This document shows, one piece after another, positions 1-64,000 of a stretch of 64,000 bases of DNA (the stretch's first letter is position 1; each line of letters starts with the position of its first letter). Source of the stretch: Gemmatimonadota bacterium. Its GTDB lineage: Bacteria > Latescibacterota > UBA2968 > UBA8231. Location: positions 17,255 through 81,254 of the forward strand of contig JAYPJE010000015.1 in the NCBI GenBank assembly GCA_038128265.1, given 5' to 3'. The notes beneath the pieces were generated by a model that saw only the letters and a list, made by a program, of their open reading frames with translations, did not search any database and was not told the DNA's origin. The position numbers were made by a program, and so were the translations under genes.

Positions 1-157
1 GCAGGCGCGGCAGGTCGTCCTTGTTCATGCCCTCGTAGCCAAGCGAGTGGTTTACGGCGCGCAGAGCGTCGTCGATCATGACCTGCGGCACCGCGCCGCG
101 CAGGACGGTATAGCCTAGCTCGCGGAACGCGCGCTTTTGCTGTTGGGTAAGCTGCAT
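1..157 (-). CDS. Phytanoyl-CoA dioxygenase (PhyH)-family protein, N-terminal part (runs off window start)
   Basis: Manual translation from ATG at 157: MQLTQQQKRAFRELGYTVLRGAVPQVMIDDALRAVN, a typical PhyH N-terminus; AGGAG upstream. Confidence 0.7.
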   Translation of the reverse strand, partial: MQLTQQQKRAFRELGYTVLRGAVPQVMIDDALRAVNHSLGYEGMNKDDLPRL

Positions 158-274
158 GGCACATGTGCTCCTATTGATATCCGCCTTCGAAAGTGACCAA
201 CGCGCTAGCAAAATAATAGCGATGGTGAATGCCGGCAATTATCTTAGTCCTCCTTCCCTAAGCGAGGAGATACC

Positions 275-1531
275 GTGTCGGATTCTGTGCCGCCATCGTC
301 GGGCGGCTACTGGGTGTTGGTGCGCGATAACGCCAATTTTCGCTACCTGTGGGCCGGTCAAATAATTAGCCTGCTCGGCGATTGGTTTAACCTGATTGCC
401 TCGGCGGCGCTGGTCGCCGAGTTGACCAACTCCGGGCTGGCAGTGGGCAGTCTGTTTGTCGTGCGTATGCTGGCGCCGGTGCTGATCAGCCCGCTGGCTG
501 GCGTAGCGGCCGATCGCTACAATCGCAAATACATTCTCATTGCTGCCGACATAGGCCGTTTTTTTACCGCCGCGGCGTTTTTACTCGTGCGTTCGCCCGA
601 ACACGTCTGGCTACTCTACCTGCTCTCTTTTGTGCAGTTGGGCATCGGCGGCTTTTTCTTTCCCGCGCGTTCGGCGATTTTACCCGATATTGTCAGCGAG
701 CGATCATTGGGCGCAGCCAACGCGCTGACGTCGGCGACGTGGTCGATCATGCTCGCGCTCGGCGCGGCGCTGGGCGGGTTGGTATCGGGCACGTGGGGTA
801 TATACCCGGCCTTTGCCATTGATGCGCTGTCGTTTGTCGTTTCGGCCCTAGTGCTATGCGGCATTCGCCTTCCATCGCAGCCTACGCTAGCCGGCGACAA
901 GTCGCTGGGGGCTGTGCTCCGGCAGTATGTCGATGGACTGCGCTACCTGCGTGAACACGGCGAGATCGCCCTAACTACGCTGCACAAAGCGGCGCTGGTC
1001 TTTTGCTTTGGCGCGCCGTTGGATGTGATCAACGTGGCTATCTCGCGCGAAGTTTTCACCGTGGGGCACGGAGGGGCGCTGGGGTTGGGTTTGATGTATG
1101 CCGCTGCGGGCATCGGCACGGGCCTGGGACCGATTGCCGGGCGCTACGTTACGGGAGACCGCCTACCCGCGCTGCGCTGGAGCATTGCGCTGGGCTATGT
1201 CCTGGCGGTGGTCGGCCTGCTGATCATAGCAACGCTGCACAGCTTGGGCATCGTGCTGCTGGGCATTTTGGTGCGGGCCTGCGGCAGCGGCATTCTCTGG
1301 GTCTTTTCCACGCAGATTCTTCTGCAGACCGTGTCGCCGCACGTGCGGGGTCGCGTTTTTTCTACGGAAATCGCCTTCAGTATGCTGATGAGTGCGGCTG
1401 GTGCCAGTGCAGGAGGATATTACCTGGAGTGGCTCGGCATTGCCGGTGCGGTGCACGCGACGGCTTTTCTGACGCTGATTCCCTGTGCGCTATGGGTGGG
1501 TTGGCTGGTGGCACGGCGCGCGCGCGACTAG
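275..1531 (+). CDS. MFS transporter
   Basis: 418 aa, about 12 hydrophobic segments, motif A GVAADRYNRK; GTG start with GAGGAG RBS. Confidence 0.92.
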   Translation: MSDSVPPSSGGYWVLVRDNANFRYLWAGQIISLLGDWFNLIASAALVAELTNSGLAVGSLFVVRMLAPVLISPLAGVAADRYNRKYILIAADIGRFFTAAAFLLVRSPEHVWLLYLLSFVQLGIGGFFFPARSAILPDIVSERSLGAANALTSATWSIMLALGAALGGLVSGTWGIYPAFAIDALSFVVSALVLCGIRLPSQPTLAGDKSLGAVLRQYVDGLRYLREHGEIALTTLHKAALVFCFGAPLDVINVAISREVFTVGHGGALGLGLMYAAAGIGTGLGPIAGRYVTGDRLPALRWSIALGYVLAVVGLLIIATLHSLGIVLLGILVRACGSGILWVFSTQILLQTVSPHVRGRVFSTEIAFSMLMSAAGASAGGYYLEWLGIAGAVHATAFLTLIPCALWVGWLVARRARD

Positions 1532-2307
1532 GTCGAGGCCGCTGCGAGGGCGCTCTTCCAGGCGCGTGCCAGCACCGAGTAGTCGTGTCCAATCTCAATC
1601 ATGTTGTAGCCCAGCGCCGCATACTGTTTGGTCTCTTCTCCCCAGGGTGGGGCAACGCCGATCATTAGGTGCACGCCCCGTGCCGTGGCGGCCTCGGCAG
1701 TGCGTGCAATGGCTTGCTGCACCTGCGGATGGCCCTTGTCTGGGCCGGGTAGGCCGATGGCGACGGAGTAGTCGGCCGGGCCAAAGAGCAGAAAATCGAG
1801 TCCTTCTACCGCGCATATCGCTTCGATATTTTCTACTGCTTCGGGTTTCTCTACCATGGCGCCGACCAGGGTCTCGGCGTTGCTCCAGGCGATCCACTCG
1901 GCGGCATTGGCCGTGCCGTACCCGCCTGAAAAGCACAGCGTGCTAAATCCGCGCTCGCCCAGCGGTGGGAACTTGGCGGCGCGCACGGCTGCGGCGACTT
2001 CGCGCGCTTCTTTTACCTCGGGAATAATCAGGCCCAGGGCACCCACTTCGAGCGCCTTGCGCGCTAGGGAGGGTTCGTCCTTGTCGATGCGCACGATGGG
2101 CGCGCAGCCGCTGAGCAGGGCGGCGCGCACGACGTGCTCAAGGCTCTCGTCCTGGCGCCAGGCGTGCTCGTTGTCGATGCGCACAAAGTCAAAACCGCAG
2201 GTGCCGGCCAGGCCCGCCATATGCGGACTAAACGAGCAGATGCAGGTGCCGTAGACCGCTTCGCCGCGCGCCAGTTTTTCTCTGAGGGGATTGGGCTGGT
2301 AATTCAT
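1528..2307 (-). CDS. HpcH/HpaI aldolase/citrate lyase family protein
   Basis: GFDFVRIDNEH, AAKFPPLGERG, MVE...AVENIEAI..VEGLDFLLFGPADYS motifs. Confidence 0.92.
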   Translation of the reverse strand: MNYQPNPLREKLARGEAVYGTCICSFSPHMAGLAGTCGFDFVRIDNEHAWRQDESLEHVVRAALLSGCAPIVRIDKDEPSLARKALEVGALGLIIPEVKEAREVAAAVRAAKFPPLGERGFSTLCFSGGYGTANAAEWIAWSNAETLVGAMVEKPEAVENIEAICAVEGLDFLLFGPADYSVAIGLPGPDKGHPQVQQAIARTAEAATARGVHLMIGVAPPWGEETKQYAALGYNMIEIGHDYSVLARAWKSALAAAST

Positions 2308-2374
2308 GGTCTATTTCTCGCCATTGGTTGAATTGCAGGGGGTAATATAGGGTAGCAAGCGAGCGTGCGCTCTG

Positions 2375-3622
2375 TCACGCGCGCTCGCCTTCTCTGCTGA
2401 TCGGGTGCAGTCCGAAATAGGCGGCCATAATAATGCCGCTGGCCATGCGTGCAGCGCCGGCCAGCCCGAAGGCGGCCCAATAGCCGTAGTCGATGATGAG
2501 CAGTCCTCCAAGAACGCTGCCAACAAAGTTGCACAGCTGGAAGCCGCAGACGCGGAAGCCCTGGATGCGCGCCCAGTAGCGCCGCGCTAAGACCTGGGTG
2601 GAAAAGTGCTGGTCGGCCGGATTGTCGACGACTTCGGCCGCGCGCGAAACGAGGAAGCTGAATACGGCGACCGGTAGGTTGACGATGCTGCCCATAGCCG
2701 CCAGTGCGATACCGCCAGCCGTGCGCGCCGGCAGAATGGTCAGCGTTGGACCGAAGCGGCGCACGAGCGAGGGCGCGCTAAACGTAGCCGGGAGTCCGGC
2801 CAGTTGGCTGAGGAAAAATATAGCGCCGATAGCGGCCGCTTCAACGTCGAGCTCCTCTTCAAAAAAAACGTTGAAAAACGGGTAGGTCAGCCCAAGGGCA
2901 AAGCCGCGCGTGCCGCTGAGTGCGGCGATTATGGCAAATAGGTGCCACGGGCCGCCGTTTGCGCTGTCCGTTGAGGGTGCGGTATCCGGTTGTTGGTGAC
3001 CGGCCTGTGCGGGCATGCGCAGCAGCGGCAGCGCCGAGATCAGCGAGCAGAGAGCGCCCAGCAGGAGGGCGTAGCGAAAGGGGTCCGGTAGATCGGTCGA
3101 GACATCGAGCAGATAGCCCATGGCGCCAGGGGTAAAGCCGCCGACCAGGCTCCACACCATGCGGACCACTACCTGCAGTGCCGACCACAGCGCTAGGGCT
3201 TCGGCGCGGCGCGTGGGGTGGGCATTGTCGGACAGAAAGGGAACGTGATTAACCCAGATGCAGCCGGTGGCGATGCCTCCTAGGAAAGAGAAGACCAGCA
3301 GCGGCAGCGCTGCGCTCGACAGGCACATACCCACCTGCGATACGGCCAGCAAGAGGCTCGATATCATCAGAAACGGCCGGCGGCCAAAGCGGTCGCTGAG
3401 CATGCCGATGGGCAGGGCGAATAGGCCCGTGGCCAGCGGTGCCATGCCGGCGACTTGTCCTATGAAATCTTCCTGGTAACTCAGGCGCAGCAGGTATAGG
3501 TTGTAGAGCAGCGTAAAGAGGGCCATTCCGGCATTGATGGCGATGCCGTAGGCAAAGAACAGGCGCACGTTGCGATTGAACTCGCGCAGGTGGAAGGCGC
3601 GTAGAAACGATGCTATGGGCAT
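2375..3622 (-). CDS. MFS transporter
   Basis: 415 aa hydrophobic protein, motif A GMLSDRFGRR. Confidence 0.9.
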   Translation of the reverse strand: MPIASFLRAFHLREFNRNVRLFFAYGIAINAGMALFTLLYNLYLLRLSYQEDFIGQVAGMAPLATGLFALPIGMLSDRFGRRPFLMISSLLLAVSQVGMCLSSAALPLLVFSFLGGIATGCIWVNHVPFLSDNAHPTRRAEALALWSALQVVVRMVWSLVGGFTPGAMGYLLDVSTDLPDPFRYALLLGALCSLISALPLLRMPAQAGHQQPDTAPSTDSANGGPWHLFAIIAALSGTRGFALGLTYPFFNVFFEEELDVEAAAIGAIFFLSQLAGLPATFSAPSLVRRFGPTLTILPARTAGGIALAAMGSIVNLPVAVFSFLVSRAAEVVDNPADQHFSTQVLARRYWARIQGFRVCGFQLCNFVGSVLGGLLIIDYGYWAAFGLAGAARMASGIIMAAYFGLHPISREGERA

Positions 3623-3657
3623 GTGCGCGGGCTTGAGGGTAAGTGTGGAGCGGGCAT

Positions 3658-4716
3658 TTAAAAGCCCAGATTAGGGCCGCCCTGTCGGGGGCATAGCAGG
3701 CAGCGTGCGCGCGTGCTAAAGCCGGCGGCGGGCATCCAAGTCGGCGTCATATCGCGGCCGGGCGAAGGATAGATGGCCCGGCGCTGGCTGCCGTCGGCGC
3801 GCATAATCCATATGTCGGTTTGGCCGAACGCATCGGATGCATAGGCAATGTGGCTGCCGTCGGGAGAGAAGCTAGGTGCGGTGTCTCTGCTGGGTGAGCG
3901 CGTTAGGTTGATGGGATCGGTTCCATCTGAACGCATGATCCAGATATCGGAAGGCCCGCTTCGATTGGAGGCAAAGGCGATATAGCTGCCATCGGGCGAC
4001 CAGGCGGGCTCGGTGTCAAAAGACGGGCTGTTGGTCAGGCGCGTGAGGCGCTGGCCGTCGGCGTCGACGATAAATAGTTGGTGGTCAAAGTTGGGCGCGC
4101 GCCCCGGCTGCACAGTGGCCGCTTCTATGGCGGCTAGCTCGGCGCTGTCGATGCCGGCTGGCGCATAGGCGGCGCGGGCCGAAGCAAAAGCGATGCGTCG
4201 ACTATCGGGCGACCAGGCTGGGTAGCCGTCAAATGCAGGGTGGTTGGTCAGGCGAACGGTATTCCGTCCGTCGGCATCCATCGCGTAAACCTCCCAATTG
4301 AGATCGCGCAGGGAGGCAAAGGCAATCTTGCTGCCATCGGGCGACCAGTCGGGGTGATAGTCGCCAATGGGAAATTGACTCAGATTGGATGCGTTGGTGT
4401 CGGCTAGGTCGAGGGTAAAGATTTCGTTGTTAAAAGGAACGCGCCCGGAGGCAAAGGCGATTTGCTGCCCGTCGGGCGAAAAGGAGGGATGTTGGTCGTC
4501 GCCGCTGCTGTGCGTGAGGCGCGTTGTCTGGCGACCATCGGCGTAGACCAGGTAGATCTCAAAGTCGCCGTCGCGATCGGTGGCAAAGGCGATCATATCC
4601 GCGCTTGTCGAGTCGCCGGCGAAGGGATCGGTGCCCTGTTCGATCAGCGCGCAGCCAGCCAATAGGGCTACCTGCAGGGCGAGGAATGATGCAAGCGGCC
4701 CGTGCCTACAGACCAA
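3658..4716 (-). CDS. TolB-like (PD40 repeat) beta-propeller lipoprotein
   Basis: Five (W/F)SPD(G/S)xxIA(F/Y) repeats; lipobox LLAGC; start codon uncertain (TTG overlapping the sulfatase end). Confidence 0.85.
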   Translation of the reverse strand: MVCRHGPLASFLALQVALLAGCALIEQGTDPFAGDSTSADMIAFATDRDGDFEIYLVYADGRQTTRLTHSSGDDQHPSFSPDGQQIAFASGRVPFNNEIFTLDLADTNASNLSQFPIGDYHPDWSPDGSKIAFASLRDLNWEVYAMDADGRNTVRLTNHPAFDGYPAWSPDSRRIAFASARAAYAPAGIDSAELAAIEAATVQPGRAPNFDHQLFIVDADGQRLTRLTNSPSFDTEPAWSPDGSYIAFASNRSGPSDIWIMRSDGTDPINLTRSPSRDTAPSFSPDGSHIAYASDAFGQTDIWIMRADGSQRRAIYPSPGRDMTPTWMPAAGFSTRARCLLCPRQGGPNLGF

Positions 4717-6079
4717 AATGCCCCATCCACCAGCTCAGGTAGTCTTCGTCTGTTAGGCCCGGGTCCAGGCCGCGTGCGCGCATGCGCTCGGCGAAGTTGC
4801 GTTCCATCTGCACGTCCTCTTGCGCTTGGATGTGTGGATCTTCGTCGAGCAGGCCGAGGTCGTTGCTCTGCAGCAGCCAGGCGTCGAGCCGGTCGGCGTG
4901 CTCGGCTAGCGCGTCCGCGTGCTGTGGATCGCCGGCCACATTGCAGACTTCGTGTGGGTCGGCGCTCAGGTCGTAGAGCTCTTCGGCCGGTCGTTCAGAG
5001 GCCATAAAAGGCCGTTGGATTTCGTCGAGCTGGCCGCGCTCGTGCAGCACGTGCATCAGCGTCCACACCGGGTACTGGTGCTTTTTGTAGGCGTTGAACT
5101 GCATATAGGGACGCTCGGGCTGCAGGTTGCGGATATACTTATAGCGCGGCGTGCGCGCACAGCGGATGCGGTCGTCGGTACCGTCGCAGCGGTCGCGTGC
5201 GGCGAAAATGGCCGTACGCTCTTCGCTGGAGAAAAACGACTGGCCGTCCATATAGCTTGGTTTGGGGATATTGCTCAGGTGCAGTGCGCTGGCAGCAAAG
5301 TCGACGCCCGAGACTAAGCGGTCGTGCACGCAGTTGGCGTCGATGTGGCCCGGCCAGCGCACAATGCACGGCACGCGCAGCCCGCCGTCATAGAGAAACT
5401 GCTTGTCGCGCACGTGTGCGCGGCCGTGATCGCCGATGAAAAATACAATGGTGTTGCGCGCTAGGTCTTCGTCCTCAAGGCGCTGCATAACGGCGCCGAT
5501 TTTTCGATCGAGCACCTGAATGCTCTCGAGGTAGTGGGCCCAGTCGGCGCGCGCCAGCGGGTGGTCGGGATAGTACGGTGGCAGTTCGACGTCGGCTGGA
5601 TTGATCGGGCGCTGGTCGTCGCGGACAAAGTCGCGATGCGTATCGGTGATGTTCATCTGGGCATAGAATGGCTGCCCCGGCGCGCGCTGCGACCAATCGG
5701 TGCCGTCAAAGGGCTTATCGATTGCAAAGTTAAAATCGGTTTTGCCGACCTTGTCGTAGGCGCCGGGGCCCGGACTGTTGCAGGTAAAGTAGCCGGCGCT
5801 GCGAAAGCAGTCAGTAATTAGGGGAATATCTTCGGGCAGCGGCGCATCGCGCCGCGAGCGGTGATGGTGTGCGCCGATGCGCGTTTGGTAGCAGCCGGTG
5901 ATAATGGCCGAACGCGAGGGCGAACAGACGGGGCAGGTGACAAACGCATTCCTAAAGGTCGTGCCCTCGGCGGCCAGCTGGTCTATGTGCGGCGTCCGCA
6001 CGGCAGGAGTGCCATAGCACGCCAGATCGGGATAGAGGTCCTCGCCGTAAATCCACAATACGTTGGGTTGGGCTGTCAT
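4706..6079 (-). CDS. Formylglycine-dependent sulfatase (sulfamidase-like)
   Basis: PNVLWIYGED, CSPSRSAIITG (CxPxR), GDHG, EELYDLSADPHE. Confidence 0.95.
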   Translation of the reverse strand: MTAQPNVLWIYGEDLYPDLACYGTPAVRTPHIDQLAAEGTTFRNAFVTCPVCSPSRSAIITGCYQTRIGAHHHRSRRDAPLPEDIPLITDCFRSAGYFTCNSPGPGAYDKVGKTDFNFAIDKPFDGTDWSQRAPGQPFYAQMNITDTHRDFVRDDQRPINPADVELPPYYPDHPLARADWAHYLESIQVLDRKIGAVMQRLEDEDLARNTIVFFIGDHGRAHVRDKQFLYDGGLRVPCIVRWPGHIDANCVHDRLVSGVDFAASALHLSNIPKPSYMDGQSFFSSEERTAIFAARDRCDGTDDRIRCARTPRYKYIRNLQPERPYMQFNAYKKHQYPVWTLMHVLHERGQLDEIQRPFMASERPAEELYDLSADPHEVCNVAGDPQHADALAEHADRLDAWLLQSNDLGLLDEDPHIQAQEDVQMERNFAERMRARGLDPGLTDEDYLSWWMGHFGL

Positions 6080-6200
6080 AAGATGCGGTCGTTAGCTCCA
6101 GGGCTTCGAATGGGCAGGGGAGAGAGGGCTAAAATATACTGTGCAAGCGGTGGCTGTTTCAAATGGTGCGTCGCATGGGCGCTGGTAGTGTAAAAACCGG

Positions 6201-6995
6201 TTATGCGGCGGCATTTGCCAGCAGGTCCAGCAGCGCTTCGTGTAGGGAGCCGTTGCTGGCCAGCAGCCCCTGTGCACCATCAAACAAGTTCAGCGTGCGT
6301 CCGTCTGCCCGGCTGACGCGCCCGCCCGCCTCTTCGACGATGAGCGCGGCGGCGGCGATATCCCAGGGCTCGAGGCCGGCATCAAAGTGCGCTTCGGCAC
6401 GTCCGGCTGCCACGGCGCACAGCCCTGCGACGGCGCAGCCGGGGGCTCGCACCTGGCCGGCGGTGCGCGCTAGCGCGTCGTTGAGCCCCATGCACAGGTC
6501 GCGCTTGCTCGGTTTGGAAAAGTCGATGCCGACGAGGGCCTGCCCCAGTATATGCTGCCCAGAAACCTCCAGTGCCAGGCCGTTGCAGGTGGCGCCTGCG
6601 CCGCGCTGAGCCAAGTAGAGCTGGTCTAGGCCGGGAAGGGCGACGCCGCCCGCCAGCGGAACACCCCCCTCTGCGCAGGCCAGCGAAATGCCGAAGATGG
6701 GAAAGGCATCGCGCGCAAAGTTGTAGGTACCGTCGATGGGGTCGATAATCCAACAGCGCGCGTCGGCTTCGGGTCTGGCAGCGTGTAACCCCTGTTCTTC
6801 GGCGACGATGGCCTCACCTGGGAAGTGCTCTGCAAGGCGGCTGACCAGCAGCTGCTGTACCTCGAGGTCGGCGCCGGTGAGAATGTCGGCCGCTTCTTTC
6901 TCTCTGTAGCGTAGAGCGTGGCGGTCTGCATACGACGTCTGCACCAGCGTTGCGGCGTCTCCCAGCACGCGTTGTATAAAAGCCAATTCACCCAT
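6201..6995 (-). CDS. Inositol monophosphatase family protein (SuhB-like)
   Basis: WIIDPIDGTYNF and WDIAAAALIVEEAGG signatures. Confidence 0.93.
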   Translation of the reverse strand: MGELAFIQRVLGDAATLVQTSYADRHALRYREKEAADILTGADLEVQQLLVSRLAEHFPGEAIVAEEQGLHAARPEADARCWIIDPIDGTYNFARDAFPIFGISLACAEGGVPLAGGVALPGLDQLYLAQRGAGATCNGLALEVSGQHILGQALVGIDFSKPSKRDLCMGLNDALARTAGQVRAPGCAVAGLCAVAAGRAEAHFDAGLEPWDIAAAALIVEEAGGRVSRADGRTLNLFDGAQGLLASNGSLHEALLDLLANAAA

Positions 6996-7733
6996 TCAGC
7001 GCGCTTCGTAGGCTTCGGCGCGGGTATGGGCGCGGCGTCCAGGGCACAGCGCCTGCATGGCCGATGGCATGCGCGCGTAGGTTTCGGGGTGCACGGGCTG
7101 GTGTCCATTTTCTACCCAATTGTTGAACCAGCGCGGGTAGTAGGCGATATTGAGGCCCATGCGCACGTCCGTCGAGGTGTTGGCGCGTGCCTGGTGCCAC
7201 AGGCCGCCGTGCCACAGTAGAACGGAGCCAGCCGGTGCTTCAACTGGGATAATCCGCGCCGGATTGAGGTCGCTGGGGGGCGCTTTTTGACGCGTGGTAT
7301 GGCTCATCGGCACTACGCCGGTCGCGCCGTTTTGCGCGGTAAAATCGCTCAGTGCCCAAATGCTGTTGATCATCCACGGCACGTCGGGGACCTGAAGAAA
7401 CGACCCGGTCGAATCGGCGTGCAGCGCCTGAGCCGGTGCGCCGGGCCAGGTCGGCTTGGAACAGGCTTCGACGACGCGGCAGTTGGGGCCGAGAAAGTGG
7501 CGAGCGATCTCTACGACCTGCGGATGGCTCGCACAGCCCCAGACGCGCTCGTCCAGGTTGAGCATGCCAAAGAGCGTTTGGTAGTGCTCGTCGCCGACGA
7601 TATGGGCGGCGTGGGACGGATCGGCGTGCAGTTCGAGACAGCGCTCGCCAAGGGCTAGGGCTTCGGTGCGCGGTATGGCGTTTTCCAGCAGGCAGTAGCC
7701 AAAGCACTCGAGGTGGCGAATGGCATCGTTCAT
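6996..7733 (-). CDS. Phytanoyl-CoA dioxygenase (PhyH) family protein
   Basis: QALHAD (HxD), DFTAQNGATGVVPMSH, LWHQARAN. Confidence 0.9.
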   Translation of the reverse strand: MNDAIRHLECFGYCLLENAIPRTEALALGERCLELHADPSHAAHIVGDEHYQTLFGMLNLDERVWGCASHPQVVEIARHFLGPNCRVVEACSKPTWPGAPAQALHADSTGSFLQVPDVPWMINSIWALSDFTAQNGATGVVPMSHTTRQKAPPSDLNPARIIPVEAPAGSVLLWHGGLWHQARANTSTDVRMGLNIAYYPRWFNNWVENGHQPVHPETYARMPSAMQALCPGRRAHTRAEAYEAR

Positions 7734-7877
7734 GGTTTAGTTCTCTCGCAGTTTGGCCGGTCAATGTACGAAAGGATTGGCCTCTTGAAAAAGGGACGTG
7801 CAGGCCAAAAGGTGCTGCAGCGTTGTTGGGTCAAGTTATAGATGTATTCCACGGGAAAGCAAGCGAGGAAAAAGAAA

Positions 7878-9524
7878 ATGGCCGCTGGTGTATTGGAAAC
7901 GAGATTGCTGAGTTCGCTGAGCAAAGTATTTGCCGACCAGGAGTTGGGTGATGGCGCGTTTAGGCGCGCCTCGTGCCTGCGCGGCGAGGTGTTTTCGTTT
8001 CAGTTGGCCTATCGCGCGCAGGGATTGCTCAAGGGCATCGAAGTCAAAGTTGACTCGCCGCTCGAGCGCTACATCAGCGTGCGCGAGGTGGGCCTGGCGC
8101 CGTGCGAATTTCCGGGAGCGCGCTTTGACGACAACGTGCTGCGCACGACGCCGGGTCTCTATCCGGATCCGCTCTATGACCTTGCGCGCGGCGCCGATGC
8201 ACCGCCAAATCAGTGGCGCGCTCTATGGGTTCAGGTGCGCGTGCCCGGTCGTCGCATCTGCGGTCGGCACGAGATTGTCTTGCGCCTAGTGCACGGCGGC
8301 AACGAGATCGCTCGCGAGACCTTTGTTCTGGACGTTGTGGCGCAGGCGCTGCCGGCACAAAAGCTGGTCCATACCAGCTGGTTCCATGCCGACTGTATCG
8401 CGACCCACTACGGCGACCCGGTGTGGAGCCCCGCACACTGGCGGCGCGTAGAGCAGTTTATGCGCAGCGCCGTCGACCACGGCGTTAACCTGCTGCTCAC
8501 GCCGCTTTTTACTCCGCCGCTCGATACGCAGGTCGGCGGCGAGCGGCCGACAGTGCAGCTGATTGGCGTCGAGAAACGGGGTGCATCGTATCGCTTTGAC
8601 TTTCGCCGCCTGCGGCGCTGGGTGCAACTAGCCGATCGCTGTGGTGTGCGCTACTTTGAGATGGCCCATTTCTTCACCCAGTGGGGAGCGGCGCACTGTC
8701 CCAAGATCGTTGCCACCGTCGCCGGCAGAGAGCGCAAGATCTTTGGTTGGAAAGACAGCGCTTCGGGTGCGTCCTATCGCGCGTTTCTCGACCAGTTTCT
8801 GCCGCAGCTAGTGCGCTTTATTCGGGCCAATGGCCTCGAGCGCCGCGTGTATTTTCACGTCTCCGACGAGCCGCACAGAGACCATTTGGAGGCCTTTGCC
8901 AAAGCGGCCGCCATTGTCCATTCGCACCTGCGTGGATTCCCTTTTATCGATGCGCTGTCCAATATTGAGTACTACGAGCGCGGCTTGGTGCGCCATCCCA
9001 TTCCGGCGAGCAATCACATCGAACCCTTTGTAGAGAAGGGCATAAAAAATCTGTGGACCTATTATTGCGTATCGCAGTGGGATCGCGTGTCCAATCGATT
9101 TTTCTATATGCCGTCGGCGCGCAACCGCATTCTCGGCGCCCAGCTCTACAAATACGATCTGGCCGGTTTCCTGCAGTGGGGGTTTAATTTTTACTACGCT
9201 CAGTATTCGACGCGATCCGTCAATCCGTTTTTAGAGACCGATGCCGGCCGCGCCTTTCCTTCGGGCGACGCGTTTCTCGTCTATCCGGGAGTCGAAGGTC
9301 CGATCGATTCAATTCGCGGTCAGGTATTTCGCGAGGCGCTGCAGGATCAGCGCGCGCTCCAGCTGTTGGAGAAGCTGCAGGGGCGCGCCAAAACGGTAGA
9401 GCTGCTGCAGCAGGGAGCCTCCAAGCCGATTACGATGAAGGAGTATCCGCGTTCGACGGAATGGCTGTTGGCTATGCGCGAGCGCGTCAATCGGCGCATT
9501 GCCGCGCTGCTGCAAGCCAAATAA
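7878..9524 (+). CDS. DUF4091 / GH123-like glycoside hydrolase
   Basis: FHVSDEP, WTYYC, GFLQWGFN, FPSGDAFLVYPG...SIR...REALQD C-terminal signature; start placed at ATG 7878. Confidence 0.8.
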   Translation: MAAGVLETRLLSSLSKVFADQELGDGAFRRASCLRGEVFSFQLAYRAQGLLKGIEVKVDSPLERYISVREVGLAPCEFPGARFDDNVLRTTPGLYPDPLYDLARGADAPPNQWRALWVQVRVPGRRICGRHEIVLRLVHGGNEIARETFVLDVVAQALPAQKLVHTSWFHADCIATHYGDPVWSPAHWRRVEQFMRSAVDHGVNLLLTPLFTPPLDTQVGGERPTVQLIGVEKRGASYRFDFRRLRRWVQLADRCGVRYFEMAHFFTQWGAAHCPKIVATVAGRERKIFGWKDSASGASYRAFLDQFLPQLVRFIRANGLERRVYFHVSDEPHRDHLEAFAKAAAIVHSHLRGFPFIDALSNIEYYERGLVRHPIPASNHIEPFVEKGIKNLWTYYCVSQWDRVSNRFFYMPSARNRILGAQLYKYDLAGFLQWGFNFYYAQYSTRSVNPFLETDAGRAFPSGDAFLVYPGVEGPIDSIRGQVFREALQDQRALQLLEKLQGRAKTVELLQQGASKPITMKEYPRSTEWLLAMRERVNRRIAALLQAK

Positions 9525-9551
9525 TGGGGTGCACACGACGGGAGAAATGCC

Positions 9552-10760
9552 GTGCCAACACAGATACTGGCCGAGGTGCCGCTGCTCGGCGGGACGCATG
9601 AGATCACTATAGAGGGCACGCACATTGCCTCGCTGCGGCCCTCGTCGGCATCAACGGACCTGTGCGTCGGCCCGGCGCTTTTCGACATACAGGTCAACGG
9701 GTACGGTGGTCGCACCTGCCGCATTGCTTCGCAGGAGAAAGAAGATGCGCTGACTTATATTGCGCGGCTGCTGCGCGAGCGCGGCGTTGGCTGGTGGTTG
9801 CCGACGATTACAACGGCTAGCGCAGAGGATTTGCTGACGGCCTTTACCTGCTGCGGTCGCGCCTTAGACGCCGATGCCGATTTGGCGGCCTCTATTCCCG
9901 GGCTGCACCTGGAAGGACCCTACATATCGAACGTGGATGGTCCGCGCGGTGCGCACGGATTAGAGCACGTGCGTCTACCGGATTGGGACGAGGTGCAGCG
10001 GCTGGACGAGGCGTGCGGTGGGCGTATTCGCCTAGTGACGCTAGCGCCAGAAGTCGAAGGGGCCGTGCCCTTTATTAAGCAGTGCGTTGCCGCGGGTATG
10101 GTCGTGGCGATGGGCCATACGGATTTAGACCGCGAGTCGCTGGCGCGCGCAGTGGATGCCGGCGCAACGCTGTCGACGCATTTGGGCAACGGCGCTCACG
10201 ACCAGCTGCAGCGGCACAACAACTATTTGTGGTATCAGCTAGCCGAGGAGCGCGTATACGCGTCGTTTATTGCCGACGGACAGCACCTGCCGCGCGAATG
10301 CCTGTACTCCATGCTGCGCGCCAAGGGGTTTGCGCGCTCAATTCTCATCTCCGACTCAGTGCTTCTGGGTGGGATGAAGCCGGGAATTTACGGCGTGCGC
10401 GGACGCGATATTGAAATGCTGGAATCGGGGCGCATCGTCGTGCCCGGCACGCCAAATCTGGCCGGCAGCGGCAGCAATCTAAAAGAGTGCGTAGAATGGG
10501 CGACGCGCTCGGGGAATGTGGCGCACGGAGAGGCCTGGGCTATGGCCAGCACGAATCCTGCGCGCCTGCTGAGCTTGGACGACCGGCTGGGAATCGGTGA
10601 GGGCTGTGAAGCGACGCTGGCGGTCTACGAAAAGTCGGCTGACGGCGCGTCGATCGACGTGCGTCAGACTTGGGTTGCCGGTCGCTTGGTATTCGATGCC
10701 GCGCGCGACGCGCTGACGTCGATGCCGGAGGTGCCGCCCGACGCGGCTGCGCCCATTTGA
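9552..10760 (+). CDS. nagA: N-acetylglucosamine-6-phosphate deacetylase family amidohydrolase
   Basis: DIQVNGYGG, GLHLEGPYIS, RGAH, VTLAPE, GHT, THLGN, IADGQH, LAGS. Confidence 0.85.
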   Translation: MPTQILAEVPLLGGTHEITIEGTHIASLRPSSASTDLCVGPALFDIQVNGYGGRTCRIASQEKEDALTYIARLLRERGVGWWLPTITTASAEDLLTAFTCCGRALDADADLAASIPGLHLEGPYISNVDGPRGAHGLEHVRLPDWDEVQRLDEACGGRIRLVTLAPEVEGAVPFIKQCVAAGMVVAMGHTDLDRESLARAVDAGATLSTHLGNGAHDQLQRHNNYLWYQLAEERVYASFIADGQHLPRECLYSMLRAKGFARSILISDSVLLGGMKPGIYGVRGRDIEMLESGRIVVPGTPNLAGSGSNLKECVEWATRSGNVAHGEAWAMASTNPARLLSLDDRLGIGEGCEATLAVYEKSADGASIDVRQTWVAGRLVFDAARDALTSMPEVPPDAAAPI

Positions 10761-10790
10761 GCAATGAACCACCACTCGAAAGAGCGAGCA

Positions 10791-12596
10791 ATGAGCGATG
10801 AATTGCCCGGCGGCGTTCCCGATGGCCGCCATCTGCACAACGGCTGGGAGATTCCCAGCGAGGGCTATTGCGACCAGCCCTACGTCGTAAAGACGGATGA
10901 TGGTGCTTGGCTGTGCATTATGACGACGGGGACGGGCCACGAAGGCGCGTCGGGACAGCACGTCGTATCGACGCGCAGCACCGACTGCGGCCGCACGTGG
11001 TCGCCCCTGGTCGACGTGGAGCCAGCGGACGGCCCAGAGGCATCCTACGCGGTCCTATTAAAGGTTCCTTCGGGACGGGTCTACGCGTTTTACAACCACA
11101 ATACAGACGACGTGCGCCGCGTTAAAGCGGATAATCCGCCCTATGCAGATGGCTATTGCACGCGCGTAGATAGCCTGGGGCATTTTGTATTCAAATACAG
11201 CGATGATCACGGTCTGAGCTGGTCTGCCAAGCGCTACGACGTGCCGGTGCGCGAAATGGAAATCGATCGGCAAAATGCCGACGGTGGCCGCCTGCGCTAT
11301 TTTTGGAACGTCGGCAAGCCGATTATCGCGCACGGTGCGGCATTTGTTTCGCTGCACAAGGTGGGTGGCTTTGGCGACGGGTTTTTTACCAGCAATGAGG
11401 GCGTGCTGCTCCGCAGTGAGGACATATTAGCGGAGACCGATCCAACGAAGATTAGCTGGGAGACGCTGCCCGAGGGCGAGTTCGGTCTGCGTGCTCCCGA
11501 GGGCGGTGGCACCGTGGCCTCAGAGCACAGCTACAGCGTGCTGTCGGACGGCTCATTTTACTGCGTTTATCGCACGATTGACGGTCATCCGGCCTGCACC
11601 TATTCGCGCGATGCAGGCCGAACGTGGTCCAAACCCGCCTACAAGCAATTCGCCGATGGGCGTCCCATGAAGCATCCGCGCGCGGCCAACTTTGCCTGGC
11701 GCTGTGCAAATGGCAAGTATCTCTACTGGTTTCACAACCACGGCGGGCGCTTTATAAGGGAGCACCCACAGCAGCGCTGGAATGCCTACCAGGACCGCAA
11801 TCCAGTATGGCTGTGTGGCGGCATTGAGGTCGAAGGAGCGGAGGGCCATACAATACAGTGGACCCAGCCGGAAATAGCCCTCTACGACGACGACCCCTAT
11901 ATCCGCATGAGCTATCCAGACTTAGTCGAAGAAGGCGGCGAGTACTATGTGACGGAGACGCAGAAAGACGTAGCGCGCGTGCATCGCCTGGACAAGGGAC
12001 TGTTGGAAGGCCTCTGGAGCCAGTTTGAGCGCGCTGAGGTTGAGCGCGATGGGCTGCTATTTGAAATGGGCGCGGCCGGCCCGACGGTGTGCGATATGCC
12101 CGCGCTGCCGCTGCTCAATCGCCGCAGCGCCCACAGTCCCTACGGCACAGAGGATCTGCGCGCCGGGTTTAGCATCGACGCATGGCTCTACCTCGACAGC
12201 TCTGTCGCCGGGCGCGTGCTATTGGATACGCGCCTCGAAAATGGCCAGGGGCTCGTGGTGCAGCACAAGGGCGGTGGCCAGCTAGAAATTGCCGTCGATG
12301 ATGGCCGGACGCGCGCCAGCTGGGATAGCGATCCGCACGTCGTGACCGTTGGCAAGCATCACCACGTTGTTATTGTGCTCGATGGGGGCCCCAAAATCAT
12401 CACGTTTGTCGTCGATGGACACCTGTGCGACGGCGGCGACGTTCGTCAGTTTGGCTGGGGGCGCTTTAGTCCTCACCTGCGCCACGCCAACGGCAGCCCG
12501 CGCCTGTTGGTCGATGGGGCCGTGCAGGCGCTGCGCATTTATGGGCGCGCGCTGCGCACGTCAGAGGCTGTAGCGCACTTTCGTGCAGGATGGTAA
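10791..12596 (+). CDS. Sialidase-like (BNR/Asp-box) protein with C-terminal LamG-like domain
   Basis: Asp boxes STDCGRTWS, SDDHGLSWS, SRDAGRTWS; SYPD; C-terminal HHHVVIVLD...VDG...LRIYGRAL. Confidence 0.8.
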   Translation: MSDELPGGVPDGRHLHNGWEIPSEGYCDQPYVVKTDDGAWLCIMTTGTGHEGASGQHVVSTRSTDCGRTWSPLVDVEPADGPEASYAVLLKVPSGRVYAFYNHNTDDVRRVKADNPPYADGYCTRVDSLGHFVFKYSDDHGLSWSAKRYDVPVREMEIDRQNADGGRLRYFWNVGKPIIAHGAAFVSLHKVGGFGDGFFTSNEGVLLRSEDILAETDPTKISWETLPEGEFGLRAPEGGGTVASEHSYSVLSDGSFYCVYRTIDGHPACTYSRDAGRTWSKPAYKQFADGRPMKHPRAANFAWRCANGKYLYWFHNHGGRFIREHPQQRWNAYQDRNPVWLCGGIEVEGAEGHTIQWTQPEIALYDDDPYIRMSYPDLVEEGGEYYVTETQKDVARVHRLDKGLLEGLWSQFERAEVERDGLLFEMGAAGPTVCDMPALPLLNRRSAHSPYGTEDLRAGFSIDAWLYLDSSVAGRVLLDTRLENGQGLVVQHKGGGQLEIAVDDGRTRASWDSDPHVVTVGKHHHVVIVLDGGPKIITFVVDGHLCDGGDVRQFGWGRFSPHLRHANGSPRLLVDGAVQALRIYGRALRTSEAVAHFRAGW

Positions 12597-12666
12597 GGTA
12601 TCGTCTAGTGTCCTGGTCCTGTTTTCCATCGCATTTCAAACAACCTGTTTTTACGGATGGAATACC

Positions 12667-14382
12667 ATGCGTGCGCTCGTCCTATCGGTCGTTATAGCGA
12701 CGGGGTTAGCGGTGCTGTCCTCGCCCGCGGTGGCAGCCGGTGTCGCGTCCGACTCGACGTATAGCAATATCCTCGCCGCTGACTATGTCGGACCTCAGGC
12801 GTGCGGCGAATGCCACGAAAAAAACTACGACCACTGGCAGCGCCATCCGCACAGCCGCATGAATGCGTTGGCAACGCCGGAGACGGTGCTGGGTGACTTT
12901 TCTGACACGGTGGTAGAATACGACGGCAGGCGCGCGGTGTTCCGGCGCGTGGGCGACGCGTTTTTTGTCGACTATTATCGCGGCACGCAGCGCGAGCGCC
13001 GCTTTCGCATTACGCGGGTCATCGGCTGGCGCTACGAGCAGGACTATGTCGCCGTTCAGGTCGAAGGCCCCGAGCCGCTAGACGATGCGCTATACCGCGA
13101 TGAAATGCGTCTACGCTTTTCATACGACCTGCGCCATCAGCGCTTTTTTCCGCAGAGCTATATGGAGCCGACGGAGTACCAGGGGTCGGAATACTTGGCC
13201 AATGGTCGCCTGCGCTACGATCCCTTTCAGCCGGATCGGCTGCCCTTTAACGAGCGCTGCGCGCGCTGTCACAACACGTATCCCTACGCACTGCGCCTCT
13301 ACCGGATGTTTACGGAAAACGGCATGTTATCGGGCTTTGCGCCCGGTCCGGGAATGGACGAGCGAGTCGTCGAGAATCTGGCTCTGATGGAGGGTGACGG
13401 CGCGTTGATCGGCGTTGAGGAGCTGCCATCCGAGCGCTTTGTCAGCGTGGGTATCAGCTGCGAAAGCTGCCACTTGGGCGGGCGCGAGCACGTCGTGCAG
13501 CAGCGCGCAATGCGCTTTGTTCCGACGCATCCACTCCTAGCCGATTGGACGCCGCCGCACGAGGGGGCACGCAAGCGCCCCGAAGTGGTTAACGCCCTGT
13601 GCCGGCAGTGCCATCACTCAGGGGCCAGCGCGAGCGATAACTGGCCCGATGGGGCGGCTAGCGTCAACTCCATGGAGTCCGTGGAAATGGATCGCGGTGC
13701 CTGTCAGGGCGCGCTGCGCTGCACGCACTGCCACAACCCACACGTTGGCGGTCCGCCGGCCGGGTCGCCCGATCGCCAGGTGCACATCGATGCGTGCACT
13801 GCCTGTCACAAGGACCTACAGGTGGAAGAGGCGCAGGTGGCTCACGCGCGCCACGGCGGGGAGCAGGCTTCCTGTTTAGATTGCCATATGCCGCGCATCG
13901 TCCAGGGCTTTGGTGCCTATAATCGCACCCATCGCATATCCTCGCCGAGCGAACCGGCCATTCTCGCCACGGGTATGCCCAATGCCTGTAACCTCTGCCA
14001 CCTCGACAAATCGCTGGCCTGGACGCGCGATGAGCTGGCCAGGGGGTGGGGAGCGCATGTCGAACTGCCGCCAGCGCTTATGTCGCTGTGGGGGCGAGAT
14101 CTGAACAATGCAGCGGGTCCAGTGTGGCTCGACCACCCTTTTTCCATGGTGCGCACCGTGGCAGCAGGGGCCTACGCGCGCTCGGGGTTGGGCGCCGCGG
14201 CGCTGCCACAGATGCTGCCCCATCTCAACGAGGCCAATGCCTACGTGCGCTTGCGCTTTCAACGGGATATAGAGCAGATTGTTGGACGCGATTTTGCGCG
14301 CGATGAGTTCGACGCCATGGCGGCCCCGTTTATCCGCCATGGGCAGGTCGATCGCCTAATCCAGCGCCTCGCACCGCCGTAG
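12667..14382 (+). CDS. Secreted multiheme (octaheme) c-type cytochrome
   Basis: Signal peptide; eight CxxCH motifs (CGECH, CARCH, CESCH, CRQCH, CTHCH, CTACH, CLDCH, CNLCH). Confidence 0.9.
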   Translation: MRALVLSVVIATGLAVLSSPAVAAGVASDSTYSNILAADYVGPQACGECHEKNYDHWQRHPHSRMNALATPETVLGDFSDTVVEYDGRRAVFRRVGDAFFVDYYRGTQRERRFRITRVIGWRYEQDYVAVQVEGPEPLDDALYRDEMRLRFSYDLRHQRFFPQSYMEPTEYQGSEYLANGRLRYDPFQPDRLPFNERCARCHNTYPYALRLYRMFTENGMLSGFAPGPGMDERVVENLALMEGDGALIGVEELPSERFVSVGISCESCHLGGREHVVQQRAMRFVPTHPLLADWTPPHEGARKRPEVVNALCRQCHHSGASASDNWPDGAASVNSMESVEMDRGACQGALRCTHCHNPHVGGPPAGSPDRQVHIDACTACHKDLQVEEAQVAHARHGGEQASCLDCHMPRIVQGFGAYNRTHRISSPSEPAILATGMPNACNLCHLDKSLAWTRDELARGWGAHVELPPALMSLWGRDLNNAAGPVWLDHPFSMVRTVAAGAYARSGLGAAALPQMLPHLNEANAYVRLRFQRDIEQIVGRDFARDEFDAMAAPFIRHGQVDRLIQRLAPP

Positions 14383-14478
14383 GGGCGGTTGCGGTTTATC
14401 CTTGTCGCAGGGTCTAAAAAGTTCTAAGCATATACTGCGATAGAATTGGTAGGCGATTTTTACAAGGAGCGATACAAT

Positions 14479-15426
14479 ATGGTGGATCGTCAGATTAAAG
14501 GAGACATAGCTAATCCGTTCTCCCTTTCGGATGCGGATGGCTACGCTTGGCTCAAAGGCAATTTGCACTCGCATACGACAAACTCGGACGGCAAGCCCTC
14601 GCCGCAGGCGCGCTTGGACGGCTATGTAAATCAGGGTTATGACTTCCTGTGCATTTCTGACCACCACAAAATTACCCGCGTAGACAGCGTGCGCGTGCCC
14701 GATGGCTTCATCGCCGTGCAGGGGGCTGAACTGCATCCGGACAATCCTTTTGGTGGACAGAAGCACCACTTTGTCTGTTTGAATATCCACGAAGATATCG
14801 ATGCGCAGAACATGCCGCCGCAGCACGTGATCGATGCGGTAAACGGTCAGGGGGGCAGCGTTTGGCTGGCGCATCCCCACTGGAGCTCGGTCAATATTCG
14901 GCGCGATACGGCACCGCTGAATGGTTTTGCCGGCATCGAAGTATTCAATACGACGTGCCGCTGTGCCGGGCGCGGTGAGTCGTCGGTGCATTGGGATGAC
15001 TGGATGGAGTTGGAGGGACGCATCTATCCGGCGCTGGCCAACGACGATGCACACGCTCTGGAAGAGACGCGGCGCGATACCTATGGCGGCTGGACCTGGG
15101 TGCGGGTTCGCGAGCGCACGGCCGAAGCGGTGTGCGCCGCGCTGGCAGAGGGCGCGTCCTATTCCAGCACGGGACCGCTGATCCGCGATATCCAATTAAA
15201 ACGAACGGAAGGCGGAGCGGTGGAGGCCACGGTGGTCTGCTCGCCGGCGCAGCGCATTGCAGCCGTGCACGACGCCTATGGCACCGAGTATCACGAGCAC
15301 GGAGCGGAGTTTGAGTCGGCTACCTTTTTACTGCGTCCCACGGCGCGCTGGGTGCGCTTTGAAATCGTTGGACCCAAGGGCGATAAGGCGTGGTCGAATC
15401 CATTTGATCTCACGCGCATCGCCTAA
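14479..15426 (+). CDS. PHP-domain metallohydrolase (CehA/McbA-like)
   Basis: KGNLHSHTTNSDG, ISDHH, AHPHWS, ANDDAH, AWSNP; AAGGAG RBS before ATG 14479. Confidence 0.85.
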   Translation: MVDRQIKGDIANPFSLSDADGYAWLKGNLHSHTTNSDGKPSPQARLDGYVNQGYDFLCISDHHKITRVDSVRVPDGFIAVQGAELHPDNPFGGQKHHFVCLNIHEDIDAQNMPPQHVIDAVNGQGGSVWLAHPHWSSVNIRRDTAPLNGFAGIEVFNTTCRCAGRGESSVHWDDWMELEGRIYPALANDDAHALEETRRDTYGGWTWVRVRERTAEAVCAALAEGASYSSTGPLIRDIQLKRTEGGAVEATVVCSPAQRIAAVHDAYGTEYHEHGAEFESATFLLRPTARWVRFEIVGPKGDKAWSNPFDLTRIA

Positions 15427-15466
15427 TATAGATCGCCGGGCGAATGTGTCTTTACGGGAAGAGAAA

Positions 15467-16336
15467 ATGAGTAAGAGCGTTTTAGTAATCGGCGCGGCTG
15501 GAAAAATTGCCGGCCAGGTGCTGCCCGCCCTGCGCGCGCGCTATGCGCTGACGCTGCTCGACGTGCGCACAGAGGATCGCAGCGGTCGGCCGCTGGAGGG
15601 CGTGCAGGTCGCCGACCTCACGGATAAAGACCGCGATGCCTATCGGGCGCATTTTGCCGGTGTCGATGCAGTGGTCCATTTCGGTTTTGTTCGTCCGGAC
15701 GGCGAGGGGGCCGAAGCGCGTTTTCGCGCCGAGATGCGCAACGTCGAAATGGCCTATAACGTCTATATGACGGCGCTTGAAGAAGGCGTCGGGCGCGTGA
15801 TCGTGGCCAGTTCTAACCACGCGGCCGACTATTACGAAGATCCCATTCTCGACGGCGCGATGGATTTTGTGCATCCAGACGGGCGCGCCCTGTCAGACAA
15901 CTACTACGGCTGGGCCAAGGAGGTCTACGAGCACTTGGGCTTTCTCTTTGCCGTCGGCAAGCAAAACGGGCGTGCGCTACCCAACGTGCAGATTCGCATT
16001 GGCGGACCGCGCGAGACGGATATCGAGCGCTGTGAGCTGGGCGATTTGCGCTGCATGCGGCGCGCACTCGGCGCCTACCTCAGCGAACGCGATATGCAGC
16101 AGCTCTTCGTAAAGAGCATTGAAACAGAAGACATCGCCGACGAACGCGGTGTGCCGTTTCAAATCTTTTACGGAATCAGCGGCAATTCGCACGCCTTCTG
16201 GAGCATTGCCAACGCGCGCAAGGTTATTGGCTATGCGCCCGAGGACAACAGCGAACGCCGCTTTGCCGCCGCCATTGCTCAGCACCTGCGCGCCGCCCAA
16301 CAGCGCGATGGCTATCCCGGAGAGCACAATGGCTGA
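15467..16336 (+). CDS. NAD-dependent epimerase/dehydrogenase (uronate dehydrogenase-like SDR)
   Basis: [21 protein letters not shown] (YxxxK), YGISGN, IGYAPED. Confidence 0.8.
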
Positions 16337-17366
16337 GGCCATACCCTTTTCCATTCTCGACTTGGCGCCGATACGCCAGGGAGAGCGGGCTGAACAGGCG
16401 TTTGAACAGCTGCGCCAGCGGGCGGTTTGGGCCGAGGAATGCGGCTTTAATCGCTACTGGCTGGCCGAACACCACAATATGAGCGGCGTCGGCAGCGCCG
16501 CCACCAGCGTGCTGATCGGTCATATTGCCGGTGCCACGCAGCGCATGCGAGTGGGGGCGGGAGGCATTATGCTGCCCAACCATGCACCGCTGGTCATTGC
16601 CGAGCAGTTTGGCACGCTAGAATCGCTCTATCCGGGACGTATCGATTTGGGGCTGGGTCGCGCGCCGGGTTCTGATTTGATGACGGCGCGCGCGCTGCGC
16701 CGGGATCGCCTGGGCAGCGACGGCGATTTTCCGCGCGATGTCGTCGAACTGCAGTCGTACTTTCGCGGCGGACAGCAGCACCGCGTCCGCGCCGTGCCGG
16801 GCGAGGGGTTGGACGTGCCGATTTGGCTATTGGGCTCGAGCCTGTTTAGCGCACAGTTGGCCGGGTTGCTGGGGTTGCCCTACGCCTTTGCCTCGCACTT
16901 TGCCCCCGACTCTCTGATGGATGCGCTGGCCCTATATCGCAGCGAGTTCAAGCCCTCGGAGGTGCTCGAGCAGCCCTATGCCATGGTCGGTACCAGCGTG
17001 GTCGCAGCGGATACGCGAGAAGAGGCGCAACGACTCTTTACTTCACAGCAGGTGCAGTCGGTTCAGATGCTGCGCGGTGAACGCGAAAAGATGGGCCCCC
17101 CCGTAGACGATATCGAGGCCTATTGGGTGCCGCCGGAAAGGGAAGCCGTCGAGCACAAGCTGCGCTATGCCTTTGTCGGCACGGCCGATTCACTGGCGGT
17201 TGATTTGGAGCATTTTATCGAAGCGACGCAGGCCGATGAGTTGATCGCCACCGTGCGCATATATGATCAGCGTGCCTGTCTGCGCTCGATGGAGATGCTA
17301 GCCCAGGTGCGTCAGCGCTTGGCGCTGGAATCTCAGGGCGCTAGTGCCTTAAGCGCGCCCGGTTAG
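16329..17366 (+). CDS. Luciferase-like (LLM class) flavin-dependent oxidoreductase
   Basis: [45 protein letters not shown]. Confidence 0.93.
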
Positions 17367-18346
17367 ACGAATTCGGCTTCGTTCCAGGCATCGCCCCACT
17401 GCGCCTTGCGCGCGATCTTCCAAGCCGGTCCGCTGCGGCGCGAAACCACCGCATCGCGCAGGCCACCTCCTTCGCATAGCTGCAGGTGGACGTGCCCGCT
17501 GCGGCGCTGGGGATGGCGCAGAATGCGCGCTGGCGCGCGCGCTTCGGACGTGCGCGTGAAAATCAGATAGGAAAACTTCTCGTCTTCATAGCCTAAGTCG
17601 CCGCGTTTGAACAGGCGGTGCTGTGCCGTGCGGGTCACCCGCTGGGAGAAGTGGCACCAGTCGCCCGCAGGCAGGGGACAGCGCTGGGCGTGTGGGCATG
17701 GGGCGAGTAGATGAGCGCCCTCTTCGATGAGCATAGTGCGCAGCGCGTCCATGCGCTCAAAACAGGCCGTCGTCCCCGGTTCGACAAGCACTAGCGCCTG
17801 GCGCGCTGCGTTCCACATCGCGTGCACGGCGTCGGCCCATTCTTCATGTCCGAGTTCGTTCAAGACATAGCTGGCGATCACCAGGTCGGCGCCGGGCAGG
17901 GCAGTCTGGGTTAGGCTTGCCGCCTGCCAGGTGGCAAGGGACATCGGGGAGCAGCCGGCGGAGGCGGCCAGGCGTTCACCGAGCGCGATCAGGTGGGGGT
18001 CGCGTTCGACGAGGGTGATCGAGTGCAGCGAGGGAAAGAGTGCACAGGCGGCCCAACTAGCGCTTCCAGAACCGGCACCGAGGTCTAGCAGCGTGCGCGG
18101 CGCTGCCGAAGGCCACAGCTGCCGTAGATGGCCTAACGCGGCGGAGTTGGCCGCATAGGTCGCAGGCAGCCGCGTTAGGGCGTAGGCCAGTCGCTCGGTC
18201 TGACCGGTCAAAAATGCCGATCCGGCCGCGCGGTCAGACCGACGATACTGCAGAGAGATGCGTTCGGCCGCCGCCGCCAGTTCAGCGTGGCTTGCATCGG
18301 CGACCGCCTTCTCAATGGCGTGCTGAAGAGCGTCGGGTAGTTGCAT
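17363..18346 (-). CDS. Rsm22/METTL17-like SAM-dependent methyltransferase-fold protein
   Basis: [60 protein letters not shown]; start placed at 18346 (the ORF extension crosses the glnII terminator). Confidence 0.85.
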
Positions 18347-18355
18347 GAGAATGCA

Positions 18356-18399
18356 CAAAAGGCATGGCGCCGTCCCTATGGGAGACGCCATGCCTTTTG
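18356..18399. terminator. Intrinsic terminator hairpin downstream of glnII
   Basis: AAAAGGCATGGCG...CGCCATGCCTTTT inverted repeat flanked by A/T tracts. Confidence 0.8.
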
Positions 18400-18422
18400 A
18401 TGGAAAAAACCGTGCGCTGAGA

Positions 18423-19475
18423 CTAGCGCTTGCGGCTGGTGCGCTTCTTGGCTGCCGTGCCGCGCAGCGCTTTCTTGGTGGTCTTAATGATGACCGCTGC
18501 GACCTTGTAAGGATCCGCATTGGAGGCGGGGCGGCGGTCTTCGAGACGCCCTTTCCAGCCTTTCTCAATCGTGCCGATCGGTATGCGAATGGACGCGCCG
18601 CGGTCCGACGCACCGTAGCTAAACTTGTCGATGGACTGCGTCTCGTGCAGGCCGGTCAGGCGCTGGTCGTTGTCAGCGCCGTACACGGCTATGTGCTCGG
18701 GAATATGCTTGCCGAACTCTTCGCAGATTGTCACGAAGGTTTTCTTGTTGCCGGCGCTACGCATGGCGCCGTTGGAGAAGTTGGCGTGCATGCCCGAGCC
18801 GTTCCAGTCGCCTTTGACCGGTTTGGGATGCCAGTTAATGACGACGCCGTATTTCTCAGCCGTGCGCTCGAGCAGATAGCGGCCCAGCCAGATCTGGTCG
18901 CCAGCCGAACAGGCGCCCTTGGCAAAAATTTGGAATTCCCACTGGCCCATCATCACCTCGGCGTTAATACCTTCGACATTCAGACCCGCCTCTAAGCACA
19001 TGTGCAGGTGTTCGTCGACCAGGTCGCGGCCGAAGGTATTTTGCGAACCAACGGAGGTATAGTAGGGGCCCTGGGGACGCGGATAGCCGCCCTTGGGAAA
19101 ACCGAGGGGCAGGTTTGTTTCGGGATCCCACAGCGTGTACTCCTGCTCGAAGCCAAACCAGAAGTCGTCGTCGTCGTCGTTGATTGTTGCGCGACCATTG
19201 CTTTCATGCGGACTGCCGTTGGCGTTCATCACTTCCGTCATAATCAGCCAGCCGTTGCCGCCAAAGCGGTCGGGGTCGGGGTATGCCGCGACGGGTTTGA
19301 GCACGCAGTCTGACGAATCGCCCGTTGCCTGCTCTGTAGAAGAACCGTCAAACGACCACACGGGCGCATCTGCGACATCGCCTGAGAAATCATCAACAAT
19401 AAGGGTTTTGCTGCGCAGGCTCTGCGTGGGATGGTACCCATCGAGCCAGATATACTCCAACTTGCACTTAGCCAT
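18423..19475 (-). CDS. glnII: Glutamine synthetase type II
   Basis: LEYIWLDG, LRSKT, WSFDGSST, GINAEVMMGQWEFQ, GDWNGSGMHANFS, RLTGLHET, RGASIRIP, LEDRRPASNADPY; 350 aa; GGAGAGG RBS. Confidence 0.95.
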   Translation of the reverse strand: MAKCKLEYIWLDGYHPTQSLRSKTLIVDDFSGDVADAPVWSFDGSSTEQATGDSSDCVLKPVAAYPDPDRFGGNGWLIMTEVMNANGSPHESNGRATINDDDDDFWFGFEQEYTLWDPETNLPLGFPKGGYPRPQGPYYTSVGSQNTFGRDLVDEHLHMCLEAGLNVEGINAEVMMGQWEFQIFAKGACSAGDQIWLGRYLLERTAEKYGVVINWHPKPVKGDWNGSGMHANFSNGAMRSAGNKKTFVTICEEFGKHIPEHIAVYGADNDQRLTGLHETQSIDKFSYGASDRGASIRIPIGTIEKGWKGRLEDRRPASNADPYKVAAVIIKTTKKALRGTAAKKRTSRKR

Positions 19476-19629
19476 CGTGTAAACCTCTCCTATCGGGGTT
19501 TTAGGTGAAAGAGATTGGCTGATCGAGCAGTAAGCGGGGCCTATCGACTGACAAGTGCCGCCGCTTGGCCATCTGCCTGCTCGTTATGCTCTCCTCGAGC
19601 TGCTGTTTCAATGATACCTGGTGACTTTT

Positions 19630-19645
19630 AGCAATTCGCGTTCCA
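19630..19645 (-). promoter_or_regulatory. Sigma-54 (-24/-12) promoter for glnII
   Basis: Minus strand reads TGGAACGCGAATTGCT (GG-N10-GC, near consensus TGGCACG-N4-TTGC), about 155 nt upstream of the GS start. Confidence 0.75.
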
Positions 19646-19779
19646 TAAAAAAGTGGAACTGCGCTGGGTGTGCAATGGTTGCTTCCCTTTTTCTATAAAT
19701 AGCTGAAAAAAATGATGTTATGTGAATGTTGAATACCTAAGTGGCTCATTTATACAGCGTTCAAAAGAGATTATATAGA

Positions 19780-19944
19780 ACAATTTTGTTGCTTTTTAAA
19801 TATGCGAGACACATAACATACGAATATTAGTTTGAGGATACAAAAAAATATGTTGGGTATGGAACGGATGGTGCGCGAGATGGCAGGTATTACGGCTATC
19901 AGGGTGAACATTAGAGGGTTAAAATGTGACAATTTTGTTGCTTT
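19780..19944. repeat. 16-bp direct repeat ACAATTTTGTTGCTTT (19780-19795 and 19929-19944)
   Basis: Two identical copies 149 bp apart in the AT-rich intergenic region. Confidence 0.8.
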
Positions 19945-19954
19945 ATTCAAAAAA

Positions 19955-19970
19955 GCCACATTAATGTGGC
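19955..19970. promoter_or_regulatory. Perfect 16-bp palindrome GCCACATTAATGTGGC (candidate operator)
   Basis: Exact inverted repeat seen directly; function is inferred. Confidence 0.5.
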
Positions 19971-20057
19971 AAGCGAAGTGCTCGTAGGGTGGGTATGCAA
20001 TCGGCATGCGAAGTGGGTGCGGGTGAAGTGCGCGCGTTTCAGATTGCGGTCTTTGCG

Positions 20058-20086
20058 TTGACGCTCCCTTAGCTCTGTTGTAGATT
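20058..20086 (+). promoter_or_regulatory. Sigma-70-type promoter for the 20160-25054 gene run
   Basis: TTGACG-17 nt-TAGATT. Confidence 0.55.
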
Positions 20087-20159
20087 TGTCCGCGTTTTTG
20101 CGCAAGAGAGCAGATCGGATCGTATTCAGGTGAAGGGGCTTTTCTCAATCCATTCGGCG

Positions 20160-21305
20160 ATGCGGATGTCGATGGGGATCGCGTGCATCGCGGTGCTGCT
20201 GTTGGCCTGCGGCGCAGGTGACCGCACTGTGCGCGAGCTGGCACCGGGGGTCGCCTATCACCGAGTGCACCTATTGGAAGGCCCTTGGTGGATCCATATC
20301 GTCGAGATTGACTTGGATCGCGCCTGGCGAGCGGGCGTCCGTTTGCGCATGTCCAATGCGCCCATCGAAAAAGGCGGTGTGGAGCGCACCAGCGTGCTGG
20401 GGCAGAGCGCGTTGGCTGCGATAAACGGCGATTTTTTTTATACGAGCGAGACGAGTCACGCGGCCGGTTTGCAGATTAGCGAAGGCATGCTTCTACAGGG
20501 GCCGCAGCGGCGCTCGGCACTGGCCATCTCGCGCAGTGGTAAACCGCTCATTGCTCAGTTTGACATGGATATAGGAGCCGTCTTGTCCAGTGGGCAAAGC
20601 GTGCATATAAGCGGGTTTAACCGTGCGCCGCGCGAGGGCGAGCTGACCCTCTATAATGTCCATGCCCAGTCTTGGCGTGATTCTGTACATGCGGAGTTTG
20701 GTTTTCAGTTACAGGGTTTGCAGGGCTCATCCATACTGAACGATACCCTGGCCGTGCAGGTTCTGCAGCTGCGTCGGCGTGCTTGGCCGCTGGTCCTAGA
20801 GCGCAATCAGTGGCTGATCGCCGCCGACATTGCGCGCCCCGACGTTGGCGGCATCGCTCCCGGCGATACGCTGCAGCTGTTTTGTCGCCTGCCACCAGCC
20901 GCTGAAGCGCTACAGGAAGCGCTGGGCGGAGGGCCGCGCATCCTGCGCGATGGAACGGTATCGGTCGAGTACGAGCAGGAGGGGTTGAGTAAGACGTTTG
21001 CCGAAGAGCGCCATCCGCGCACGGCCGTTGGCTATACGCAAAACGGCCAAGTGCTCTTTCTCGTCGTCGTCGACGGGCGCCAGCCCGGGTTTAGCGTTGG
21101 TATGACGTTGGAAGAGCTTGCACACTTTATGCGAATGCGGCTGGCCGATTTTTCGCAGGCGCAAGAAAATGCCTACCAGGCGCTCAACTTGGATGGCGGG
21201 GGGTCGACGACGATGGCGCTTAAAGGCGAGGTGGTCAATAGCCCGTCTGATCAGACGGGCGAGCGCCCAGTCGCCAATGCGCTCTTGGTCGTGGAGGAAC
21301 GGTAG
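20160..21305 (+). CDS. Phosphodiester glycosidase (NAGPA-like) family lipoprotein
   Basis: AAINGDFF, HPRTAVG, VVDGRQ, ALNLDGGGST, RPVANAL; lipobox LLAC; exact start uncertain. Confidence 0.88.
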   Translation: MRMSMGIACIAVLLLACGAGDRTVRELAPGVAYHRVHLLEGPWWIHIVEIDLDRAWRAGVRLRMSNAPIEKGGVERTSVLGQSALAAINGDFFYTSETSHAAGLQISEGMLLQGPQRRSALAISRSGKPLIAQFDMDIGAVLSSGQSVHISGFNRAPREGELTLYNVHAQSWRDSVHAEFGFQLQGLQGSSILNDTLAVQVLQLRRRAWPLVLERNQWLIAADIARPDVGGIAPGDTLQLFCRLPPAAEALQEALGGGPRILRDGTVSVEYEQEGLSKTFAEERHPRTAVGYTQNGQVLFLVVVDGRQPGFSVGMTLEELAHFMRMRLADFSQAQENAYQALNLDGGGSTTMALKGEVVNSPSDQTGERPVANALLVVEER

Positions 21306-21308
21306 GAT

Positions 21309-22373
21309 ATGGCCCTATTTGGAGCAGACGACTTACGCGCGCTAGGCTGCGCGCTTTTCTGTCGCGTCGGCGTGCGTCGAGAAGACGCCGAACTCGTGGC
21401 GGATCATTTGGTGGAATCGGGTTTGCTGGGCCACGACACGCACAGCGTGTTGCGCCTGCCGCAGTACGTGAATATGGTGCGCGATGGCGTGGTTGACCCA
21501 CAGGGTGCGCTGCGCGTGCTAGACGAAAGCACCTATGCGGCACGGCTGAGCGGTTCGTGGAACTTTGGGCCGGTAACGGCGACGCGCGCCATGGAGCGCG
21601 CGCTGGACAAGCTGGGCGGTGGCGGCGCCATTTCCGTCGTAACCGTGCGCGACTGCAACCACATCGCCCGCTTGGGGCGCTTTGCGGCACTGGCCGCGCA
21701 GCGCGACTGCATTGCGCTGATGGTGGCCAATGGGCACGGCGGCGATTTGGCGGTCGCGCCGTTTGGCGGCCGTGCGCGGCGCTTGCCGACCAATCCGATC
21801 TGCGTTGGCATACCCACGGGCTTGGCGTGGCCGCTGGTGCTCGATATGACCACCAGCATGACATCGGGCGGCGACTTGCGGCTCCTGCGCAACCTCGGAC
21901 AGCCCGCGCCCGCAGGGACGATCATCGACGGCGCTGGCGTGCCGACTACCGATGTGGAAAAGTACTATGGCCCGCCGCCGGGTGCGGCGCTGCCGCTGGG
22001 CGCGCCGACAAGCGGTCATAAGGGATTCGGTCTGGGCGTGCTGGTCGACGTTTTGGCGGGTGCGCTGTCGGGCGCTGAATGCAGCAAAGAAAACTACCAA
22101 CGCTCGGGCAATGCGCTGTTTATCGCCGCACTGCGCGTGGCGGCGTTCCGGCCGTTAGAGGATTTTTTTGCCGAGGTGCAGGGCCTGGTAGAATACATCA
22201 AGTCGTGTTCGCCCGCAGAGGGCTTCGGCGAGGTGATGCTACCCGGAGAGAACGCCCATCGCCACTACGTGCAGCGCGTGCGCGAGGGGTTGGAAGTCGA
22301 TGCGGCAGCCTGGAAGCAAATTGTCGAATTGGCGGGCGAGTTGGATATAGAAGTGCCCGCTCCTATCGCGTGA
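21309..22373 (+). CDS. Ldh_2 family (malate/L-lactate/sulfolactate-type) oxidoreductase
   Basis: GHDTHSVLRLPQY, NHIARLG, TNPICVG, LDMTTS, GHKGFGLG, LPGE. Confidence 0.9.
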   Translation: MALFGADDLRALGCALFCRVGVRREDAELVADHLVESGLLGHDTHSVLRLPQYVNMVRDGVVDPQGALRVLDESTYAARLSGSWNFGPVTATRAMERALDKLGGGGAISVVTVRDCNHIARLGRFAALAAQRDCIALMVANGHGGDLAVAPFGGRARRLPTNPICVGIPTGLAWPLVLDMTTSMTSGGDLRLLRNLGQPAPAGTIIDGAGVPTTDVEKYYGPPPGAALPLGAPTSGHKGFGLGVLVDVLAGALSGAECSKENYQRSGNALFIAALRVAAFRPLEDFFAEVQGLVEYIKSCSPAEGFGEVMLPGENAHRHYVQRVREGLEVDAAAWKQIVELAGELDIEVPAPIA

Positions 22374-22419
22374 AAATAAGATAGCATCGCACTGTCAAAC
22401 AACGGATGGAGGGTTTCAT

Positions 22420-23415
22420 ATGCTTGATATCGGCATCGTAGGTCTTGGTGGAATAGGCAACAATCACGCTCGCTGCTACACGGAGAACAGGCATGCGCGC
22501 GTCGTTGCCGTGTGCGACGTCATACGCGAACGGGCCGATGCGGCGGCCGAGCGCTGGAATGCGCGGGCTTTTTACAGCGTGCGAGAAATGCTCAAAAGCG
22601 GCATCCACCTCGATGCCTGCTCCGTTACCACGGCAGGTGTGGAAAACGGTGGCGATCACTACGAGCCGACGATGGAATTGCTCAAGGCGGGGTTGCCGGT
22701 GCTGGGTGAGAAGCCGATCTCAAACGATGTGAGCAAGGCGCGCAAAATGGTGGCGCTGGCGAAGAAAAAGCGCCTGCGCTACGGGGTTAACCTCAACCAC
22801 CGATTTACGCCGGCGGCCGTGCGCGCCAAGGAGTGGTTGCAGGCCGGTCGTTTGGGCGAGCTCAACATCGTCAATATGACTATGTGGATCAACAATCCCA
22901 ACGAGTCGAGCCCGTGGTTTCACATACGCGCGCTCCATCCCCACTCGCTCGACGTGATGCGCTACTTTGCCGGTGACGTCGACAGGGTGCAGGCTTTTTT
23001 CAAAAAGGGCAAGGGACGCAAGATTTGGTCGAATGTGCAGGCCAACCTGCAGTTTAAGAACGGCGTGATCGGGCATTTGACGGGCAGCTATGATGCGGGC
23101 GGCAGCTACGGCTTGGAAACGCTGGAGTTGGTTGGCTCAGAAGGTCGCGTGATCATTAACGAGGCCTGCGAAAAACTGAGCTTTTACCCGCGCTTTTCGC
23201 ACGAGATCGAAAGCTATGACCACTTGGGTGGCATGGGTTCGTTCCCCGATACCTTTCCCTCGCGCATTGGTGCTTGGGTTGACGATCTGCGCAACCGCAC
23301 GCCGCCCAGTAAGGTCGATGCCAAAGCCGAAGACGCGTTGAAGGTGCAGCTCGTCATCGAGTCTATTATTAAGTCTTGGGAGACCGGACAGGTCGTAAAG
23401 GTGCCGCAGAAATAG
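22420..23415 (+). CDS. Gfo/Idh/MocA family oxidoreductase
   Basis: GIVGLGGIG, VLGEKP, NLNHRF. Confidence 0.92.
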   Translation: MLDIGIVGLGGIGNNHARCYTENRHARVVAVCDVIRERADAAAERWNARAFYSVREMLKSGIHLDACSVTTAGVENGGDHYEPTMELLKAGLPVLGEKPISNDVSKARKMVALAKKKRLRYGVNLNHRFTPAAVRAKEWLQAGRLGELNIVNMTMWINNPNESSPWFHIRALHPHSLDVMRYFAGDVDRVQAFFKKGKGRKIWSNVQANLQFKNGVIGHLTGSYDAGGSYGLETLELVGSEGRVIINEACEKLSFYPRFSHEIESYDHLGGMGSFPDTFPSRIGAWVDDLRNRTPPSKVDAKAEDALKVQLVIESIIKSWETGQVVKVPQK

Positions 23416-23416
23416 T

Positions 23417-24412
23417 ATGATACGCGTAGGAGTAATCGGGCTTGGTCCCATCGGCAATCGCCACGCTAAACTCTACAACGAGATGGATAACGCCGAGCTA
23501 CTCGGCGTGTGCGATGTAGATCGCGCGCGGGCCGATGCGGCGGCCAAGGCGCACGGTACGCGCGCCTTCTACAGCGTCCAGGACATGATCGAATCCGTCG
23601 AATTGGATATGGTCAGCGTCACCACGGGCGGTCAGGAATACGGCAGCGATCACTACCAGCCGACGATGGACGCGCTGCAGGCCGGGCTGCACGTGCTGGG
23701 CGAAAAGCCCATTTCCAACGAGATTGCTCCGGCCGAAGAGATGGTGGCGCTAGCGCGCGAAAAGGGCCTGTGCTACGGCATCAATATGAACCATCGCTTT
23801 ACGCCGGCTGCGCGCCTGGCCAAGCAGTGGATGGATGACGGCCGCATTGGCGACCTGCTCTTTATGAATATGAGCATGTGGATCATGAACCCGCGCGAGT
23901 CGAGTCCGTGGTTTCAAATAAAAGCGCTGCATCCGCATACCGTGGATATCATGCGCTACTACTGCGGTGAAATCGAATGCGTGCAGTGCTTTGCTCTCAA
24001 GGCGCCGGGGCGCTCGATCTACTCGACAGCGCAGTTCAATATGCGCTTTAAAAATGGCTGTTTGGGCCATTTGACGGGCAGCTATGACATCGAGCGCGGG
24101 CACCCGATGGAGCGCTGCGAAGTGGCGGGTGTTAAGGGCCGCTTTGTAGTGGATGATATGTACCGAGAAGCGACGCTCTATCCGGCTGGAGAGATGGAGA
24201 AGCGCGTGTATTCGAATCCGGTTTTTGGTGGTATGGGCGATTTTGAAGACACGTTTCGCAACCGCTTGCGCCGATTTGTCGAGCAGCTTGAAGAGGGAGC
24301 CGGGCCCGAAGAAATTGATGGCTCGGGACTCGACGGGTTGAGGGCGCAGAAAGTGCTGGCTGCTGCCATTCGCTCCGTAGAGAGCGAAGCCGTTGTCTAC
24401 GTGGAGGACTAG
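23417..24412 (+). CDS. Gfo/Idh/MocA family oxidoreductase (tandem paralogue)
   Basis: GVIGLGPIG, VLGEKP, NMNHRFTPAA; same length (331 aa) as the upstream gene. Confidence 0.92.
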   Translation: MIRVGVIGLGPIGNRHAKLYNEMDNAELLGVCDVDRARADAAAKAHGTRAFYSVQDMIESVELDMVSVTTGGQEYGSDHYQPTMDALQAGLHVLGEKPISNEIAPAEEMVALAREKGLCYGINMNHRFTPAARLAKQWMDDGRIGDLLFMNMSMWIMNPRESSPWFQIKALHPHTVDIMRYYCGEIECVQCFALKAPGRSIYSTAQFNMRFKNGCLGHLTGSYDIERGHPMERCEVAGVKGRFVVDDMYREATLYPAGEMEKRVYSNPVFGGMGDFEDTFRNRLRRFVEQLEEGAGPEEIDGSGLDGLRAQKVLAAAIRSVESEAVVYVED

Positions 24413-25054
24413 GTGCAGTACAACGAAAAAATACTAGTGGCCAAAGCGAGACTGCTGGAGCGCTTTAAAGGGAAAGAGCGACGGGAGAGCGATCCTACCC
24501 GCGATCGCCTGCCGCCGGGACAGCACCTGACCAAGGGCTTTCCCGTGCTCGACCTAGGCGTGAAGCCAAAATTCCATCCCAAGCGCTGGCGCTTTCAGGT
24601 TGAGGGCGAAGTCGAAGAAGGGCTCGATCTCGATTGGGACGGTTTTGCCGCCCTGCCGCGCGCGCGCTCGGAGAGCGATTTTCACTGCGTGACAACGTGG
24701 TCAAAGTTTGACGTGCAGTGGGGGGGCGTGTCGTTCCTAGAGGTTGCTGCACGCGTGCGGCCAACGGAGGAGGCGCGTTTTGTTATCGTGCACTCTGCCG
24801 ATGGCTACACCACCAATGTGCCGCTGGCCGACTGTCTCGACGACGACGTCCTCTTGGCCGACGAGCTCTTTGGCGAGCCCCTGCCTCTAGAGCACGGAGG
24901 CCCGATGCGCCTGGTCGTTCCCAAGCTCTATGCGTGGAAGTCGGCCAAATTCGTGCGGAAGTTGGTGTTTGTGAAAGAGGATCAGCCCGGTTTTTGGGAG
25001 GAGCGCGGCTACCACGATCGCGGCGATCCTTGGAAAGAAGAGCGCTACCGGTAG
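24413..25054 (+). CDS. Sulfite oxidase-like molybdopterin oxidoreductase (YuiH-like)
   Basis: RLPPGQ, DFHCVTTWS, EHGGPMRLVVPKLYAWKSAK, GFWEERGYH.RGDPW.EER. Confidence 0.9.
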   Translation: MQYNEKILVAKARLLERFKGKERRESDPTRDRLPPGQHLTKGFPVLDLGVKPKFHPKRWRFQVEGEVEEGLDLDWDGFAALPRARSESDFHCVTTWSKFDVQWGGVSFLEVAARVRPTEEARFVIVHSADGYTTNVPLADCLDDDVLLADELFGEPLPLEHGGPMRLVVPKLYAWKSAKFVRKLVFVKEDQPGFWEERGYHDRGDPWKEERYR

Positions 25055-25524
25055 GCGCGGCCCAGACTTTGTCGGAGTCGCTCGATGGAACGTTCGAGCG
25101 ACTGGCCGACGGTGTTGGCCTCGTCCAATCGCTGCGGAAATTGCTCAAAGAGCGCCGCATCCTGCTGGCGCACGCCCTCCAATATTATATCGAAGGCCTC
25201 TAGGCGCAGGCGCAGATAGTCCTGCAAGAGCTGGTGCGTGGGCTGTAGGTCAGCCAGTGTTGGCTGCAGCGCATCGGCCTGCTCGGCTAGCTCGGCCACC
25301 TTGGGACGGAACCGCTGTTCGACAAGCGGATATATGACCTCGATATCGATCGAATCCGCCGGCACGGCGCGCCGGATGTCTACTTCCAGCGAGCGCATGC
25401 TCTGTACGATATCTCCTACCTGATCGAGATAGCGTACCGCCTGCACGGCGTCGTCTCCATCTACTGCATCCTCGCTTGCGCAGCCCAGTGCGAACAGCAG
25501 GGTGATTAAAATCGATAGCTTCAA
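25045..25524 (-). CDS. Hypothetical alpha-helical lipoprotein
   Basis: Lipobox ALGC after a hydrophobic signal; third gene of a minus-strand run. Confidence 0.7.
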   Translation of the reverse strand: MKLSILITLLFALGCASEDAVDGDDAVQAVRYLDQVGDIVQSMRSLEVDIRRAVPADSIDIEVIYPLVEQRFRPKVAELAEQADALQPTLADLQPTHQLLQDYLRLRLEAFDIILEGVRQQDAALFEQFPQRLDEANTVGQSLERSIERLRQSLGRAYR

Positions 25525-25537
25525 CGCTCAGACATTC

Positions 25538-26374
25538 CTATAGTGAGTATTCGTTCCCTTCGCACCCGGCTTCTATCGGCATGGGGCGATCGGAGAGCGC
25601 GCTGACCGCGGCATCCAACTCGTCGTCGGTGCGCATGGGGTGATGGTTGAATAGAATCAGATGTTTTGCATCGGCCCGACTGGCCACATCGGCAGCGTGC
25701 AGTGGGCAGCTATGACCCGAATGCTGCCGAGCCGGGTATTCGTCGTCGCTGTGATAGGCGTCGTGGATAAGCAGATCGGCCCCGCGGCAAAGCGCTGCTG
25801 CGCGCTCGCGGCTCGCCTCATCGCGGTAGTCGACGACGGGTAGGTAGGCTAGCGTGGCATGGCCATCGCTGATTCTATAGGCGGTGCACGGTCCGCCGTG
25901 GCTATGGCCCACTTCGGCGTGTTCGACCTGGAATTCTCCCAGCTGCAGAGGCTGCTTCTCATCCAAATCGCAGACGTCGACTTGAGCGCCAATGTGATCG
26001 TAGAAAAAGTTGGGAACCGGACAGAAGGTGGGCTGCATCTGCTCTAGTAGCAACGCGCGCATGCTGCGCGCACCGCCGCGGCCGAAGAGGCGAAATGCAT
26101 TGCCCGGGATTAGCAGAGGCAGGCAAAAGGGCACGCCCTGTATATGCGACCAGTGGGTGTGGCTAAACAGGAGATGGGCCTGGCCCTGACCGCGGCCAAA
26201 GGCCCCGGCAAAGAGGGCGTTGCCCAATCCATTCAGGCCGATTCCGCCGTCCAAAATAAGCGTTGAGGAGCCGGAACTTTCCACCTGCACGCAGAGCGTA
26301 TTGACCCCGTATCGCCTGGTTTGAGGGCGGGGTATAGAGATCCCACCGCGTGCGCCCCAAAGCTTTACTTTCAC
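25538..26374 (-). CDS. MBL-fold metallo-hydrolase, degenerate metal motif
   Basis: WGARG, SHTHWSHIQG (HxHxSH), ADLLIHDA, GHS, LFNHHP. Confidence 0.85.
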   Translation of the reverse strand: MKVKLWGARGGISIPRPQTRRYGVNTLCVQVESSGSSTLILDGGIGLNGLGNALFAGAFGRGQGQAHLLFSHTHWSHIQGVPFCLPLLIPGNAFRLFGRGGARSMRALLLEQMQPTFCPVPNFFYDHIGAQVDVCDLDEKQPLQLGEFQVEHAEVGHSHGGPCTAYRISDGHATLAYLPVVDYRDEASRERAAALCRGADLLIHDAYHSDDEYPARQHSGHSCPLHAADVASRADAKHLILFNHHPMRTDDELDAAVSALSDRPMPIEAGCEGNEYSL

Positions 26375-26386
26375 CGTGCAGCCCTC

Positions 26387-27256
26387 CTATAGCACCAGGT
26401 GGTCGCCTTCAGTTGCGGCCAGTAGAGCGTTGTCGGGTGCCCGTTTGCTACAGTCTGCGACAATGGCATCGAGCTGTTCGTCGCTGCGATTGGGCGCGTG
26501 GTGAAAAAAGGCCGTGCGTCGGACGTTGGCTTCTTCGCCTAGGCGCAGCGCGTCGTCGGTGCGGCTGTGTCCCCAGTCGTCTTTGTACTCATCGGGGAGA
26601 AAAAACGAGTCAAACACCATCAAATCGGCATCTTGTGCCAGTTGAACGGCGCCCTTTTGCAGCTCTATACGCCGATCTTCGAGCTCCTCATCGGAACCCT
26701 CATTCATGCCGGCACCGTGCAAACGCGGTCCGTACAGGTCGGTATCGCTGACGTAGGAGAACACCTTACCCGCACATTCAATGCGAAAACCGCCCGTGTA
26801 GCTCGGATGGTTTAATCGCTTGCACAGCACGTTGGTTGGGCCGATCTGCCACTGTTGTCCCTCCACCAGATCGGTGAATTCCAGCGCGGCATGGGCCTGT
26901 TCGAGTTGCACGGGAAAAAAGGGCTGTTGCTGCTGTTGGGCCAGAATTTGGCAGAGCGTGCGATCGGGATGTGCCATGGAATACAGATGAACGCGTGTGC
27001 CGCGCTCCTGCAGCGGAGCAAAGTGGGGGAAACCGTGTATGTGGTCCCAGTGCGTGTGGCTAATGAGCAGGTGGATCTCGCGCTGGCCTTGCTCTACCAA
27101 GTGCTTTCCAAGCGTACAAATGCCGGTGCCTGCATCAATTACGATACATGTGCCCTGTGCATTGATCTCAATGCAGGGTGTATTGCCGCCGTAGCGCACA
27201 CAGTGTGGTGAGGAGACGGGATAGGAACCCCGCACGCCCCAAAAAGTGACTTCCAT
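26387..27256 (-). CDS. MBL-fold metallo-hydrolase (RNase Z/cyclic-nucleotide phosphodiesterase-like)
   Basis: FWGVRGS, YGGNTPC, DAGTG, SHTHWDHIHG, SDT, WGHS, FHHAP; start placed at ATG 27256. Confidence 0.9.
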   Translation of the reverse strand: MEVTFWGVRGSYPVSSPHCVRYGGNTPCIEINAQGTCIVIDAGTGICTLGKHLVEQGQREIHLLISHTHWDHIHGFPHFAPLQERGTRVHLYSMAHPDRTLCQILAQQQQQPFFPVQLEQAHAALEFTDLVEGQQWQIGPTNVLCKRLNHPSYTGGFRIECAGKVFSYVSDTDLYGPRLHGAGMNEGSDEELEDRRIELQKGAVQLAQDADLMVFDSFFLPDEYKDDWGHSRTDDALRLGEEANVRRTAFFHHAPNRSDEQLDAIVADCSKRAPDNALLAATEGDHLVL

Positions 27257-27399
27257 GAAACAGGCCCGGTCAGTAATTAAAGAGCAGAACAATATGAAAT
27301 AATATGAATTATGTTGTTAGTACACAAGTATTTACTAATGTGTGAAAAGGATGCGCGGAACCGGTTTACATCTGGCGCATCGACCTAGTGGGAGCGATG

Positions 27400-27428
27400 T
27401 TTACAAGGATAATGGCGTTTGTTATTAT
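27400..27428 (+). promoter_or_regulatory. Sigma-70-type promoter upstream of the lepB-proteasome gene run
   Basis: TTTACA-17 nt-TATTAT about 30 nt before the lepB ATG. Confidence 0.6.
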
Positions 27429-27458
27429 ATCCGCACGTCGCGATGTCAAAGGAGATCT

Positions 27459-28163
27459 ATGGACGCCAAGAATCGCAAATCGAGCATCGGGGAGTATGTT
27501 TCGTCTATCCTCGTTGCCGTGGGGTTGGCACTGCTTATTCGCACGGCGGTGGTGCAGGCCTTCTACATTCCCTCTGGCTCTATGGAAGACACGCTCCTGG
27601 TCGGCGATTATCTACTTGCCAATAAATTTGTCTACGGAGCGCCTTTGGACGTGCCGGCAACCAATATAACCCTCTTTCGCCTGCCGGCGATACGCGACCC
27701 ACAACCCGGTGATATTGTTATTTTTCGCTCTCCGGTCGATTCCGACCGCGATCTCATCAAGCGCTGCGTTGCCGTAGGAGGGCAGACGGTCGAAATCGTC
27801 AACAAGACGCTTTATGTCGACGGCCAGCCCTTCGCCGATCCGCCGCTAACCAAATACACCGATCGCGCAGTCTATTCGGCCGCTTTCAATCCGCGCGATA
27901 ACTTCGGTCCTTTTGCCGTGCCCGAGGGGCACTTTTTCATGATGGGGGACAACCGCGATAACAGCGCCGATAGCCGCTACTGGCGTTCCGTGCCCAAGGA
28001 TTTGATTAAGGGCAAGGCGATGAGTATATACTGGTCGTGGGCGCCCGACACGGGGGGGCCGTACTACAGCGGTCCCGCGTCGCTGCCCAGGGTATTGGCC
28101 AGCTGGATTGGGCGCCTGCCGAGCCGCGTGCGCTACGAGCGCTTGGGCGACGTCATTCGCTAG
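27459..28163 (+). CDS. lepB: Signal peptidase I
   Basis: One TM segment, then IPSGSMEDTL..GD, IKRC, MMGDNRDNSADSR; AAGGAG RBS. Confidence 0.96.
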   Translation: MDAKNRKSSIGEYVSSILVAVGLALLIRTAVVQAFYIPSGSMEDTLLVGDYLLANKFVYGAPLDVPATNITLFRLPAIRDPQPGDIVIFRSPVDSDRDLIKRCVAVGGQTVEIVNKTLYVDGQPFADPPLTKYTDRAVYSAAFNPRDNFGPFAVPEGHFFMMGDNRDNSADSRYWRSVPKDLIKGKAMSIYWSWAPDTGGPYYSGPASLPRVLASWIGRLPSRVRYERLGDVIR

Positions 28164-28173
28164 GACGGAGAGC

Positions 28174-29898
28174 ATGAATAGGCGAAATAGCAGAGACCGA
28201 GACGACGACTACGATTACGACGACTACGACGAGCGCGAAGTCGGTCAGGCCGAAGACGGCGACGAGCCGCTGCGCTTGGTGGACCAGCTCTTGACAATGG
28301 CTGCCGACCGCGATCCGGCGCGTCCGCTGCTCTACCAGCTGCGGCGCCAGTTGATGGAGCGCGAGATTTCCTTTCAGGAGGCCCGGCGCTCTCTTGTCGA
28401 GATGGAAGCGGCGCTGGAAAAGGTCACGGCACCGGCCAACCGGATCGGCATTTTTCTCAATTCGCCCAAAGAAGGTATCGCCAACGTATTCGTCAGCGGC
28501 TCCGAGTACTATGCCAATATCGATCCGCGCGTCGACGCAGAGCGCCTGCGCGCCGGCTGCCGGGTGCTGATCAATGAAGCCTATGCGGTGGTGGGCGATT
28601 TGGGCTACAGCCCGAGCGGCCCGGTCGCCAAAATAGGCGATGTGCTCGAAGGGGGGCGGTTGCGCCTGTCGCAGGCACACGGAACGCAGGAGATCGTGCT
28701 GGAGCGCGGCGCCGAACTGCAGGATATCGATTTGAAGGTGGGCGACGAGGTGCGCGTCGATCCAGCTTTTAAAGTGGCCTTGGAACGACTGCAGTCGTCC
28801 GAGAGCAAGGAGTACTTTATCGAAGACGTGCCGCCGACGCCCTGGGACAGCATTGGCGGTCAGCAGGAGGCCATCCAGGCCATCCGCGATACTATTGAGC
28901 TGCCGGCCCTGCACCCCGAACTGTTCGAGCGCTTTCAGTACAGCACGCCCAAGGGGTTTTTGCTCTACGGTCCGCCCGGATGCGGCAAGACGCTGATCGG
29001 CAAAGCCACGGCCTACAACCTGGTCGAGCACATGCGTCGCGAAGAGGGCTTGGAGCTCGAAGAGTACTTCATGCACATCAAGGGGCCCGAGATCCTCAAT
29101 ATGTGGCTCGGCGAGACCGAGCGCATGGTGCGCGAAGTTTTTGCCCAGGCGCGGCAGAAGCGCAAGGAAGGCTACCTGCCCTTTGTCTTCATAGACGAGG
29201 CCGAATCCATTTTGGGCACGCGGCGTTCGATGCGCTCGCACAATATCTCCAATACCGTCGTGCCGATGTTCTGCACTGAGATGGACGGCATCGAGTCGCT
29301 GCACGACGTGGTCATTATTCTGGCTTCAAACCGCCACGACCTGATCGATCCGGCGATTTTGCGCCCCGGCCGCATCGACCGCAAAATAAAGGTCAACCGC
29401 CCCAACTACGAAGCGGCCAAGGCTATTTTCTCAATCTACCTGACGTCCTCTCTGCCGATCGATGCGGCGGAAGTGGCCGAGCACGGCGGCGAAGAGGCGG
29501 CGCGCGAAGCGCTTGTCCAGCAGGGCGTCGACGAGCTTTTTGCGCGCAGCGAGGAGACGCGTTTTCTCGAGGTTTCACTGCGCTCTGGGCGACAGGAAGT
29601 GCTCTATCGCAGCGACCTTTCCAGCGGGGCGATTATTGCGTCAGTGGTTCAGCGCGCCAAGGAGCTGGCCATCAAACGCGCCATTTCACAGCAGGAGGCC
29701 GGCGCGGGCGTCCGCGCGCAGGATCTGCGTGACGCCGTGCGGCACGAGTATCGCGAAAACGAGGTGTTTCCGCCGTCCGATAGCGTAGAGGATTGGCTCA
29801 AACTGCTCGACTACGAGCCGGAAAATGTGGTCAAGGTGACGCCGGTGCGCCCGCAGGTGGAAAAGGCGCAGGAGACGCGCGCCGGCAAGGTGATCTAG
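28174..29898 (+). CDS. arc: Proteasome-associated AAA+ ATPase (ARC/Mpa homologue)
   Basis: N-terminal coiled coil, Walker A GPPGCGKT, IKGPEILNMWLGETER, Walker B FIDEAE, NTVVP, DPAILRPGRIDRKI; position in the operon. Confidence 0.93.
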   Translation: MNRRNSRDRDDDYDYDDYDEREVGQAEDGDEPLRLVDQLLTMAADRDPARPLLYQLRRQLMEREISFQEARRSLVEMEAALEKVTAPANRIGIFLNSPKEGIANVFVSGSEYYANIDPRVDAERLRAGCRVLINEAYAVVGDLGYSPSGPVAKIGDVLEGGRLRLSQAHGTQEIVLERGAELQDIDLKVGDEVRVDPAFKVALERLQSSESKEYFIEDVPPTPWDSIGGQQEAIQAIRDTIELPALHPELFERFQYSTPKGFLLYGPPGCGKTLIGKATAYNLVEHMRREEGLELEEYFMHIKGPEILNMWLGETERMVREVFAQARQKRKEGYLPFVFIDEAESILGTRRSMRSHNISNTVVPMFCTEMDGIESLHDVVIILASNRHDLIDPAILRPGRIDRKIKVNRPNYEAAKAIFSIYLTSSLPIDAAEVAEHGGEEAAREALVQQGVDELFARSEETRFLEVSLRSGRQEVLYRSDLSSGAIIASVVQRAKELAIKRAISQQEAGAGVRAQDLRDAVRHEYRENEVFPPSDSVEDWLKLLDYEPENVVKVTPVRPQVEKAQETRAGKVI

Positions 29899-29901
29899 CG
29901 C

Positions 29902-31458
29902 ATGCTGCGACTGTGTGGGTTGGAAACGGAGTATGGAATCCAAGTCGACGATGTCGATCATATGGACGTCGTCGTCGAGTCGATGGAGCTAATCCGCTGC
30001 TACCTGCACGATGACTTCGTCGCGCGCTGGAACTACGCGCTGGAAAATCCTCGCCGCGATATGCGCGGTTTTGAAGTCGACGAGCTGCGCAACGACAAAG
30101 ACGAGATGGAGCACCTGCAGCAGGATCGCGCCCGCAAGATTCCGCTCAAGGATCTCAAGAGCGATCTGCTAATTCACAACGGGGCTCGCCTCTACAACGA
30201 TCACACGCACCCCGAGTTTTCCACCCCCGAGTGCTACGATTTATTTGGCCTGGTTGCCTTTGACCGCGCCGGTGAACGCATTCTGCTGGAGTGCGCCCAG
30301 CAGCGCACGGCGACGCGCGGCGGCGGCGTGGTGCGCCTTTACAAGAACAACACCGACTTTGACGGTCATAGCTACGGCACGCACGAAAACTTTCTCATTC
30401 GCCGCGATGTGCCTTTTGATCGGGTTATTGCCGCTCTGCTGCCCTTTATAGCCACGCGCCAGATTTACGCCGGCGCCGGCAAGGTGGGCGTTGAAGAAGA
30501 TGCGCGCGCCGATGGCGGCATATACCAGCTGGCGCAGCGCTCCGATTTTTTTGAGGTCATTACCAGCGTCGACACCATGCAGCGTCGGCCGCTGGTCAAC
30601 AGTCGCGACGAGCCGCACGCCGATCCGACGCACTGGCGCCGCCTGCACATGATCGTCGGCGACGCCAATATGTCGGAGTGGGCAACCGCGCTTAAGGTCG
30701 GCGCGCTGGGACTGGTGTTGGACCTGCTTGAAATGGACGCGGTGCCGGCGTGTGAGCTGGCCGATCCGGTGGGCGCGCTGAAGAGCGTTTCGCGCGACCA
30801 GACGCATCAGTGGCCCGTCGAACTGGCGGGCGGTGGGCACACGTCTGCGCTCGATATTCAGGCCACCTATTGGGAGGCGGCGCGCGAGCGGCTGCAGGGA
30901 CGCGACGGCGAGACGGACTGGGTGCTGGACGAGTGGCAGCGGGCTATTGAGGCGCTTGGCCGCGAACCGGGCGAGCTGCGTGGGCTGTGCGATTGGGTGA
31001 CAAAGAAGTGGCTGTTGGACGCCTTTGCCGAATCGGAAGGGTTGGACTGGAGTCGCCCCGACGATCGCGCCTGGCTGCAGAGCCAGGACTTGGAATATCA
31101 CAACGTCGACCCAGCCGAGGGGCTCTATCTGATGTTGGAGGAGAGCGGGCAGGTGTCGCAGCTGCTCAACGATGAAGAGGTGCGCCGCGCTATGGTGGTG
31201 CCGCCGGCGGATACGCGCGCCTACTTTCGCGGCGTGGCGCTGGAGAAGTTTTCCGCGCAGGTGCGCTCACTCAACTGGGATAGCATTGAGTTTGAGACGG
31301 CAGCGGGCAATGCGCACATCATCGATTTGAAAGGGTGTGTTGATGCGGCGTCGGCCGCATATTTTAACGCGGCGCTCGACGGAGCGAGCAGCGTCGAAGA
31401 GCTGGTGGAAAAACTGGCGGCCTGGCAGCCTCAGGACGCGTCGAAAGGAGAAGCGTGA
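29902..31458 (+). CDS. dop: Dop-like depupylase/deamidase
   Basis: GLETEYGI, Dop-type loop WNYALENPRRDMRGF, NGARLYNDHTHPEFSTPE, YKNNTD, SYGTHEN, RDEPHAD, DLEYH. Confidence 0.9.
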   Translation: MLRLCGLETEYGIQVDDVDHMDVVVESMELIRCYLHDDFVARWNYALENPRRDMRGFEVDELRNDKDEMEHLQQDRARKIPLKDLKSDLLIHNGARLYNDHTHPEFSTPECYDLFGLVAFDRAGERILLECAQQRTATRGGGVVRLYKNNTDFDGHSYGTHENFLIRRDVPFDRVIAALLPFIATRQIYAGAGKVGVEEDARADGGIYQLAQRSDFFEVITSVDTMQRRPLVNSRDEPHADPTHWRRLHMIVGDANMSEWATALKVGALGLVLDLLEMDAVPACELADPVGALKSVSRDQTHQWPVELAGGGHTSALDIQATYWEAARERLQGRDGETDWVLDEWQRAIEALGREPGELRGLCDWVTKKWLLDAFAESEGLDWSRPDDRAWLQSQDLEYHNVDPAEGLYLMLEESGQVSQLLNDEEVRRAMVVPPADTRAYFRGVALEKFSAQVRSLNWDSIEFETAAGNAHIIDLKGCVDAASAAYFNAALDGASSVEELVEKLAAWQPQDASKGEA

Positions 31459-31649
31459 TGAATGCTTTTGAACTGCGCGATCGCATACCGCGTCCCGTTA
31501 AGCCGATGGACGATGGTGGAGGCGAAGGAGATGAGGGGCCGCGCCGCCCAAAAGTCGAAAAACCCGGCGGGGGCGACGACATACTCAAGCGCATGAAGCG
31601 GGTCGATCCAAACCAGGCGCGGCGCTATCGCCAGCGCACGGGTGAATAG
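31458..31649 (+). CDS. ubact: UBact (Pup-analogous ubiquitin-like modifier), 63 aa
   Basis: Small low-complexity protein between dop and prcB ending ARRYRQRTGE (R[ST]G[EQ] signature); AAAGGAG RBS; ATG overlaps the dop TGA. Confidence 0.92.
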   Translation: MNAFELRDRIPRPVKPMDDGGGEGDEGPRRPKVEKPGGGDDILKRMKRVDPNQARRYRQRTGE

Positions 31650-31657
31650 GCGCATCG

Positions 31658-32425
31658 ATGGAAAGCTGTGACTTTCTCGATCTGCTGCGCGAAGGGGGGC
31701 ACCTGCCTGAGGTTGCCTCCATCGGGCAGGGCGAGCGGCCTTTTGAGGATACGGAAGGGACGACTATCCTTGCCGTGCGCTATCGCGACGGCGTGCTTGT
31801 AGCGGGCGACCGTCGGGCGACCATGGGCAACCTGGTTGTCTATGATCGCGCTGATAAGGTGCTGAGTATCGATGACGACTCGGTAATGGCCATTTCGGGC
31901 TCGCCGGCCATCGCCTACGAAATAGCGCGCATGTTGGAGATGTCCATACAGTACTACAGGCGCAGTCAGCTGCAAACGCTCAGCCTCGACGGCAAGCTGC
32001 GGACGCTCTCGCGGCTGCTGCGACAGAACTTGCCGATGGCCATGCAGGGAGTCGGCGCGGTAATCCCGATCTATGCGGCCTTTGACGAGCGCGATGCGAC
32101 GGGCAAAATATTTTTCTACGACCTGCTTGGCGCGACGTTTGAGAGCGTCGATTTTTGCACCACGGGATCGGGGTCGCACATTATTCGCGGTGCGCTCTAC
32201 TACCTGAATCGGTGGGGCGATACGCCCTTGGCGGAGATGGACGAGAACGCCGCGCTGGAACTCGTTGTCAAAATGTTGGAGACGGCGGCCGAGTACGATA
32301 CGGCCACCGGCGGTTATCGCCAGAGTGCGCGTATTTACCCAACGGTTATGCGGGTCAGCGCCAACGGCATTCACTGCGTGGAAGAGGGCGAATTGGAAGC
32401 GATCTTCCAGGGACGGATGGCTTAG
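31658..32425 (+). CDS. prcB: 20S proteasome beta subunit
   Basis: 34-aa propeptide ending in G, then TTILAVRYRDGVLVAGDRRATMG (Thr1 nucleophile); TTGSGS; DTATGG. Confidence 0.93.
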   Translation: MESCDFLDLLREGGHLPEVASIGQGERPFEDTEGTTILAVRYRDGVLVAGDRRATMGNLVVYDRADKVLSIDDDSVMAISGSPAIAYEIARMLEMSIQYYRRSQLQTLSLDGKLRTLSRLLRQNLPMAMQGVGAVIPIYAAFDERDATGKIFFYDLLGATFESVDFCTTGSGSHIIRGALYYLNRWGDTPLAEMDENAALELVVKMLETAAEYDTATGGYRQSARIYPTVMRVSANGIHCVEEGELEAIFQGRMA

Positions 32426-33187
32426 ATGTTAGAGGAACCTTATCGCTGGGTCGAGGCCATGCGCAACCGGCGCGACTACCTAGATGACCAACTGCGCGGC
32501 GCTTCGCCGGTAGTGGCTACGCGCTACGAGAACGGCGTTCTGCTGCTGACAACAACGCCGGGACCGCGCAAAGTATTTGAGGTATACAACGAAATTGCCT
32601 TTGCCGCCATCGGCCACCCCGCCGATATCGAGAAGCTGCGCAAGGCCGTTATCGATATCGCTCATTTAGAGGGTTTTAATCTCTCGGCGAGCGATGTCAA
32701 CTTGCAGCGCTTGGTAAGCTTTGGAATCGGTCCGCTTGTTAAAGGGGCGTTTGATGAAATTTTTCGCTCGCCTTTCTTGGCGCGCGTGCTGCTGGCCGAA
32801 CTGGATCCACCCAGCGGCGACGATGTGTTTTACACCATTGATGCAGACGGGTCGTTTGTGCGCGCTGGCCACGCAGCTGCTGTCGGCAGCGAGGAGAGCG
32901 TAGAGGCCATCGTCGATGCGCTGAGTGAACACCCGCCCGAAGCGGGATTGGATGCCGCCCTAGGAGCTGCGCTCAACGCGTGGGCACGAGGTCGTATGGC
33001 TATGGACCGCGAAGAGGGAGAAGACCAGCCCGGCGAAGGGGACGTCGACGCCTTCCTGCGCGAGGCGCTAGTCGACCTCAAAGTAGAAGCGGCCGTGCTC
33101 GATCGCAGTGTATCAACCAAGTCGAAGTTTCGCCTGTTGGGCGACGACGACTTGAGGACCGTGCTGAGCGCATATCGCGGGGCGTGA
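32426..33187 (+). CDS. prcA: 20S proteasome alpha subunit
   Basis: EPY..., PRKVFEVYNEIAFAAIG, EAAVLDRS, KFRL; directly follows prcB. Confidence 0.88.
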   Translation: MLEEPYRWVEAMRNRRDYLDDQLRGASPVVATRYENGVLLLTTTPGPRKVFEVYNEIAFAAIGHPADIEKLRKAVIDIAHLEGFNLSASDVNLQRLVSFGIGPLVKGAFDEIFRSPFLARVLLAELDPPSGDDVFYTIDADGSFVRAGHAAAVGSEESVEAIVDALSEHPPEAGLDAALGAALNAWARGRMAMDREEGEDQPGEGDVDAFLREALVDLKVEAAVLDRSVSTKSKFRLLGDDDLRTVLSAYRGA

Positions 33188-33189
33188 CC

Positions 33190-34611
33190 ATGAAGGATCG
33201 CATCTTTGGGCTAGAGACAGAGTACGGCTGCTTGCCGCCGGATACCGAGCCCTTCCTGAGTCCAGACTACATATCGGTCAAAACCAAAGACTGCCTGTTT
33301 TTTCGCGAGGGGTTGGGTCTCGTCGACATGCATTACCGCGGCCGCGACGAGCCGCCGGGCAACGGCGGCTTTCTCTTTAACGGCGGCAGGCTCTACATCG
33401 ACATGGGACACGTCGAATACGCTACCCCCGAATGTTCCGGCCTCTTCGACCTAGTGGCCGCTGATCGCGCCGGCGAAGTTATGGTGCAGCGCGCGCTCGA
33501 TCACCTCGATAGCAGCGGCCGCGCCTCCTTTATAAAGAACAACATAGACCACTATACGGGGGCGACCTTCGGCTGCCACGAGAACTATTTGGTGCGTCGT
33601 GAAGTGCCCTTTTCCCAGGTGTTGCTGCCGGCTATGCTGCCGTTTTTCGTCACGCGGCAAATCTTTGCCGGGGCCGGTCGCGTTGGCTGCCATACGGATA
33701 TCTTTGAGTCGGGTGTCGAGCCAGACCAGAGCGTCACGTACCAAATTTCGCAGCGCGCCGACCATATCGTCACGGAAATCTACCAGTGGATACAGTTTAG
33801 CCGCGCCATTATCAATACGCGCGACGAGCCGCTGGCCGATTGGGGGCAGTTTCGCCGTTTGCATCTTCTGGTTGGCGATTCGAATATGTCGGAGTACGCT
33901 ACGGCGCTCAAGGTGGGCACTACGGGTCTGGTGCTGCAGCTCCTAGAGGAGCGCATCGTGCCAGAAATGGGTTTGCTCAACGCCGTGGACGCCATACGCG
34001 ATATTTCGCGCGACGTCAGCTGCACGTGGGAAATCCAGCTAGAAGACGGTCGCTATACGACGGCCATTGACGTGCAGCGCCACTATTTGGATTTGGCAGA
34101 GCGGTATCTGCGCGGGCGCGAAGAGGAGACCGACTGGGTCCTGGACGAGTGGCGCTTTGTGCTGGACGGCCTGCTGCACGATCCGGGCGCGCTGATTGAT
34201 CGCGTCGACTGGATTGCCAAGAAGTCGCTGTTGGAGCAGTTTATGGAAGCCGAGGGCATCGACTGGCACGATCCGTGGTTGCAGAGCTTGGATTTGGAAT
34301 ACCACAATTTGAATCCCAGCAAGGGCCTGTATTTTGATCTGCTCCGGCGCGGCCGCATGAAGCGCGTGGTAGACGAGGAGCGCGTCAACAATGCCATCGC
34401 CAATCCGCCGGCCGACACGCGCGCTTGGGCGCGCTCGCACGTCATGCGCGCGCTGACCGAAATGAAGGCGCGCTACGTCGTCGACTGGGATTCGATTTAC
34501 GTTGAGGACGATCGATATCTCAACATAGATGATCCATTTTGCCTGTACGAATCGGACGCGGATGAATTTATCGAAGAGCTCGGTGCAGATGGCGATGATG
34601 AAGAAGAATGA
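33190..34611 (+). CDS. pafA: PafA-like Pup/UBact-protein ligase
   Basis: RIFGLETEYG, NGGRLYID, GCHENYL, ISQRADHI, SRAIINTRDEP, RRLHLLVGDSNMSE, DLEYH; start placed at ATG 33190. Confidence 0.9.
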   Translation: MKDRIFGLETEYGCLPPDTEPFLSPDYISVKTKDCLFFREGLGLVDMHYRGRDEPPGNGGFLFNGGRLYIDMGHVEYATPECSGLFDLVAADRAGEVMVQRALDHLDSSGRASFIKNNIDHYTGATFGCHENYLVRREVPFSQVLLPAMLPFFVTRQIFAGAGRVGCHTDIFESGVEPDQSVTYQISQRADHIVTEIYQWIQFSRAIINTRDEPLADWGQFRRLHLLVGDSNMSEYATALKVGTTGLVLQLLEERIVPEMGLLNAVDAIRDISRDVSCTWEIQLEDGRYTTAIDVQRHYLDLAERYLRGREEETDWVLDEWRFVLDGLLHDPGALIDRVDWIAKKSLLEQFMEAEGIDWHDPWLQSLDLEYHNLNPSKGLYFDLLRRGRMKRVVDEERVNNAIANPPADTRAWARSHVMRALTEMKARYVVDWDSIYVEDDRYLNIDDPFCLYESDADEFIEELGADGDDEEE

Positions 34612-34688
34612 AAAGTAGCATTGTGCAAATAATTTATTATATTGACTCGTAGTTGACGTACCCACTCCTGCCCCAAGGAGAGTAGTTC

Positions 34689-35144
34689 ATGTTCGCTTCA
34701 GCCAACGCTGCGGTTGGCGGCGTGTTTACGGTTCCGCTCAAGGCGCGTAACCAGATGCGCGTGCCGACGCAGGGCGCGCGCGTGCGCGATGGGTTGGGCA
34801 TCGCCCCCCTGCGCGCTACAGGTGGATCGCCCGGGTCGCTGCAAAAGCCCATGGCCGCGCGCAGTAGTTTAGTGACGCCGCCCGCTTCTGGTGGAGGCAT
34901 CCTTTCGCAGATGCAGGGCCAAGTGCGCAGCGTGAGTCCGCTCACCGCGGGCGTGCGCAGTGCGCATCGCGCCAAGCCGGGCATGTCAGCCGGCGTGCTG
35001 CAGGCGCGGCAAACCGGTCTGCTGGAGCGTATGCGCCGCGCCGATAGCGGCAGTCGCGTGCTGCAGGCGGGTGCCAATCCACTGCGCAACGGAGGCGGTT
35101 TTGGCTTCAAATCCGCTATCAGCAGCATCAATCTTCTCGGATAA
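34689..35144 (+). CDS. Hypothetical highly basic, low-complexity protein (151 aa)
   Basis: AAGGAG RBS 8 nt before ATG; fills the gap between pafA and the protease gene; no recognisable domain. Confidence 0.65.
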   Translation: MFASANAAVGGVFTVPLKARNQMRVPTQGARVRDGLGIAPLRATGGSPGSLQKPMAARSSLVTPPASGGGILSQMQGQVRSVSPLTAGVRSAHRAKPGMSAGVLQARQTGLLERMRRADSGSRVLQAGANPLRNGGGFGFKSAISSINLLG

Positions 35145-35160
35145 GTCGCCGCTGTCCACA

Positions 35161-38100
35161 TTGTACCTATCCCACTTTCTGCGCATTTCTTTCACCTTAT
35201 GGGCGCTTGCCGGCACGGTTTCGGCGAGCGCTTTTGAGTGTGCACTACCCACCCCAGCCGGTAAGCGGCTGCAGGTGGGCAATAGCCTGAGTGCGCTGGT
35301 CATTTTTGCCCAATTTGCAGGACAGGGCGCTGGCTCATCGGCTCCCTCTTGGTCGGCAGACCTGTTTAACCCCTCCGTTCCCGGAAGTTTTACCCATTTC
35401 TACAACGATATGTCGGGCGGGCTGCTGCAGGTGCGTGGTCGCGTCCTGCCCAAGCGCTACAGCGCGCTGGATACTGCCGATGCCTATGTTGCGGCTGAAG
35501 GGGGCGGAGTGGGTCAGTATGGCCTCTTTAACTTGCAGGTGCTGCGCCAGGCTGATGCCGATAGCGACTTTGGAGAATTTGATAACGACGGTCCAGACGG
35601 CGTGCCCAATTCAGGTGATGATGATGGCTATGTCGACATCGTATTTATCAATCTGCACACGGTGCCGCGCGGTTTTTTTATTGGTTCGGCGACGGGACTA
35701 GCCTCGCTGGGATTGGATGCCGACTACATCAGCAATGACGCGGCGGCGGGCGGGGGCTTCGTGCGCGTGCGCAGCCGCTTTAACGGCTTTGGCGGCACGA
35801 CGCAGCGCGGTCATACGTTCAGCGTTACGGCTTCTACAATGTGTCACGAATTTGGCCACGTGCTTGGATTGACCGACTTATTTGATCAGAGCTCGCTCTC
35901 GGCGGCGGGCGAGTTGGATCCGGAGCAAGATTCTGCTGGCATCGGCAAGTGGGGGCTCATGGGATTGGGCACGTTGGGATGGGGCGTTGAAGATGGTCCC
36001 AACGCGTTTAGCGGGCCGACGCTGGCCGAGTTGGGATGGGTCGAGGTCGACGTGTTGGATAAAGCCGCTGCGGGACTCTCTCTCGAAGAAGTCTTTACCG
36101 GGCGCCGGCTGCTGAAAATTCCCGTGAGTCGCTACGAGTACTTTCTACTCGAATATCGACGAGCGGCCGGCTCGTACTACAATCGAAATATTCCGCAGGA
36201 CGGCCTGTTGCTGTGGCATGTCGACGAGCGGGCCGACAACGACGAGGAGCGCCATAAGCGCATCGATCTGGTATGTGCCGATGGGCTCTTTGCCGACAGA
36301 GGGGCGCCGTCGACCGCAGCGGATCCATACGCTGGCCGGGACAACCTCGATTTCTGGTCGCGCGATGCGGCCTATGCCAGTGAGTACAACGGCAACCAGG
36401 GCGACGCGGGCGACCCCTTTGACGGCGTGCGCTATCGGCGCATCGCTTGGGATACCAACCCCGCCCTGCGCGCCCATAGTGGGTCAACGCGCGGCGTCGA
36501 GTTGGCCTGGGCTCTGGAAAATATGCGGCCAGAGGGCAACCAGATGCGCTTTGACTTTGCCGGCACAGCGCGCGAAGGCCATATCGTGGGTCAGGTGCGC
36601 TGGGAGGGAGACGTTCAGCTGAACGGCGACGTAGTCGTGCAGCCCGGTGCGCGCCTAGTGCTAGCCGATGGCGTGCGCGTTGCGCTGGCGCGCGGCGATG
36701 CGCGCGGGGCTGGATTTGATCCGGACCGCAGCGAGCTGATCGTCTATGGCGAAGTGGTGCAGGAGGGAACGGCCGCTTTTCGCTCTTCAGCGGCGACGCC
36801 GGGTGCGCTCGATTGGTCGGGTATTTTTCTGATGGACGGCCAGGCATTGGACGAGGGGGCGCTGAGCGTAGAAAATGCGCGTTTTGGCGTCGTGCGCTTT
36901 CGCCTGCCTCCAGGACAGACGACCTGGAGCGGCGACGTTTCCGTGCGCGGCGACCTACTCGTGCCGGTCGACGCCAAGCTGGTAGTCGAACCGGGGACGC
37001 AGCTGTTTTTTTCCGAAAGCGATATCGCCGTTAACGGCGTGTCGCCCAGCTACGTCGAGCTGGTGGTGGAGGGTGCGTTGGAGGCTCGTGGGCAGATTGA
37101 CGCGCCGCTGCGCTTTACGACGGCACCGAACCCGCAAGACGACCAACTATGGTATGGGGTGCGCCTGCTGCCATCGGCGCGCACGGACGTCGCGTTTGCC
37201 CAGTTTGACCATGTGGGCTTCGCCTTTAGCGGCGAGATTGGCCGAAATGGATCGCTGCGCGTGGCTGATGCGGTCCTGCGCGATGCGGCCGGCGGTGGCG
37301 CCAGCGTGACGCTGGTCGGTGAAGCCGGTTTTGAGCGCACGCTGTTTACGCGCATTACCGGACCGGCGCTGCGCGTTGATGGCAGCGGGCAGGTGACGCT
37401 GCGCCAGGCGCGCATTGTCGGCAACGGCCAGGAGGGCATCGTGCTCAATAACGCCTCGCTGCTGGCACTGGACGTAGAAATCACCAACAACGGTTTGTTG
37501 GATGGAGAAGACCCGCGCTCGGGTCTGCGCGCCGTCGGCGGTGGGGGACAGAAAATCGAGCTGTGGAACGCGACGGTTGAACGCAATAGCAAGCACGGAA
37601 TTGAATTGGTGGACTGGCTTGGGGAAGTGGAACTATACGATTCCTTTGTCAACGCGAACTATCGCGATGGCCTGCGCGCCGGTCGGCTCAAAAAGTTGGT
37701 GTTTGAGCAGGTTGACGTGCAGCGCAATCTGGGTGGAGGTGTCGCCGTTGACAGCGCCTACGTAGAGCTGTGGACCAGTTATGTGCTGGGCAATGTCGGC
37801 GACGCACTCTACCTGGGACCCGGCAGCACGGGAGCCATTGAAATGGGACACTTCGGCGGCGGGCCGGGCACCGTGCTCGATCGGGTGGGAACGCTTTTTG
37901 TGCGCACCAGCACGTTTGAACGCGCTCCCGTTGGATTGCGCCTGATCGACGGCGATCCCGTGCTGGAAAAAAATCGTCTGATCGGCAATGCCGTGGCTCT
38001 CCGCATCGAGGGCACTCGCGTGCCGTCGGTCGTGCGCAGTAATGCGTTTCTCGATAACGCTACGGCGGTTGAAAATCTGACGAACCGGGCGCTGCAGGCG

Positions 38101-38508
38101 GCGGGGAACTACTGGGGCACTACGGATAGCACGGCCATTGCCGGACTCATGTGGGGCCGAGTTGATTTTTCCGGTTTCCTCGCAGAAGAGCCCGATCCGA
38201 CGGCGGTCGAACAAGTGCAGGAAGTTCCTTTGCGCTTTGCGTTGGGACTGGGCTATCCCAATCCCTTCAATGCCGCTGTCGCCATTCCCTTTGAACTCGG
38301 TGAAGCGGTGCATGCCAAACTGTCTGTATACGACGCGCTAGGTCGCAGGGTGCGCACGCTCGTTGACGCGGCAATGGCCGGCGGAACACACAGCGCCCAT
38401 TGGGACGGACGCGATGAGCGGGGGGGCGAGGCAGCTTCCGGCCCGTATTTTTATCGCCTGCAGGCCGGCGACTTTGCCGCTCAGGGCCGCGTATTGCTGC
38501 TGCGCTAG
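35161..38508 (+). CDS. Secreted M6 (immune inhibitor A-like) metalloprotease with beta-helix repeats and C-terminal FlgD-Ig/sorting domain
   Basis: HEFGHVLGLTDL, WGLMG, EYFLLEYR, GLLLWHVD; C-terminal YPNPFN...YDALGRRVRTL...WDGRD...SGPYFYRL; start inferred at TTG 35161 (signal-like). Confidence 0.85.
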   Translation: MYLSHFLRISFTLWALAGTVSASAFECALPTPAGKRLQVGNSLSALVIFAQFAGQGAGSSAPSWSADLFNPSVPGSFTHFYNDMSGGLLQVRGRVLPKRYSALDTADAYVAAEGGGVGQYGLFNLQVLRQADADSDFGEFDNDGPDGVPNSGDDDGYVDIVFINLHTVPRGFFIGSATGLASLGLDADYISNDAAAGGGFVRVRSRFNGFGGTTQRGHTFSVTASTMCHEFGHVLGLTDLFDQSSLSAAGELDPEQDSAGIGKWGLMGLGTLGWGVEDGPNAFSGPTLAELGWVEVDVLDKAAAGLSLEEVFTGRRLLKIPVSRYEYFLLEYRRAAGSYYNRNIPQDGLLLWHVDERADNDEERHKRIDLVCADGLFADRGAPSTAADPYAGRDNLDFWSRDAAYASEYNGNQGDAGDPFDGVRYRRIAWDTNPALRAHSGSTRGVELAWALENMRPEGNQMRFDFAGTAREGHIVGQVRWEGDVQLNGDVVVQPGARLVLADGVRVALARGDARGAGFDPDRSELIVYGEVVQEGTAAFRSSAATPGALDWSGIFLMDGQALDEGALSVENARFGVVRFRLPPGQTTWSGDVSVRGDLLVPVDAKLVVEPGTQLFFSESDIAVNGVSPSYVELVVEGALEARGQIDAPLRFTTAPNPQDDQLWYGVRLLPSARTDVAFAQFDHVGFAFSGEIGRNGSLRVADAVLRDAAGGGASVTLVGEAGFERTLFTRITGPALRVDGSGQVTLRQARIVGNGQEGIVLNNASLLALDVEITNNGLLDGEDPRSGLRAVGGGGQKIELWNATVERNSKHGIELVDWLGEVELYDSFVNANYRDGLRAGRLKKLVFEQVDVQRNLGGGVAVDSAYVELWTSYVLGNVGDALYLGPGSTGAIEMGHFGGGPGTVLDRVGTLFVRTSTFERAPVGLRLIDGDPVLEKNRLIGNAVALRIEGTRVPSVVRSNAFLDNATAVENLTNRALQAAGNYWGTTDSTAIAGLMWGRVDFSGFLAEEPDPTAVEQVQEVPLRFALGLGYPNPFNAAVAIPFELGEAVHAKLSVYDALGRRVRTLVDAAMAGGTHSAHWDGRDERGGEAASGPYFYRLQAGDFAAQGRVLLLR

Positions 38509-38545
38509 TGCGCGGAGCATGCGCGTTTAAACGAGGAGCTGGTCG

Positions 38546-39439
38546 GTGCATACGGGACGAATCGAACGGTGTCCGGACGCGTTACAGCCGCGCCACAGAG
38601 AGCAGTATAGTGCGTTGGGCTACGTCGCATTCAACGATGTGCTCAGTGAGCGAGAAGTCGACGATGCGCGTCGGGCTCTGGCGCGCGTAACGCAGTCCAT
38701 GATGGAAGCGGTGCATCAGGGCACGGGGCAAATCAAGCAGGCACCCTGTGGGGCGACGCGCAACTACGCCGGTCCGCGCGTAATCAGAGATGGCAGCCCG
38801 TGCGTCCTGCACTTTGAAGCTGGCATTGATCCGCACACGCTCGACCCTGCACACGTCGAGGACTCGTTTCGCAAACTGCACAACTACCATGCGGAAGACG
38901 CCGTGTTCCAGCGCCTGGTCGAATGGCCGCGCATCCGCGGCTTCCTGTCTGAACTGATCGGTCAAGACATGGTGCTGAAAGACGTCATGGCTCTTTCCAA
39001 GCCGCCCTTTATCGGATCGGAAAAGCCGTGGCACCAGGACAATGCCTACTTTAACTGGCTGCCTCTCGACTGGGTTGGAACGGTGTGGATAGCGCTCGAC
39101 GATGCGACGGTGGAGAATGGGTGTATGCACGTACTGCCGGGGCAACACGTGCGCGGTCCGCTGCGCCATCACCACACGATCGACTGCGAGATTATCCCCG
39201 ACCGACTTGATCCATCGCAGGCCGTCCCCATCGAACTGCGCGCAGGTGGAGTGCTGTACTTTTCCGCTCTGTTGCCCCATCAAACGCCGCCCAATGCCAG
39301 CTCTACACGCCGCCGCGCTCTGCAATTTCAGTACCGTTCTATCAACGCGTATCAGGTGACGGCAGAGGAGTTTGGCAAGGTCTTTGCCGAAGCGGACGGC
39401 ACGCCCGCTTCGTGCGCGTTGGCCCATGAGAATGGGTAG
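38546..39439 (+). CDS. Phytanoyl-CoA dioxygenase (PhyH) family protein
   Basis: KPWHQDNAYF, VWIALDDATVENGCMHVLPG, HQTPPN.S..RRALQ; GAGGAG RBS. Confidence 0.92.
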   Translation: MHTGRIERCPDALQPRHREQYSALGYVAFNDVLSEREVDDARRALARVTQSMMEAVHQGTGQIKQAPCGATRNYAGPRVIRDGSPCVLHFEAGIDPHTLDPAHVEDSFRKLHNYHAEDAVFQRLVEWPRIRGFLSELIGQDMVLKDVMALSKPPFIGSEKPWHQDNAYFNWLPLDWVGTVWIALDDATVENGCMHVLPGQHVRGPLRHHHTIDCEIIPDRLDPSQAVPIELRAGGVLYFSALLPHQTPPNASSTRRRALQFQYRSINAYQVTAEEFGKVFAEADGTPASCALAHENG

Positions 39440-41654
39440 GGCGGCATTTGCCGCGCTGTTTTGGCTGTGCGTATGGGATGTGTCGACCGGGTATAGTGCA
39501 CTGCAAGCACAGGCTCAGCGCTCCGTAGCGCGGCGCTGGAACGAAGCGCTGCTCGAGGCCATTCGCAACGATTACGCCCGCCCAACGGTGCACGCGCGCA
39601 ACCTCTTCCACGTATCGGTCGCCATGTATGATGCTTGGGCGGCCTACGACGAAGTCGCCGTGCCCTATGTGCTCGGTCACCGCATCGGATCCTATGCGTG
39701 CGGCTTTTCCGGCGTTGAGCAGCCCATCGACGCCGAGGCCGCGCGCGTTGAGGCAATGAGCTATGCGGCGTATCGCCTGCTGGTGCATCGCTTTAGCGCC
39801 TCGCCGGAGGCGCGCGGTTCCCTCAATAGCTTTCGCACGCTGATGACGGAGCTGGGCTATACTCCCGCTTTCACATCGATTGACTATACCAGCGGGTCGC
39901 CCGCGGCGTTGGGCAACTACATTGCGCGCTGTGTGATAGACTTTGGCCTACAGGATGGCGCCAATGAGCTCAACGGCTATGCCAGCCTAGCCTACCGCCC
40001 GATCAATCCACCATTGCGTCCGGCCGAGCCGGGCAACCCGACGTTGATTGACGCCAACCGCTGGCAGTCGCTCTCGCTGCAGATCTTTATCGACCAGTCC
40101 GGTCACCAGTTGCCGGGTGGAACGCCGCCCTTTGTAACGCCCGAGTGGGGTAGCGTTGTGCCCTTTGCTCTAAATGAGGGAGACCGCTCCGTTCGAGTGC
40201 GCGCGGGGCATACCTATTCGGTGTATCGCGATCCCGGTCCGCCGCCCTATACGACCGAGGACGGCAGCGGGACGACGGATGACTACGCGTGGAATTTTGC
40301 CCTTGTCGCGCTGTGGTCTGCGCATCTCGATCCGGCCGATGGCGTGCTGTGGGATATCTCGCCCGGTGCGATCGGCGGTATAGATACGTGGCCGCAGACG
40401 CCGGCCGAGCTGCGCGCATTTTACGCGGAGGTCGAGGGAGGAGACGGCAGCAGGGGACATGCGCACAACCCGCACACGGGTCTGCCCTACGATGCGCAGC
40501 GCGTGCCGCGCGGCGACTATGCGCGCGTGCTGGCCGAGTTCTGGGCTGACGGTCCCAGCTCGGAGACCCCGCCGGGACATTGGTTCGTCCTGCTCAACTA
40601 CGTCTGCGACCAGCCGGGCTTAGAGCGGCGCATGCGCGGTGACGGGCCGCTGCTCGATGCGTTGGAATGGGACGTCAAGGCGTATATGGCACTCGGTGGT
40701 GCGATGCACGACGCCGCCATTGCGGCTTGGAGTATTAAAGGCTGGTATGACTATATACGCCCTATTTCGGCTATTCGCGCCATGGCCGACCGCGGCCAGC
40801 GCAGCGACCCACAGCAGCCGCGCTATGCGGCAGGCGGACTGCCCCTGTATCCGGAAAGTATCGAATTGATCGAAGCGGGCGATGCGCTGGCAGGTGCCGA
40901 CGGAGAACACGTCGGCAAGATCAAACTGCGCGCCTGGCGCGGTGCGCATGCGGTGGACAACGCGCGCGAAAACGCCACCGGCGTCGGTTGGATTCGCGCC
41001 GAAGACTGGTGGCCCTATCAGCGCCCATCCTTTGTGACGCCTCCCTTTGCGGGCTACGTATCTGGCCACTCGACCTATTCGCGCGCGGCGGCTGAGGTGT
41101 TGACGCTGCTGACTGGAGATGCGTATTTCCCCGACGGCATTGCTCGGTTTCGCGCGCGTCGCAACGAATTTCTCACCTTTGAGCGAGGGCCGAGCGTCGA
41201 CGTTGAACTGCAGTGGGCCACCTATCGAGATGCTGCAGACCAGTGCAGTCTGTCGCGCATCTGGGGAGGTATTCACCCACCGGCCGACGATATGCCCGGT
41301 CGCCTGCTGGGTCGGGATATTGGCCAGCAGGCCTTTGCCCATGCCGAACGCTACTTTGCAGGTCAGGTAGACTACCGTCCGGCGCAGGCCTCAGTCGGAG
41401 AAGTCGCCGTGCGAACTTATCCCAACCCGCTGCTTCAGGGGCAGTCGCTGCGCGTGCTTTTCGATCGCGCGGTCGCCGATGATTTTTTTGAACTGTCCCT
41501 CTATGACGTGCTTGGACAGTTGGTCGATAGGCGCCAAGTGGAACGCCAGCAAGCAGCCGTACAACTCGACGCATCGCTGGCCGCCGGCGTATATCTGCTG
41601 CAGGTGCGGGGTGCGGGATGGCAGGCCGGCGCCAAGCTCGTTGTCATCGATTAG
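39426..41654 (+). CDS. Vanadium-dependent haloperoxidase/PAP2-like secreted protein with C-terminal sorting-type domain
   Basis: KGWYDYIRP, PPFAGYVSGHS, SRIWGGIH vanadate/phosphate-binding motifs; C-terminal YPNP...LYDVLGQLV...AGVYLLQV; start 39426 or 39432. Confidence 0.85.
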   Translation: MRMGRAAFAALFWLCVWDVSTGYSALQAQAQRSVARRWNEALLEAIRNDYARPTVHARNLFHVSVAMYDAWAAYDEVAVPYVLGHRIGSYACGFSGVEQPIDAEAARVEAMSYAAYRLLVHRFSASPEARGSLNSFRTLMTELGYTPAFTSIDYTSGSPAALGNYIARCVIDFGLQDGANELNGYASLAYRPINPPLRPAEPGNPTLIDANRWQSLSLQIFIDQSGHQLPGGTPPFVTPEWGSVVPFALNEGDRSVRVRAGHTYSVYRDPGPPPYTTEDGSGTTDDYAWNFALVALWSAHLDPADGVLWDISPGAIGGIDTWPQTPAELRAFYAEVEGGDGSRGHAHNPHTGLPYDAQRVPRGDYARVLAEFWADGPSSETPPGHWFVLLNYVCDQPGLERRMRGDGPLLDALEWDVKAYMALGGAMHDAAIAAWSIKGWYDYIRPISAIRAMADRGQRSDPQQPRYAAGGLPLYPESIELIEAGDALAGADGEHVGKIKLRAWRGAHAVDNARENATGVGWIRAEDWWPYQRPSFVTPPFAGYVSGHSTYSRAAAEVLTLLTGDAYFPDGIARFRARRNEFLTFERGPSVDVELQWATYRDAADQCSLSRIWGGIHPPADDMPGRLLGRDIGQQAFAHAERYFAGQVDYRPAQASVGEVAVRTYPNPLLQGQSLRVLFDRAVADDFFELSLYDVLGQLVDRRQVERQQAAVQLDASLAAGVYLLQVRGAGWQAGAKLVVID

Positions 41655-41766
41655 CCGGAGAGCCATAGCCGAGGCCCGTATGTATATGCTAAGGGCGGCC
41701 GCTGGCCGCTTAGCCGCCGGTGGATGGTATCTGCACGACAAATACATCGTCACAAAGGAGATATAG

Positions 41767-42120
41767 ATGCTTATCTGGGTGCTGTTGATGGTTTCATGTG
41801 CTTTGCTCTTGGGGTGTGCGGCAGAGCGCCGTGGCGATGCCGGCGGGCCGCCGTTTGGCCCCGACGCGTTGCTGGTTGACGTGCGGACTCGCGAGGAATA
41901 CGAGAGCGGTCATATCGAGGGCGCCAAGCTGATTCCCTACGAGGAGATCGGCGCGCGCATAGGCGAATTGACCGAGGATCGCGATCGCGAGATTGCGCTG
42001 TATTGTCGCAGCGGTCGGCGCTCGGGCATCGCTCAGCAAACGCTTGCGAACATGGGTTTCAAGAACGCGATTAACGTGGGCGGATACGAGGAACTGCGCG
42101 CGCACCTTGCCGGGCAGTGA
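41767..42120 (+). CDS. Rhodanese-like domain lipoprotein (PspE-like)
   Basis: LLGC lipobox; DVRTREEY..GHIEGA, YCRSGRRS; AAGGAG RBS. Confidence 0.9.
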   Translation: MLIWVLLMVSCALLLGCAAERRGDAGGPPFGPDALLVDVRTREEYESGHIEGAKLIPYEEIGARIGELTEDRDREIALYCRSGRRSGIAQQTLANMGFKNAINVGGYEELRAHLAGQ

Positions 42121-42171
42121 GCGATCCGGCGTTCCATCGGACAGTACGAGCGCGCGCTGCACGTGGGAAGG

Positions 42172-43017
42172 CTACGACCAGACAAAGACCTCGTCGTCGT
42201 CAGCGGAGTAGCCGATAAATACGGCGAGCACGACGCGCGCTTGGTCGCCGACGATGGCCGGAACTTCGTGGATCAGGCGCGTGTTGAAAAAGTATAGGTC
42301 GCCCGGCTCTAAAGATACTTGGGCGTGCTCAATCGAGTGCTCGCGCGCGTAGTCGGCAAAGGTGTCGTCGGCGATATGAGGCTGCACTTCAGGCGTCCAC
42401 AAACAGCGGTGCAGCAGTCCCTGCGCCCCTGGACCGCTGCTATCGGCATTTTGCAGGCAGAGCACGCCGGCAAATTGGTGCTCAAAGCGATAGACCGCAT
42501 AGTCCGTGCGCCCTTCGCGCAGCACGACGTGGTCGATGTGCGGCTTGTAGCGCTGTCCTTCGTAGTGAATGCGAAAAATGGCTGGACCGTAGCGCCTTCC
42601 ATCAGCCTCGTAGGCAGTTTTGACCTCTTTGCCCGGACACAGAGCCGCCAGCGCATCGTATATGCAGCGCACGGGGTCGTCGAATTCCCTAAAGAGAAAA
42701 TCAAAAAGAAAGTGCGTCGACTGGGCGTGTTCCAGAAAGCGCTCACGGTCGCTGCCGCGGTTGCCCAGACTCGTGCCGATGTCAATGCGCGGGCGGGTGT
42801 CAGCGGCTGAGCGCGGTTCCGCTGCATCGCGCATGAGTCCCAAGTCGATAAAGCGGCGGACTAGGCCGCGGCAATGCAGTGGGTCGTAGGCCTGGCGCAG
42901 CACAAAAGCTGGGCTTTCTGCCTGTGCCAACGCGTGGATCGGATTGGCGTAGCGCTGTGTAACGGTATTGAGGTCGGGCTCTACTGCGCTCCAATCGCTG
43001 TGCTCTTGACTGTGCAT
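42172..43017 (-). CDS. 2OG-Fe(II) oxygenase-like protein
   Basis: PHID (HxD), PGDLYFFNTRLIHEV, distal R; start placed at ATG 43017. Confidence 0.7.
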   Translation of the reverse strand: MHSQEHSDWSAVEPDLNTVTQRYANPIHALAQAESPAFVLRQAYDPLHCRGLVRRFIDLGLMRDAAEPRSAADTRPRIDIGTSLGNRGSDRERFLEHAQSTHFLFDFLFREFDDPVRCIYDALAALCPGKEVKTAYEADGRRYGPAIFRIHYEGQRYKPHIDHVVLREGRTDYAVYRFEHQFAGVLCLQNADSSGPGAQGLLHRCLWTPEVQPHIADDTFADYAREHSIEHAQVSLEPGDLYFFNTRLIHEVPAIVGDQARVVLAVFIGYSADDDEVFVWS

Positions 43018-43205
43018 AACTGGGAGAAATCCTTTCGCGTGTGTATCGGTCGCGTTTGATTGGGGCGTTCGGTGCCCTGTTTCGACAGGACAATCCGACA
43101 ATACATACTCGCCAAATATAGACGGGTGTGCGCGCCTTGCAAGGAGGGAGAGCAGGCTGTGCTAACGCCGTTGCCAAACGGTATGCCCGTAGCGATCGCC
43201 AGGGC

Positions 43206-43250
43206 AAAGAAAACCCATTTGGCGGCCCGATAGGGAGTCCGCCAAATGGG
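43206..43250 (-). terminator. Intrinsic terminator after the enolase-superfamily gene
   Basis: Minus strand CCCATTTGGCGG...CCGCCAAATGGG followed by TTTTCTTT. Confidence 0.85.
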
Positions 43251-43290
43251 AGAAGAGCTGCTAATCGAATGGCCCGTGCTCGCGGTGATG

Positions 43291-44484
43291 CTAGTCGAAA
43301 AAGTCTTTGTCCTCGTCCGATAGGTATTTTTTGGCTTCTTCGACGCGAAAATCAACGCCGATACCCGGGCGCTCGAGCACTTCGATATGGCTGTCTACGA
43401 CGATCGGATCGGGCAGTCCATCAACGATGTCATACCACCACTCAGGGTTGCCAGTTGGGTATTCAAAGGCGATGTAATTGGTCGGCATGGTTGCCCCGAC
43501 CTGAACCAGCGCGGCCAGTCCAAGCAGGCCATCAAGCGTGCCGTGCGGCGCCATGAGAATGCCGTGCAGGTCGGCGTATTCGGCGATCCACTTGAGTTCG
43601 GCTATGCCGCCGACGTCGCAGGGGTCGGGGCCGACGATATCGAGGCAGCGCTTCTCGATCAACTCGACAAAGTTTTGCCGCAGGTAGAGTTGCTCGCCGG
43701 TGTGAATGCGCGTCGAGGTACTCTGCGTTACTTCGCGGTAGTTGTCTGCCAGTACATAGGGCACGTAGTCACCGGTCAGCATGTCTTCGAGCCAAGCGAC
43801 GTTCGTACCCTCAACGGCTTTGGCCAGGCGAATGGCATCGGGAACGACAAAGCCCGGACCGCAGTCGAGGGCCAGCTCAACGTCGTCGCCGCAGACCTCG
43901 AGCATGGCCTCCACGCAGGCCATAATGTGATTGAAGCCTTTGGGGGTAAGCAGGCCGCGGTTAGGGTGCTGCGGCGCATCGTTTACCTCGCCGTAAAAAA
44001 AGTCGGGAATTTGGGATGGCATGGGGCTGTGAAAGGCGATGCCCTGTTTGATAATGCTGAACTTTTCCGGGCGCTCTTTCATCTTGGCCATGGACTCGGC
44101 GTAGTGCTGCGGCTCGTGGCCGTCCATTTTAAAGCGAATATTGCCGTTATAACAGCGCACTCTGTCGCGCACCTTGCCGCCGAGCAGTTTATACACGGGT
44201 AAGCCTGCGGCTTTGCCGGCAAGGTCCCACAGTGCCATTTCGATGGCGCTGACGGCGCTGCCCCAGGGCTTGAAGCTGGCCAAACGGCGAATGCGCTGCA
44301 TAACGCGCTCGACGTCCGTAGGATCCTGTCCGACGATACGGCTCTCGTAAAACAGGACGTGCGATTTGATGTAGTCGGCCTTGCTCGCTTCGATTTGGCT
44401 ATAGCCAGAAATACCCTGATCGGTGGTAATGCGCAAAATGGGGTGGTTGCCTAGAATGGTGCATTTTAATCCGGTGATTTTCAT
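43291..44484 (-). CDS. Mandelate racemase/muconate lactonizing enzyme family (sugar-acid dehydratase-like)
   Basis: SAIEMALWDLAGKAAGLPVYKLLGG, WLED, TGEQ, PD..DVGGI, PGIGV. Confidence 0.92.
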   Translation of the reverse strand: MKITGLKCTILGNHPILRITTDQGISGYSQIEASKADYIKSHVLFYESRIVGQDPTDVERVMQRIRRLASFKPWGSAVSAIEMALWDLAGKAAGLPVYKLLGGKVRDRVRCYNGNIRFKMDGHEPQHYAESMAKMKERPEKFSIIKQGIAFHSPMPSQIPDFFYGEVNDAPQHPNRGLLTPKGFNHIMACVEAMLEVCGDDVELALDCGPGFVVPDAIRLAKAVEGTNVAWLEDMLTGDYVPYVLADNYREVTQSTSTRIHTGEQLYLRQNFVELIEKRCLDIVGPDPCDVGGIAELKWIAEYADLHGILMAPHGTLDGLLGLAALVQVGATMPTNYIAFEYPTGNPEWWYDIVDGLPDPIVVDSHIEVLERPGIGVDFRVEEAKKYLSDEDKDFFD

Positions 44485-44608
44485 TGCGCGCCTTTCTATC
44501 GAGTCCGTTAATGGCGGTGCTGGAAATGCTGAGAATGCAATTCTACGCCAGGGAGTAGGGCATCGTCAACTGGTGGGTGGGTGCGCGATGCCGGGGGCAT
44601 CGCATGGC

Positions 44609-46033
44609 TCATACGCCTAGCTGCTTTTTAATCAGTTCCTGCACGAGTTGGGGGTTGGCTTTACCGCGCGTGGCCTTCATGACCTGTCCCATGAGAAAGG
44701 CGATGGTTTTGAGGTTGCCGCCGCGGATCTTTTCGGCCGCGTCCGGATTGTCCGCTATGACTTGGGCAACGGCGCCGTCCAGTTCGCCGCTGTCGGAAAT
44801 CTGCACCAACCCCTTAGACTCGACGATCTCGGCCGGGGTGCCGCCCTGTTCCCAGATTTCGCCAAAGACCTCGCGGGCTGCATTCTGGTTTATGGTCCCC
44901 TTTTGCACTAACTCAATTAATTCGGCCAACGCCTGTGCGGGCACTTTAATATCGACGCTGTCGGCTTCGTTTAGGCGGCGGAACACTTCGCCGGTGACCC
45001 AATTGGCTACCTGTTTCGCATCGGTTGATCCCTGGCTCACCGCCTCTTCAAAATACGTGGCGATGTGCTGGTCCTCGATCAGCACGGCTATGTCTTGGTC
45101 ACTCAAGCCGTATTCGCTGGCAAAGCGCGCGGCCTTGGCGTCGGGTAATTCAGGCAGTTCGGCGCGCGCCGCTTCAATCCACTCTTCGGGCAGGTGCACG
45201 TCGAGCAAGTCGGGTTCGGGGAAGTAGCGGTAGTCCTCTGAAGTTTCCTTTGAGCGCTGTTCGCGCGTGGCGCCGGCGTGTTCGTCCCAGCCCATGGTAA
45301 CCTGGCGCACGTGGCCCCCGTCTTCAACGACCTGCTGTTGGCGCTTCACTTCATATTCGATGGCATTGCGCACCGCGCGGAAGGAGTTGAGGTTTTTTAC
45401 TTCGACTTTAGTCCCGTACTCGGCAGATCCCCGTGGTCGAATGGAGATATTGGCCTCGCAGCGCATGGCGCCCTTTTCCATATCGCCCGTCGACGCGCCG
45501 AGATAGCGCACGACCTGGCGAATTTTGGTCAGGTAGGCGTAGGCTTCTTCGGCAGAGCGAATGGACGAATCGGTGACGATCTCCATCAGCGGCACGCCGG
45601 CGCGGTTGTAGTCAACCAGGCTGGAGCGGCCTTCGTGCTGCAGTTTGCCGGTGTCTTCTTCTAGGTGGACGCGCACCACGCCGATGCGCTTGGTGTTTCC
45701 GTCGACCTGCACCTCTACATAGCCATCGGTGCATAGCGGCAGCTCGTACTGCGATACCTGATAGCCCTTGGGTAGGTCTGGATAGACGTAGTTCTTGCGC
45801 GCAAAGACGTTGTGCGGCTGGATTGCGCAGTGCAGCGCCATGCCGGTCATCGCCGTCAGCTGCATGGCCCGTTCGTTGATGACGGGCAGTGCGCCGGGCT
45901 GGGCGGTGCATACGGGGCATACGTGGGCGTTGGCTTCGACGAGGAAGTGGTCGGCGGGACAGCGGCAGAACATTTTGGACTGCGTGTGCAACTCGACGTG
46001 TACTTCCATGCCGATAACGGTTTCATAAGACAC
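44609..46033 (-). CDS. gatB: Asp/Glu-tRNA amidotransferase subunit B
   Basis: [74 protein letters not shown]. Confidence 0.98.
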
Positions 46034-46123
46034 GATGCAGGGTCTCCTTGGCGTGGCAGAACGGATGGTCGACTACAAAAAAATGCGCTTTAGCCGTGAA
46101 TTTGGCCAGTCGGCGCCGCGCGT

Positions 46124-48007
46124 TCAGGCGAAGAGCACGTATTCTCTGAGGAAGGCATCGACGTCGCGATAAAATTGCTCGATGGTTTCGGGGCGTCGCC
46201 AGCCGTGTCCTTCGCCCTCGTAGAGGTGATAGACATGCGGAACGCCGCGCTGACGCAGGCTGGCCACGATCTCTTCGGCCTGTGCTGGCGGCACGACGCG
46301 GTCTGCGCTTCCCTGAAATATGGCTATGGGGTCGCGCATGGCATCGGCGCAAAAAATCGGCGAGCGCTCGCGGTAGGTCGGAGCGGCATCGGGCAGTGGG
46401 CCCAGCAGGGAATCGAGATAGCGCGCCTCGAATTTGTGCGTATCGGCGGCCAGGCTAAAGAGATTGGAAATTCCATACAGGCAGAGTCCGGCGCGGAAAA
46501 AGCCGGGGTGGACGGCGAGCGCGCGCAGCACGGTGTAGCCGCCGGCGCTGCCGCCGCACAGCACGAGGCGCTGCCCGTCGGCCAGGCCCTCGTCGCACAG
46601 ATGCTGGGCGCCGCTCAGGGCATCTTCTACGTCGGACACGCCCCAATTGCCGCGCAGTGCTTCCATGTAGGGCCGGCCGTGCCCGGTGCTGCCGCGATAA
46701 TCGAGGTCGAGAAAGGCCCAGCCGCGCGTGGCAAAGTACTGGGCGCGCGCTTCAAAGCCCATTTCGACGGCTGAGGTCGGTCCGCCGTGCACGTTTACGA
46801 CAAGCGGCGGTTTGCCGCTGCCGACAAAGCGCTGGCTGGTTGGTGGGTAGTAAAGGCCGTATACGGGATCGCCGTCGGCGGTTTTCCATGAAATCGGCTC
46901 GGGTCTCGACAGCGCTTCGGGTGGTAGCGATTCGCTGCTGGAACGCGCGCGGACGTGTGCCTTATCTGCGCTGCAGACGACGATGCGCGCCGGAATAGCC
47001 GGTCCGGAGGCAATGCAGGCCAGGGTGCGTCCGCGCGGCGCGGGAGTCAGCTGTTCGACGTGGTCGTATGCGGCCAAGGCGTCGACCGGTGCGGTGGCGC
47101 CGCTCTCCACGTCCAGGCGATAGGCGCGCCGGCCGCCGCGCTCGCTGCGCACAAAAAAGAGCGCACCGTCTGCGGAAAAGCCCAATGCGCGCAGCCCTTG
47201 GATCCAAGCCGGTGTCGCCACGTCAAAGGGCTCTGTGCTGAGGCAGCGGTCTTGCCCCGTCGCCAGGTCGCGACACCACAGCTGGCTCCAGCCGCTGCGA
47301 TCCGAGGCGTATACGAGGTGGCGGCCATCGGGAGAAAAGCAGGGCTGAGAAACCGATTCGGCACGGTCTCCGGCCACCGTGATCTGCTCCTTGACAAAAG
47401 GCTGGTCGTCCGCGCGAAAGCCGATTTGGGCGAGCACGAGGCGCGACCCGTCCCAGGGCATCTGCGGGTGGTCCCACTCGACCCACGCCAGCATGCGTCC
47501 CCTGGGATGCCAGCACGGCTGCATGTAGAAATCGGCGCCCTCGACCAGGATCTGTGGCCAGCGCATGCCTTCGGCATCAACTGCGGCGAGGCGGTCGACG
47601 TCGTCGGTGCTGTGCACATAGACAAGGTGGCGTCCATTGGGGGAAGGCGTCGGCGCCGCCGCGTGACCAAAGGGCGGCGTGATCGGCTGCGCCGCTCCTG
47701 CTACCAACGGCTGCTTGTAGATGCGCCCGCTGTTTTCGACGAAGTAGACGTGGCCGCTGGAGACGGCAAAGTCGCCGCCGCCGTAGCCCACCTGAGCCCG
47801 CACCGATAGGTCGCTGTTGAGATCGCGCGGTGCGCTGGTGCCGTGCTGACAGACGAGCGCGCCGTGCGATCCGCGTCCCTCCAACCAGACGAGCGTTTGT
47901 CCGTCTGAGTCCCAGGCTACGTCGCGCAGGCGTTTGGCTTGCGATAAGGCGACCGGATCCAGGTCGCTGGTCCAGAGGCCAAAGGGACGCTCTTGGCGAT
48001 CAGACAT
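46124..48007 (-). CDS. S9 family (prolyl oligopeptidase-like) peptidase
   Basis: HGGPT, YRGSTG, GGSAGG, FQG.ADRVVP, EGHG; N-terminal propeller. Confidence 0.92.
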   Translation of the reverse strand: MSDRQERPFGLWTSDLDPVALSQAKRLRDVAWDSDGQTLVWLEGRGSHGALVCQHGTSAPRDLNSDLSVRAQVGYGGGDFAVSSGHVYFVENSGRIYKQPLVAGAAQPITPPFGHAAAPTPSPNGRHLVYVHSTDDVDRLAAVDAEGMRWPQILVEGADFYMQPCWHPRGRMLAWVEWDHPQMPWDGSRLVLAQIGFRADDQPFVKEQITVAGDRAESVSQPCFSPDGRHLVYASDRSGWSQLWCRDLATGQDRCLSTEPFDVATPAWIQGLRALGFSADGALFFVRSERGGRRAYRLDVESGATAPVDALAAYDHVEQLTPAPRGRTLACIASGPAIPARIVVCSADKAHVRARSSSESLPPEALSRPEPISWKTADGDPVYGLYYPPTSQRFVGSGKPPLVVNVHGGPTSAVEMGFEARAQYFATRGWAFLDLDYRGSTGHGRPYMEALRGNWGVSDVEDALSGAQHLCDEGLADGQRLVLCGGSAGGYTVLRALAVHPGFFRAGLCLYGISNLFSLAADTHKFEARYLDSLLGPLPDAAPTYRERSPIFCADAMRDPIAIFQGSADRVVPPAQAEEIVASLRQRGVPHVYHLYEGEGHGWRRPETIEQFYRDVDAFLREYVLFA

Positions 48008-48374
48008 TCTCCATCAATTCAATTTTTACGTTGTCGGGCCCGTTGATAAAAACGATGCGCATGCCGTTTTCCAACTGCACCGGGCCCATCCAGATGGAGA
48101 CGCCGTGTTGCTCAATTTCGGCCAGCGTGGCGTCAAAGTCGTCGGTGACGAGGGCGAAGTGGTCGAGCCCCTGGTAGCGGCCCAGTTCCATATCGGTAAA
48201 ATCGCGGTCGGTAACGGTAATTTGCACCGAACCTATATAGACCTGAACCCACGTGGCGCCGCCGCGTTCGAAGGGGGCATCGGCCGTCGCGTTAAAAAAT
48301 TGCTTGTACCAGGCGACGGTTTCGTCGACGTTTTTCGTCTCGTGATGAATGTGGTTGAACGTGTAGTTGGGCAT
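48000..48374 (-). CDS. VOC (glyoxalase) family protein
   Basis: FNHIH, GLDHFAL, FINGPDNVKIEL. Confidence 0.9.
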   Translation of the reverse strand: MPNYTFNHIHHETKNVDETVAWYKQFFNATADAPFERGGATWVQVYIGSVQITVTDRDFTDMELGRYQGLDHFALVTDDFDATLAEIEQHGVSIWMGPVQLENGMRIVFINGPDNVKIELMENV

Positions 48375-48386
48375 GGATGTCCTCGT

Positions 48387-49532
48387 TTATTGGAGTGGTT
48401 TTTTGCGAAAGCGAGCGTAGGCATCGCTCTCAAGGAGTTCGCTGAGGGCGATGCGCTGGCCGCCCAATTCGTCCGAGGCGTTGGCACCGAGCACGGCGGC
48501 ATGGCTGTTGATACTCGATGCGAACGTGTTGCGCAGCGGTTCCTCGCTTTGCTCGCTAACGGCTTGGACAAAGGCGCGGCTGATTTCTAGCGTGTTGTTG
48601 TTGCGCGCGCCCAGCGCCAGCGGATGGCGCAGAGAGGCCTGATCGACGTGGCCTTCGGGCGGATAGGGGCCGTCATAGTAATAGGCGACGGGACCATCGC
48701 TCTCCAGCTTTAAGTGACCGCGATCCCACGTTATATCCTGGTAGGAATCGCCCCAGAAGGTCTTGCGCAGGCGGCACATCATCAAATTGGCCACCATGCC
48801 GCAGGCAAACCCATAGGTGACCGAATAGGCATAGGGGTTGTCGCCGCCGTCTTCTATATCGTCTTCGTCGCGATGGATATAGCGCGCCTCTACCCAGTCG
48901 ATATCACCGGCCCAGTAGCGCATTAGGTCCGTCTGGTGAATGCCCGCTTCGACGATGGTGCCGCCCGACCAGGAGCGATTGGCAGCCCACACGCGGTTCT
49001 GCGGGCCGCCGACGGTCTCGGTGCGGGTGTGCTTGACCGAGTGCGATTCAAGCGTGCCATTGACTACGTTGGTCATCATCACTAGTCGTTTATCGGCGAG
49101 AAAGTCGCGCATGCCGGCATGCCAGTTATCGTGGCGTTGGTTAAAGCCGACGGTAGATAGTACGCCCGCTCGTTCTATGGCATGCTGCATTTCCAAGGCC
49201 TCGTCGAGAAAGAGGCTGACGGGCTTTTCGACAAAGAGATGCACGCCCTTTTCCGCTGCGCGCAGGACCTCGCCGTCGTGCAGCGAAGGGGGGATGGCAA
49301 AATAGATCGCATCGAGGTCGCCCGCGGCAAAGAAGTCGGCAAAGCGAGTATAGGTGCGCGTATTGCCCATGCTAAATCCGTCGACGTAGCGGGCGATTTT
49401 ATCCTCGGCGAGATTTTCTGGGGACGGGTCGCACAGCGCCGCAATTTCGGCGTCTTCAATTTGCCAGAGTGAACTGAGGTGCTGAAGGCCGCGCTGGCCA
49501 AGGCCAACGATGCCAATTTTTACTGCGCTCAT
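48387..49532 (-). CDS. Gfo/Idh/MocA family oxidoreductase
   Basis: IGIVGLGQRG, LFVEKP, SGGTIVEAGIHQTD. Confidence 0.9.
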   Translation of the reverse strand: MSAVKIGIVGLGQRGLQHLSSLWQIEDAEIAALCDPSPENLAEDKIARYVDGFSMGNTRTYTRFADFFAAGDLDAIYFAIPPSLHDGEVLRAAEKGVHLFVEKPVSLFLDEALEMQHAIERAGVLSTVGFNQRHDNWHAGMRDFLADKRLVMMTNVVNGTLESHSVKHTRTETVGGPQNRVWAANRSWSGGTIVEAGIHQTDLMRYWAGDIDWVEARYIHRDEDDIEDGGDNPYAYSVTYGFACGMVANLMMCRLRKTFWGDSYQDITWDRGHLKLESDGPVAYYYDGPYPPEGHVDQASLRHPLALGARNNNTLEISRAFVQAVSEQSEEPLRNTFASSINSHAAVLGANASDELGGQRIALSELLESDAYARFRKKPLQ

Positions 49533-49651
49533 GACGTATCTCCTGTGGCGATGCGCCGCTGAAAGTTTGCAAAAAATGTGGTGCTGTCAAGAGGCGTTTG
49601 CCGTGTGTTAGATATATGTGTACAATTGTTGAGAGGACGAAAAAAACAGGT

Positions 49652-50203
49652 ATGAGTCAGCGCATAGTAGACCCCGAATGGGAAAATATATTTCGCGATG
49701 TCGGCGACGAGCGTGCGTCTATTGTCGAGGTGCTCGGTCACGTTCCCATCTTTAGTCTACTCAGTCGGAGCGAGCGCCTGCTCATTGCGCGCGCCGTGCA
49801 CGTGCGCCACTATGCCGAGGGCGAAGTGGTTGTGCGCCGTGGCGTTCCGCAGTCGGGATTCTACGTCATACACAGCGGATCTGTCGACATCGTGCACGGC
49901 GATGGCCACGTTGTCGGCACGCTCAACTCGCTGGAACTCATTGGCGAATTTGCCCTGCTCAACGACAGTCCGCGCTCGTCGTCTCTGGTGGCGGCAGAGC
50001 CGAGCGAACTGATTGGCTTTTTTAAGCCGGACCTAATGAACATACTCGTGACGCGACCGGCATTGGGCTGCAAGATTATTCTGCGCCTGGCCGAGGAGAT
50101 GGCGCAGAGCCTACAGGCCGACTACGTGCGCCTGCGCGCCATGGGGTATCCCTTTGTCGCCGGTCGAGACGCCAGAGCGGAAATGGATCCAACGGCCCTG
50201 TGA
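49652..50203 (+). CDS. Stand-alone cyclic-nucleotide-binding domain protein
   Basis: VPIFS.L, FYVIHSG.V, IGEFALL..SPRSS; no C-terminal HTH seen. Confidence 0.88.
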   Translation: MSQRIVDPEWENIFRDVGDERASIVEVLGHVPIFSLLSRSERLLIARAVHVRHYAEGEVVVRRGVPQSGFYVIHSGSVDIVHGDGHVVGTLNSLELIGEFALLNDSPRSSSLVAAEPSELIGFFKPDLMNILVTRPALGCKIILRLAEEMAQSLQADYVRLRAMGYPFVAGRDARAEMDPTAL

Positions 50204-50565
50204 ATAAAAAGAAAAAGAGCGCATCCCAAAAGGGAGTGAACGGCAAGCCTAAAGGCGCGAAGTCTTCGCTGCTTACGCGCCTGTTTGGCGCAAAGAAAAA
50301 GGGGGACAAGGCGAAAAAGTCGGCGCCCAAAGCCAAGGCAAAGCCGCTGACCCCGCTGCAGCGCTCCATTGCCGAAATTCAGCAGATGACCAAGATCGGT
50401 CAGCGCGACCCAGAGCGGCTAGCGCAGTTGCTCGTCACGATGTTGGGAAAAGAGCGCGCCAGAGAAGAGGCCGACAAACAGCAGTTTGACCAACAGGTGT
50501 GGGATATCATTCACCGCGACGAGGAAAAAGGAGCGGGGGATGCCGCCCAAGGCGAATCCCCCTAA
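50200..50565 (+). CDS. Hypothetical Lys-rich small protein
   Basis: GTG start overlapping the upstream stop (GTGA); 121 aa. Confidence 0.7.
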   Translation: MNKKKKSASQKGVNGKPKGAKSSLLTRLFGAKKKGDKAKKSAPKAKAKPLTPLQRSIAEIQQMTKIGQRDPERLAQLLVTMLGKERAREEADKQQFDQQVWDIIHRDEEKGAGDAAQGESP

Positions 50566-50621
50566 GCTCTGCTTTGCGACCCGGTCGTGAGTGTATCTTA
50601 GCTGACCGACTATGCCCTCCT

Positions 50622-51443
50622 TCAGGCGAGCGCGTCGCAGATGCCCTTCAGATAGTGCAAGCTGCCGGCTGCAATGGTGCGCGGGTCGGGAGCAAAATCA
50701 AATACTTCTACGGACACATAGCGCTGGTAGTTTAGCTCTTTGAGCGTTTTTATTACCGAGGTGAAGTCCGTCTCGCCGAAGCCGGGACCGCGCTTGTTGG
50801 CGTCGTTGACGTGCACGTGGTATAGGTGCTCGCCCGAGTCGCGAAGGAGTTGGGAAACGGCCACGTCTTCAGTGGAGCCCGAGCACACGTCGACCATGGT
50901 GCGGAAGTTGGGGTGGTCTATTTCGGCGACCATGCGCCGTGCCTCCTCGCAGGTCGATATGATATTGGTCTGCGCCTTGCTGAGCGATTCGATGCACAGG
51001 TAGACGCCGTGCGCTTCGGCCAAGTCGAGGCTGGCCTCAAAGGCGGCGCGCATGCGCTGCCAGCACGCATCCCGGTCCCAGCCCTCCTGCACGTTGCGCT
51101 GCATGGGTGAGCCGATAATCATCACCTGGCCTCCGAGATCGCCGCAGAACTGCACCAAGCTTCTGAAATAGGCGCTCGTGCGCTGGTAGATGGCTTCGTC
51201 TGGATGCGTTATATACAGCCCTTCCGGGCTGGCCAGTAGCCAGTGTAGGCCAACGATTTCCACGCCGCTGCGCTCGGCCGCTGCGCGTATCTGACTGCGG
51301 CGCTGGGCGGATATATCCTCGACGCTTTTCTCAATGGCAAATGGAGCGATTTCCACTCCGTCGTAGCCGAGATCGGCCGCATAGGAAAAGACGTCCTCGA
51401 TTTCCCATCCTTCAAAGTACTCGTTGCACGTGGCAAATTTCAT
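50622..51443 (-). CDS. Sugar phosphate isomerase/epimerase (xylose isomerase-like TIM barrel)
   Basis: GYDGVEIAP, GSP.QR, HVHVND.N.RGPG.G, VSVEVF; start placed at ATG 51443. Confidence 0.9.
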   Translation of the reverse strand: MKFATCNEYFEGWEIEDVFSYAADLGYDGVEIAPFAIEKSVEDISAQRRSQIRAAAERSGVEIVGLHWLLASPEGLYITHPDEAIYQRTSAYFRSLVQFCGDLGGQVMIIGSPMQRNVQEGWDRDACWQRMRAAFEASLDLAEAHGVYLCIESLSKAQTNIISTCEEARRMVAEIDHPNFRTMVDVCSGSTEDVAVSQLLRDSGEHLYHVHVNDANKRGPGFGETDFTSVIKTLKELNYQRYVSVEVFDFAPDPRTIAAGSLHYLKGICDALA

Positions 51444-51679
51444 GCGATATCTCCGGTGAGTGCGTGCCGGCAGGCCTCGTACCGGCGCGCGCTTGCAGGG
51501 CGTGACGCTAGACCAGCGCATGAAAAGATACTAGATGAGCAGATCCTTTCAAGAGCTTGGTGTGGGAGCGTGTAGCGCGGGAGGCGCAATTGGTTCGATA
51601 CCGTTACGCGCTACCGCCCAATCCATCTGTGTAGCCAGACGGCACGCGCGTTGCATGGTCGCTGTAAAAGGAGGCGATT

Positions 51680-53215
51680 ATGTGGACGATACTCTTCGCG
51701 CTGTTTGCATCGGTTCCGTCCGCGTTAGGAGCGGCCGATGGTGAAGAGGAGCGCGCGGTGCTGCTGCGCATTCTTGACGACGAGCGCAGTGGAGACCGTC
51801 TGCGCGTGCGCTGGCGCCTGCGCGGTTGGGATGGCGTGCAGGCATATCAGCGCGTAGAGTGGCAAGACAGCACGCGCGCACTCTTTGCGCTACACGAGCG
51901 CGATGCCGGCGAAGCGTGGTGGGACTTTGTATCCCTACACTACGCGCAGCAAGGGCGTTGGGGCGAATGGGCGATAGGCGATATTCAGCCGAAAGTAGCA
52001 GGTGGGCTGCTGTGGGGGCGCGGTCGGCACAGCAGTCCAACGGCGCGTTGGTCGCTGCGCGAAAGCCGCCATTTGGGCTACCGTTCGGCGGTGGAAAACG
52101 GCGTCGTGCGCGGCGTGGCATGGCGTCAGCGCGCTGGAGCGTGGCAGTGGCTAACGCTAGCCGGACGGGCGCAATTTGATGCGCGCAGCGACGATACTGG
52201 GCGCATTGTATCGCTGCCGGAGAGCGGGCGGCACGTGTCGCCCGTCGAACGCCGGGGCCGCGATGCGCTCAGCGCCGGTGTGGGCGGACTGAGCCTGCGG
52301 CGCACGATAGGCGACAGCCACCTAGGTGCCGTGCTGCAGTTTGTGCACTTTTCGCGCCGTCTGGATCTGCGCCGGCGGGGACGCACGCCGTGGGATTTTG
52401 TCGGCAACAGGCAGATGCTCTGGTCTGCCGATGCCGCGTTGCGTTCAAGCATAGGTGAGTGGATGGGCGAGTTGGGGTGTGATGCCGATGGGCACTGCGC
52501 CGGCTTGGGACAGTGGCAGCTGCGCCGAGGCAGGCGATACGCTCGGCTACTCGTGCGCTATTATCCGGCCGAGTTCCGCTCCTTCTTTTCTGCCGTGCCA
52601 AGCGCGTCGACGGCGCAAAACGAAATCGGCGCAGCCCTAGTGGTGGGCGTTCGAGGGTTGAAGGCGTACGCCGACATCAATCGACGGCCCAAGCGTTCAT
52701 ACTTTTTGCCCGTGGCGTCTACTCACCTAGCTTGGGGAGGCGAGGGCCGCTGGCGCGTGGGTATCGGGCGCGTGCGCATTGTCCTGCGCGGCGTGCGCCG
52801 GCCAGCGTGGGCCGATGGGGCGTTGCGCGCAGAATACCGGCTGCGCGGCTACGTCGAAGCCGAATGCGGCCAGTGGACAGCGCAGAGTCAACTGGTGCAC
52901 TGGCGAAGAAGGGGGACACCGGTCGAGTGGGGACGGGCGCTGTCTCTGCGCTGGCGCATGCAGCGACGCGCGTGGCGCGGGCATATCCACGCAAGCGCCT
53001 TCCTATCGGATTCCTTTGCCAGTCGTCTTTACGAGTATGAATACGACGTGCCTGGCACTGTGACTATCCGGACTCTCTACGGACGCGGAGAGCGGGTCTA
53101 TGCCTTGGTTAGCAGGCGCTGGGGACGCGCAAACATAGCCGTGCGCTATCGACTGCAGCGCGATGTGCGCTGGCGCCATTACGCAGGGGGGCTAGTTGAA
53201 TGGACCGCTAATTGA
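51680..53215 (+). CDS. Hypothetical outer-membrane beta-barrel-like protein
   Basis: Signal peptide, alternating aromatic/Arg beta-strand pattern, SRLYEYEYDVPG...LYGRGER motif; AAGGAGG RBS. Confidence 0.6.
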   Translation: MWTILFALFASVPSALGAADGEEERAVLLRILDDERSGDRLRVRWRLRGWDGVQAYQRVEWQDSTRALFALHERDAGEAWWDFVSLHYAQQGRWGEWAIGDIQPKVAGGLLWGRGRHSSPTARWSLRESRHLGYRSAVENGVVRGVAWRQRAGAWQWLTLAGRAQFDARSDDTGRIVSLPESGRHVSPVERRGRDALSAGVGGLSLRRTIGDSHLGAVLQFVHFSRRLDLRRRGRTPWDFVGNRQMLWSADAALRSSIGEWMGELGCDADGHCAGLGQWQLRRGRRYARLLVRYYPAEFRSFFSAVPSASTAQNEIGAALVVGVRGLKAYADINRRPKRSYFLPVASTHLAWGGEGRWRVGIGRVRIVLRGVRRPAWADGALRAEYRLRGYVEAECGQWTAQSQLVHWRRRGTPVEWGRALSLRWRMQRRAWRGHIHASAFLSDSFASRLYEYEYDVPGTVTIRTLYGRGERVYALVSRRWGRANIAVRYRLQRDVRWRHYAGGLVEWTAN

Positions 53216-53278
53216 CAAGGCGCATGGACATGGATAACTTCGCAATGACGCCCATTTTTACCCACTCCCAATCGCGCA

Positions 53279-54820
53279 ATGGCAACAGACGAAGAACGCC
53301 AATCGGCTCTGGAAGATCGGCTGCGCCGCCTCAACGAAATTGGCATCGCGCTCTCTTCCGTACAGAACAATCTCGGTGCCCTGCTCGAGCGAATTCTGCA
53401 GGAATCACGCCGCTTTACGCGCGCAGAGGCCGGTACGCTCTACCTAGTTAAGGGGGACGTTCTGACGTTTGAAATTGCGCAGAACGACAGGCTGCGCATC
53501 GCGCTGGGCGGCCGTCATGGCAAAGTCGATATTCCCCCGGTTCCGATTAACAGGGAGAGCGTGTCGGGCTATGTAGCGACGACGGGCGAGGTGCTCAATA
53601 TCGCCGACGTATACGCCGAGAGCGAAAGCCATTTTGAAGGGCCCAAGAGCTACGATCGCATGACGGGCTATCACACGCGATCACTCCTAGTCGTGCCCAT
53701 GCGCGATCACGAAAGCGACATTATCGGCGTGCTGCAGCTGCTCAACGCGCTCGATGTGGAGGGCAACGCCGTTGCCTTTTCCGACCAGGACGAGGCGCTG
53801 GTTGAATCGATGGCGTCGCAGGCGGCCGTGGCGATTAACAACGTGCGGCTCATCCGAGAGACGGAAGCGCTCTTTGAGGCCTTTGTTGAGGTGATGGCAA
53901 CGGCTATTGACGAGCGCTCTCCCTACACGGGCGGTCATATTCGCCGCGTCGCTGAACTGACAATGGTCGTCGCTCAAGCGGTTAACGAGTGTGCGGAAGG
54001 TCCGCTGGCCGAAGTGCAGTTTAGCGAAGACGAAATGGAAGAACTGCGCATCGCCGCCTGGATGCACGACATCGGAAAAATCACGACACCGGAATGGGTT
54101 GTCGATAAGCCGACCAAGCTGACGACCATATTCGACCGCGTGGAACTGCTGCGCGCGCGTTTTGCTCTCATGGTCCAGAGCGTAGAGCTGCAGGTGGCGC
54201 GCGGCCAGCTCGATGGGGAAGAAGGTGCGCGGCAGATAGCGGCTATCCAAGATGATGTGGCCTTTATAGAGCGCGCCAATATGCCGGGTGAGTTTATGGA
54301 AGAGGCCGATCTGCATCGGCTGGGTGAAATAGCCCAGCGGACCTACGAAATCAACGGTGAGGAACGGCCCTGTATCACCGAAGAGGAACTGGTCAACCTG
54401 CGCATACGCAAGGGCAGCCTCACGGATGCCGAGCGCCAGAAAATCAACGACCACGCCGCTATGAGCATGAAAATGCTTCGGCAAATTCCGTTTACGCGCA
54501 AGCTGCAGCGCGTGCCGGAAATTGCCGGCGCGCATCATGAAAAACTCGATGGCAGTGGCTATCCTCTGGGCCTCAAAGCCGACGAGATCGACCTGCAGTC
54601 ACGCATCCTCGCCCTGGTCGATATATTCGAATCGCTCTGTGCCGACGACCGGCCCTATCGGTCCAAGCCGATGCCGCGCGAAGTCGTTTTGCGCATTCTC
54701 GAGTCCATGGTGAACGACAACCATATCGATCGCGACGTGCATGCGCTTTTTCTGCGCGAGGGGCTCGACGCGAAGCTCGACGAAATCAAGGCGCAAATGG
54801 CTAGGGAACGGCGTGAGTGA
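53279..54820 (+). CDS. GAF + HD-GYP phosphodiesterase
   Basis: GAF (EAGTLYL, YHTRSLLVVPM, IGVLQLLN), HDIGKI, HHEKLDGSGYP, DRPY. Confidence 0.93.
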   Translation: MATDEERQSALEDRLRRLNEIGIALSSVQNNLGALLERILQESRRFTRAEAGTLYLVKGDVLTFEIAQNDRLRIALGGRHGKVDIPPVPINRESVSGYVATTGEVLNIADVYAESESHFEGPKSYDRMTGYHTRSLLVVPMRDHESDIIGVLQLLNALDVEGNAVAFSDQDEALVESMASQAAVAINNVRLIRETEALFEAFVEVMATAIDERSPYTGGHIRRVAELTMVVAQAVNECAEGPLAEVQFSEDEMEELRIAAWMHDIGKITTPEWVVDKPTKLTTIFDRVELLRARFALMVQSVELQVARGQLDGEEGARQIAAIQDDVAFIERANMPGEFMEEADLHRLGEIAQRTYEINGEERPCITEEELVNLRIRKGSLTDAERQKINDHAAMSMKMLRQIPFTRKLQRVPEIAGAHHEKLDGSGYPLGLKADEIDLQSRILALVDIFESLCADDRPYRSKPMPREVVLRILESMVNDNHIDRDVHALFLREGLDAKLDEIKAQMARERRE

Positions 54821-54843
54821 GGGGCGACTTCCCGTTCCTAAGA

Positions 54844-54883
54844 TCCGCTTTCCTAACCGACTAGAAAGCGGACTTTTCTTTTT
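54844..54883 (+). terminator. Intrinsic terminator
   Basis: TCCGCTTTC...GAAAGCGGA followed by CTTTTCTTTTT. Confidence 0.8.
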
Positions 54884-54964
54884 CCTCCATCGCACTGTCA
54901 GCGTCTATAGATAGACGAGTGTTGGACCTATTGTCCCCCTGCATATTTCGAGTATGTATATAGT

Positions 54965-57709
54965 ATGATCAGAGTCTGGATACTGCTCGCTGCGTTCGGC
55001 GCAGCGGCGTGGGCAGAAGGTGCTATCGCGCACGCGAAGGCGACCGCAGCACTGCTGCAGGAGAGTGCCACTGCGCGCGGTCGCGTGCACGCACTGACGG
55101 TATTCGCCCACTTTGGCGACGAAGCCGATCTGGTCGGCTCCCAAGTGCCGGCCTTTGCCGACGATCTGTTTGACGAAAATGTGCCCGGCAGCGTATCCCA
55201 TTTCTACCGTGAGATGTCGCGCGGGCAGTTTCTGATCAGCGGCGAGGTGCTGCCGCGCTGGTATGGGGGGCGCGGGTCTGCCAGTCGCTACATAGAGCCT
55301 GCGGGTAGCTATGCCGACTTGGCCCAGGAGGTGATCGAGGCGGTCGATGGCGAAGTCGACCTCGGACTCTATGACAACGACGGGCCGGATGGCGTGCCCA
55401 ATTCGGGTGACGACGACGGCTATGTCGATTTCCTGTTTATCGTAATGCGCAGCACTCCGCCGGGTTTTATTGTCGCCGAAGCAACGGGCATTGCGCGTTT
55501 GGGGTTGGGTAGTGACTATCGCAGCAACGACGTATCGCTATCGGGTGGCAATATACGCATTCGCGCCGATAGTTCGAGTCGCGGCCCCGGTGGCGCACTA
55601 CAGCAAGGCCGCAATTTCGAAGAGGCTGTAGGCAGTATGGCGCACGAATTCGGTCACTATTTTCGCCTGCCCGACCTCTACGATACGAGCAGCTTAGATG
55701 ACGATGCGAGCCCGGAGGAAAACTCGGCAGGTATCGGTTATTGGGGTATCATGGGACACGGCAATCGCGGCTGGAACGAGCGCGGCGGTCCCAACCCATT
55801 TTCCGTCTGGTCGTTGGCTCAGCTCGGCTGGCTCGGCGTGGAAAATGCACAGCTCGAGGTAGTATACGAGGACATGGTTGACGCCGAATTGCGCGATGTG
55901 AACGCGGGCGGCACGGTCTACCTGCTGCCCGAGTCGACGGGTCAGGGCTATTACCTGGTCGAATACCGCAGCCGTCGCACCAGCTACTACGAGCGCAATC
56001 TGCCGGCCGAAGGGCTGCTCATTTGGTATATAAACCCGCTGGCAGCCGACAATCGGGACGAGGCCAATCGCCTGGTCGAACTGGTATGTGCCGACGGACA
56101 ATACGCCGATGCTGGGTTTCCCCTGGGCGTGCGCCCTGCGCCGTTTGACGGGCGCGACAACCTCGATTTCTGGTCTGCAGACGAAGCCTATCGCAGTCGG
56201 TTTGGCGGCAATTTAGGCGATGCGACAGACGTGTGGGACGGGGTGCGCTATACGGACTTTTGGGCCGCTTCCAATCCGGCTGCGAGTGCCGGTATTTCCG
56301 TGACAAACATACGCGCACTCGGCGACCGTATGCTGGCCGATATACGCGTTACAGACGAGCGTCGCGCGGGAACGGTCGCGCAGAGTCAGGTTTGGCGCGG
56401 CCGCATTGATCTGGTGGGCGACATTCGCGTGCTACCCGGCGTGCGCCTTGAGCTAGCCGAGGGAACGCACATTGCCGTGGGGCGCGATACGCTGGGCACG
56501 GGCAACGACGCGTCGCGTATTGAAATAGCGGTGCTGGGGCAGTTGATCAGCAATGTGACGGGGCGCGATAGCGTGACTATTACCTCGGCGTTGCCAAATC
56601 CCGCTCCGGGCGATTGGGCTGGTATTAGCATGGGGCCTTTCGCCCGTGCGTTCATGCGGCGCACGCGCATTGAATACGCACAGACGGCCCTGCAGGCGAC
56701 CGGCCTAGCGCTGCGCGCCGATGAGAGTGGACGCGGCATTCAGGTATTGGCTTTGGAAGAAGTCGACATAAGCGACGCGCGCGATGATGGCATACGCCTG
56801 AGCGACATCGGTGAGCCGCTGAGCTTCAACCAACTCGGGGTGCGGCGGGTTGGCGGCATCGGTCTGTCGGTTGAAGGCGCGGGGTTGGTTCGCATCAACG
56901 ACGCCGTGTTTGAAGACAATGCAGGTGGTGGCCTGCTGCGCGAGGGCGGATTTGTTGAGCTACTAGAGAGTCGCTTTACCGATAACGGCTTGGCGGTAGA
57001 GGAGGGGGCAAATGTGCATTTGGGAAACGAGGTCTTCGGTCAGGTGCGCGACAATGCGTTCTCCGGTGGGGTTGGACTGTACTGCACGGAGTGCAAAGAC
57101 GTCGTCATTGCCGACAACGCCTTTAGTGATTACCGCATTGGCCTGCGCATTGTTAACTCGCAGCCGCGCGTATATTCCAACCAGTTTAGCCGCGGCCAGC
57201 TAGCGATGCAGATCAGAGGCAGCGTCGTGCCGGTGCGCCTCGATCTCAACGTAGTCCAGGACAGCGAGCGCTTACTCGATAGCGAGAGCAGCCGCCAGGT
57301 TGTCGCCGCCAACAATTGGTGGGGGAGCGACGATGCAGCGTGGATTGAGCAGCGCATCAGCGGACTCGTGCAGTGGCGACCCTTCCTCAACTTCGACCCC
57401 CGTGCACCTCTCGACTTTGCGCTGCGCCAGAACTATCCCAACCCCTTCAATGCCAGCACGGTTATCGAGTATCAAATTGGCATTAACGATCCGATTATTG
57501 GCGGTCGCACGCGGGCCGTATTGGAAGTGCGGAATATCGCGGGCCTGCTCGTTCGCCGCCTCGTTGACGAATTGGCCTCGCCAGGTTTTTATTCCGTTCA
57601 GTGGGATGGCCACAACGATGCGGGTCAATCTGTGGCGAGCGGCGTATATTACTATACGCTGGACATTGGCCCGATTACTCAGTATCGCAAGCTGCTCTTT
57701 CTCAAGTAG
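54965..57709 (+). CDS. Secreted M6 metalloprotease with beta-helix repeats and C-terminal FlgD-Ig/sorting domain (paralogue of 35161-38508)
   Basis: Signal peptide; HEFGHYFRLPDLYD, WGIMG, YYLVEYR; QNYPNPFN...WDGHNDAGQSVASGVYYY. Confidence 0.87.
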   Translation: MIRVWILLAAFGAAAWAEGAIAHAKATAALLQESATARGRVHALTVFAHFGDEADLVGSQVPAFADDLFDENVPGSVSHFYREMSRGQFLISGEVLPRWYGGRGSASRYIEPAGSYADLAQEVIEAVDGEVDLGLYDNDGPDGVPNSGDDDGYVDFLFIVMRSTPPGFIVAEATGIARLGLGSDYRSNDVSLSGGNIRIRADSSSRGPGGALQQGRNFEEAVGSMAHEFGHYFRLPDLYDTSSLDDDASPEENSAGIGYWGIMGHGNRGWNERGGPNPFSVWSLAQLGWLGVENAQLEVVYEDMVDAELRDVNAGGTVYLLPESTGQGYYLVEYRSRRTSYYERNLPAEGLLIWYINPLAADNRDEANRLVELVCADGQYADAGFPLGVRPAPFDGRDNLDFWSADEAYRSRFGGNLGDATDVWDGVRYTDFWAASNPAASAGISVTNIRALGDRMLADIRVTDERRAGTVAQSQVWRGRIDLVGDIRVLPGVRLELAEGTHIAVGRDTLGTGNDASRIEIAVLGQLISNVTGRDSVTITSALPNPAPGDWAGISMGPFARAFMRRTRIEYAQTALQATGLALRADESGRGIQVLALEEVDISDARDDGIRLSDIGEPLSFNQLGVRRVGGIGLSVEGAGLVRINDAVFEDNAGGGLLREGGFVELLESRFTDNGLAVEEGANVHLGNEVFGQVRDNAFSGGVGLYCTECKDVVIADNAFSDYRIGLRIVNSQPRVYSNQFSRGQLAMQIRGSVVPVRLDLNVVQDSERLLDSESSRQVVAANNWWGSDDAAWIEQRISGLVQWRPFLNFDPRAPLDFALRQNYPNPFNASTVIEYQIGINDPIIGGRTRAVLEVRNIAGLLVRRLVDELASPGFYSVQWDGHNDAGQSVASGVYYYTLDIGPITQYRKLLFLK

Positions 57710-57905
57710 TTGGCGCAGGGGGAATAAACTTCCTGCACCGCGGCGTTGGGTGCGGTGACGGCGCCGAGACGAGACCGCGAGGGATCGGGCTTCTCTCCCT
57801 TTTGCACGCTATATGTAGTGCACTGCGCAGGGGAGGTAAAAACGCGAAAAAAACACCTTATAACACTCACCAAATCTCCTTTAACTATTTTATTTTTCTA
57901 AAGAT

Positions 57906-59465
57906 ATGCATGTCGAAGTCGATTATTTAGTCATAGGCAGTGGCGTCGCTGGCCTTTTTTTTGCTATACAGGCATCGGAGCGTGGCCGCGTTGCCGTAGT
58001 GACCAAGCGCGGGCGCCTCGAGTCCAACACGCGCTATGCCCAGGGAGGGATTGCCGTCGTGGTGGACGAGTGCGACTCGGTGGCCAGTCACGCGCGCGAT
58101 ACGCTGTCCTCAGGGGCGGGCCTATGCCGCGCCGATATCGTCGAGGGCGTGATTGCCGAAGGTCCCGAAGTCGTAGGTCAGCTCATTGAGTTGGGTGCGC
58201 GCTTTACGCGCGATGCGTCCGGCGAGCTATCGCTGGCGCGCGAGGGGGGGCACGAATGGGCCCGCGTTGTGCGCGCTGACGATATGACCGGACGCGAAGT
58301 GGCGCGCGCATTGGTGGCGGCGGCCGAAGAGCGACCTGCCATACGCCTGCTCGACGAGCATATGGCCGCCGATCTGATACTGGACGACGATGGTCGCTGC
58401 TGTGGGGCACTCGTTTTCAATGGGGAAACGGGCGATTGGGGGTCGGTATATGCCGGCGCAACAATGCTGGCAACAGGCGGCTGTGGACAGGCTTTTTTGC
58501 ACACGACCAACCCACCCATTGCCAACGGCGATGGTATCGCCATGGCATGGCGCGCTGGGGCGGACGTCGGCAATATGGAATTTGTGCAGTTTCACCCGAC
58601 GATGTTTTTCGATCCGGGTGGACCAGCCTTCCTAATTACGGAAGCGCTGCGCGGACATGGTGCACTGCTGGTTAATGGTCGAGGAGAATCGTTTGTCGAC
58701 CCGCTGCAGACGCGCGATGTCGTGACGCGGGAAATTGTTCGACAAATGGCCCTAAGCGGCGACGCGTGCGCCTATCTGGACGCTACGGGCAGCGATGTAG
58801 GAGAGACGAAAGAGCGCTTTCCCAATATCTATCGATACTGCCTTGAGCGCGGCGTCGATATAGGGCATCAGCGCCTGCCGGTAGTACCGGCCGCACACTA
58901 CAGCTGCGGTGGGGTATGGACCGACGCGCATGGCCAGACGACGGTGCCGGGCCTATACGCGGCCGGCGAAGTGGCGATGAGCGGTTTTCACGGCGCCAAT
59001 CGCCTAGCGAGCAATTCGCTGTTGGAAGGGCTGGTCTTTGCGCGCCGCGCCGTTCGCCACGTGGGTGTTCCCGCGGCGGTGAAAAGGCCGACGGCATCGC
59101 TCTGGCGCGGTCCGCTATACAAAGAGGAACTGCTGGCGGCACGGCGCGATGAGGTGAGGCGGCTGATGTGGGATGATGTCGGCATCGAGCGCAGCGATGC
59201 AAGCCTGGCACGCGCCTGCGGGCGCCTGGTGGGACTGCGCGAAGAGATAGAGGAGTTATACCGGTTTCACGGTGCGCATGCGCAACTGGTACAGATGCGC
59301 AATCTGGTTACCGTGGCCGATTTAATAGCGCGTTCGGCGCGCTGGCGACAGGAAAGTCGCGGCTGTCATTACAACACCGATCACGCCGAGCGCGACGACG
59401 TTCACTGGCGCTGCGAGACGCTGCTGAAGGCCAGCGGCGTAATAGCAAAAGGTTGCGAGTTATGA
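57906..59465 (+). CDS. nadB: L-aspartate oxidase
   Basis: VIGSGVAG, SNTRYAQGGIA, REGGH, EFVQFHPT, LITEALRG, AHYSCGG, HGANRLASNSLLEGLVF, ESRGCH. Confidence 0.93.
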   Translation: MHVEVDYLVIGSGVAGLFFAIQASERGRVAVVTKRGRLESNTRYAQGGIAVVVDECDSVASHARDTLSSGAGLCRADIVEGVIAEGPEVVGQLIELGARFTRDASGELSLAREGGHEWARVVRADDMTGREVARALVAAAEERPAIRLLDEHMAADLILDDDGRCCGALVFNGETGDWGSVYAGATMLATGGCGQAFLHTTNPPIANGDGIAMAWRAGADVGNMEFVQFHPTMFFDPGGPAFLITEALRGHGALLVNGRGESFVDPLQTRDVVTREIVRQMALSGDACAYLDATGSDVGETKERFPNIYRYCLERGVDIGHQRLPVVPAAHYSCGGVWTDAHGQTTVPGLYAAGEVAMSGFHGANRLASNSLLEGLVFARRAVRHVGVPAAVKRPTASLWRGPLYKEELLAARRDEVRRLMWDDVGIERSDASLARACGRLVGLREEIEELYRFHGAHAQLVQMRNLVTVADLIARSARWRQESRGCHYNTDHAERDDVHWRCETLLKASGVIAKGCEL

Positions 59466-60520
59466 AAAAGTGGTTGCTAATACTGGCTACGATAGGTTGT
59501 GTCGCTCCCGTTTATGCGGGAGAGGCGCTGGTCACCCGCGTGCGCGGCTCGGTGCTGACCATTGATGCCGGCGCTGAAGGAGGGCTGATCAAGGGGTTAG
59601 CGGTCGACATCGTCCGTCCACCCGGAGAGGCCATTATTCACCCGATAACGGGGGAAAACCTCGGCGCACCGGAAATGGTGATCGGCAGAGGCGAAATTTC
59701 CAAGACGTCGAATCGGGCCGCCAACATACAGGTCGAACCGGGTCTGCTGCTGTCCGTGCGGCCCGGCGACTTTGTGCGCTTTACCACGCCACAGGAAGAA
59801 ATGCTCATCGATCAGGAGCGCACTGTGGCTACGCAGGAGAAAAACCAGGAAGAGCACCAGGGCTTTCGCAACGAAATAGCGCGCCTGACGCGCAGTATAA
59901 AAAGCGTGCAGGGGCGCATCGGTGGCTTGGAACAGATGATGAAGCGCGTCGAGCGCGTCGAAGAGGGCTTCCGCGTCCAGCTGCGCGGTATTAATACCGA
60001 CATGAACGTCATGAAGGAAGACATCGTCGATCTAAAAGAAGCGGTGTCGCTTATGGGCTCGGTGCCCGTTGCGGGTCTGGAAGGTGAAATGGCCGCTGAA
60101 CCGGTCGACCTGAGCTCGGATGAGAGCGTCGAACAGATTCGCCAAATCGTGCGCACCGTCATAGAAGAGTCGCAGCCGGCGGTGCCGCCGGTCAGTCAGG
60201 AAGAGCTGGCCTTGCCCGACGAAACGACGCTCGATGGTTCGCTCGAAGAGGAAGAATTGGAGAGTGAGGAAGGGGAAGAAGAGGATCCATTCTACCTGCA
60301 AACCTGGTTTATCGGTTTGCTCGCTGCGATCGGCATTATTGGAGTGGCCGCATTTTTCTACATGCGCATGATGGCCAACGACGGCGAAGACGAAGAGGAT
60401 GAGGAAGACGAAGAAATCGTCGATGACGACGATTTAGACGACGATGACGATGATCTAGACATGGATGACCTAGATATGGACGACGAAGAAGACGACATCA
60501 TTGTCGAGGAAACTTCATAA
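59462..60520 (+). CDS. Hypothetical single-pass membrane protein: FlgT_C-like domain, coiled coil, acidic tail
   Basis: Signal peptide, IDAG..GL..G...HPITGENLG domain, heptad region, TM WFIGLLAAIGIIGVAAFFY, D/E tail; ATGA overlap with nadB. Confidence 0.8.
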   Translation: MKKWLLILATIGCVAPVYAGEALVTRVRGSVLTIDAGAEGGLIKGLAVDIVRPPGEAIIHPITGENLGAPEMVIGRGEISKTSNRAANIQVEPGLLLSVRPGDFVRFTTPQEEMLIDQERTVATQEKNQEEHQGFRNEIARLTRSIKSVQGRIGGLEQMMKRVERVEEGFRVQLRGINTDMNVMKEDIVDLKEAVSLMGSVPVAGLEGEMAAEPVDLSSDESVEQIRQIVRTVIEESQPAVPPVSQEELALPDETTLDGSLEEEELESEEGEEEDPFYLQTWFIGLLAAIGIIGVAAFFYMRMMANDGEDEEDEEDEEIVDDDDLDDDDDDLDMDDLDMDDEEDDIIVEETS

Positions 60521-60553
60521 GGTGTTAAGGCACCACTGCCCAAGGTAATTACC

Positions 60554-61360
60554 ATGTTTGCAAAATCGATCATAGGCCTGCTGCTAGTTGCCCTTGCCGT
60601 TGAACCGCGTGCCGCCGAGGCACAGGGCACTCCGCCAGCTTCTGAAAACGGCTTTATCATCCGCGTTATGGATCGCCTGTTGTTTATCGATATGGGGCGT
60701 CAAGATGGCGTGCGCGAAGGCGATATCTTCGATATTGTCGACGCCGAAGTTGTAACGCATCCGCTGAGCGGCGATACGCTTTCGGTGACACCGCGCAGCG
60801 TGGGGGCCCTGCGCGTGCGTCAGGTATATCCCAAAATGGCGCTCGCCGAGCTCATGCACATCATGGCGGCGCGCGATCCTATGCTCATGCGCATCGCGCC
60901 GATACAGGATCCAGAGCGCCTGCTCGAAGTGGAGCGCTTCCTCAAGCAAAACCCCATGGATGGTGGGCCTTCGCGGCGTTCGGCGCTGCTGCCGGGACTC
61001 TACCAATTCCGCATGGGCAGTCGATGGAAGGGCTTGGGGCTGTTGGGTACGGAATTGGCGGCGCTCGGCGCGGGGATAGCCTACCGGATGAGCAGCGACG
61101 ACTGGTTTAACCAGTATAGTGAGCTACCGCCGGGTTTGGCCCCCGATCGCTACGACTTTTACTTTGACGAAGCAAGCAGCCGGCGCTCGACGAGCAATCG
61201 CCTGTTTTGGCTGGCCGGAGCCGTCTATGCTTACAACTTGATCGACGTCATGTGGATGGGGAATAGCGGTATGTCGATGAAGGTGGACAAGGGCCTTTCT
61301 ATGGGTATGAGCTACAGTCGCGATGGTGCACCGCTGGTGCAGTTAATGCGCAGGTTCTGA
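60554..61360 (+). CDS. Hypothetical secreted/membrane protein with FlgT_C-like domain
   Basis: Signal peptide, IDMGRQDGV..GD...HPLSGDTL; C-terminal SALLPGLYQ...KG...YNLID; ends in F. Confidence 0.75.
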   Translation: MFAKSIIGLLLVALAVEPRAAEAQGTPPASENGFIIRVMDRLLFIDMGRQDGVREGDIFDIVDAEVVTHPLSGDTLSVTPRSVGALRVRQVYPKMALAELMHIMAARDPMLMRIAPIQDPERLLEVERFLKQNPMDGGPSRRSALLPGLYQFRMGSRWKGLGLLGTELAALGAGIAYRMSSDDWFNQYSELPPGLAPDRYDFYFDEASSRRSTSNRLFWLAGAVYAYNLIDVMWMGNSGMSMKVDKGLSMGMSYSRDGAPLVQLMRRF

Positions 61361-61368
61361 GGGACGCT

Positions 61369-61818
61369 ATGGCCAAGCTGAGTATTGGATGGGTGCTGTG
61401 CTGTTGCCTGCTTGCGTGCGGCAACTTTGAGCGGGGAAATCCCTACGATCCGAGCGGCGGTGGCGTAACCGATCTTACGGCGCTGCTGGTCGGCACGTGG
61501 AGCCGCGACGATGCCGAGAAAAACCAGGTTTACACCTTTAAAGAGGACGGTCGCGTGGAACTGCGTGACTACAGCGCGCCCGCCGGCGGGGTCGTCGATC
61601 GCAACGGTTCCTTCCCGCAGACGCTGGTGCTGAGTTTTGCCGGCACGTACATCTTGGTGGGAGATCTGCTGCGCATCAACTTCACGTCGGTGCAGAGCAA
61701 CGACCCAGCTGGACAGCTGCCAAGCCTGCGCGACAAAGTGGTCAACATCAAAATCGCTGGCAACGTGTTGACGATGGAAGAACTCGACGGCGACCGGGTG
61801 TATAAGAGGGGTTTGTAG
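61369..61818 (+). CDS. Hypothetical lipoprotein (lipocalin-like beta fold)
   Basis: Lipobox LLAC, NPYDP, LVGTW...YTF.EDG. Confidence 0.75.
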   Translation: MAKLSIGWVLCCCLLACGNFERGNPYDPSGGGVTDLTALLVGTWSRDDAEKNQVYTFKEDGRVELRDYSAPAGGVVDRNGSFPQTLVLSFAGTYILVGDLLRINFTSVQSNDPAGQLPSLRDKVVNIKIAGNVLTMEELDGDRVYKRGL

Positions 61819-61865
61819 AGGCCGCCGCGGACCCGATATACATCGCGTTACAACACCATTTGCAC

Positions 61866-61900
61866 AGAGCGCTCCGTTGGCATAGCGGGGCGCTTTTTTT
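61866..61900 (+). terminator. Intrinsic terminator
   Basis: AGCGCTCCG...CGGGGCGCT followed by a T run. Confidence 0.8.
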
Positions 61901-61954
61901 ATATTTTACGCCGCTCTTGTACCCCCTATATTGCCATTAAAAAGGACGTGTTCC

Positions 61955-63748
61955 GTGGGCATTGTCGTTATCGACTTTGGTGGTCAGTACGCCCACCTAA
62001 TCGCCAATCGCATTCGCCGTTTGCGCGTCTATGCCGAGATTCGCTCACCTCTGGTCGACGCCAGCGAGTTGGACGGAGCGGACGGCATCATACTATCCGG
62101 AGGGCCGGCCAGCGTCTACGACGAGCACGCCCCCGCCTTTAATACCGAAATACTGCATACAGGCAAGCCGCTGCTGGGCTTATGCTACGGTCATCAGCTT
62201 ATCTGCCAGGGCTTTGGCGGTCGCGTCGAGCCGGGTGACGTCAGCGAGTTTGGTGCCGCCTACCTCAACGTGCATAAGCGGGAAGAGCTCTTTAGTGGAT
62301 TGGCTGAGCGCGAGCTGGTGTGGATGAGCCATCGCGACAGCGTGGCCCAGCTGCCAGCGGGCTTTTCGGTATACGGCGCTACAGAAGACTGTCCGGTTGC
62401 GGCCATGGGTGATCCCGTCCGCCGAATATACGGCCTACAGTTTCATCCGGAGGTAACCCATTCAGAGCACGGCATGCAGATGCTGGATAACTTTCTGAAT
62501 TTGTGTGGTGCGGCGCGGGACTGGACGATGGACCAGTATATCGAGCAGGTCAAAGAGCGCGTGCAGGCGCAGACGGCGGGTCGCAAGGTGTTCCTATTGG
62601 TCAGCGGCGGCGTCGATTCATCGGTGGCATTTCTGCTGCTCAACCAGGCCTTGGGCGAAGACCGGGTGCTGGGGCTGCACATAGACAACGGCTTCATGCG
62701 CAAAGGCGAGACCGCGCTGGTTGAGCGCCTGATGAAAGATTCGGGTTTTCACAACCTGCAGGTAGTCGACGCCGGCGCCGACTTTTTGCGCGCGCTTGAA
62801 GGCGTGGCCGAGCCGGAGGAAAAGCGCCGCCTAATTGGCGAGGAATTTTTGCTGGTGCGCGATCGCGCGTTGGCCAGCCTCGAACTCGATCCAGAGGAGT
62901 GGCTGCTCGGTCAGGGCACGCTCTACACGGACACCATTGAATCGGGTGGCACGGACAACGCGGCCGTTATCAAGACGCACCACAACCGCGTCGGCGTAAT
63001 TGAAGAGCTGCTGGCCGAAGGCAAGGTCGTTGAGCCCCTAGACCAGCTATACAAAGACGAAGCGCGCGAACTTGGTGAAAAGCTGGGCCTGCCGCACCAT
63101 TTGGTATGGCGCCACCCCTTTCCCGGTCCTGGTTTGGGTGTGCGTGCGCTGTGCAGCGACGGCGATGAGCGCGTGAGTGGGTTGCAAGCGGCGGAGTCCA
63201 ATGCGCAGGAGATTGCGAAAAAATTCGGGTTAGCCTTAGAAATTCTACCGCTGCGCAGCGTGGGCGTGCAGGGCGATTCGCGCACCTATGCCCATCCCGC
63301 CGCAGTGTCGGGCGAGAGCGATTGGGCGACATTAGAAGAGCTGTCGACGGAGCTAACCAACAGTTTTGCAGCGATCAATCGCGTCATCTATCTGCTGGGT
63401 CCGCAGCAGAAGCCACCCCAGCAGGTGAAAAAGGGCTACCTGACGCGCGATCGGCTCGACCTGCTGCGCGAGGCCGATGCGATTGTTATGGACGCACTCG
63501 AGCGCCACGACCTGCTGCGCGAGGTAACGCAGATGCCAACCGTGTTGGTGCCGCTGTCATCGGACGGCGTGCAGGAAAGCATCGTGCTGCGCCCCATTTC
63601 AACGGACGATTTTATGACGGCCCGTTTTAGTCAGCTGCCGCAGGCCTTTATCGACGAGGTGCGCGATGCGCTGCTGGCCTTAGAAGGCATTGAAGCGGTG
63701 TTCTACGATATTACGCACAAGCCGCCGGGCACGGTCGAGTGGGAGTGA
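61955..63748 (+). CDS. guaA: GMP synthase (glutamine-hydrolysing), long form
   Basis: DFGGQY, SGGP, GLCYGHQ, QFHPE, SGGVDS, QGTL, KTHHN, HPFPGPGL, KPPGTVEWE; GTG start after AAAGGA. Confidence 0.96.
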   Translation: MGIVVIDFGGQYAHLIANRIRRLRVYAEIRSPLVDASELDGADGIILSGGPASVYDEHAPAFNTEILHTGKPLLGLCYGHQLICQGFGGRVEPGDVSEFGAAYLNVHKREELFSGLAERELVWMSHRDSVAQLPAGFSVYGATEDCPVAAMGDPVRRIYGLQFHPEVTHSEHGMQMLDNFLNLCGAARDWTMDQYIEQVKERVQAQTAGRKVFLLVSGGVDSSVAFLLLNQALGEDRVLGLHIDNGFMRKGETALVERLMKDSGFHNLQVVDAGADFLRALEGVAEPEEKRRLIGEEFLLVRDRALASLELDPEEWLLGQGTLYTDTIESGGTDNAAVIKTHHNRVGVIEELLAEGKVVEPLDQLYKDEARELGEKLGLPHHLVWRHPFPGPGLGVRALCSDGDERVSGLQAAESNAQEIAKKFGLALEILPLRSVGVQGDSRTYAHPAAVSGESDWATLEELSTELTNSFAAINRVIYLLGPQQKPPQQVKKGYLTRDRLDLLREADAIVMDALERHDLLREVTQMPTVLVPLSSDGVQESIVLRPISTDDFMTARFSQLPQAFIDEVRDALLALEGIEAVFYDITHKPPGTVEWE

Positions 63749-63783
63749 GTCGGCTCATTTTTTGCCAGCGCACCTATAGTGCC

Positions 63784-63821
63784 ATCGCCTTCCAGTCCGC
63801 AGACCGGAAGGCGATTTTTTT
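63784..63821 (+). terminator. Intrinsic terminator after guaA
   Basis: ATCGCCTTCC...GGAAGGCGAT followed by a T run. Confidence 0.85.
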
Positions 63822-63830
63822 GTTAGCTGG

Positions 63831-64000
63831 CTAAATGATATCGGCCGTGTTGGGATCGATACAAGATCCCTGCGGGCGGGTGCCCATGGGACGAGCTGGC
63901 AGCGCGTCATACGACGCGTAGGCGATGTCTAGGTAGGGCGTTTCCACGCGGCGGTGGCCCTCGTAGCGCGAGTTCATGACGGCGTCGATAATGCCGGTGG
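63831..64000 (-). CDS. C-terminal end of a hypothetical protein (continues beyond the window)
   Basis: Open frame ...TGIIDAVMNSRYEGHRRVETPYLDIAY...NTADII* converging on the guaA terminator. Confidence 0.6.
   Translation of the reverse strand, partial: TGIIDAVMNSRYEGHRRVETPYLDIAYASYDALPARPMGTRPQGSCIDPNTADII

Follow-up and report, generated by a model that had tools for sequence, protein, structure and literature searches.

An intact six-gene UBact-proteasome operon in an uncultured aquatic diderm-type bacterium

Among the closest described systems is the actinobacterial Pup-proteasome system, whose gene order is the same as that of the operon presented here. In Mycobacterium, Corynebacterium, Acidothermus and Rhodococcus, this system comprises the same six functions, and for five of the window's six proteins the nearest relative of solved structure comes from it. 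It also shares with the operon of the window (by which we mean the whole stretch of 64,000 nucleotides analysed) a Dop-loop with a conserved Trp, a catalytic Asp in both Pup_ligase paralogues, the beta-subunit residues Thr1, Asp17 and Lys33, and a tag whose end is Gly followed by either Glu or Gln, the last residue being variable. Unlike the actinobacterial proteins, the ARC, Dop, PafA, beta and alpha products of the window all score below the equivalog cut-offs, and its tag has no match to the Pup family at E values up to 1 (Pfam). Further differences are an ARC tail reading G-x-V-I where Mpa has GQYL, a ligase candidate with D-M-G-H for D-V-G-S-H and a different, lineage-invariant alpha-loop, and a host that, in contrast to actinobacterial hosts, is a diderm whose genome also encodes HslVU.

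The other close relatives are the UBact conjugation and proteasome loci of Gram-negative bacteria, described in 2017 by Lehmann, Udasin, Livneh and Ciechanover (BBRC 483:946), with Handelsmanbacteria reportedly listed among the UBact phyla. One related locus (L068, 71% PafA identity) carries the label Candidatus Handelsmanbacteria. From these Gram-negative loci (PF20513; NF033388) nothing essential differs: the same tag models are passed, the tag ends in RTGE, homologues of Mpa, Dop, PrcB, PrcA and PafA lie alongside, and the host is a non-actinobacterial diderm, as far as the signature, gene order and phyla reported in 2017 go. The operon is a typical example of a known, computationally defined system (Pfam, NCBIfam). 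Gene neighbourhoods outside Actinobacteria in which a G[EQ]-ended small protein adjoins one member of a pair of PafA paralogues, with links to proteasome genes, were predicted by Iyer, Burroughs and Aravind in 2008 (PMC2588565); the sections of that paper drawn on here name nitrospirae, verrucomicrobia, deltaproteobacteria and planctomycetes, with Latescibacterota-type bacteria not among them.

A sequence-only reading of this DNA had held that UBact is without biochemical characterisation, and our literature search fits this view, since in the text it covered UBact appears in no title or abstract, but only as a passing mention or a reference-list citation. The words UBact, Gram-negative and Nitrospir are absent from a 2025 'Pupdates' review, and no paper on a Latescibacteria proteasome was found in the search, judged by title. 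As a find, the operon adds little, being a catalogued system that is class-wide in its lineage; since biochemical tests of any UBact system seem to be lacking, it is as experimental material that it has value. The clade offers natural contrasts, namely near-identical backgrounds that carry either a Glu-ended or a Gln-ended tag, a ligase alpha-loop unlike those of PafA and Dop, and an unfoldase tail without the canonical Tyr, and these bear on questions of the mycobacterial system, such as the determinants of ligase versus hydrolase and the docking of the ATPase on the core. The genes concerned, together with the one upstream, are as follows (positions in the window).

27342-28163, + strand: signal peptidase I gene (Peptidase_S26, 170.5 bits), ending 10 nt before arc
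28174-29898, + strand: ARC/Mpa-type proteasomal AAA+ ATPase (arc), 574 aa from ATG
29902-31458, + strand: Dop-type depupylase/deamidase homologue with a full Dop-loop, 518 aa
31458-31649, + strand: UBact tag, C-terminus RQRTGE, 63 aa from ATG
31658-32425, + strand: PrcB, 20S beta subunit, 255 aa
32426-33187, + strand: PrcA, 20S alpha subunit, divergent, 253 aa
33190-34611, + strand: PafA-type enzyme without the loop, presumed UBact ligase, 473 aa from ATG

The six genes from arc onwards abut or overlap with gaps of 8 nt or less, as first read: in gene order, the second junction is a 1-nt overlap (TGATG), and the first, third, fourth and fifth have gaps of 3, 8, 0 and 2 nt. The UBact ATG overlaps the dop stop codon by 1 nt and has AAGGAG 7 nt upstream of it. 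For two genes the longest open reading frame begins further upstream, at a TTG at 28108 for arc and at a GTG at 32980 for the PafA-like gene. Every product matches the family expected from its original assignment as ARC/Mpa, Dop-like, UBact, PrcB, PrcA or PafA-like (Pfam), and the HMM searches proposed at that time returned Pup_ligase for the Dop-type and PafA-type proteins (505.4 and 473.7 bits), Proteasome for the beta and alpha subunits (100.2 and 31 bits, the latter above the cut-off of 22.4) and UBact for the tag (69.4 bits). Judged by its sequence, the set is an intact UBact-proteasome operon, with a tag, a likely ligase and a likely remover of that tag, an unfoldase and a 20S proteasome. 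A promoter and terminator scan gave nothing usable: 8 sites resembled terminators where 8.1 were expected, and 6 resembled promoters where 2.9 were expected. The signal peptidase I gene lies directly upstream of arc in 55 of 80 related loci, none of these among L069-L085; it is a conserved neighbour, and its membership in the system is only putative.

The fixed order of all six genes is found in 72 of these 80 loci, the remaining 8 being interrupted by contig ends, and no locus is rearranged; such a recurrence is far beyond chance. Pup_ligase genes occur in 131 of the 168 genomes of the window's phylum, mostly with two matches each; by family, they are present in 128/131 genomes of f1-f4, in 2/2 of f9 and in 0/34 of the nine remaining families, and in the window's own family in 72 of 75. 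The operon is a class-wide trait of the lineage, spread vertically. The host had been called non-actinobacterial and of Gram-negative type, which agrees with the labels of the related loci (60 Latescibacterota/Latescibacteria, 14 Gemmatimonad-type, one Planctomycetota, one Handelsmanbacteria and four unclassified) and with a BamA encoded above the curated cut-off, from which it follows that the host is a diderm. No LpxC turned up in the host MAG, which is 84% complete with an estimated contamination of 5.15%, a miss that does not count against its presence. A whole-genome scan of the host showed two Pup_ligase genes, a single UBact copy (75.7 bits) and one ARC, and no more.

The 63-aa modifier ending in RQRTGE had been named UBact, and it passes both curated UBact models, PF20513 (cut-off 27.8 bits) and NF033388 (76.7 bits, cut-off 35); its end also fits R[ST]G[EQ], which we take to be the UBact signature. 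In all 76 loci where the tag gene occurs, its neighbours are the Dop-type gene on one side and prcB on the other. An RTG[EQ] C-terminus is present in 76/76 relatives, and the alignment has 20 invariant columns, with a nearly invariant C-terminal part. When the last 26 codons were compared with those of 75 loci, 714 synonymous and 394 non-synonymous codon differences were counted, with 993 of 1622 base differences at third positions, these comparisons across loci not being independent of one another; against the closest locus there were 5 synonymous and no non-synonymous differences. The small ORF evolves as coding sequence. The terminal residue among the 76 relatives is Gln in 49-50 and Glu in 26-27, and it has switched at least six times among close relatives. 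The proposal that a terminal Glu leaves Dop only to remove the tag is sound by analogy with actinobacteria that have Pup-Glu, but has to be qualified for the lineage: its Dop-type enzyme has probably kept a deamidase ability, because Gln-ended tags dominate among the relatives.

The Dop-type protein scores 434.9 bits with the Dop model TIGR03688, 84 bits higher than with the PafA model (350.8) and below the equivalog cut-off of 492.3, and it matches Acidothermus Dop (4b0r/5lrt) with 373.7 bits over residues 2-469, loop included. Residues ~41-88 align to the Dop-loop of 4b0r/5lrt, with ARW in the region of W47. We have used the definition of the Dop-loop with its conserved Trp (W47, before strand beta-2) given in the sections of PMC8599861 drawn on here, where every Dop orthologue is stated to have the loop and all PafA homologues to be without it. 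The motif N-D-H-T-H-P-E-F-S-T-P corresponds to V-D-H-A-H-P-E-Y-S-T-P of Dop, and both the loop and the motif, as NDH[TA]HPE[FY]ST, are kept in 72/72 orthologues. When the Dop-specific residues were scored against Table 1 of PMC7947786 (a source used in part), three of the nine alpha-loop positions of the Dop-type protein were found identical (F, E, V), three similar (V, D, R) and three different (I, S, Q).

For the enzyme without the loop, the earlier description as a PafA-like ligase has stood in its Pup_ligase match and in the absence of the Dop-loop, but the PafA label is less secure, with a tie between models and conflicting trees. The protein scores 372.8 bits over its full length with the PafA model TIGR03686 (cut-off 551.3) and 371.0 with the Dop model over the core only; of the solved structures, Dop gives the higher score (293.8 bits, core only) and PafA the lower (262.4, full length). 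It aligns end to end with CgPafA 4b0t (residues 4-464 to 11-473), and the alignment shows no inserted loop. Read from the alignment, it has the PafA states at CgPafA F41, F54, G66, A72, H188, S200 and D439. At the 13 positions of Table 1 outside the alpha-loop, the PafA state is found at F41, F54, G66, A72, T73 and D439 and a similar residue at L63 (I) and V65 (M); G and N take the places of S50 and S51, the Dop state is seen at A37 (S) and A74 (P), and S67 is missing. Across 47 sequences of the protein, F61 never varies, and M72, G73 and H192 are each conserved to 90% or more. The alpha-loop, described as the main discriminator between PafA and Dop in the portion of PMC7947786 used here, reads H-I-V-T-E-I-Y-Q-W-I-Q-F-S against H-x-W-E-G-x-S-S-A-T-T-R-S in CgPafA, with the initial His and the final Ser as the sole matches; it resembles neither PafA nor Dop, lacks the two threonines common to both, and is identical in 78/79 orthologues.

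Phylogenetic analysis gave two answers. In a 75-row tree the loop-less protein lies on the PafA side (SH-aLRT 94), whereas in 32-row trees it groups with the Dop-type proteins of its own lineage (support 92 and 98.7), the second of these trees being from a quick search and the set being hand-chosen, with 8 rows from each of four groups, a choice that may bias the result. For the same 32 rows, the PafA grouping was not rejected by the AU test (p 0.336). Of the 150 library representatives, 61 were labelled by NCBIfam scores. The AF2 model of the protein (pLDDT 88.9) failed to separate the two enzymes in Foldseek, with TM scores of 0.84-0.85 to Dop and 0.84 to PafA. A predicted complex of UBact with the protein reached an ipSAE of 0.83 (runs 0.84, 0.83 and 0.83) against 0.01 for the best control, a mark that 58 of 80 solved complexes attain, as do 2 of 110 mismatched pairs; custom alignments were used, which makes this calibration a rough one, and the prediction may owe its score to resemblance to solved complexes of Pup with PafA (4bjr) and with Dop (7oxy). 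At least 71% of the contacts agree between runs, with a partner pLDDT of at least 51. In this prediction, UBact residues 42-63 touch residues 11-16, 71-74, 120-128 and 347-387 of the PafA-like protein, the second of these segments including the catalytic Asp71, and the UBact C-terminus is predicted to sit at the active site.

The ARC protein comprises an N-terminal acidic stretch, a coiled-coil region, two OB domains, an AAA module and the tail GKVI. Its Pfam matches are AAA (107.8 bits), Prot_ATP_ID_OB_N (61.6) and Prot_ATP_ID_OB_C (46.4); it scores 474.5 bits with TIGR03689, below the equivalog cut-off of 504.75, and its best solved relative is M. tuberculosis Mpa (365.6 bits, residues 66-556). 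The Walker A motif is GPPGCGKT, and a pore loop W-L-G aligns to F-V-G of Mpa, the Ar-Hb-Gly pore loop being a motif of Mpa/ARC in the sections of PMC8755798 drawn on here. The tail has the form G-x-[VI]-[IV] in 66/66 relatives read (6 more ARC matches that ended early were left out) and a penultimate Tyr in none of them. PrcB scores 180.4 bits with TIGR03690 (cut-off 191.9) and 120.1 with the Rhodococcus beta subunit 2h6j, with G|TTI aligned; it has a 34-residue propeptide and a predicted mature N-terminus at Thr35 after Gly34, and its Asp51 and Lys67 stand at the positions of Asp17 and Lys33. PrcA scores 73.7 bits with TIGR03691 (cut-off 139.05) and 50.1 with the Rhodococcus alpha subunit 1q5q.

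Taken together, we consider it highly probable that the operon encodes a working UBact-proteasome system, most likely operating like actinobacterial pupylation, and we infer as follows its biochemical steps, which enzyme attaches the tag and which removes it, and how tagging is coupled to degradation. The PafA-type enzyme without the loop would use ATP to activate the side-chain carboxylate of the C-terminal Glu of UBact and would join it to lysines of target proteins; no deamidation should be needed, since the UBact of this strain is already Glu-ended. The ARC hexamer would recognise the disordered tag, unfold the tagged protein and feed it into the PrcA/PrcB 20S core, in which PrcB would have matured through cleavage before Thr35, and the tag would be removed by the Dop-type enzyme bearing the Dop-loop.

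The division of labour between the two Pup_ligase paralogues could be otherwise, with the loop-less protein being a second hydrolase or bifunctional and ligation being performed by the Dop-type enzyme or by a heterodimer. Such a heterodimer was once proposed (Iyer et al. 2008, in the sections of PMC2588565 used here), and the loop-less protein does score at least as well on Dop as on PafA, has an alpha-loop unlike that of PafA without the two conserved threonines, and is placed with its own lineage's Dop-type proteins in the 32-row trees. We nevertheless regard this arrangement as unlikely, as both paralogues obey the Dop-loop rule of PMC8599861, the loop-less protein has no His beside the catalytic Asp (D-M-G against D-H-A in Dop), the PafA states are kept at F54, A72, H188, S200 and D439, and in the 75-row tree the protein falls on the PafA side; moreover, the actinobacterial heterodimer idea has been superseded by separate activities of PafA and Dop (PMC7947786 and PMC8599861, each in the part used here). 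Tagging and proteasome might also be only loosely coupled, with UBact mainly regulating proteins or recycling amino acids and ARC not docking productively on 20S because its tail has lost the Tyr. The penultimate Tyr of the Mpa C-terminal GQYL is the main determinant of 20S binding, and even M. tuberculosis Mpa binds its own wild-type 20S poorly in vitro (both from the sections of PMC8755798 drawn on here). Against this stand the tail form common to all 66 relatives, whose conservation suggests that a docking role is kept, the tight operon uniting the arc, tag and 20S genes in 72/80 loci, and the catalytic residues kept in the beta subunit, and we judge loose coupling to be very unlikely.

There is next to no likelihood that the operon is foreign to this genome, as a binning contaminant or a recent actinobacterial transfer. 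The contamination estimate of the MAG speaks for it, as does the argument, in the available part of Hecht et al. 2020 (PMC7947786), that the pathway spread horizontally from Actinobacteria. However, the GC content of the operon (0.59-0.62) is in line with that of the remaining window, the same operon and neighbours are found on long contigs and closed chromosomes of relatives, nearly all genomes of the family carry it, and no protein reaches an actinobacterial equivalog cut-off; on these grounds contamination and recent transfer were rejected.

We suggest only tentatively that the lineage's ligase may not be a PafA orthologue but may have arisen when a Dop-like hydrolase was turned into a ligase a second time, independently, and that ARC may dock through its Tyr-free G-x-V-I tail. 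The route in such a conversion would be loss of the Dop-loop, loss of the His beside the catalytic Asp and gain of a new invariant alpha-loop. If true, the UBact system would be a natural replicate both of the hydrolase-to-ligase change engineered by Hecht et al. and of the docking of a proteasome activator that lacks an HbYX-type motif.

A protein homologue search returned only close relatives (74-96% identity) and no named actinobacterial references, and close relatives of the operon proteins already carry names at NCBI. A search for sequencing runs containing this DNA gave no RNA run and 20 DNA runs; the latter belong to 12 metagenome studies, of estuary, marine, freshwater and biofilm samples. 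The host is an uncultured aquatic diderm-type bacterium.

The six plus-strand reading frames proposed by the sequence-only reading were confirmed by ORF coordinates and translations, and are listed here together with the genes on either side.

The operon and its flanking genes
27342-28163, + strand: signal peptidase I (170.5 bits), directly upstream of arc
28174-29898, + strand: ARC, 574 aa counted from the ATG
29902-31458, + strand: Dop-like enzyme, 518 aa
31458-31649, + strand: small ORF (UBact), 63 aa, C-terminus RQRTGE
31658-32425, + strand: PrcB, 255 aa
32426-33187, + strand: PrcA, 253 aa
33190-34611, + strand: PafA-like enzyme, 473 aa counted from the ATG
34960-38508, + strand: secreted protein, 1182 aa, with a beta-helix and an FlgD-Ig-like C-terminus, downstream of pafA

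The close packing described for these six genes also stands, ranging from a 1-nt overlap to an 8-nt gap: the junctions are, in order, a 3-nt gap, a 1-nt overlap (TGATG), an 8-nt gap, a 0-nt gap and a 2-nt gap. The gene preceding arc stops 10 nt before the arc start, and an AAGGAG lies 7 nt 5′ of the UBact ATG. The Pfam searches proposed as a check matched the expected products throughout, namely Pup_ligase for the Dop-like (505.4 bits) and PafA-like (473.7 bits) enzymes, UBact for the small ORF product (69.4 bits, cut-off 27.8) and Proteasome for PrcB (100.2 bits) and PrcA (31 bits), and ARC carries AAA and two proteasomal-ATPase OB domains. Using NCBIfam, the tag matches the UBact model NF033388 (76.7 bits, cut-off 35), and the best matches of the other five proteins are actinobacterial equivalogs, every one under its cut-off. 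The tag has no Pup family match in Pfam at E up to 1.

A UBact-proteasome operon is an already known kind, to which this locus adds a further member. The name UBact was reportedly given by Lehmann et al. 2017, UBact family models exist in both Pfam and NCBIfam, and close relatives of the ligase are named 'proteasome accessory factor PafA2 family protein' by NCBI. The portion of Iyer et al. 2008 (PMC2588565) drawn on here predicted, for lineages other than Actinobacteria, Pup-like tags in proteasome neighbourhoods. A search of the literature by the whole word UBact found no biochemical study of it, consistent with the earlier remark that it lacks biochemical characterisation. The word is in no title or abstract of the matching papers, most of which, to judge from their titles, mean something else by it; among those consulted, the tag is named in one sentence or appears only through a citation of Lehmann et al. 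2017. The interest of this locus lies only in its details, namely the Glu/Gln ends of the tag, the alpha-loop and origin of the presumed ligase, the ARC tail and a predicted complex.

Searching the PafA-like protein against one genome per species gave 80 related loci with 60-96% identity. In 72 of them the order and strand of all six genes are unchanged; contig ends truncate the other 8, where the genes that are left keep their order. Pup_ligase genes are present in 131 of 168 genomes of the window's phylum, mostly with two matches per genome: in 72/75 genomes of its own family, in 56/56 of three more families of the same class and in 2/2 of another, with none in the 34 genomes of the remaining nine families. 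UBact and ARC are each present once in the host genome, and Pup_ligase twice. The operon has a long history of vertical descent in the class and is not a peculiarity of this MAG. Two related loci carry insertions of about 1.3-1.9 kb in an otherwise tight operon, L035 between dop and the tag (4351-6291), and L076 both within or beside arc (764-2067, the arc match being in two pieces) and between prcB and prcA (5438-7109).

The small ORF proved to be conserved, as its reading as a gene required: UBact was found in 76/80 loci, the other four being truncated, and its DNA differs between loci in the manner of a coding sequence. Comparison of its last 26 codons with 75 loci, in pairs that are not independent of one another, gave 714 synonymous and 394 non-synonymous codon differences, and third positions account for 993 of the 1622 base differences. 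The three closest loci that were examined give synonymous/non-synonymous counts of 5/0, 13/1 and 8/1. An alignment of 41 sequences has 20 invariant columns, mostly within the last 19 residues, and the invariant C-terminal residues are R45, M46, V49, D50, P51, Q53, R56, Y57, R58, Q59, R60, T61 and G62. The residue that follows is labile. Among the 76 loci, 50 tags end in RTGQ and 26 in RTGE, and the two ends alternate between close relatives (Glu in the window, L006 and L008; Gln in L007, L009 and L010, loci with ligases 85-90% identical). A FastTree phylogeny of 76 ligase sequences requires a minimum of six switches to account for 27 Glu and 49 Gln ends, and the last codon in the window, GAA, is a single base away from CAA. 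One related chromosome, L028, has a second, weak UBact-like tblastn match (43% identity) at 10267-10419, some 850 nt downstream of pafA.

The 518-aa paralogue is a clear Dop type, scoring 434.9 bits with the NCBIfam Dop model and 350.8 with the PafA model. Its residues 2-469 align with Acidothermus Dop (373.7 bits) including the Dop-loop, which is well conserved in its first half and has a Trp aligned to W47. This loop, according to an excerpt of Cui et al. 2021 (PMC8599861), occurs in every Dop orthologue and in no PafA homologue. Both this loop and a motif, N-D-H-[TA]-H-P-E-[FY]-S-T, are kept in 72/72 orthologues. The argument that a Glu terminus makes deamidation unneeded is sound for the window tag, which ends in Glu; the lineage's Dop-type enzyme probably retains deamidase ability, since Gln tags dominate and alternate with Glu tags among close relatives.

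In the 473-aa paralogue the loop is absent and the alignment with C. glutamicum PafA (262.4 bits) runs over the full length, whereas the core of the protein scores higher against Dop (293.8 bits), and the two NCBIfam models nearly tie (PafA 372.8, Dop 371.0). Its AlphaFold model (pLDDT 88.9, pTM 0.91) compares equally well with the solved structures of Dop (TM 0.84-0.85) and PafA (0.84). We mapped the protein by hand onto the discriminating positions of Table 1 in the part of Hecht et al. 2020 (PMC7947786) consulted. It shows the PafA state where F41, F54, G66, A72, T73, H188, S200 and D439 align, has a similar residue at each of L63 and V65, and shows the Dop state at A37, A74 and G192; G and N stand in place of S50 and S51, and S67 is missing. 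The alpha-loop, H-I-V-T-E-I-Y-Q-W-I-Q-F-S, is unlike those of PafA and Dop alike, lacks both threonines that the two conserve, and is identical in 78/79 orthologues.

The origin of this presumed ligase was addressed with trees. An exhaustive library search with the window protein gave 5792 relatives, with only one 50%-identity representative above 50% identity to it (63%, the next being 44%), and reference labels were taken from an NCBIfam scan of 61 of the 150 listed representatives, 10 over the Dop cut-off and 3 over the PafA cut-off. The trees disagree on the placing of the loop-less ligase. With 75 rows (site-heterogeneous model, quick search), the split is by function and the window ligase goes with PafA (SH-aLRT 94, not starred). 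With an author-chosen subset of 32 rows, the split is instead by lineage, grouping UBact-type ligases and UBact-type Dop against actinobacterial-type PafA and Dop, with support of 92 under LG+G4 and 98.7 under the site-heterogeneous model; under an AU test (log-likelihood difference 7.4, p 0.336) the grouping by function was not rejected. A single ancient duplication for Actinobacteria and Nitrospirae is given in the consulted part of Hecht et al. 2020 (PMC7947786). The clade of the window ligase has diverged further than the PafA-leaning representatives of the analysed set.

We also predicted the complex of UBact with the PafA-type enzyme, each supplied with its own author-made alignment. The ipSAE was 0.83 (runs 0.84, 0.83 and 0.83) with a best control of 0.01, and the mark used is reached by 58/80 solved complexes and 2/110 mismatched pairs. 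At least 71% of contacts were common to the runs, and partner pLDDT was at least 51. The contacts join UBact 42-63, its invariant part, to enzyme residues 11-16, 71-74, 120-128 and 347-387, so that in the model the UBact C-terminus would lie in the region of the catalytic Asp71. Since structures of Pup-PafA and Pup-Dop complexes have been solved, the pass may reflect likeness to them; the prediction supports, rather than shows, UBact binding by the PafA-type enzyme.

Among solved structures, M. tuberculosis Mpa is the nearest to ARC (365.6 bits over residues 66-556). ARC has the Walker A sequence GPPGCGKT, and W-L-G aligns at the pore-loop position of Mpa F-V-G. In the excerpted text of Kavalchuk et al. 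2022 (PMC8755798), the penultimate tyrosine of the Mpa C-terminal GQYL is the main determinant of 20S core binding. In contrast, ARC ends in GKVI (29884-29898), and the tails of 66 relatives are G-x-[VI]-[IV]-like (GQVI 22, GKVI 12, HGVV 9, others 23), with a penultimate Tyr in none of the 66; six more ARC matches, ending early, were left out. The conserved tyrosine-free tail is a real difference in sequence from Mpa. PrcB has a 34-residue propeptide (Gly34|Thr35) with Asp51 and Lys67, and in its alignment to the Rhodococcus beta subunit (120.1 bits) the G|TTI positions coincide; PrcA is divergent, matching the Rhodococcus alpha subunit with 50.1 bits.

Taken together, a pupylation-like cycle is the best-supported reading, all of its biochemical steps being inferred. 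UBact-Glu would be joined to lysines by the loop-less enzyme, the tagged proteins would be recognised and unfolded by ARC and degraded by PrcAB, and the Dop-type enzyme would remove the tag.

The MAG holding the window is 4.29 Mb in 102 contigs (84.5% complete, 5.15% contamination). The 80 loci are labelled Candidatus Latescibacterota/Latescibacteria (60), Gemmatimonad-type (14), Planctomycetota (1), Candidatus Handelsmanbacteria (1) or unclassified (4), and the two closest (96% and 90% identity) both carry Gemmatimonad-type names. Near-identical operons in MAGs under four phylum names point to inconsistent taxonomic labels in public records rather than transfer. BamA scores 372 bits, over its curated cut-off, and neighbouring genes have weak matches to type-IX-secretion-like sorting domains; the description of the host as non-actinobacterial and of Gram-negative type therefore holds. 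LpxC was not found in the MAG, which carries little weight at 84.5% completeness. Metagenomes of estuary, marine, freshwater and biofilm origin, from 12 studies, contain DNA almost identical to the operon; the same sequencing-run search listed no RNA runs. On another contig of this genome (L004 203-2025, - strand), genes for HslV and HslU (239 and 564 bits, both over cut-off) adjoin a XerC/D-type recombinase gene, and thus the 20S proteasome coexists with its bacterial cousin HslVU.

Signal peptidase I lies upstream of arc on the same strand in 55/80 loci, which are all of L006-L068 with upstream room, and has no match in the L069-L085 subgroup. The 1182-aa secreted protein, which has weak peptidase M6 and type-IX sorting-domain matches, is matched in 59/80 loci (5 short), mostly the same ones, with no full-length match in L069-L085. 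Two overlapping ORFs lie between it and pafA, at 34689-35144 (+, 151 aa) and 34637-35161 (-, 174 aa, no Pfam match); the former is matched by tblastn in 24 loci and the latter in 12, so the + strand ORF is more likely real. Farther downstream, a 760-aa protein (39372-41654, + strand) combines DUF6851 and a vanadium-chloroperoxidase-like helical domain with a C-terminal type-IX secretion sorting domain at 26 bits, just below the cut-off of 27.

Follow-up and report, generated by a model that had tools for sequence, protein, structure and literature searches.

Organization of the locus

The window, i.e. the whole analyzed stretch of 64,000 nucleotides, contains a standard UBact-proteasome operon, a known type of bacterial tagging and proteasome cluster. 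Such clusters of Gram-negative phyla were reportedly first described by Lehmann and colleagues in 2017. All six genes lie on the + strand, in the order ARC, Dop-like, UBact, PrcB, PrcA and PafA-like. The first gene (28174..29898, +), which starts with an ATG preceded by GGAG, encodes an ARC/Mpa-like proteasomal AAA ATPase of the UBact type with 574 amino acids. According to Pfam (AAA and Prot_ATP_ID_OB_N/C), its AAA module follows the two OB domains OB_N and OB_C and an N-terminal coiled coil, which AlphaFold2 predicts as a helix spanning residues 50–85. From residue 66 onward the protein can be aligned to M. tuberculosis Mpa (PDB 7px9), and a PDB sequence search with ARC residues 1–109 returned no Mpa chain. 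The second gene (29902..31458, +), situated directly 5' of the tag gene, encodes a Dop-like deamidase/depupylase homologue of 518 amino acids (Pfam Pup_ligase, PF03136, E = 2e-151).

The UBact gene (31458..31649, +) encodes 63 amino acids when read from its ATG, with a GTG at 31455 as a possible alternative start. Located between the Dop-like gene and prcB, it is recognized by PF20513 (E = 2e-19; 69.3 bits, cut-off 27.8) as well as by NF033388 (76.7 bits, cut-off 35), and its C-terminus RYRQRTGE fits the pattern YRQR[TS]G[EQ]. The genes for the proteasome subunits PrcB (beta; 31658..32425, +) and PrcA (alpha; 32426..33187, +), both assigned by the Pfam Proteasome model, are followed by a second Pup_ligase homologue (33190..34611, +; E = 8e-142), a PafA-like ligase homologue of 473 amino acids whose residues 4–464 match PafA in PDB 4b0t/4bjr. 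Which paralogue is Dop and which PafA was assigned from the top-scoring model, the coverage of the alignment, the protein length and the position in the operon.

The components and their order are the same as in the Pup-proteasome system of Actinobacteria and some Nitrospirota (Mpa/ARC, Dop, Pup, PrcBA, PafA). Both systems combine Pup_ligase paralogues with an AAA ATPase carrying a double OB domain, and the tags resemble each other in being about 63–70 residues long, disordered and terminated by G[EQ]. However, all five enzymes of the window score below the NCBIfam equivalog cut-offs: ARC with 474.5 bits against TIGR03689 (cut-off 504.75), the Dop-like protein with 434.9 bits against its top match TIGR03688 (492.3), the PafA-like protein, matched over its full length, with 372.8 bits against TIGR03686 (551.3), PrcB with 180.4 bits against TIGR03690 (191.9) and PrcA with 73.7 bits against TIGR03691 (139).

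The gene order is kept across 35 loci of the phylum, one of which (L031) is interrupted by a contig end, and is identical in the UBact clusters of Nitrospirota, Poribacteria, Armatimonadota, Nitrospinota and Verrucomicrobiota, where the tag likewise carries a basic C-terminal motif ending in R[TS]G[EQ]. The window differs from these clusters only by an unusually acidic N-terminal extension of ARC, common to its family and to Poribacteria, and by a poly-acidic tail of PafA, common to its genus.

The tag is basic and conserved

The last 24 residues of UBact (DDILKRMKRVDPNQARRYRQRTGE; 31575..31646, +) contain eight Lys or Arg and four Asp or Glu in the window translation, giving a net charge of +4. 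This basic module is a family-wide property: all 79 relatives fall between +4 and +6, two additional copies reach +3 and +7, and the C-terminal module of Pup ranges from -4 to -7 (24/24). The reversal of tag charge relative to Pup, as proposed in the preliminary description, is thus borne out. The Pup family is characterized by an acidic C-terminal half and a GG[EQ] end, whereas UBact is basic and ends in TGE. With the residue frequencies of the six proteins of the locus (D+E 17.5%, K+R 11.3%) as binomial background, the tail probability of the UBact segment is 4e-3.

On an amphipathic helix the sequence LLKRMRRV of UBact stands opposite to LVDEIDDV of Pup. Since a profile comparison of the two tags by hhalign was not significant (probability 0.2%, E = 0.29), this positional inversion of charges is a pattern rather than demonstrated homology. 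The shape of the tag also points away from Pup, which forms a helix of 30 residues on Mpa (PMC8755798). In 69 of 79 UBact sequences the longest proline-free stretch comprises 13 residues; because of these conserved prolines a Pup-like helix of 30 residues is ruled out for UBact, and the geometry of the interface therefore probably differs as well. A PDB sequence search with UBact yielded nothing at E up to 10. The Pup model PF05639 found no match in the genome of the window, and Pup was detected in none of 168 genomes of its phylum; the lineage therefore lacks a second tag from which UBact would have to be insulated.

The acidic segments of ARC and PafA are not conserved

The acidic, Tyr-rich extension of ARC comprises residues 8–31 (DRDDDYDYDDYDEREVGQAEDGDE; 28195..28266, +), with 14 Asp or Glu and two Lys or Arg among 24 residues (binomial tail 8e-6). 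The poly-acidic end of PafA (last 20 residues, ESDADEFIEELGADGDDEEE; 34549..34608, +) has 12 Asp or Glu, no Lys or Arg and a net charge of -12 (binomial tail 3e-5); its acidity was described correctly before, but it lies outside the interval 28174..31649 to which it had been assigned. Because of these binomial tails, together with that of UBact, the charge biases of all three segments are real and not due to chance.

In the preliminary description both segments were regarded as surfaces recognizing the basic UBact, in a mirror image of acidic Pup docking on a basic coiled coil of Mpa, which would make the tagging code orthogonal to that of Pup. The charges are indeed real and opposite in sign, and this reading would be in line with the recurrence of acidic ARC extensions in the family of the window (f1, 17/21) and in Poribacteria (5/5), as well as with the existence of Nitrospirota that possess both tags, where discrimination is needed somewhere. 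Across UBact-type ARCs, however, a net charge of -5 or lower is found in only 23 of 61 N-terminal extensions, the remaining one being from Nitrospirota (1/13). Most extensions are mildly negative (below zero in 53/61, between -4 and -1 in 30/61) and eight are at zero or above; in Nitrospinota the extension is only seven residues long. While UBact hardly varies, most of the remaining lineages have an extension that is roughly neutral or basic, or have none at all, and the composition of the extension is conserved only within f1 and Poribacteria. For PafA, a charge of -5 or lower in the last 20 residues was observed at four of the 35 loci from the phylum and at none of the 34 from other phyla (4/69 in total), tails comparable to that of the window being confined to L032 (-10), L033 (-6) and L037 (-6). 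A charge of +2 or higher is found in 12 of 35 and 6 of 34 loci, respectively (18/69), and elsewhere the tails lie between -4 and +8. Absence of the acidic segments from orthologues, which the preliminary description had named as refuting its reading, is thus observed.

Nor is the presumed basic coiled coil of Mpa borne out by the Pup-type ARC sequences covered, in which the last 50 residues of the coiled coils have a median net charge of 0 (19 cluster representatives, classed as Pup-type only by their C-terminal motif). Given in addition the absence of Pup from the phylum (0/168 genomes) and the N-domain charges of ARC in genomes with both systems (see below), recognition of UBact by the acidic tails is very unlikely.

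That the extension is strongly acidic both in the Latescibacterota family f1 and in the unrelated Poribacteria is a hint of selection maintaining it.

AlphaFold2 applied to ARC residues 1–150 predicts the extension to be disordered, with pLDDT values below 50 for residues 6–11 and 13–26. Even among members of the family it differs freely in sequence as well as in length, and all locus proteins except UBact are net acidic, so that the tails could represent functionless low-complexity drift of disordered termini, possibly tracking a generally acidic proteome. This appears quite unlikely, since the acidic bias persists throughout f1, arose independently in Poribacteria and is kept through in-frame changes in length.

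Alternatively, the tails might be regulatory or docking elements apart from tag recognition, for instance a pseudo-substrate that autoinhibits ARC at its pore, or an interface joining ARC to the ligase. In families f2–f4 the ARC extension contains a conserved motif of acidic and aromatic character, PDDFLQDYVDM, and is accompanied by basic PafA tails (+2 to +6), and in Poribacteria ARC extensions of -9 to -14 occur alongside PafA tails of +4 to +8; such a pairing would suit a contact between ARC and PafA. In the window, however, ARC and PafA each carry an acidic tail, an arrangement at odds with a mutual contact, and the motif has no Pfam match, leaving also this explanation unlikely. By eye, PDDFLQDYVDM had been likened to the C-terminus of Pup, but ARC N-termini searched against Pfam with E up to 10 gave no Pup match.

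Downstream of the disordered part, AlphaFold2 predicts a helix, a0 (residues 28–42, core LRLVDQLL; 28255..28299, +), with a pLDDT of about 88. Its residue L33 shows almost no variation among 69 sequences, and the motif recurs across phyla in UBact-type ARCs but is missing from Pup-type ARCs. Helix a0 is followed by the short coiled-coil helix of 36 residues (residues 50–85; 28321..28428, +), which is neutral, with six basic and six acidic residues; the helical N-domain of Pup-type ARCs is longer. An uncontrolled complex prediction with two copies of ARC 1–150 and UBact, supplied as alignments, reached a score of 0.01 (mark 0.32), from which no conclusion is drawn.

The two types of ARC differ at their C-termini as well. 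The ARC of the window ends in KVI and lacks the motif with a penultimate Tyr for docking to the 20S core; [VIL][VIL] terminates 68 of 70 UBact-type copies, none of which has Tyr or Phe in the penultimate position, whereas HY[LF] forms the C-terminus of Pup-type ARCs (11/11).

UBact-type Dop and PafA have more acidic cores than their Pup-type counterparts

Expressed as net charge per 100 residues, the Dop core has -5.0 in UBact-type (n=81) and -2.1 in Pup-type loci (n=11), and the PafA core -5.3 (n=71) and -2.1 (n=10), the Pup-type comparators being 11 Nitrospirota loci from few lineages, without actinobacterial ones, and related genomes not being independent. The folded cores of the UBact-type enzymes are thus about three charges per 100 residues more acidic, corresponding to about 14 extra negative charges. 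Among the matches listed (120) in a homologue search with Pup-type ARC, only Nitrospira proteins of at least 86% identity were present and no actinobacterial comparators; likewise, none of the 80 loci from a scan of genome contigs with a Dop alignment was actinobacterial.

The same difference is observed within single genomes. In G514, G357 and G494, three Nitrospirota genomes carrying loci of both types, the Pup-type and UBact-type Dop cores have -2.2 and -5.6, -3.5 and -6.1, and -2.9 and -6.4, respectively; the values for PafA are -2.2 and -5.7, -1.6 and -4.6, and -2.0 and -6.5. The N-domains of ARC from the three dual-system genomes are similar in net charge (Pup-type/UBact-type -3/-3, -1/-3 and +1/-1) and not acidic. 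Type-specific charged alignment columns are more often acidic than basic in the UBact-type enzymes PafA (27 versus 16) and Dop (23 versus 10) and balanced in ARC (32 versus 32). Moreover, three positions changed in parallel in both paralogues: K to E at PafA355/Dop379, R to D/G at PafA337/Dop361 and Q to E at PafA370/Dop398. In the proteins of the window, the positions identified in this comparison include E355, D337, E370, E196 and D456 of PafA and E379, D339, D403 and D481 of Dop. A slight increase in acidity is also seen in the PrcA and PrcB of UBact-type loci, which are not known as binders of the tag, and part of the shift in Dop and PafA may therefore be general drift of the operon.

A proposed model for UBact recognition

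What is observed here are the identities of the genes, the statistics of their charges and the patterns of conservation; from these we infer each binding and catalytic step outlined in the following. The most probable explanation is a standard operon in which the basic tag is matched by the cores of Dop and PafA, the acidic tails being lineage-specific appendages rather than a conserved receptor. UBact would be a disordered tag, with its conserved last 24 residues arranged as two short, proline-bounded segments, the one amphipathic and the other basic, that lead to the G-E end. PafA most likely joins the terminal Glu to substrate lysines, Dop may remove the tag or deamidate forms ending in Gln, and ARC would pass the tagged substrates on to the 20S core. 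The counterpart of the basic module is most likely provided by the folded cores of the tag-binding enzymes Dop and PafA, and helix a0 together with the short coiled coil forms the likely docking site on ARC. The disordered, low-complexity tails of the window would at most help to steer the basic tag by unspecific electrostatic attraction and are probably not what separates UBact from Pup. The preliminary description is hence partly supported, in spirit but not in its specifics: acidic surfaces may well read the basic tag, but the candidates are the enzyme cores and not the non-conserved ARC extension and PafA tail.

Of the Nitrospirota genomes sampled (401), 105 contain Pup together with UBact. 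Owing to this coexistence some insulation between them is plausible, which is in favor of the proposed orthogonality; the similar net charge of the two ARC N-domains in the three dual-system genomes does not speak for it. It is conceivable, though we hold it only tentatively, that Pup and UBact represent two electrostatically insulated codes side by side in one cell, many Nitrospirota retaining both systems as complete copies. The ligase and the de-tagging enzyme would then discriminate by a tag groove, acidic in the UBact type and less acidic in the Pup type, which reads the charge-inverted amphipathic helix, and each ARC would dock on its own proteasome via its distinct C-terminal motif. UBact-only lineages such as that of the window would have gained the additional acidic tails as optional antennae for capturing the tag.

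To our knowledge, UBact systems have so far been described only from genome sequences. The literature searched, which did not comprise the original description, contained no biochemical or structural study of UBact and no discussion of tag recognition. The present analysis removes an attractive but wrong lead, the acidic tails as receptor, and replaces it by the charge-changed positions common to Dop and PafA, by the UBact-specific helix a0 on ARC and by the natural coexistence of Pup and UBact in Nitrospirota, which offers a direct system for cross-reactivity. If the codes are truly insulated, these bacteria would possess two parallel ubiquitin-like degradation pathways per cell.

Organization of the UBact-proteasome locus

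The window harbors a genuine UBact-proteasome locus that is intact and of ordinary type. Six consecutive + strand genes (28174–34611) encode the Mpa-like proteasomal AAA ATPase ARC with two proteasomal OB domains (28174–29898; Pfam and NCBIfam matches), a Dop-like Pup_ligase homologue whose best match is the Dop model (29902–31458), the 63-residue tag UBact (31458–31649), the proteasome subunits beta (PrcB, 31658–32425) and alpha (PrcA, 32426–33187), both assigned by family matches, and a second, PafA-like Pup_ligase homologue with a full-length match to PafA (33190–34611). The tag scores above the cut-off of both its curated family models (PF20513, 69.3 bits; NF033388, 76.7 bits). Since the other five proteins match actinobacterial equivalog models but all score below cut-off, they represent a sister set outside the Pup-type equivalogs. 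The ARC start is an ATG preceded by GGAG, and close relatives retain the N-terminal extension of ARC in frame, with length changes. A UBact gene was found in 128 of the phylum's 168 genomes, and the gene order of the window is found in 35 fetched loci, one of them cut by a contig end.

The upstream flank (27342–28163) encodes a product resembling signal peptidase I, as judged from the translation only, and a 1182-residue open reading frame lies downstream (34960–38508). Elsewhere, two UBact matches on one strand, separated by about 150 bases (locus L001, G038:C69:7179-7576), suggest a tandem pair of tag genes. The order in a Nitrospinaceae locus (L120) is unusual: ARC, Dop, PrcB, PrcA, UBact, a second PrcB and PafA. 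In many verrucomicrobial loci (L070–L099, Chthoniobacterales and relatives) a Dop-like gene is present, with or without ARC; UBact, proteasome and PafA genes were not detected in their fetched flanks.

Charge inversion between UBact and Pup

The three charged segments noticed in the preliminary description were all reproduced: 8 K/R and 4 D/E in the last 24 residues of the window UBact, 14 D/E and 2 K/R in ARC residues 8–31, and 12 D/E without any K/R in the last 20 residues of the PafA-like protein, with binomial tails of 4e-3, 8e-6 and 3e-5, respectively, relative to the composition of the locus proteins. ARC and UBact are situated within the range assigned to this feature (28174–31649), whereas the PafA tail lies outside.

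The last 24 residues carry a net charge of +4 to +6 in 79/79 UBact sequences from the window's phylum and at least six others; two additional copies carry +3 and +7. In Pup, the corresponding value is −4 to −7 in 24/24 Nitrospirota genes (PF05639, E about 1e-20). The charge inversion is genuine, as proposed, but it characterizes the known UBact family as a whole and is not peculiar to the window. Pup-like tags ending in G[EQ] were already listed outside Actinobacteria by Iyer and colleagues in 2008 (PMC2588565). UBact receives only passing mention in the papers examined (PMC11354881), and none in the accessible text of PMC7203096. No paper on UBact charge or on coexistence with Pup was found in the literature searched, which did not extend to the original UBact description; such an account may be in print.

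A profile comparison of UBact and Pup (hhalign) was not significant, with a probability of 0.2%. The best local pairing places UBact DDILKRMKRV on Pup DKLVDEIDDV with equal hydrophobic spacing and with K/R of UBact at D/E positions of Pup, an exchange which is suggestive as a pattern only. Prolines are nearly invariant in UBact, and in 69/79 sequences no proline-free stretch of the final 40 residues exceeds a maximum length of 13, whereas Pup on the Mpa coiled coil adopts one helix about 30 residues long (PMC8755798). Recognition of UBact by ARC is therefore unlikely to mirror the binding of Pup to Mpa. As in Pup, the C-terminal residue is dimorphic (Gln in 27/79, Glu in 52/79 and in the window copy), which would imply that the Dop-like enzyme of some UBact lineages acts as a deamidase.

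Acidic tails of ARC and PafA

The acidic extension of ARC and the acidic tail of PafA had been proposed to recognize the basic tag. Measured from the protein start to helix a0, which precedes the coiled-coil helix, the net charge of the extension is −5 or lower in only 23/61 UBact-type ARCs, −4 to −1 in 30 and 0 or above in eight; four further ARCs, three of them from Verrucomicrobiota with Lys- and Pro-rich extensions, were omitted since the helix pattern failed. The strongly acidic extensions comprise 17/21 in the window's family, 5/5 in Poribacteria and 1/13 in Nitrospirota. In Nitrospinota, just 7 residues lie ahead of helix a0. The extension of other Latescibacterota families is close to neutral (−1 to −3) and contains the conserved motif PDDFLQDYVDM. 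An AlphaFold2 model of ARC residues 1–150 (69 sequences) shows pLDDT values below 50 at residues 6–11 and 13–26, followed by confident helices (28–42 and 50–85) and the OB domain. The PafA tail reaches −5 or lower in 4/35 loci from the phylum (the window, two congeneric loci and L037) and in 0/34 loci of other phyla, and is +2 or higher in 12/35. Accordingly, the acidic tails of ARC and PafA are lineage-specific disordered appendages and not a conserved receptor.

Basic PafA tails (+2 to +8; +4 to +8 in Poribacteria) accompany acidic ARC extensions or the PDDFLQDYVDM motif (L047–L061 of Latescibacterota families f3/f4; L091, L100, L106, L111 and L115 of Poribacteria). Such combinations could reflect an ARC–PafA contact.

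The premise of a basic Mpa coiled coil did not hold either in the Pup-type sequences obtained. In 19 of 150 cluster representatives found with a Pup-type ARC (full-length, with C-terminal xY[LFV] and a recognizable coiled-coil/OB junction; a further twelve were omitted for want of the junction pattern), the last 50 residues ahead of the OB domain have a median net charge of 0 (−5 to +8) and the preceding part of −1 (−6 to +2), and M. tuberculosis Mpa is balanced from residue 76, the stretch in the PDB alignment. At the other end, 68/70 UBact-type ARCs (window 29887–29898; L031–L177) terminate in two aliphatic residues, [VIL][VIL], and none has a penultimate Tyr or Phe, in contrast to HY[LF] in 11/11 Pup-type ARCs, which suggests that the UBact-type ATPase docks differently on the 20S alpha ring.

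Acidity of the folded cores

Aligned cores without starts and tails are more acidic in UBact-type than in Pup-type loci, the latter all from one phylum: in net charge per 100 residues, −5.0 (n=81) versus −2.1 (n=11) for Dop, −5.3 (n=71) versus −2.1 (n=10) for PafA, −3.6 versus −2.2 for ARC, −2.4 versus −1.5 for PrcB and −4.5 versus −1.8 for PrcA. Since PrcA shifts too, part of this difference may be general rather than tag-related. Three Nitrospirota genomes with both complete loci served as control for the background composition of the cell. From Pup-type to UBact-type, Dop changes from −2.2 to −5.6, −3.5 to −6.1 and −2.9 to −6.4 in G514, G357 and G494, respectively, and PafA from −2.2 to −5.7, −1.6 to −4.6 and −2.0 to −6.5; the ARC core changes from −3.0 to −1.6, stays at −3.4 and changes from −3.6 to −2.3, and the net charge of the ARC N-domain is −3 and −3, −1 and −3, and +1 and −1.

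Type-specific charged columns of the UBact type are predominantly acidic in PafA (27 acidic, 16 basic) and Dop (23 and 10) but balanced in ARC (32 and 32). Homologous columns changed in both paralogues are window PafA 355/Dop 379 (K to E), 337/361 (R to D or G) and 370/398 (Q to E). Block and colleagues (2023) report that positive rim residues of PafA bind acidic substrate surfaces (PMC10465538). Complementary acidity, if it exists, would sit in folded Dop and PafA.

Coexistence of two tagging systems

Among the Nitrospirota loci examined (L152–L169, L138, L140, L144, L145, L170, L172, L174, L176, L177), those of Pup type run directly from dop to prcB without a tag gene in between. The Pup gene itself mostly lies apart from its machinery: ARC, Dop and PafA are absent within about 10 kb at 18/20 Pup loci.

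Among 401 sampled Nitrospirota genomes (G170–G570), of which related ones are not independent, 168 contain Pup and 114 UBact. The two tags overlap in 105 genomes, while 9 have only UBact and 63 only Pup. Pup was found in 0/168 genomes of the window's phylum. Orthogonality through an acidic ARC N-domain is weakened, because these domains are not acidic in the three paired genomes and because Pup is missing from the very phylum with the most acidic extension. Each of the three genomes checked contains two complete, separate ARC-Dop-PrcB-PrcA-PafA loci (L170–L175), one per type, and since two full systems coexist, mutual insulation of Pup and UBact is plausible.
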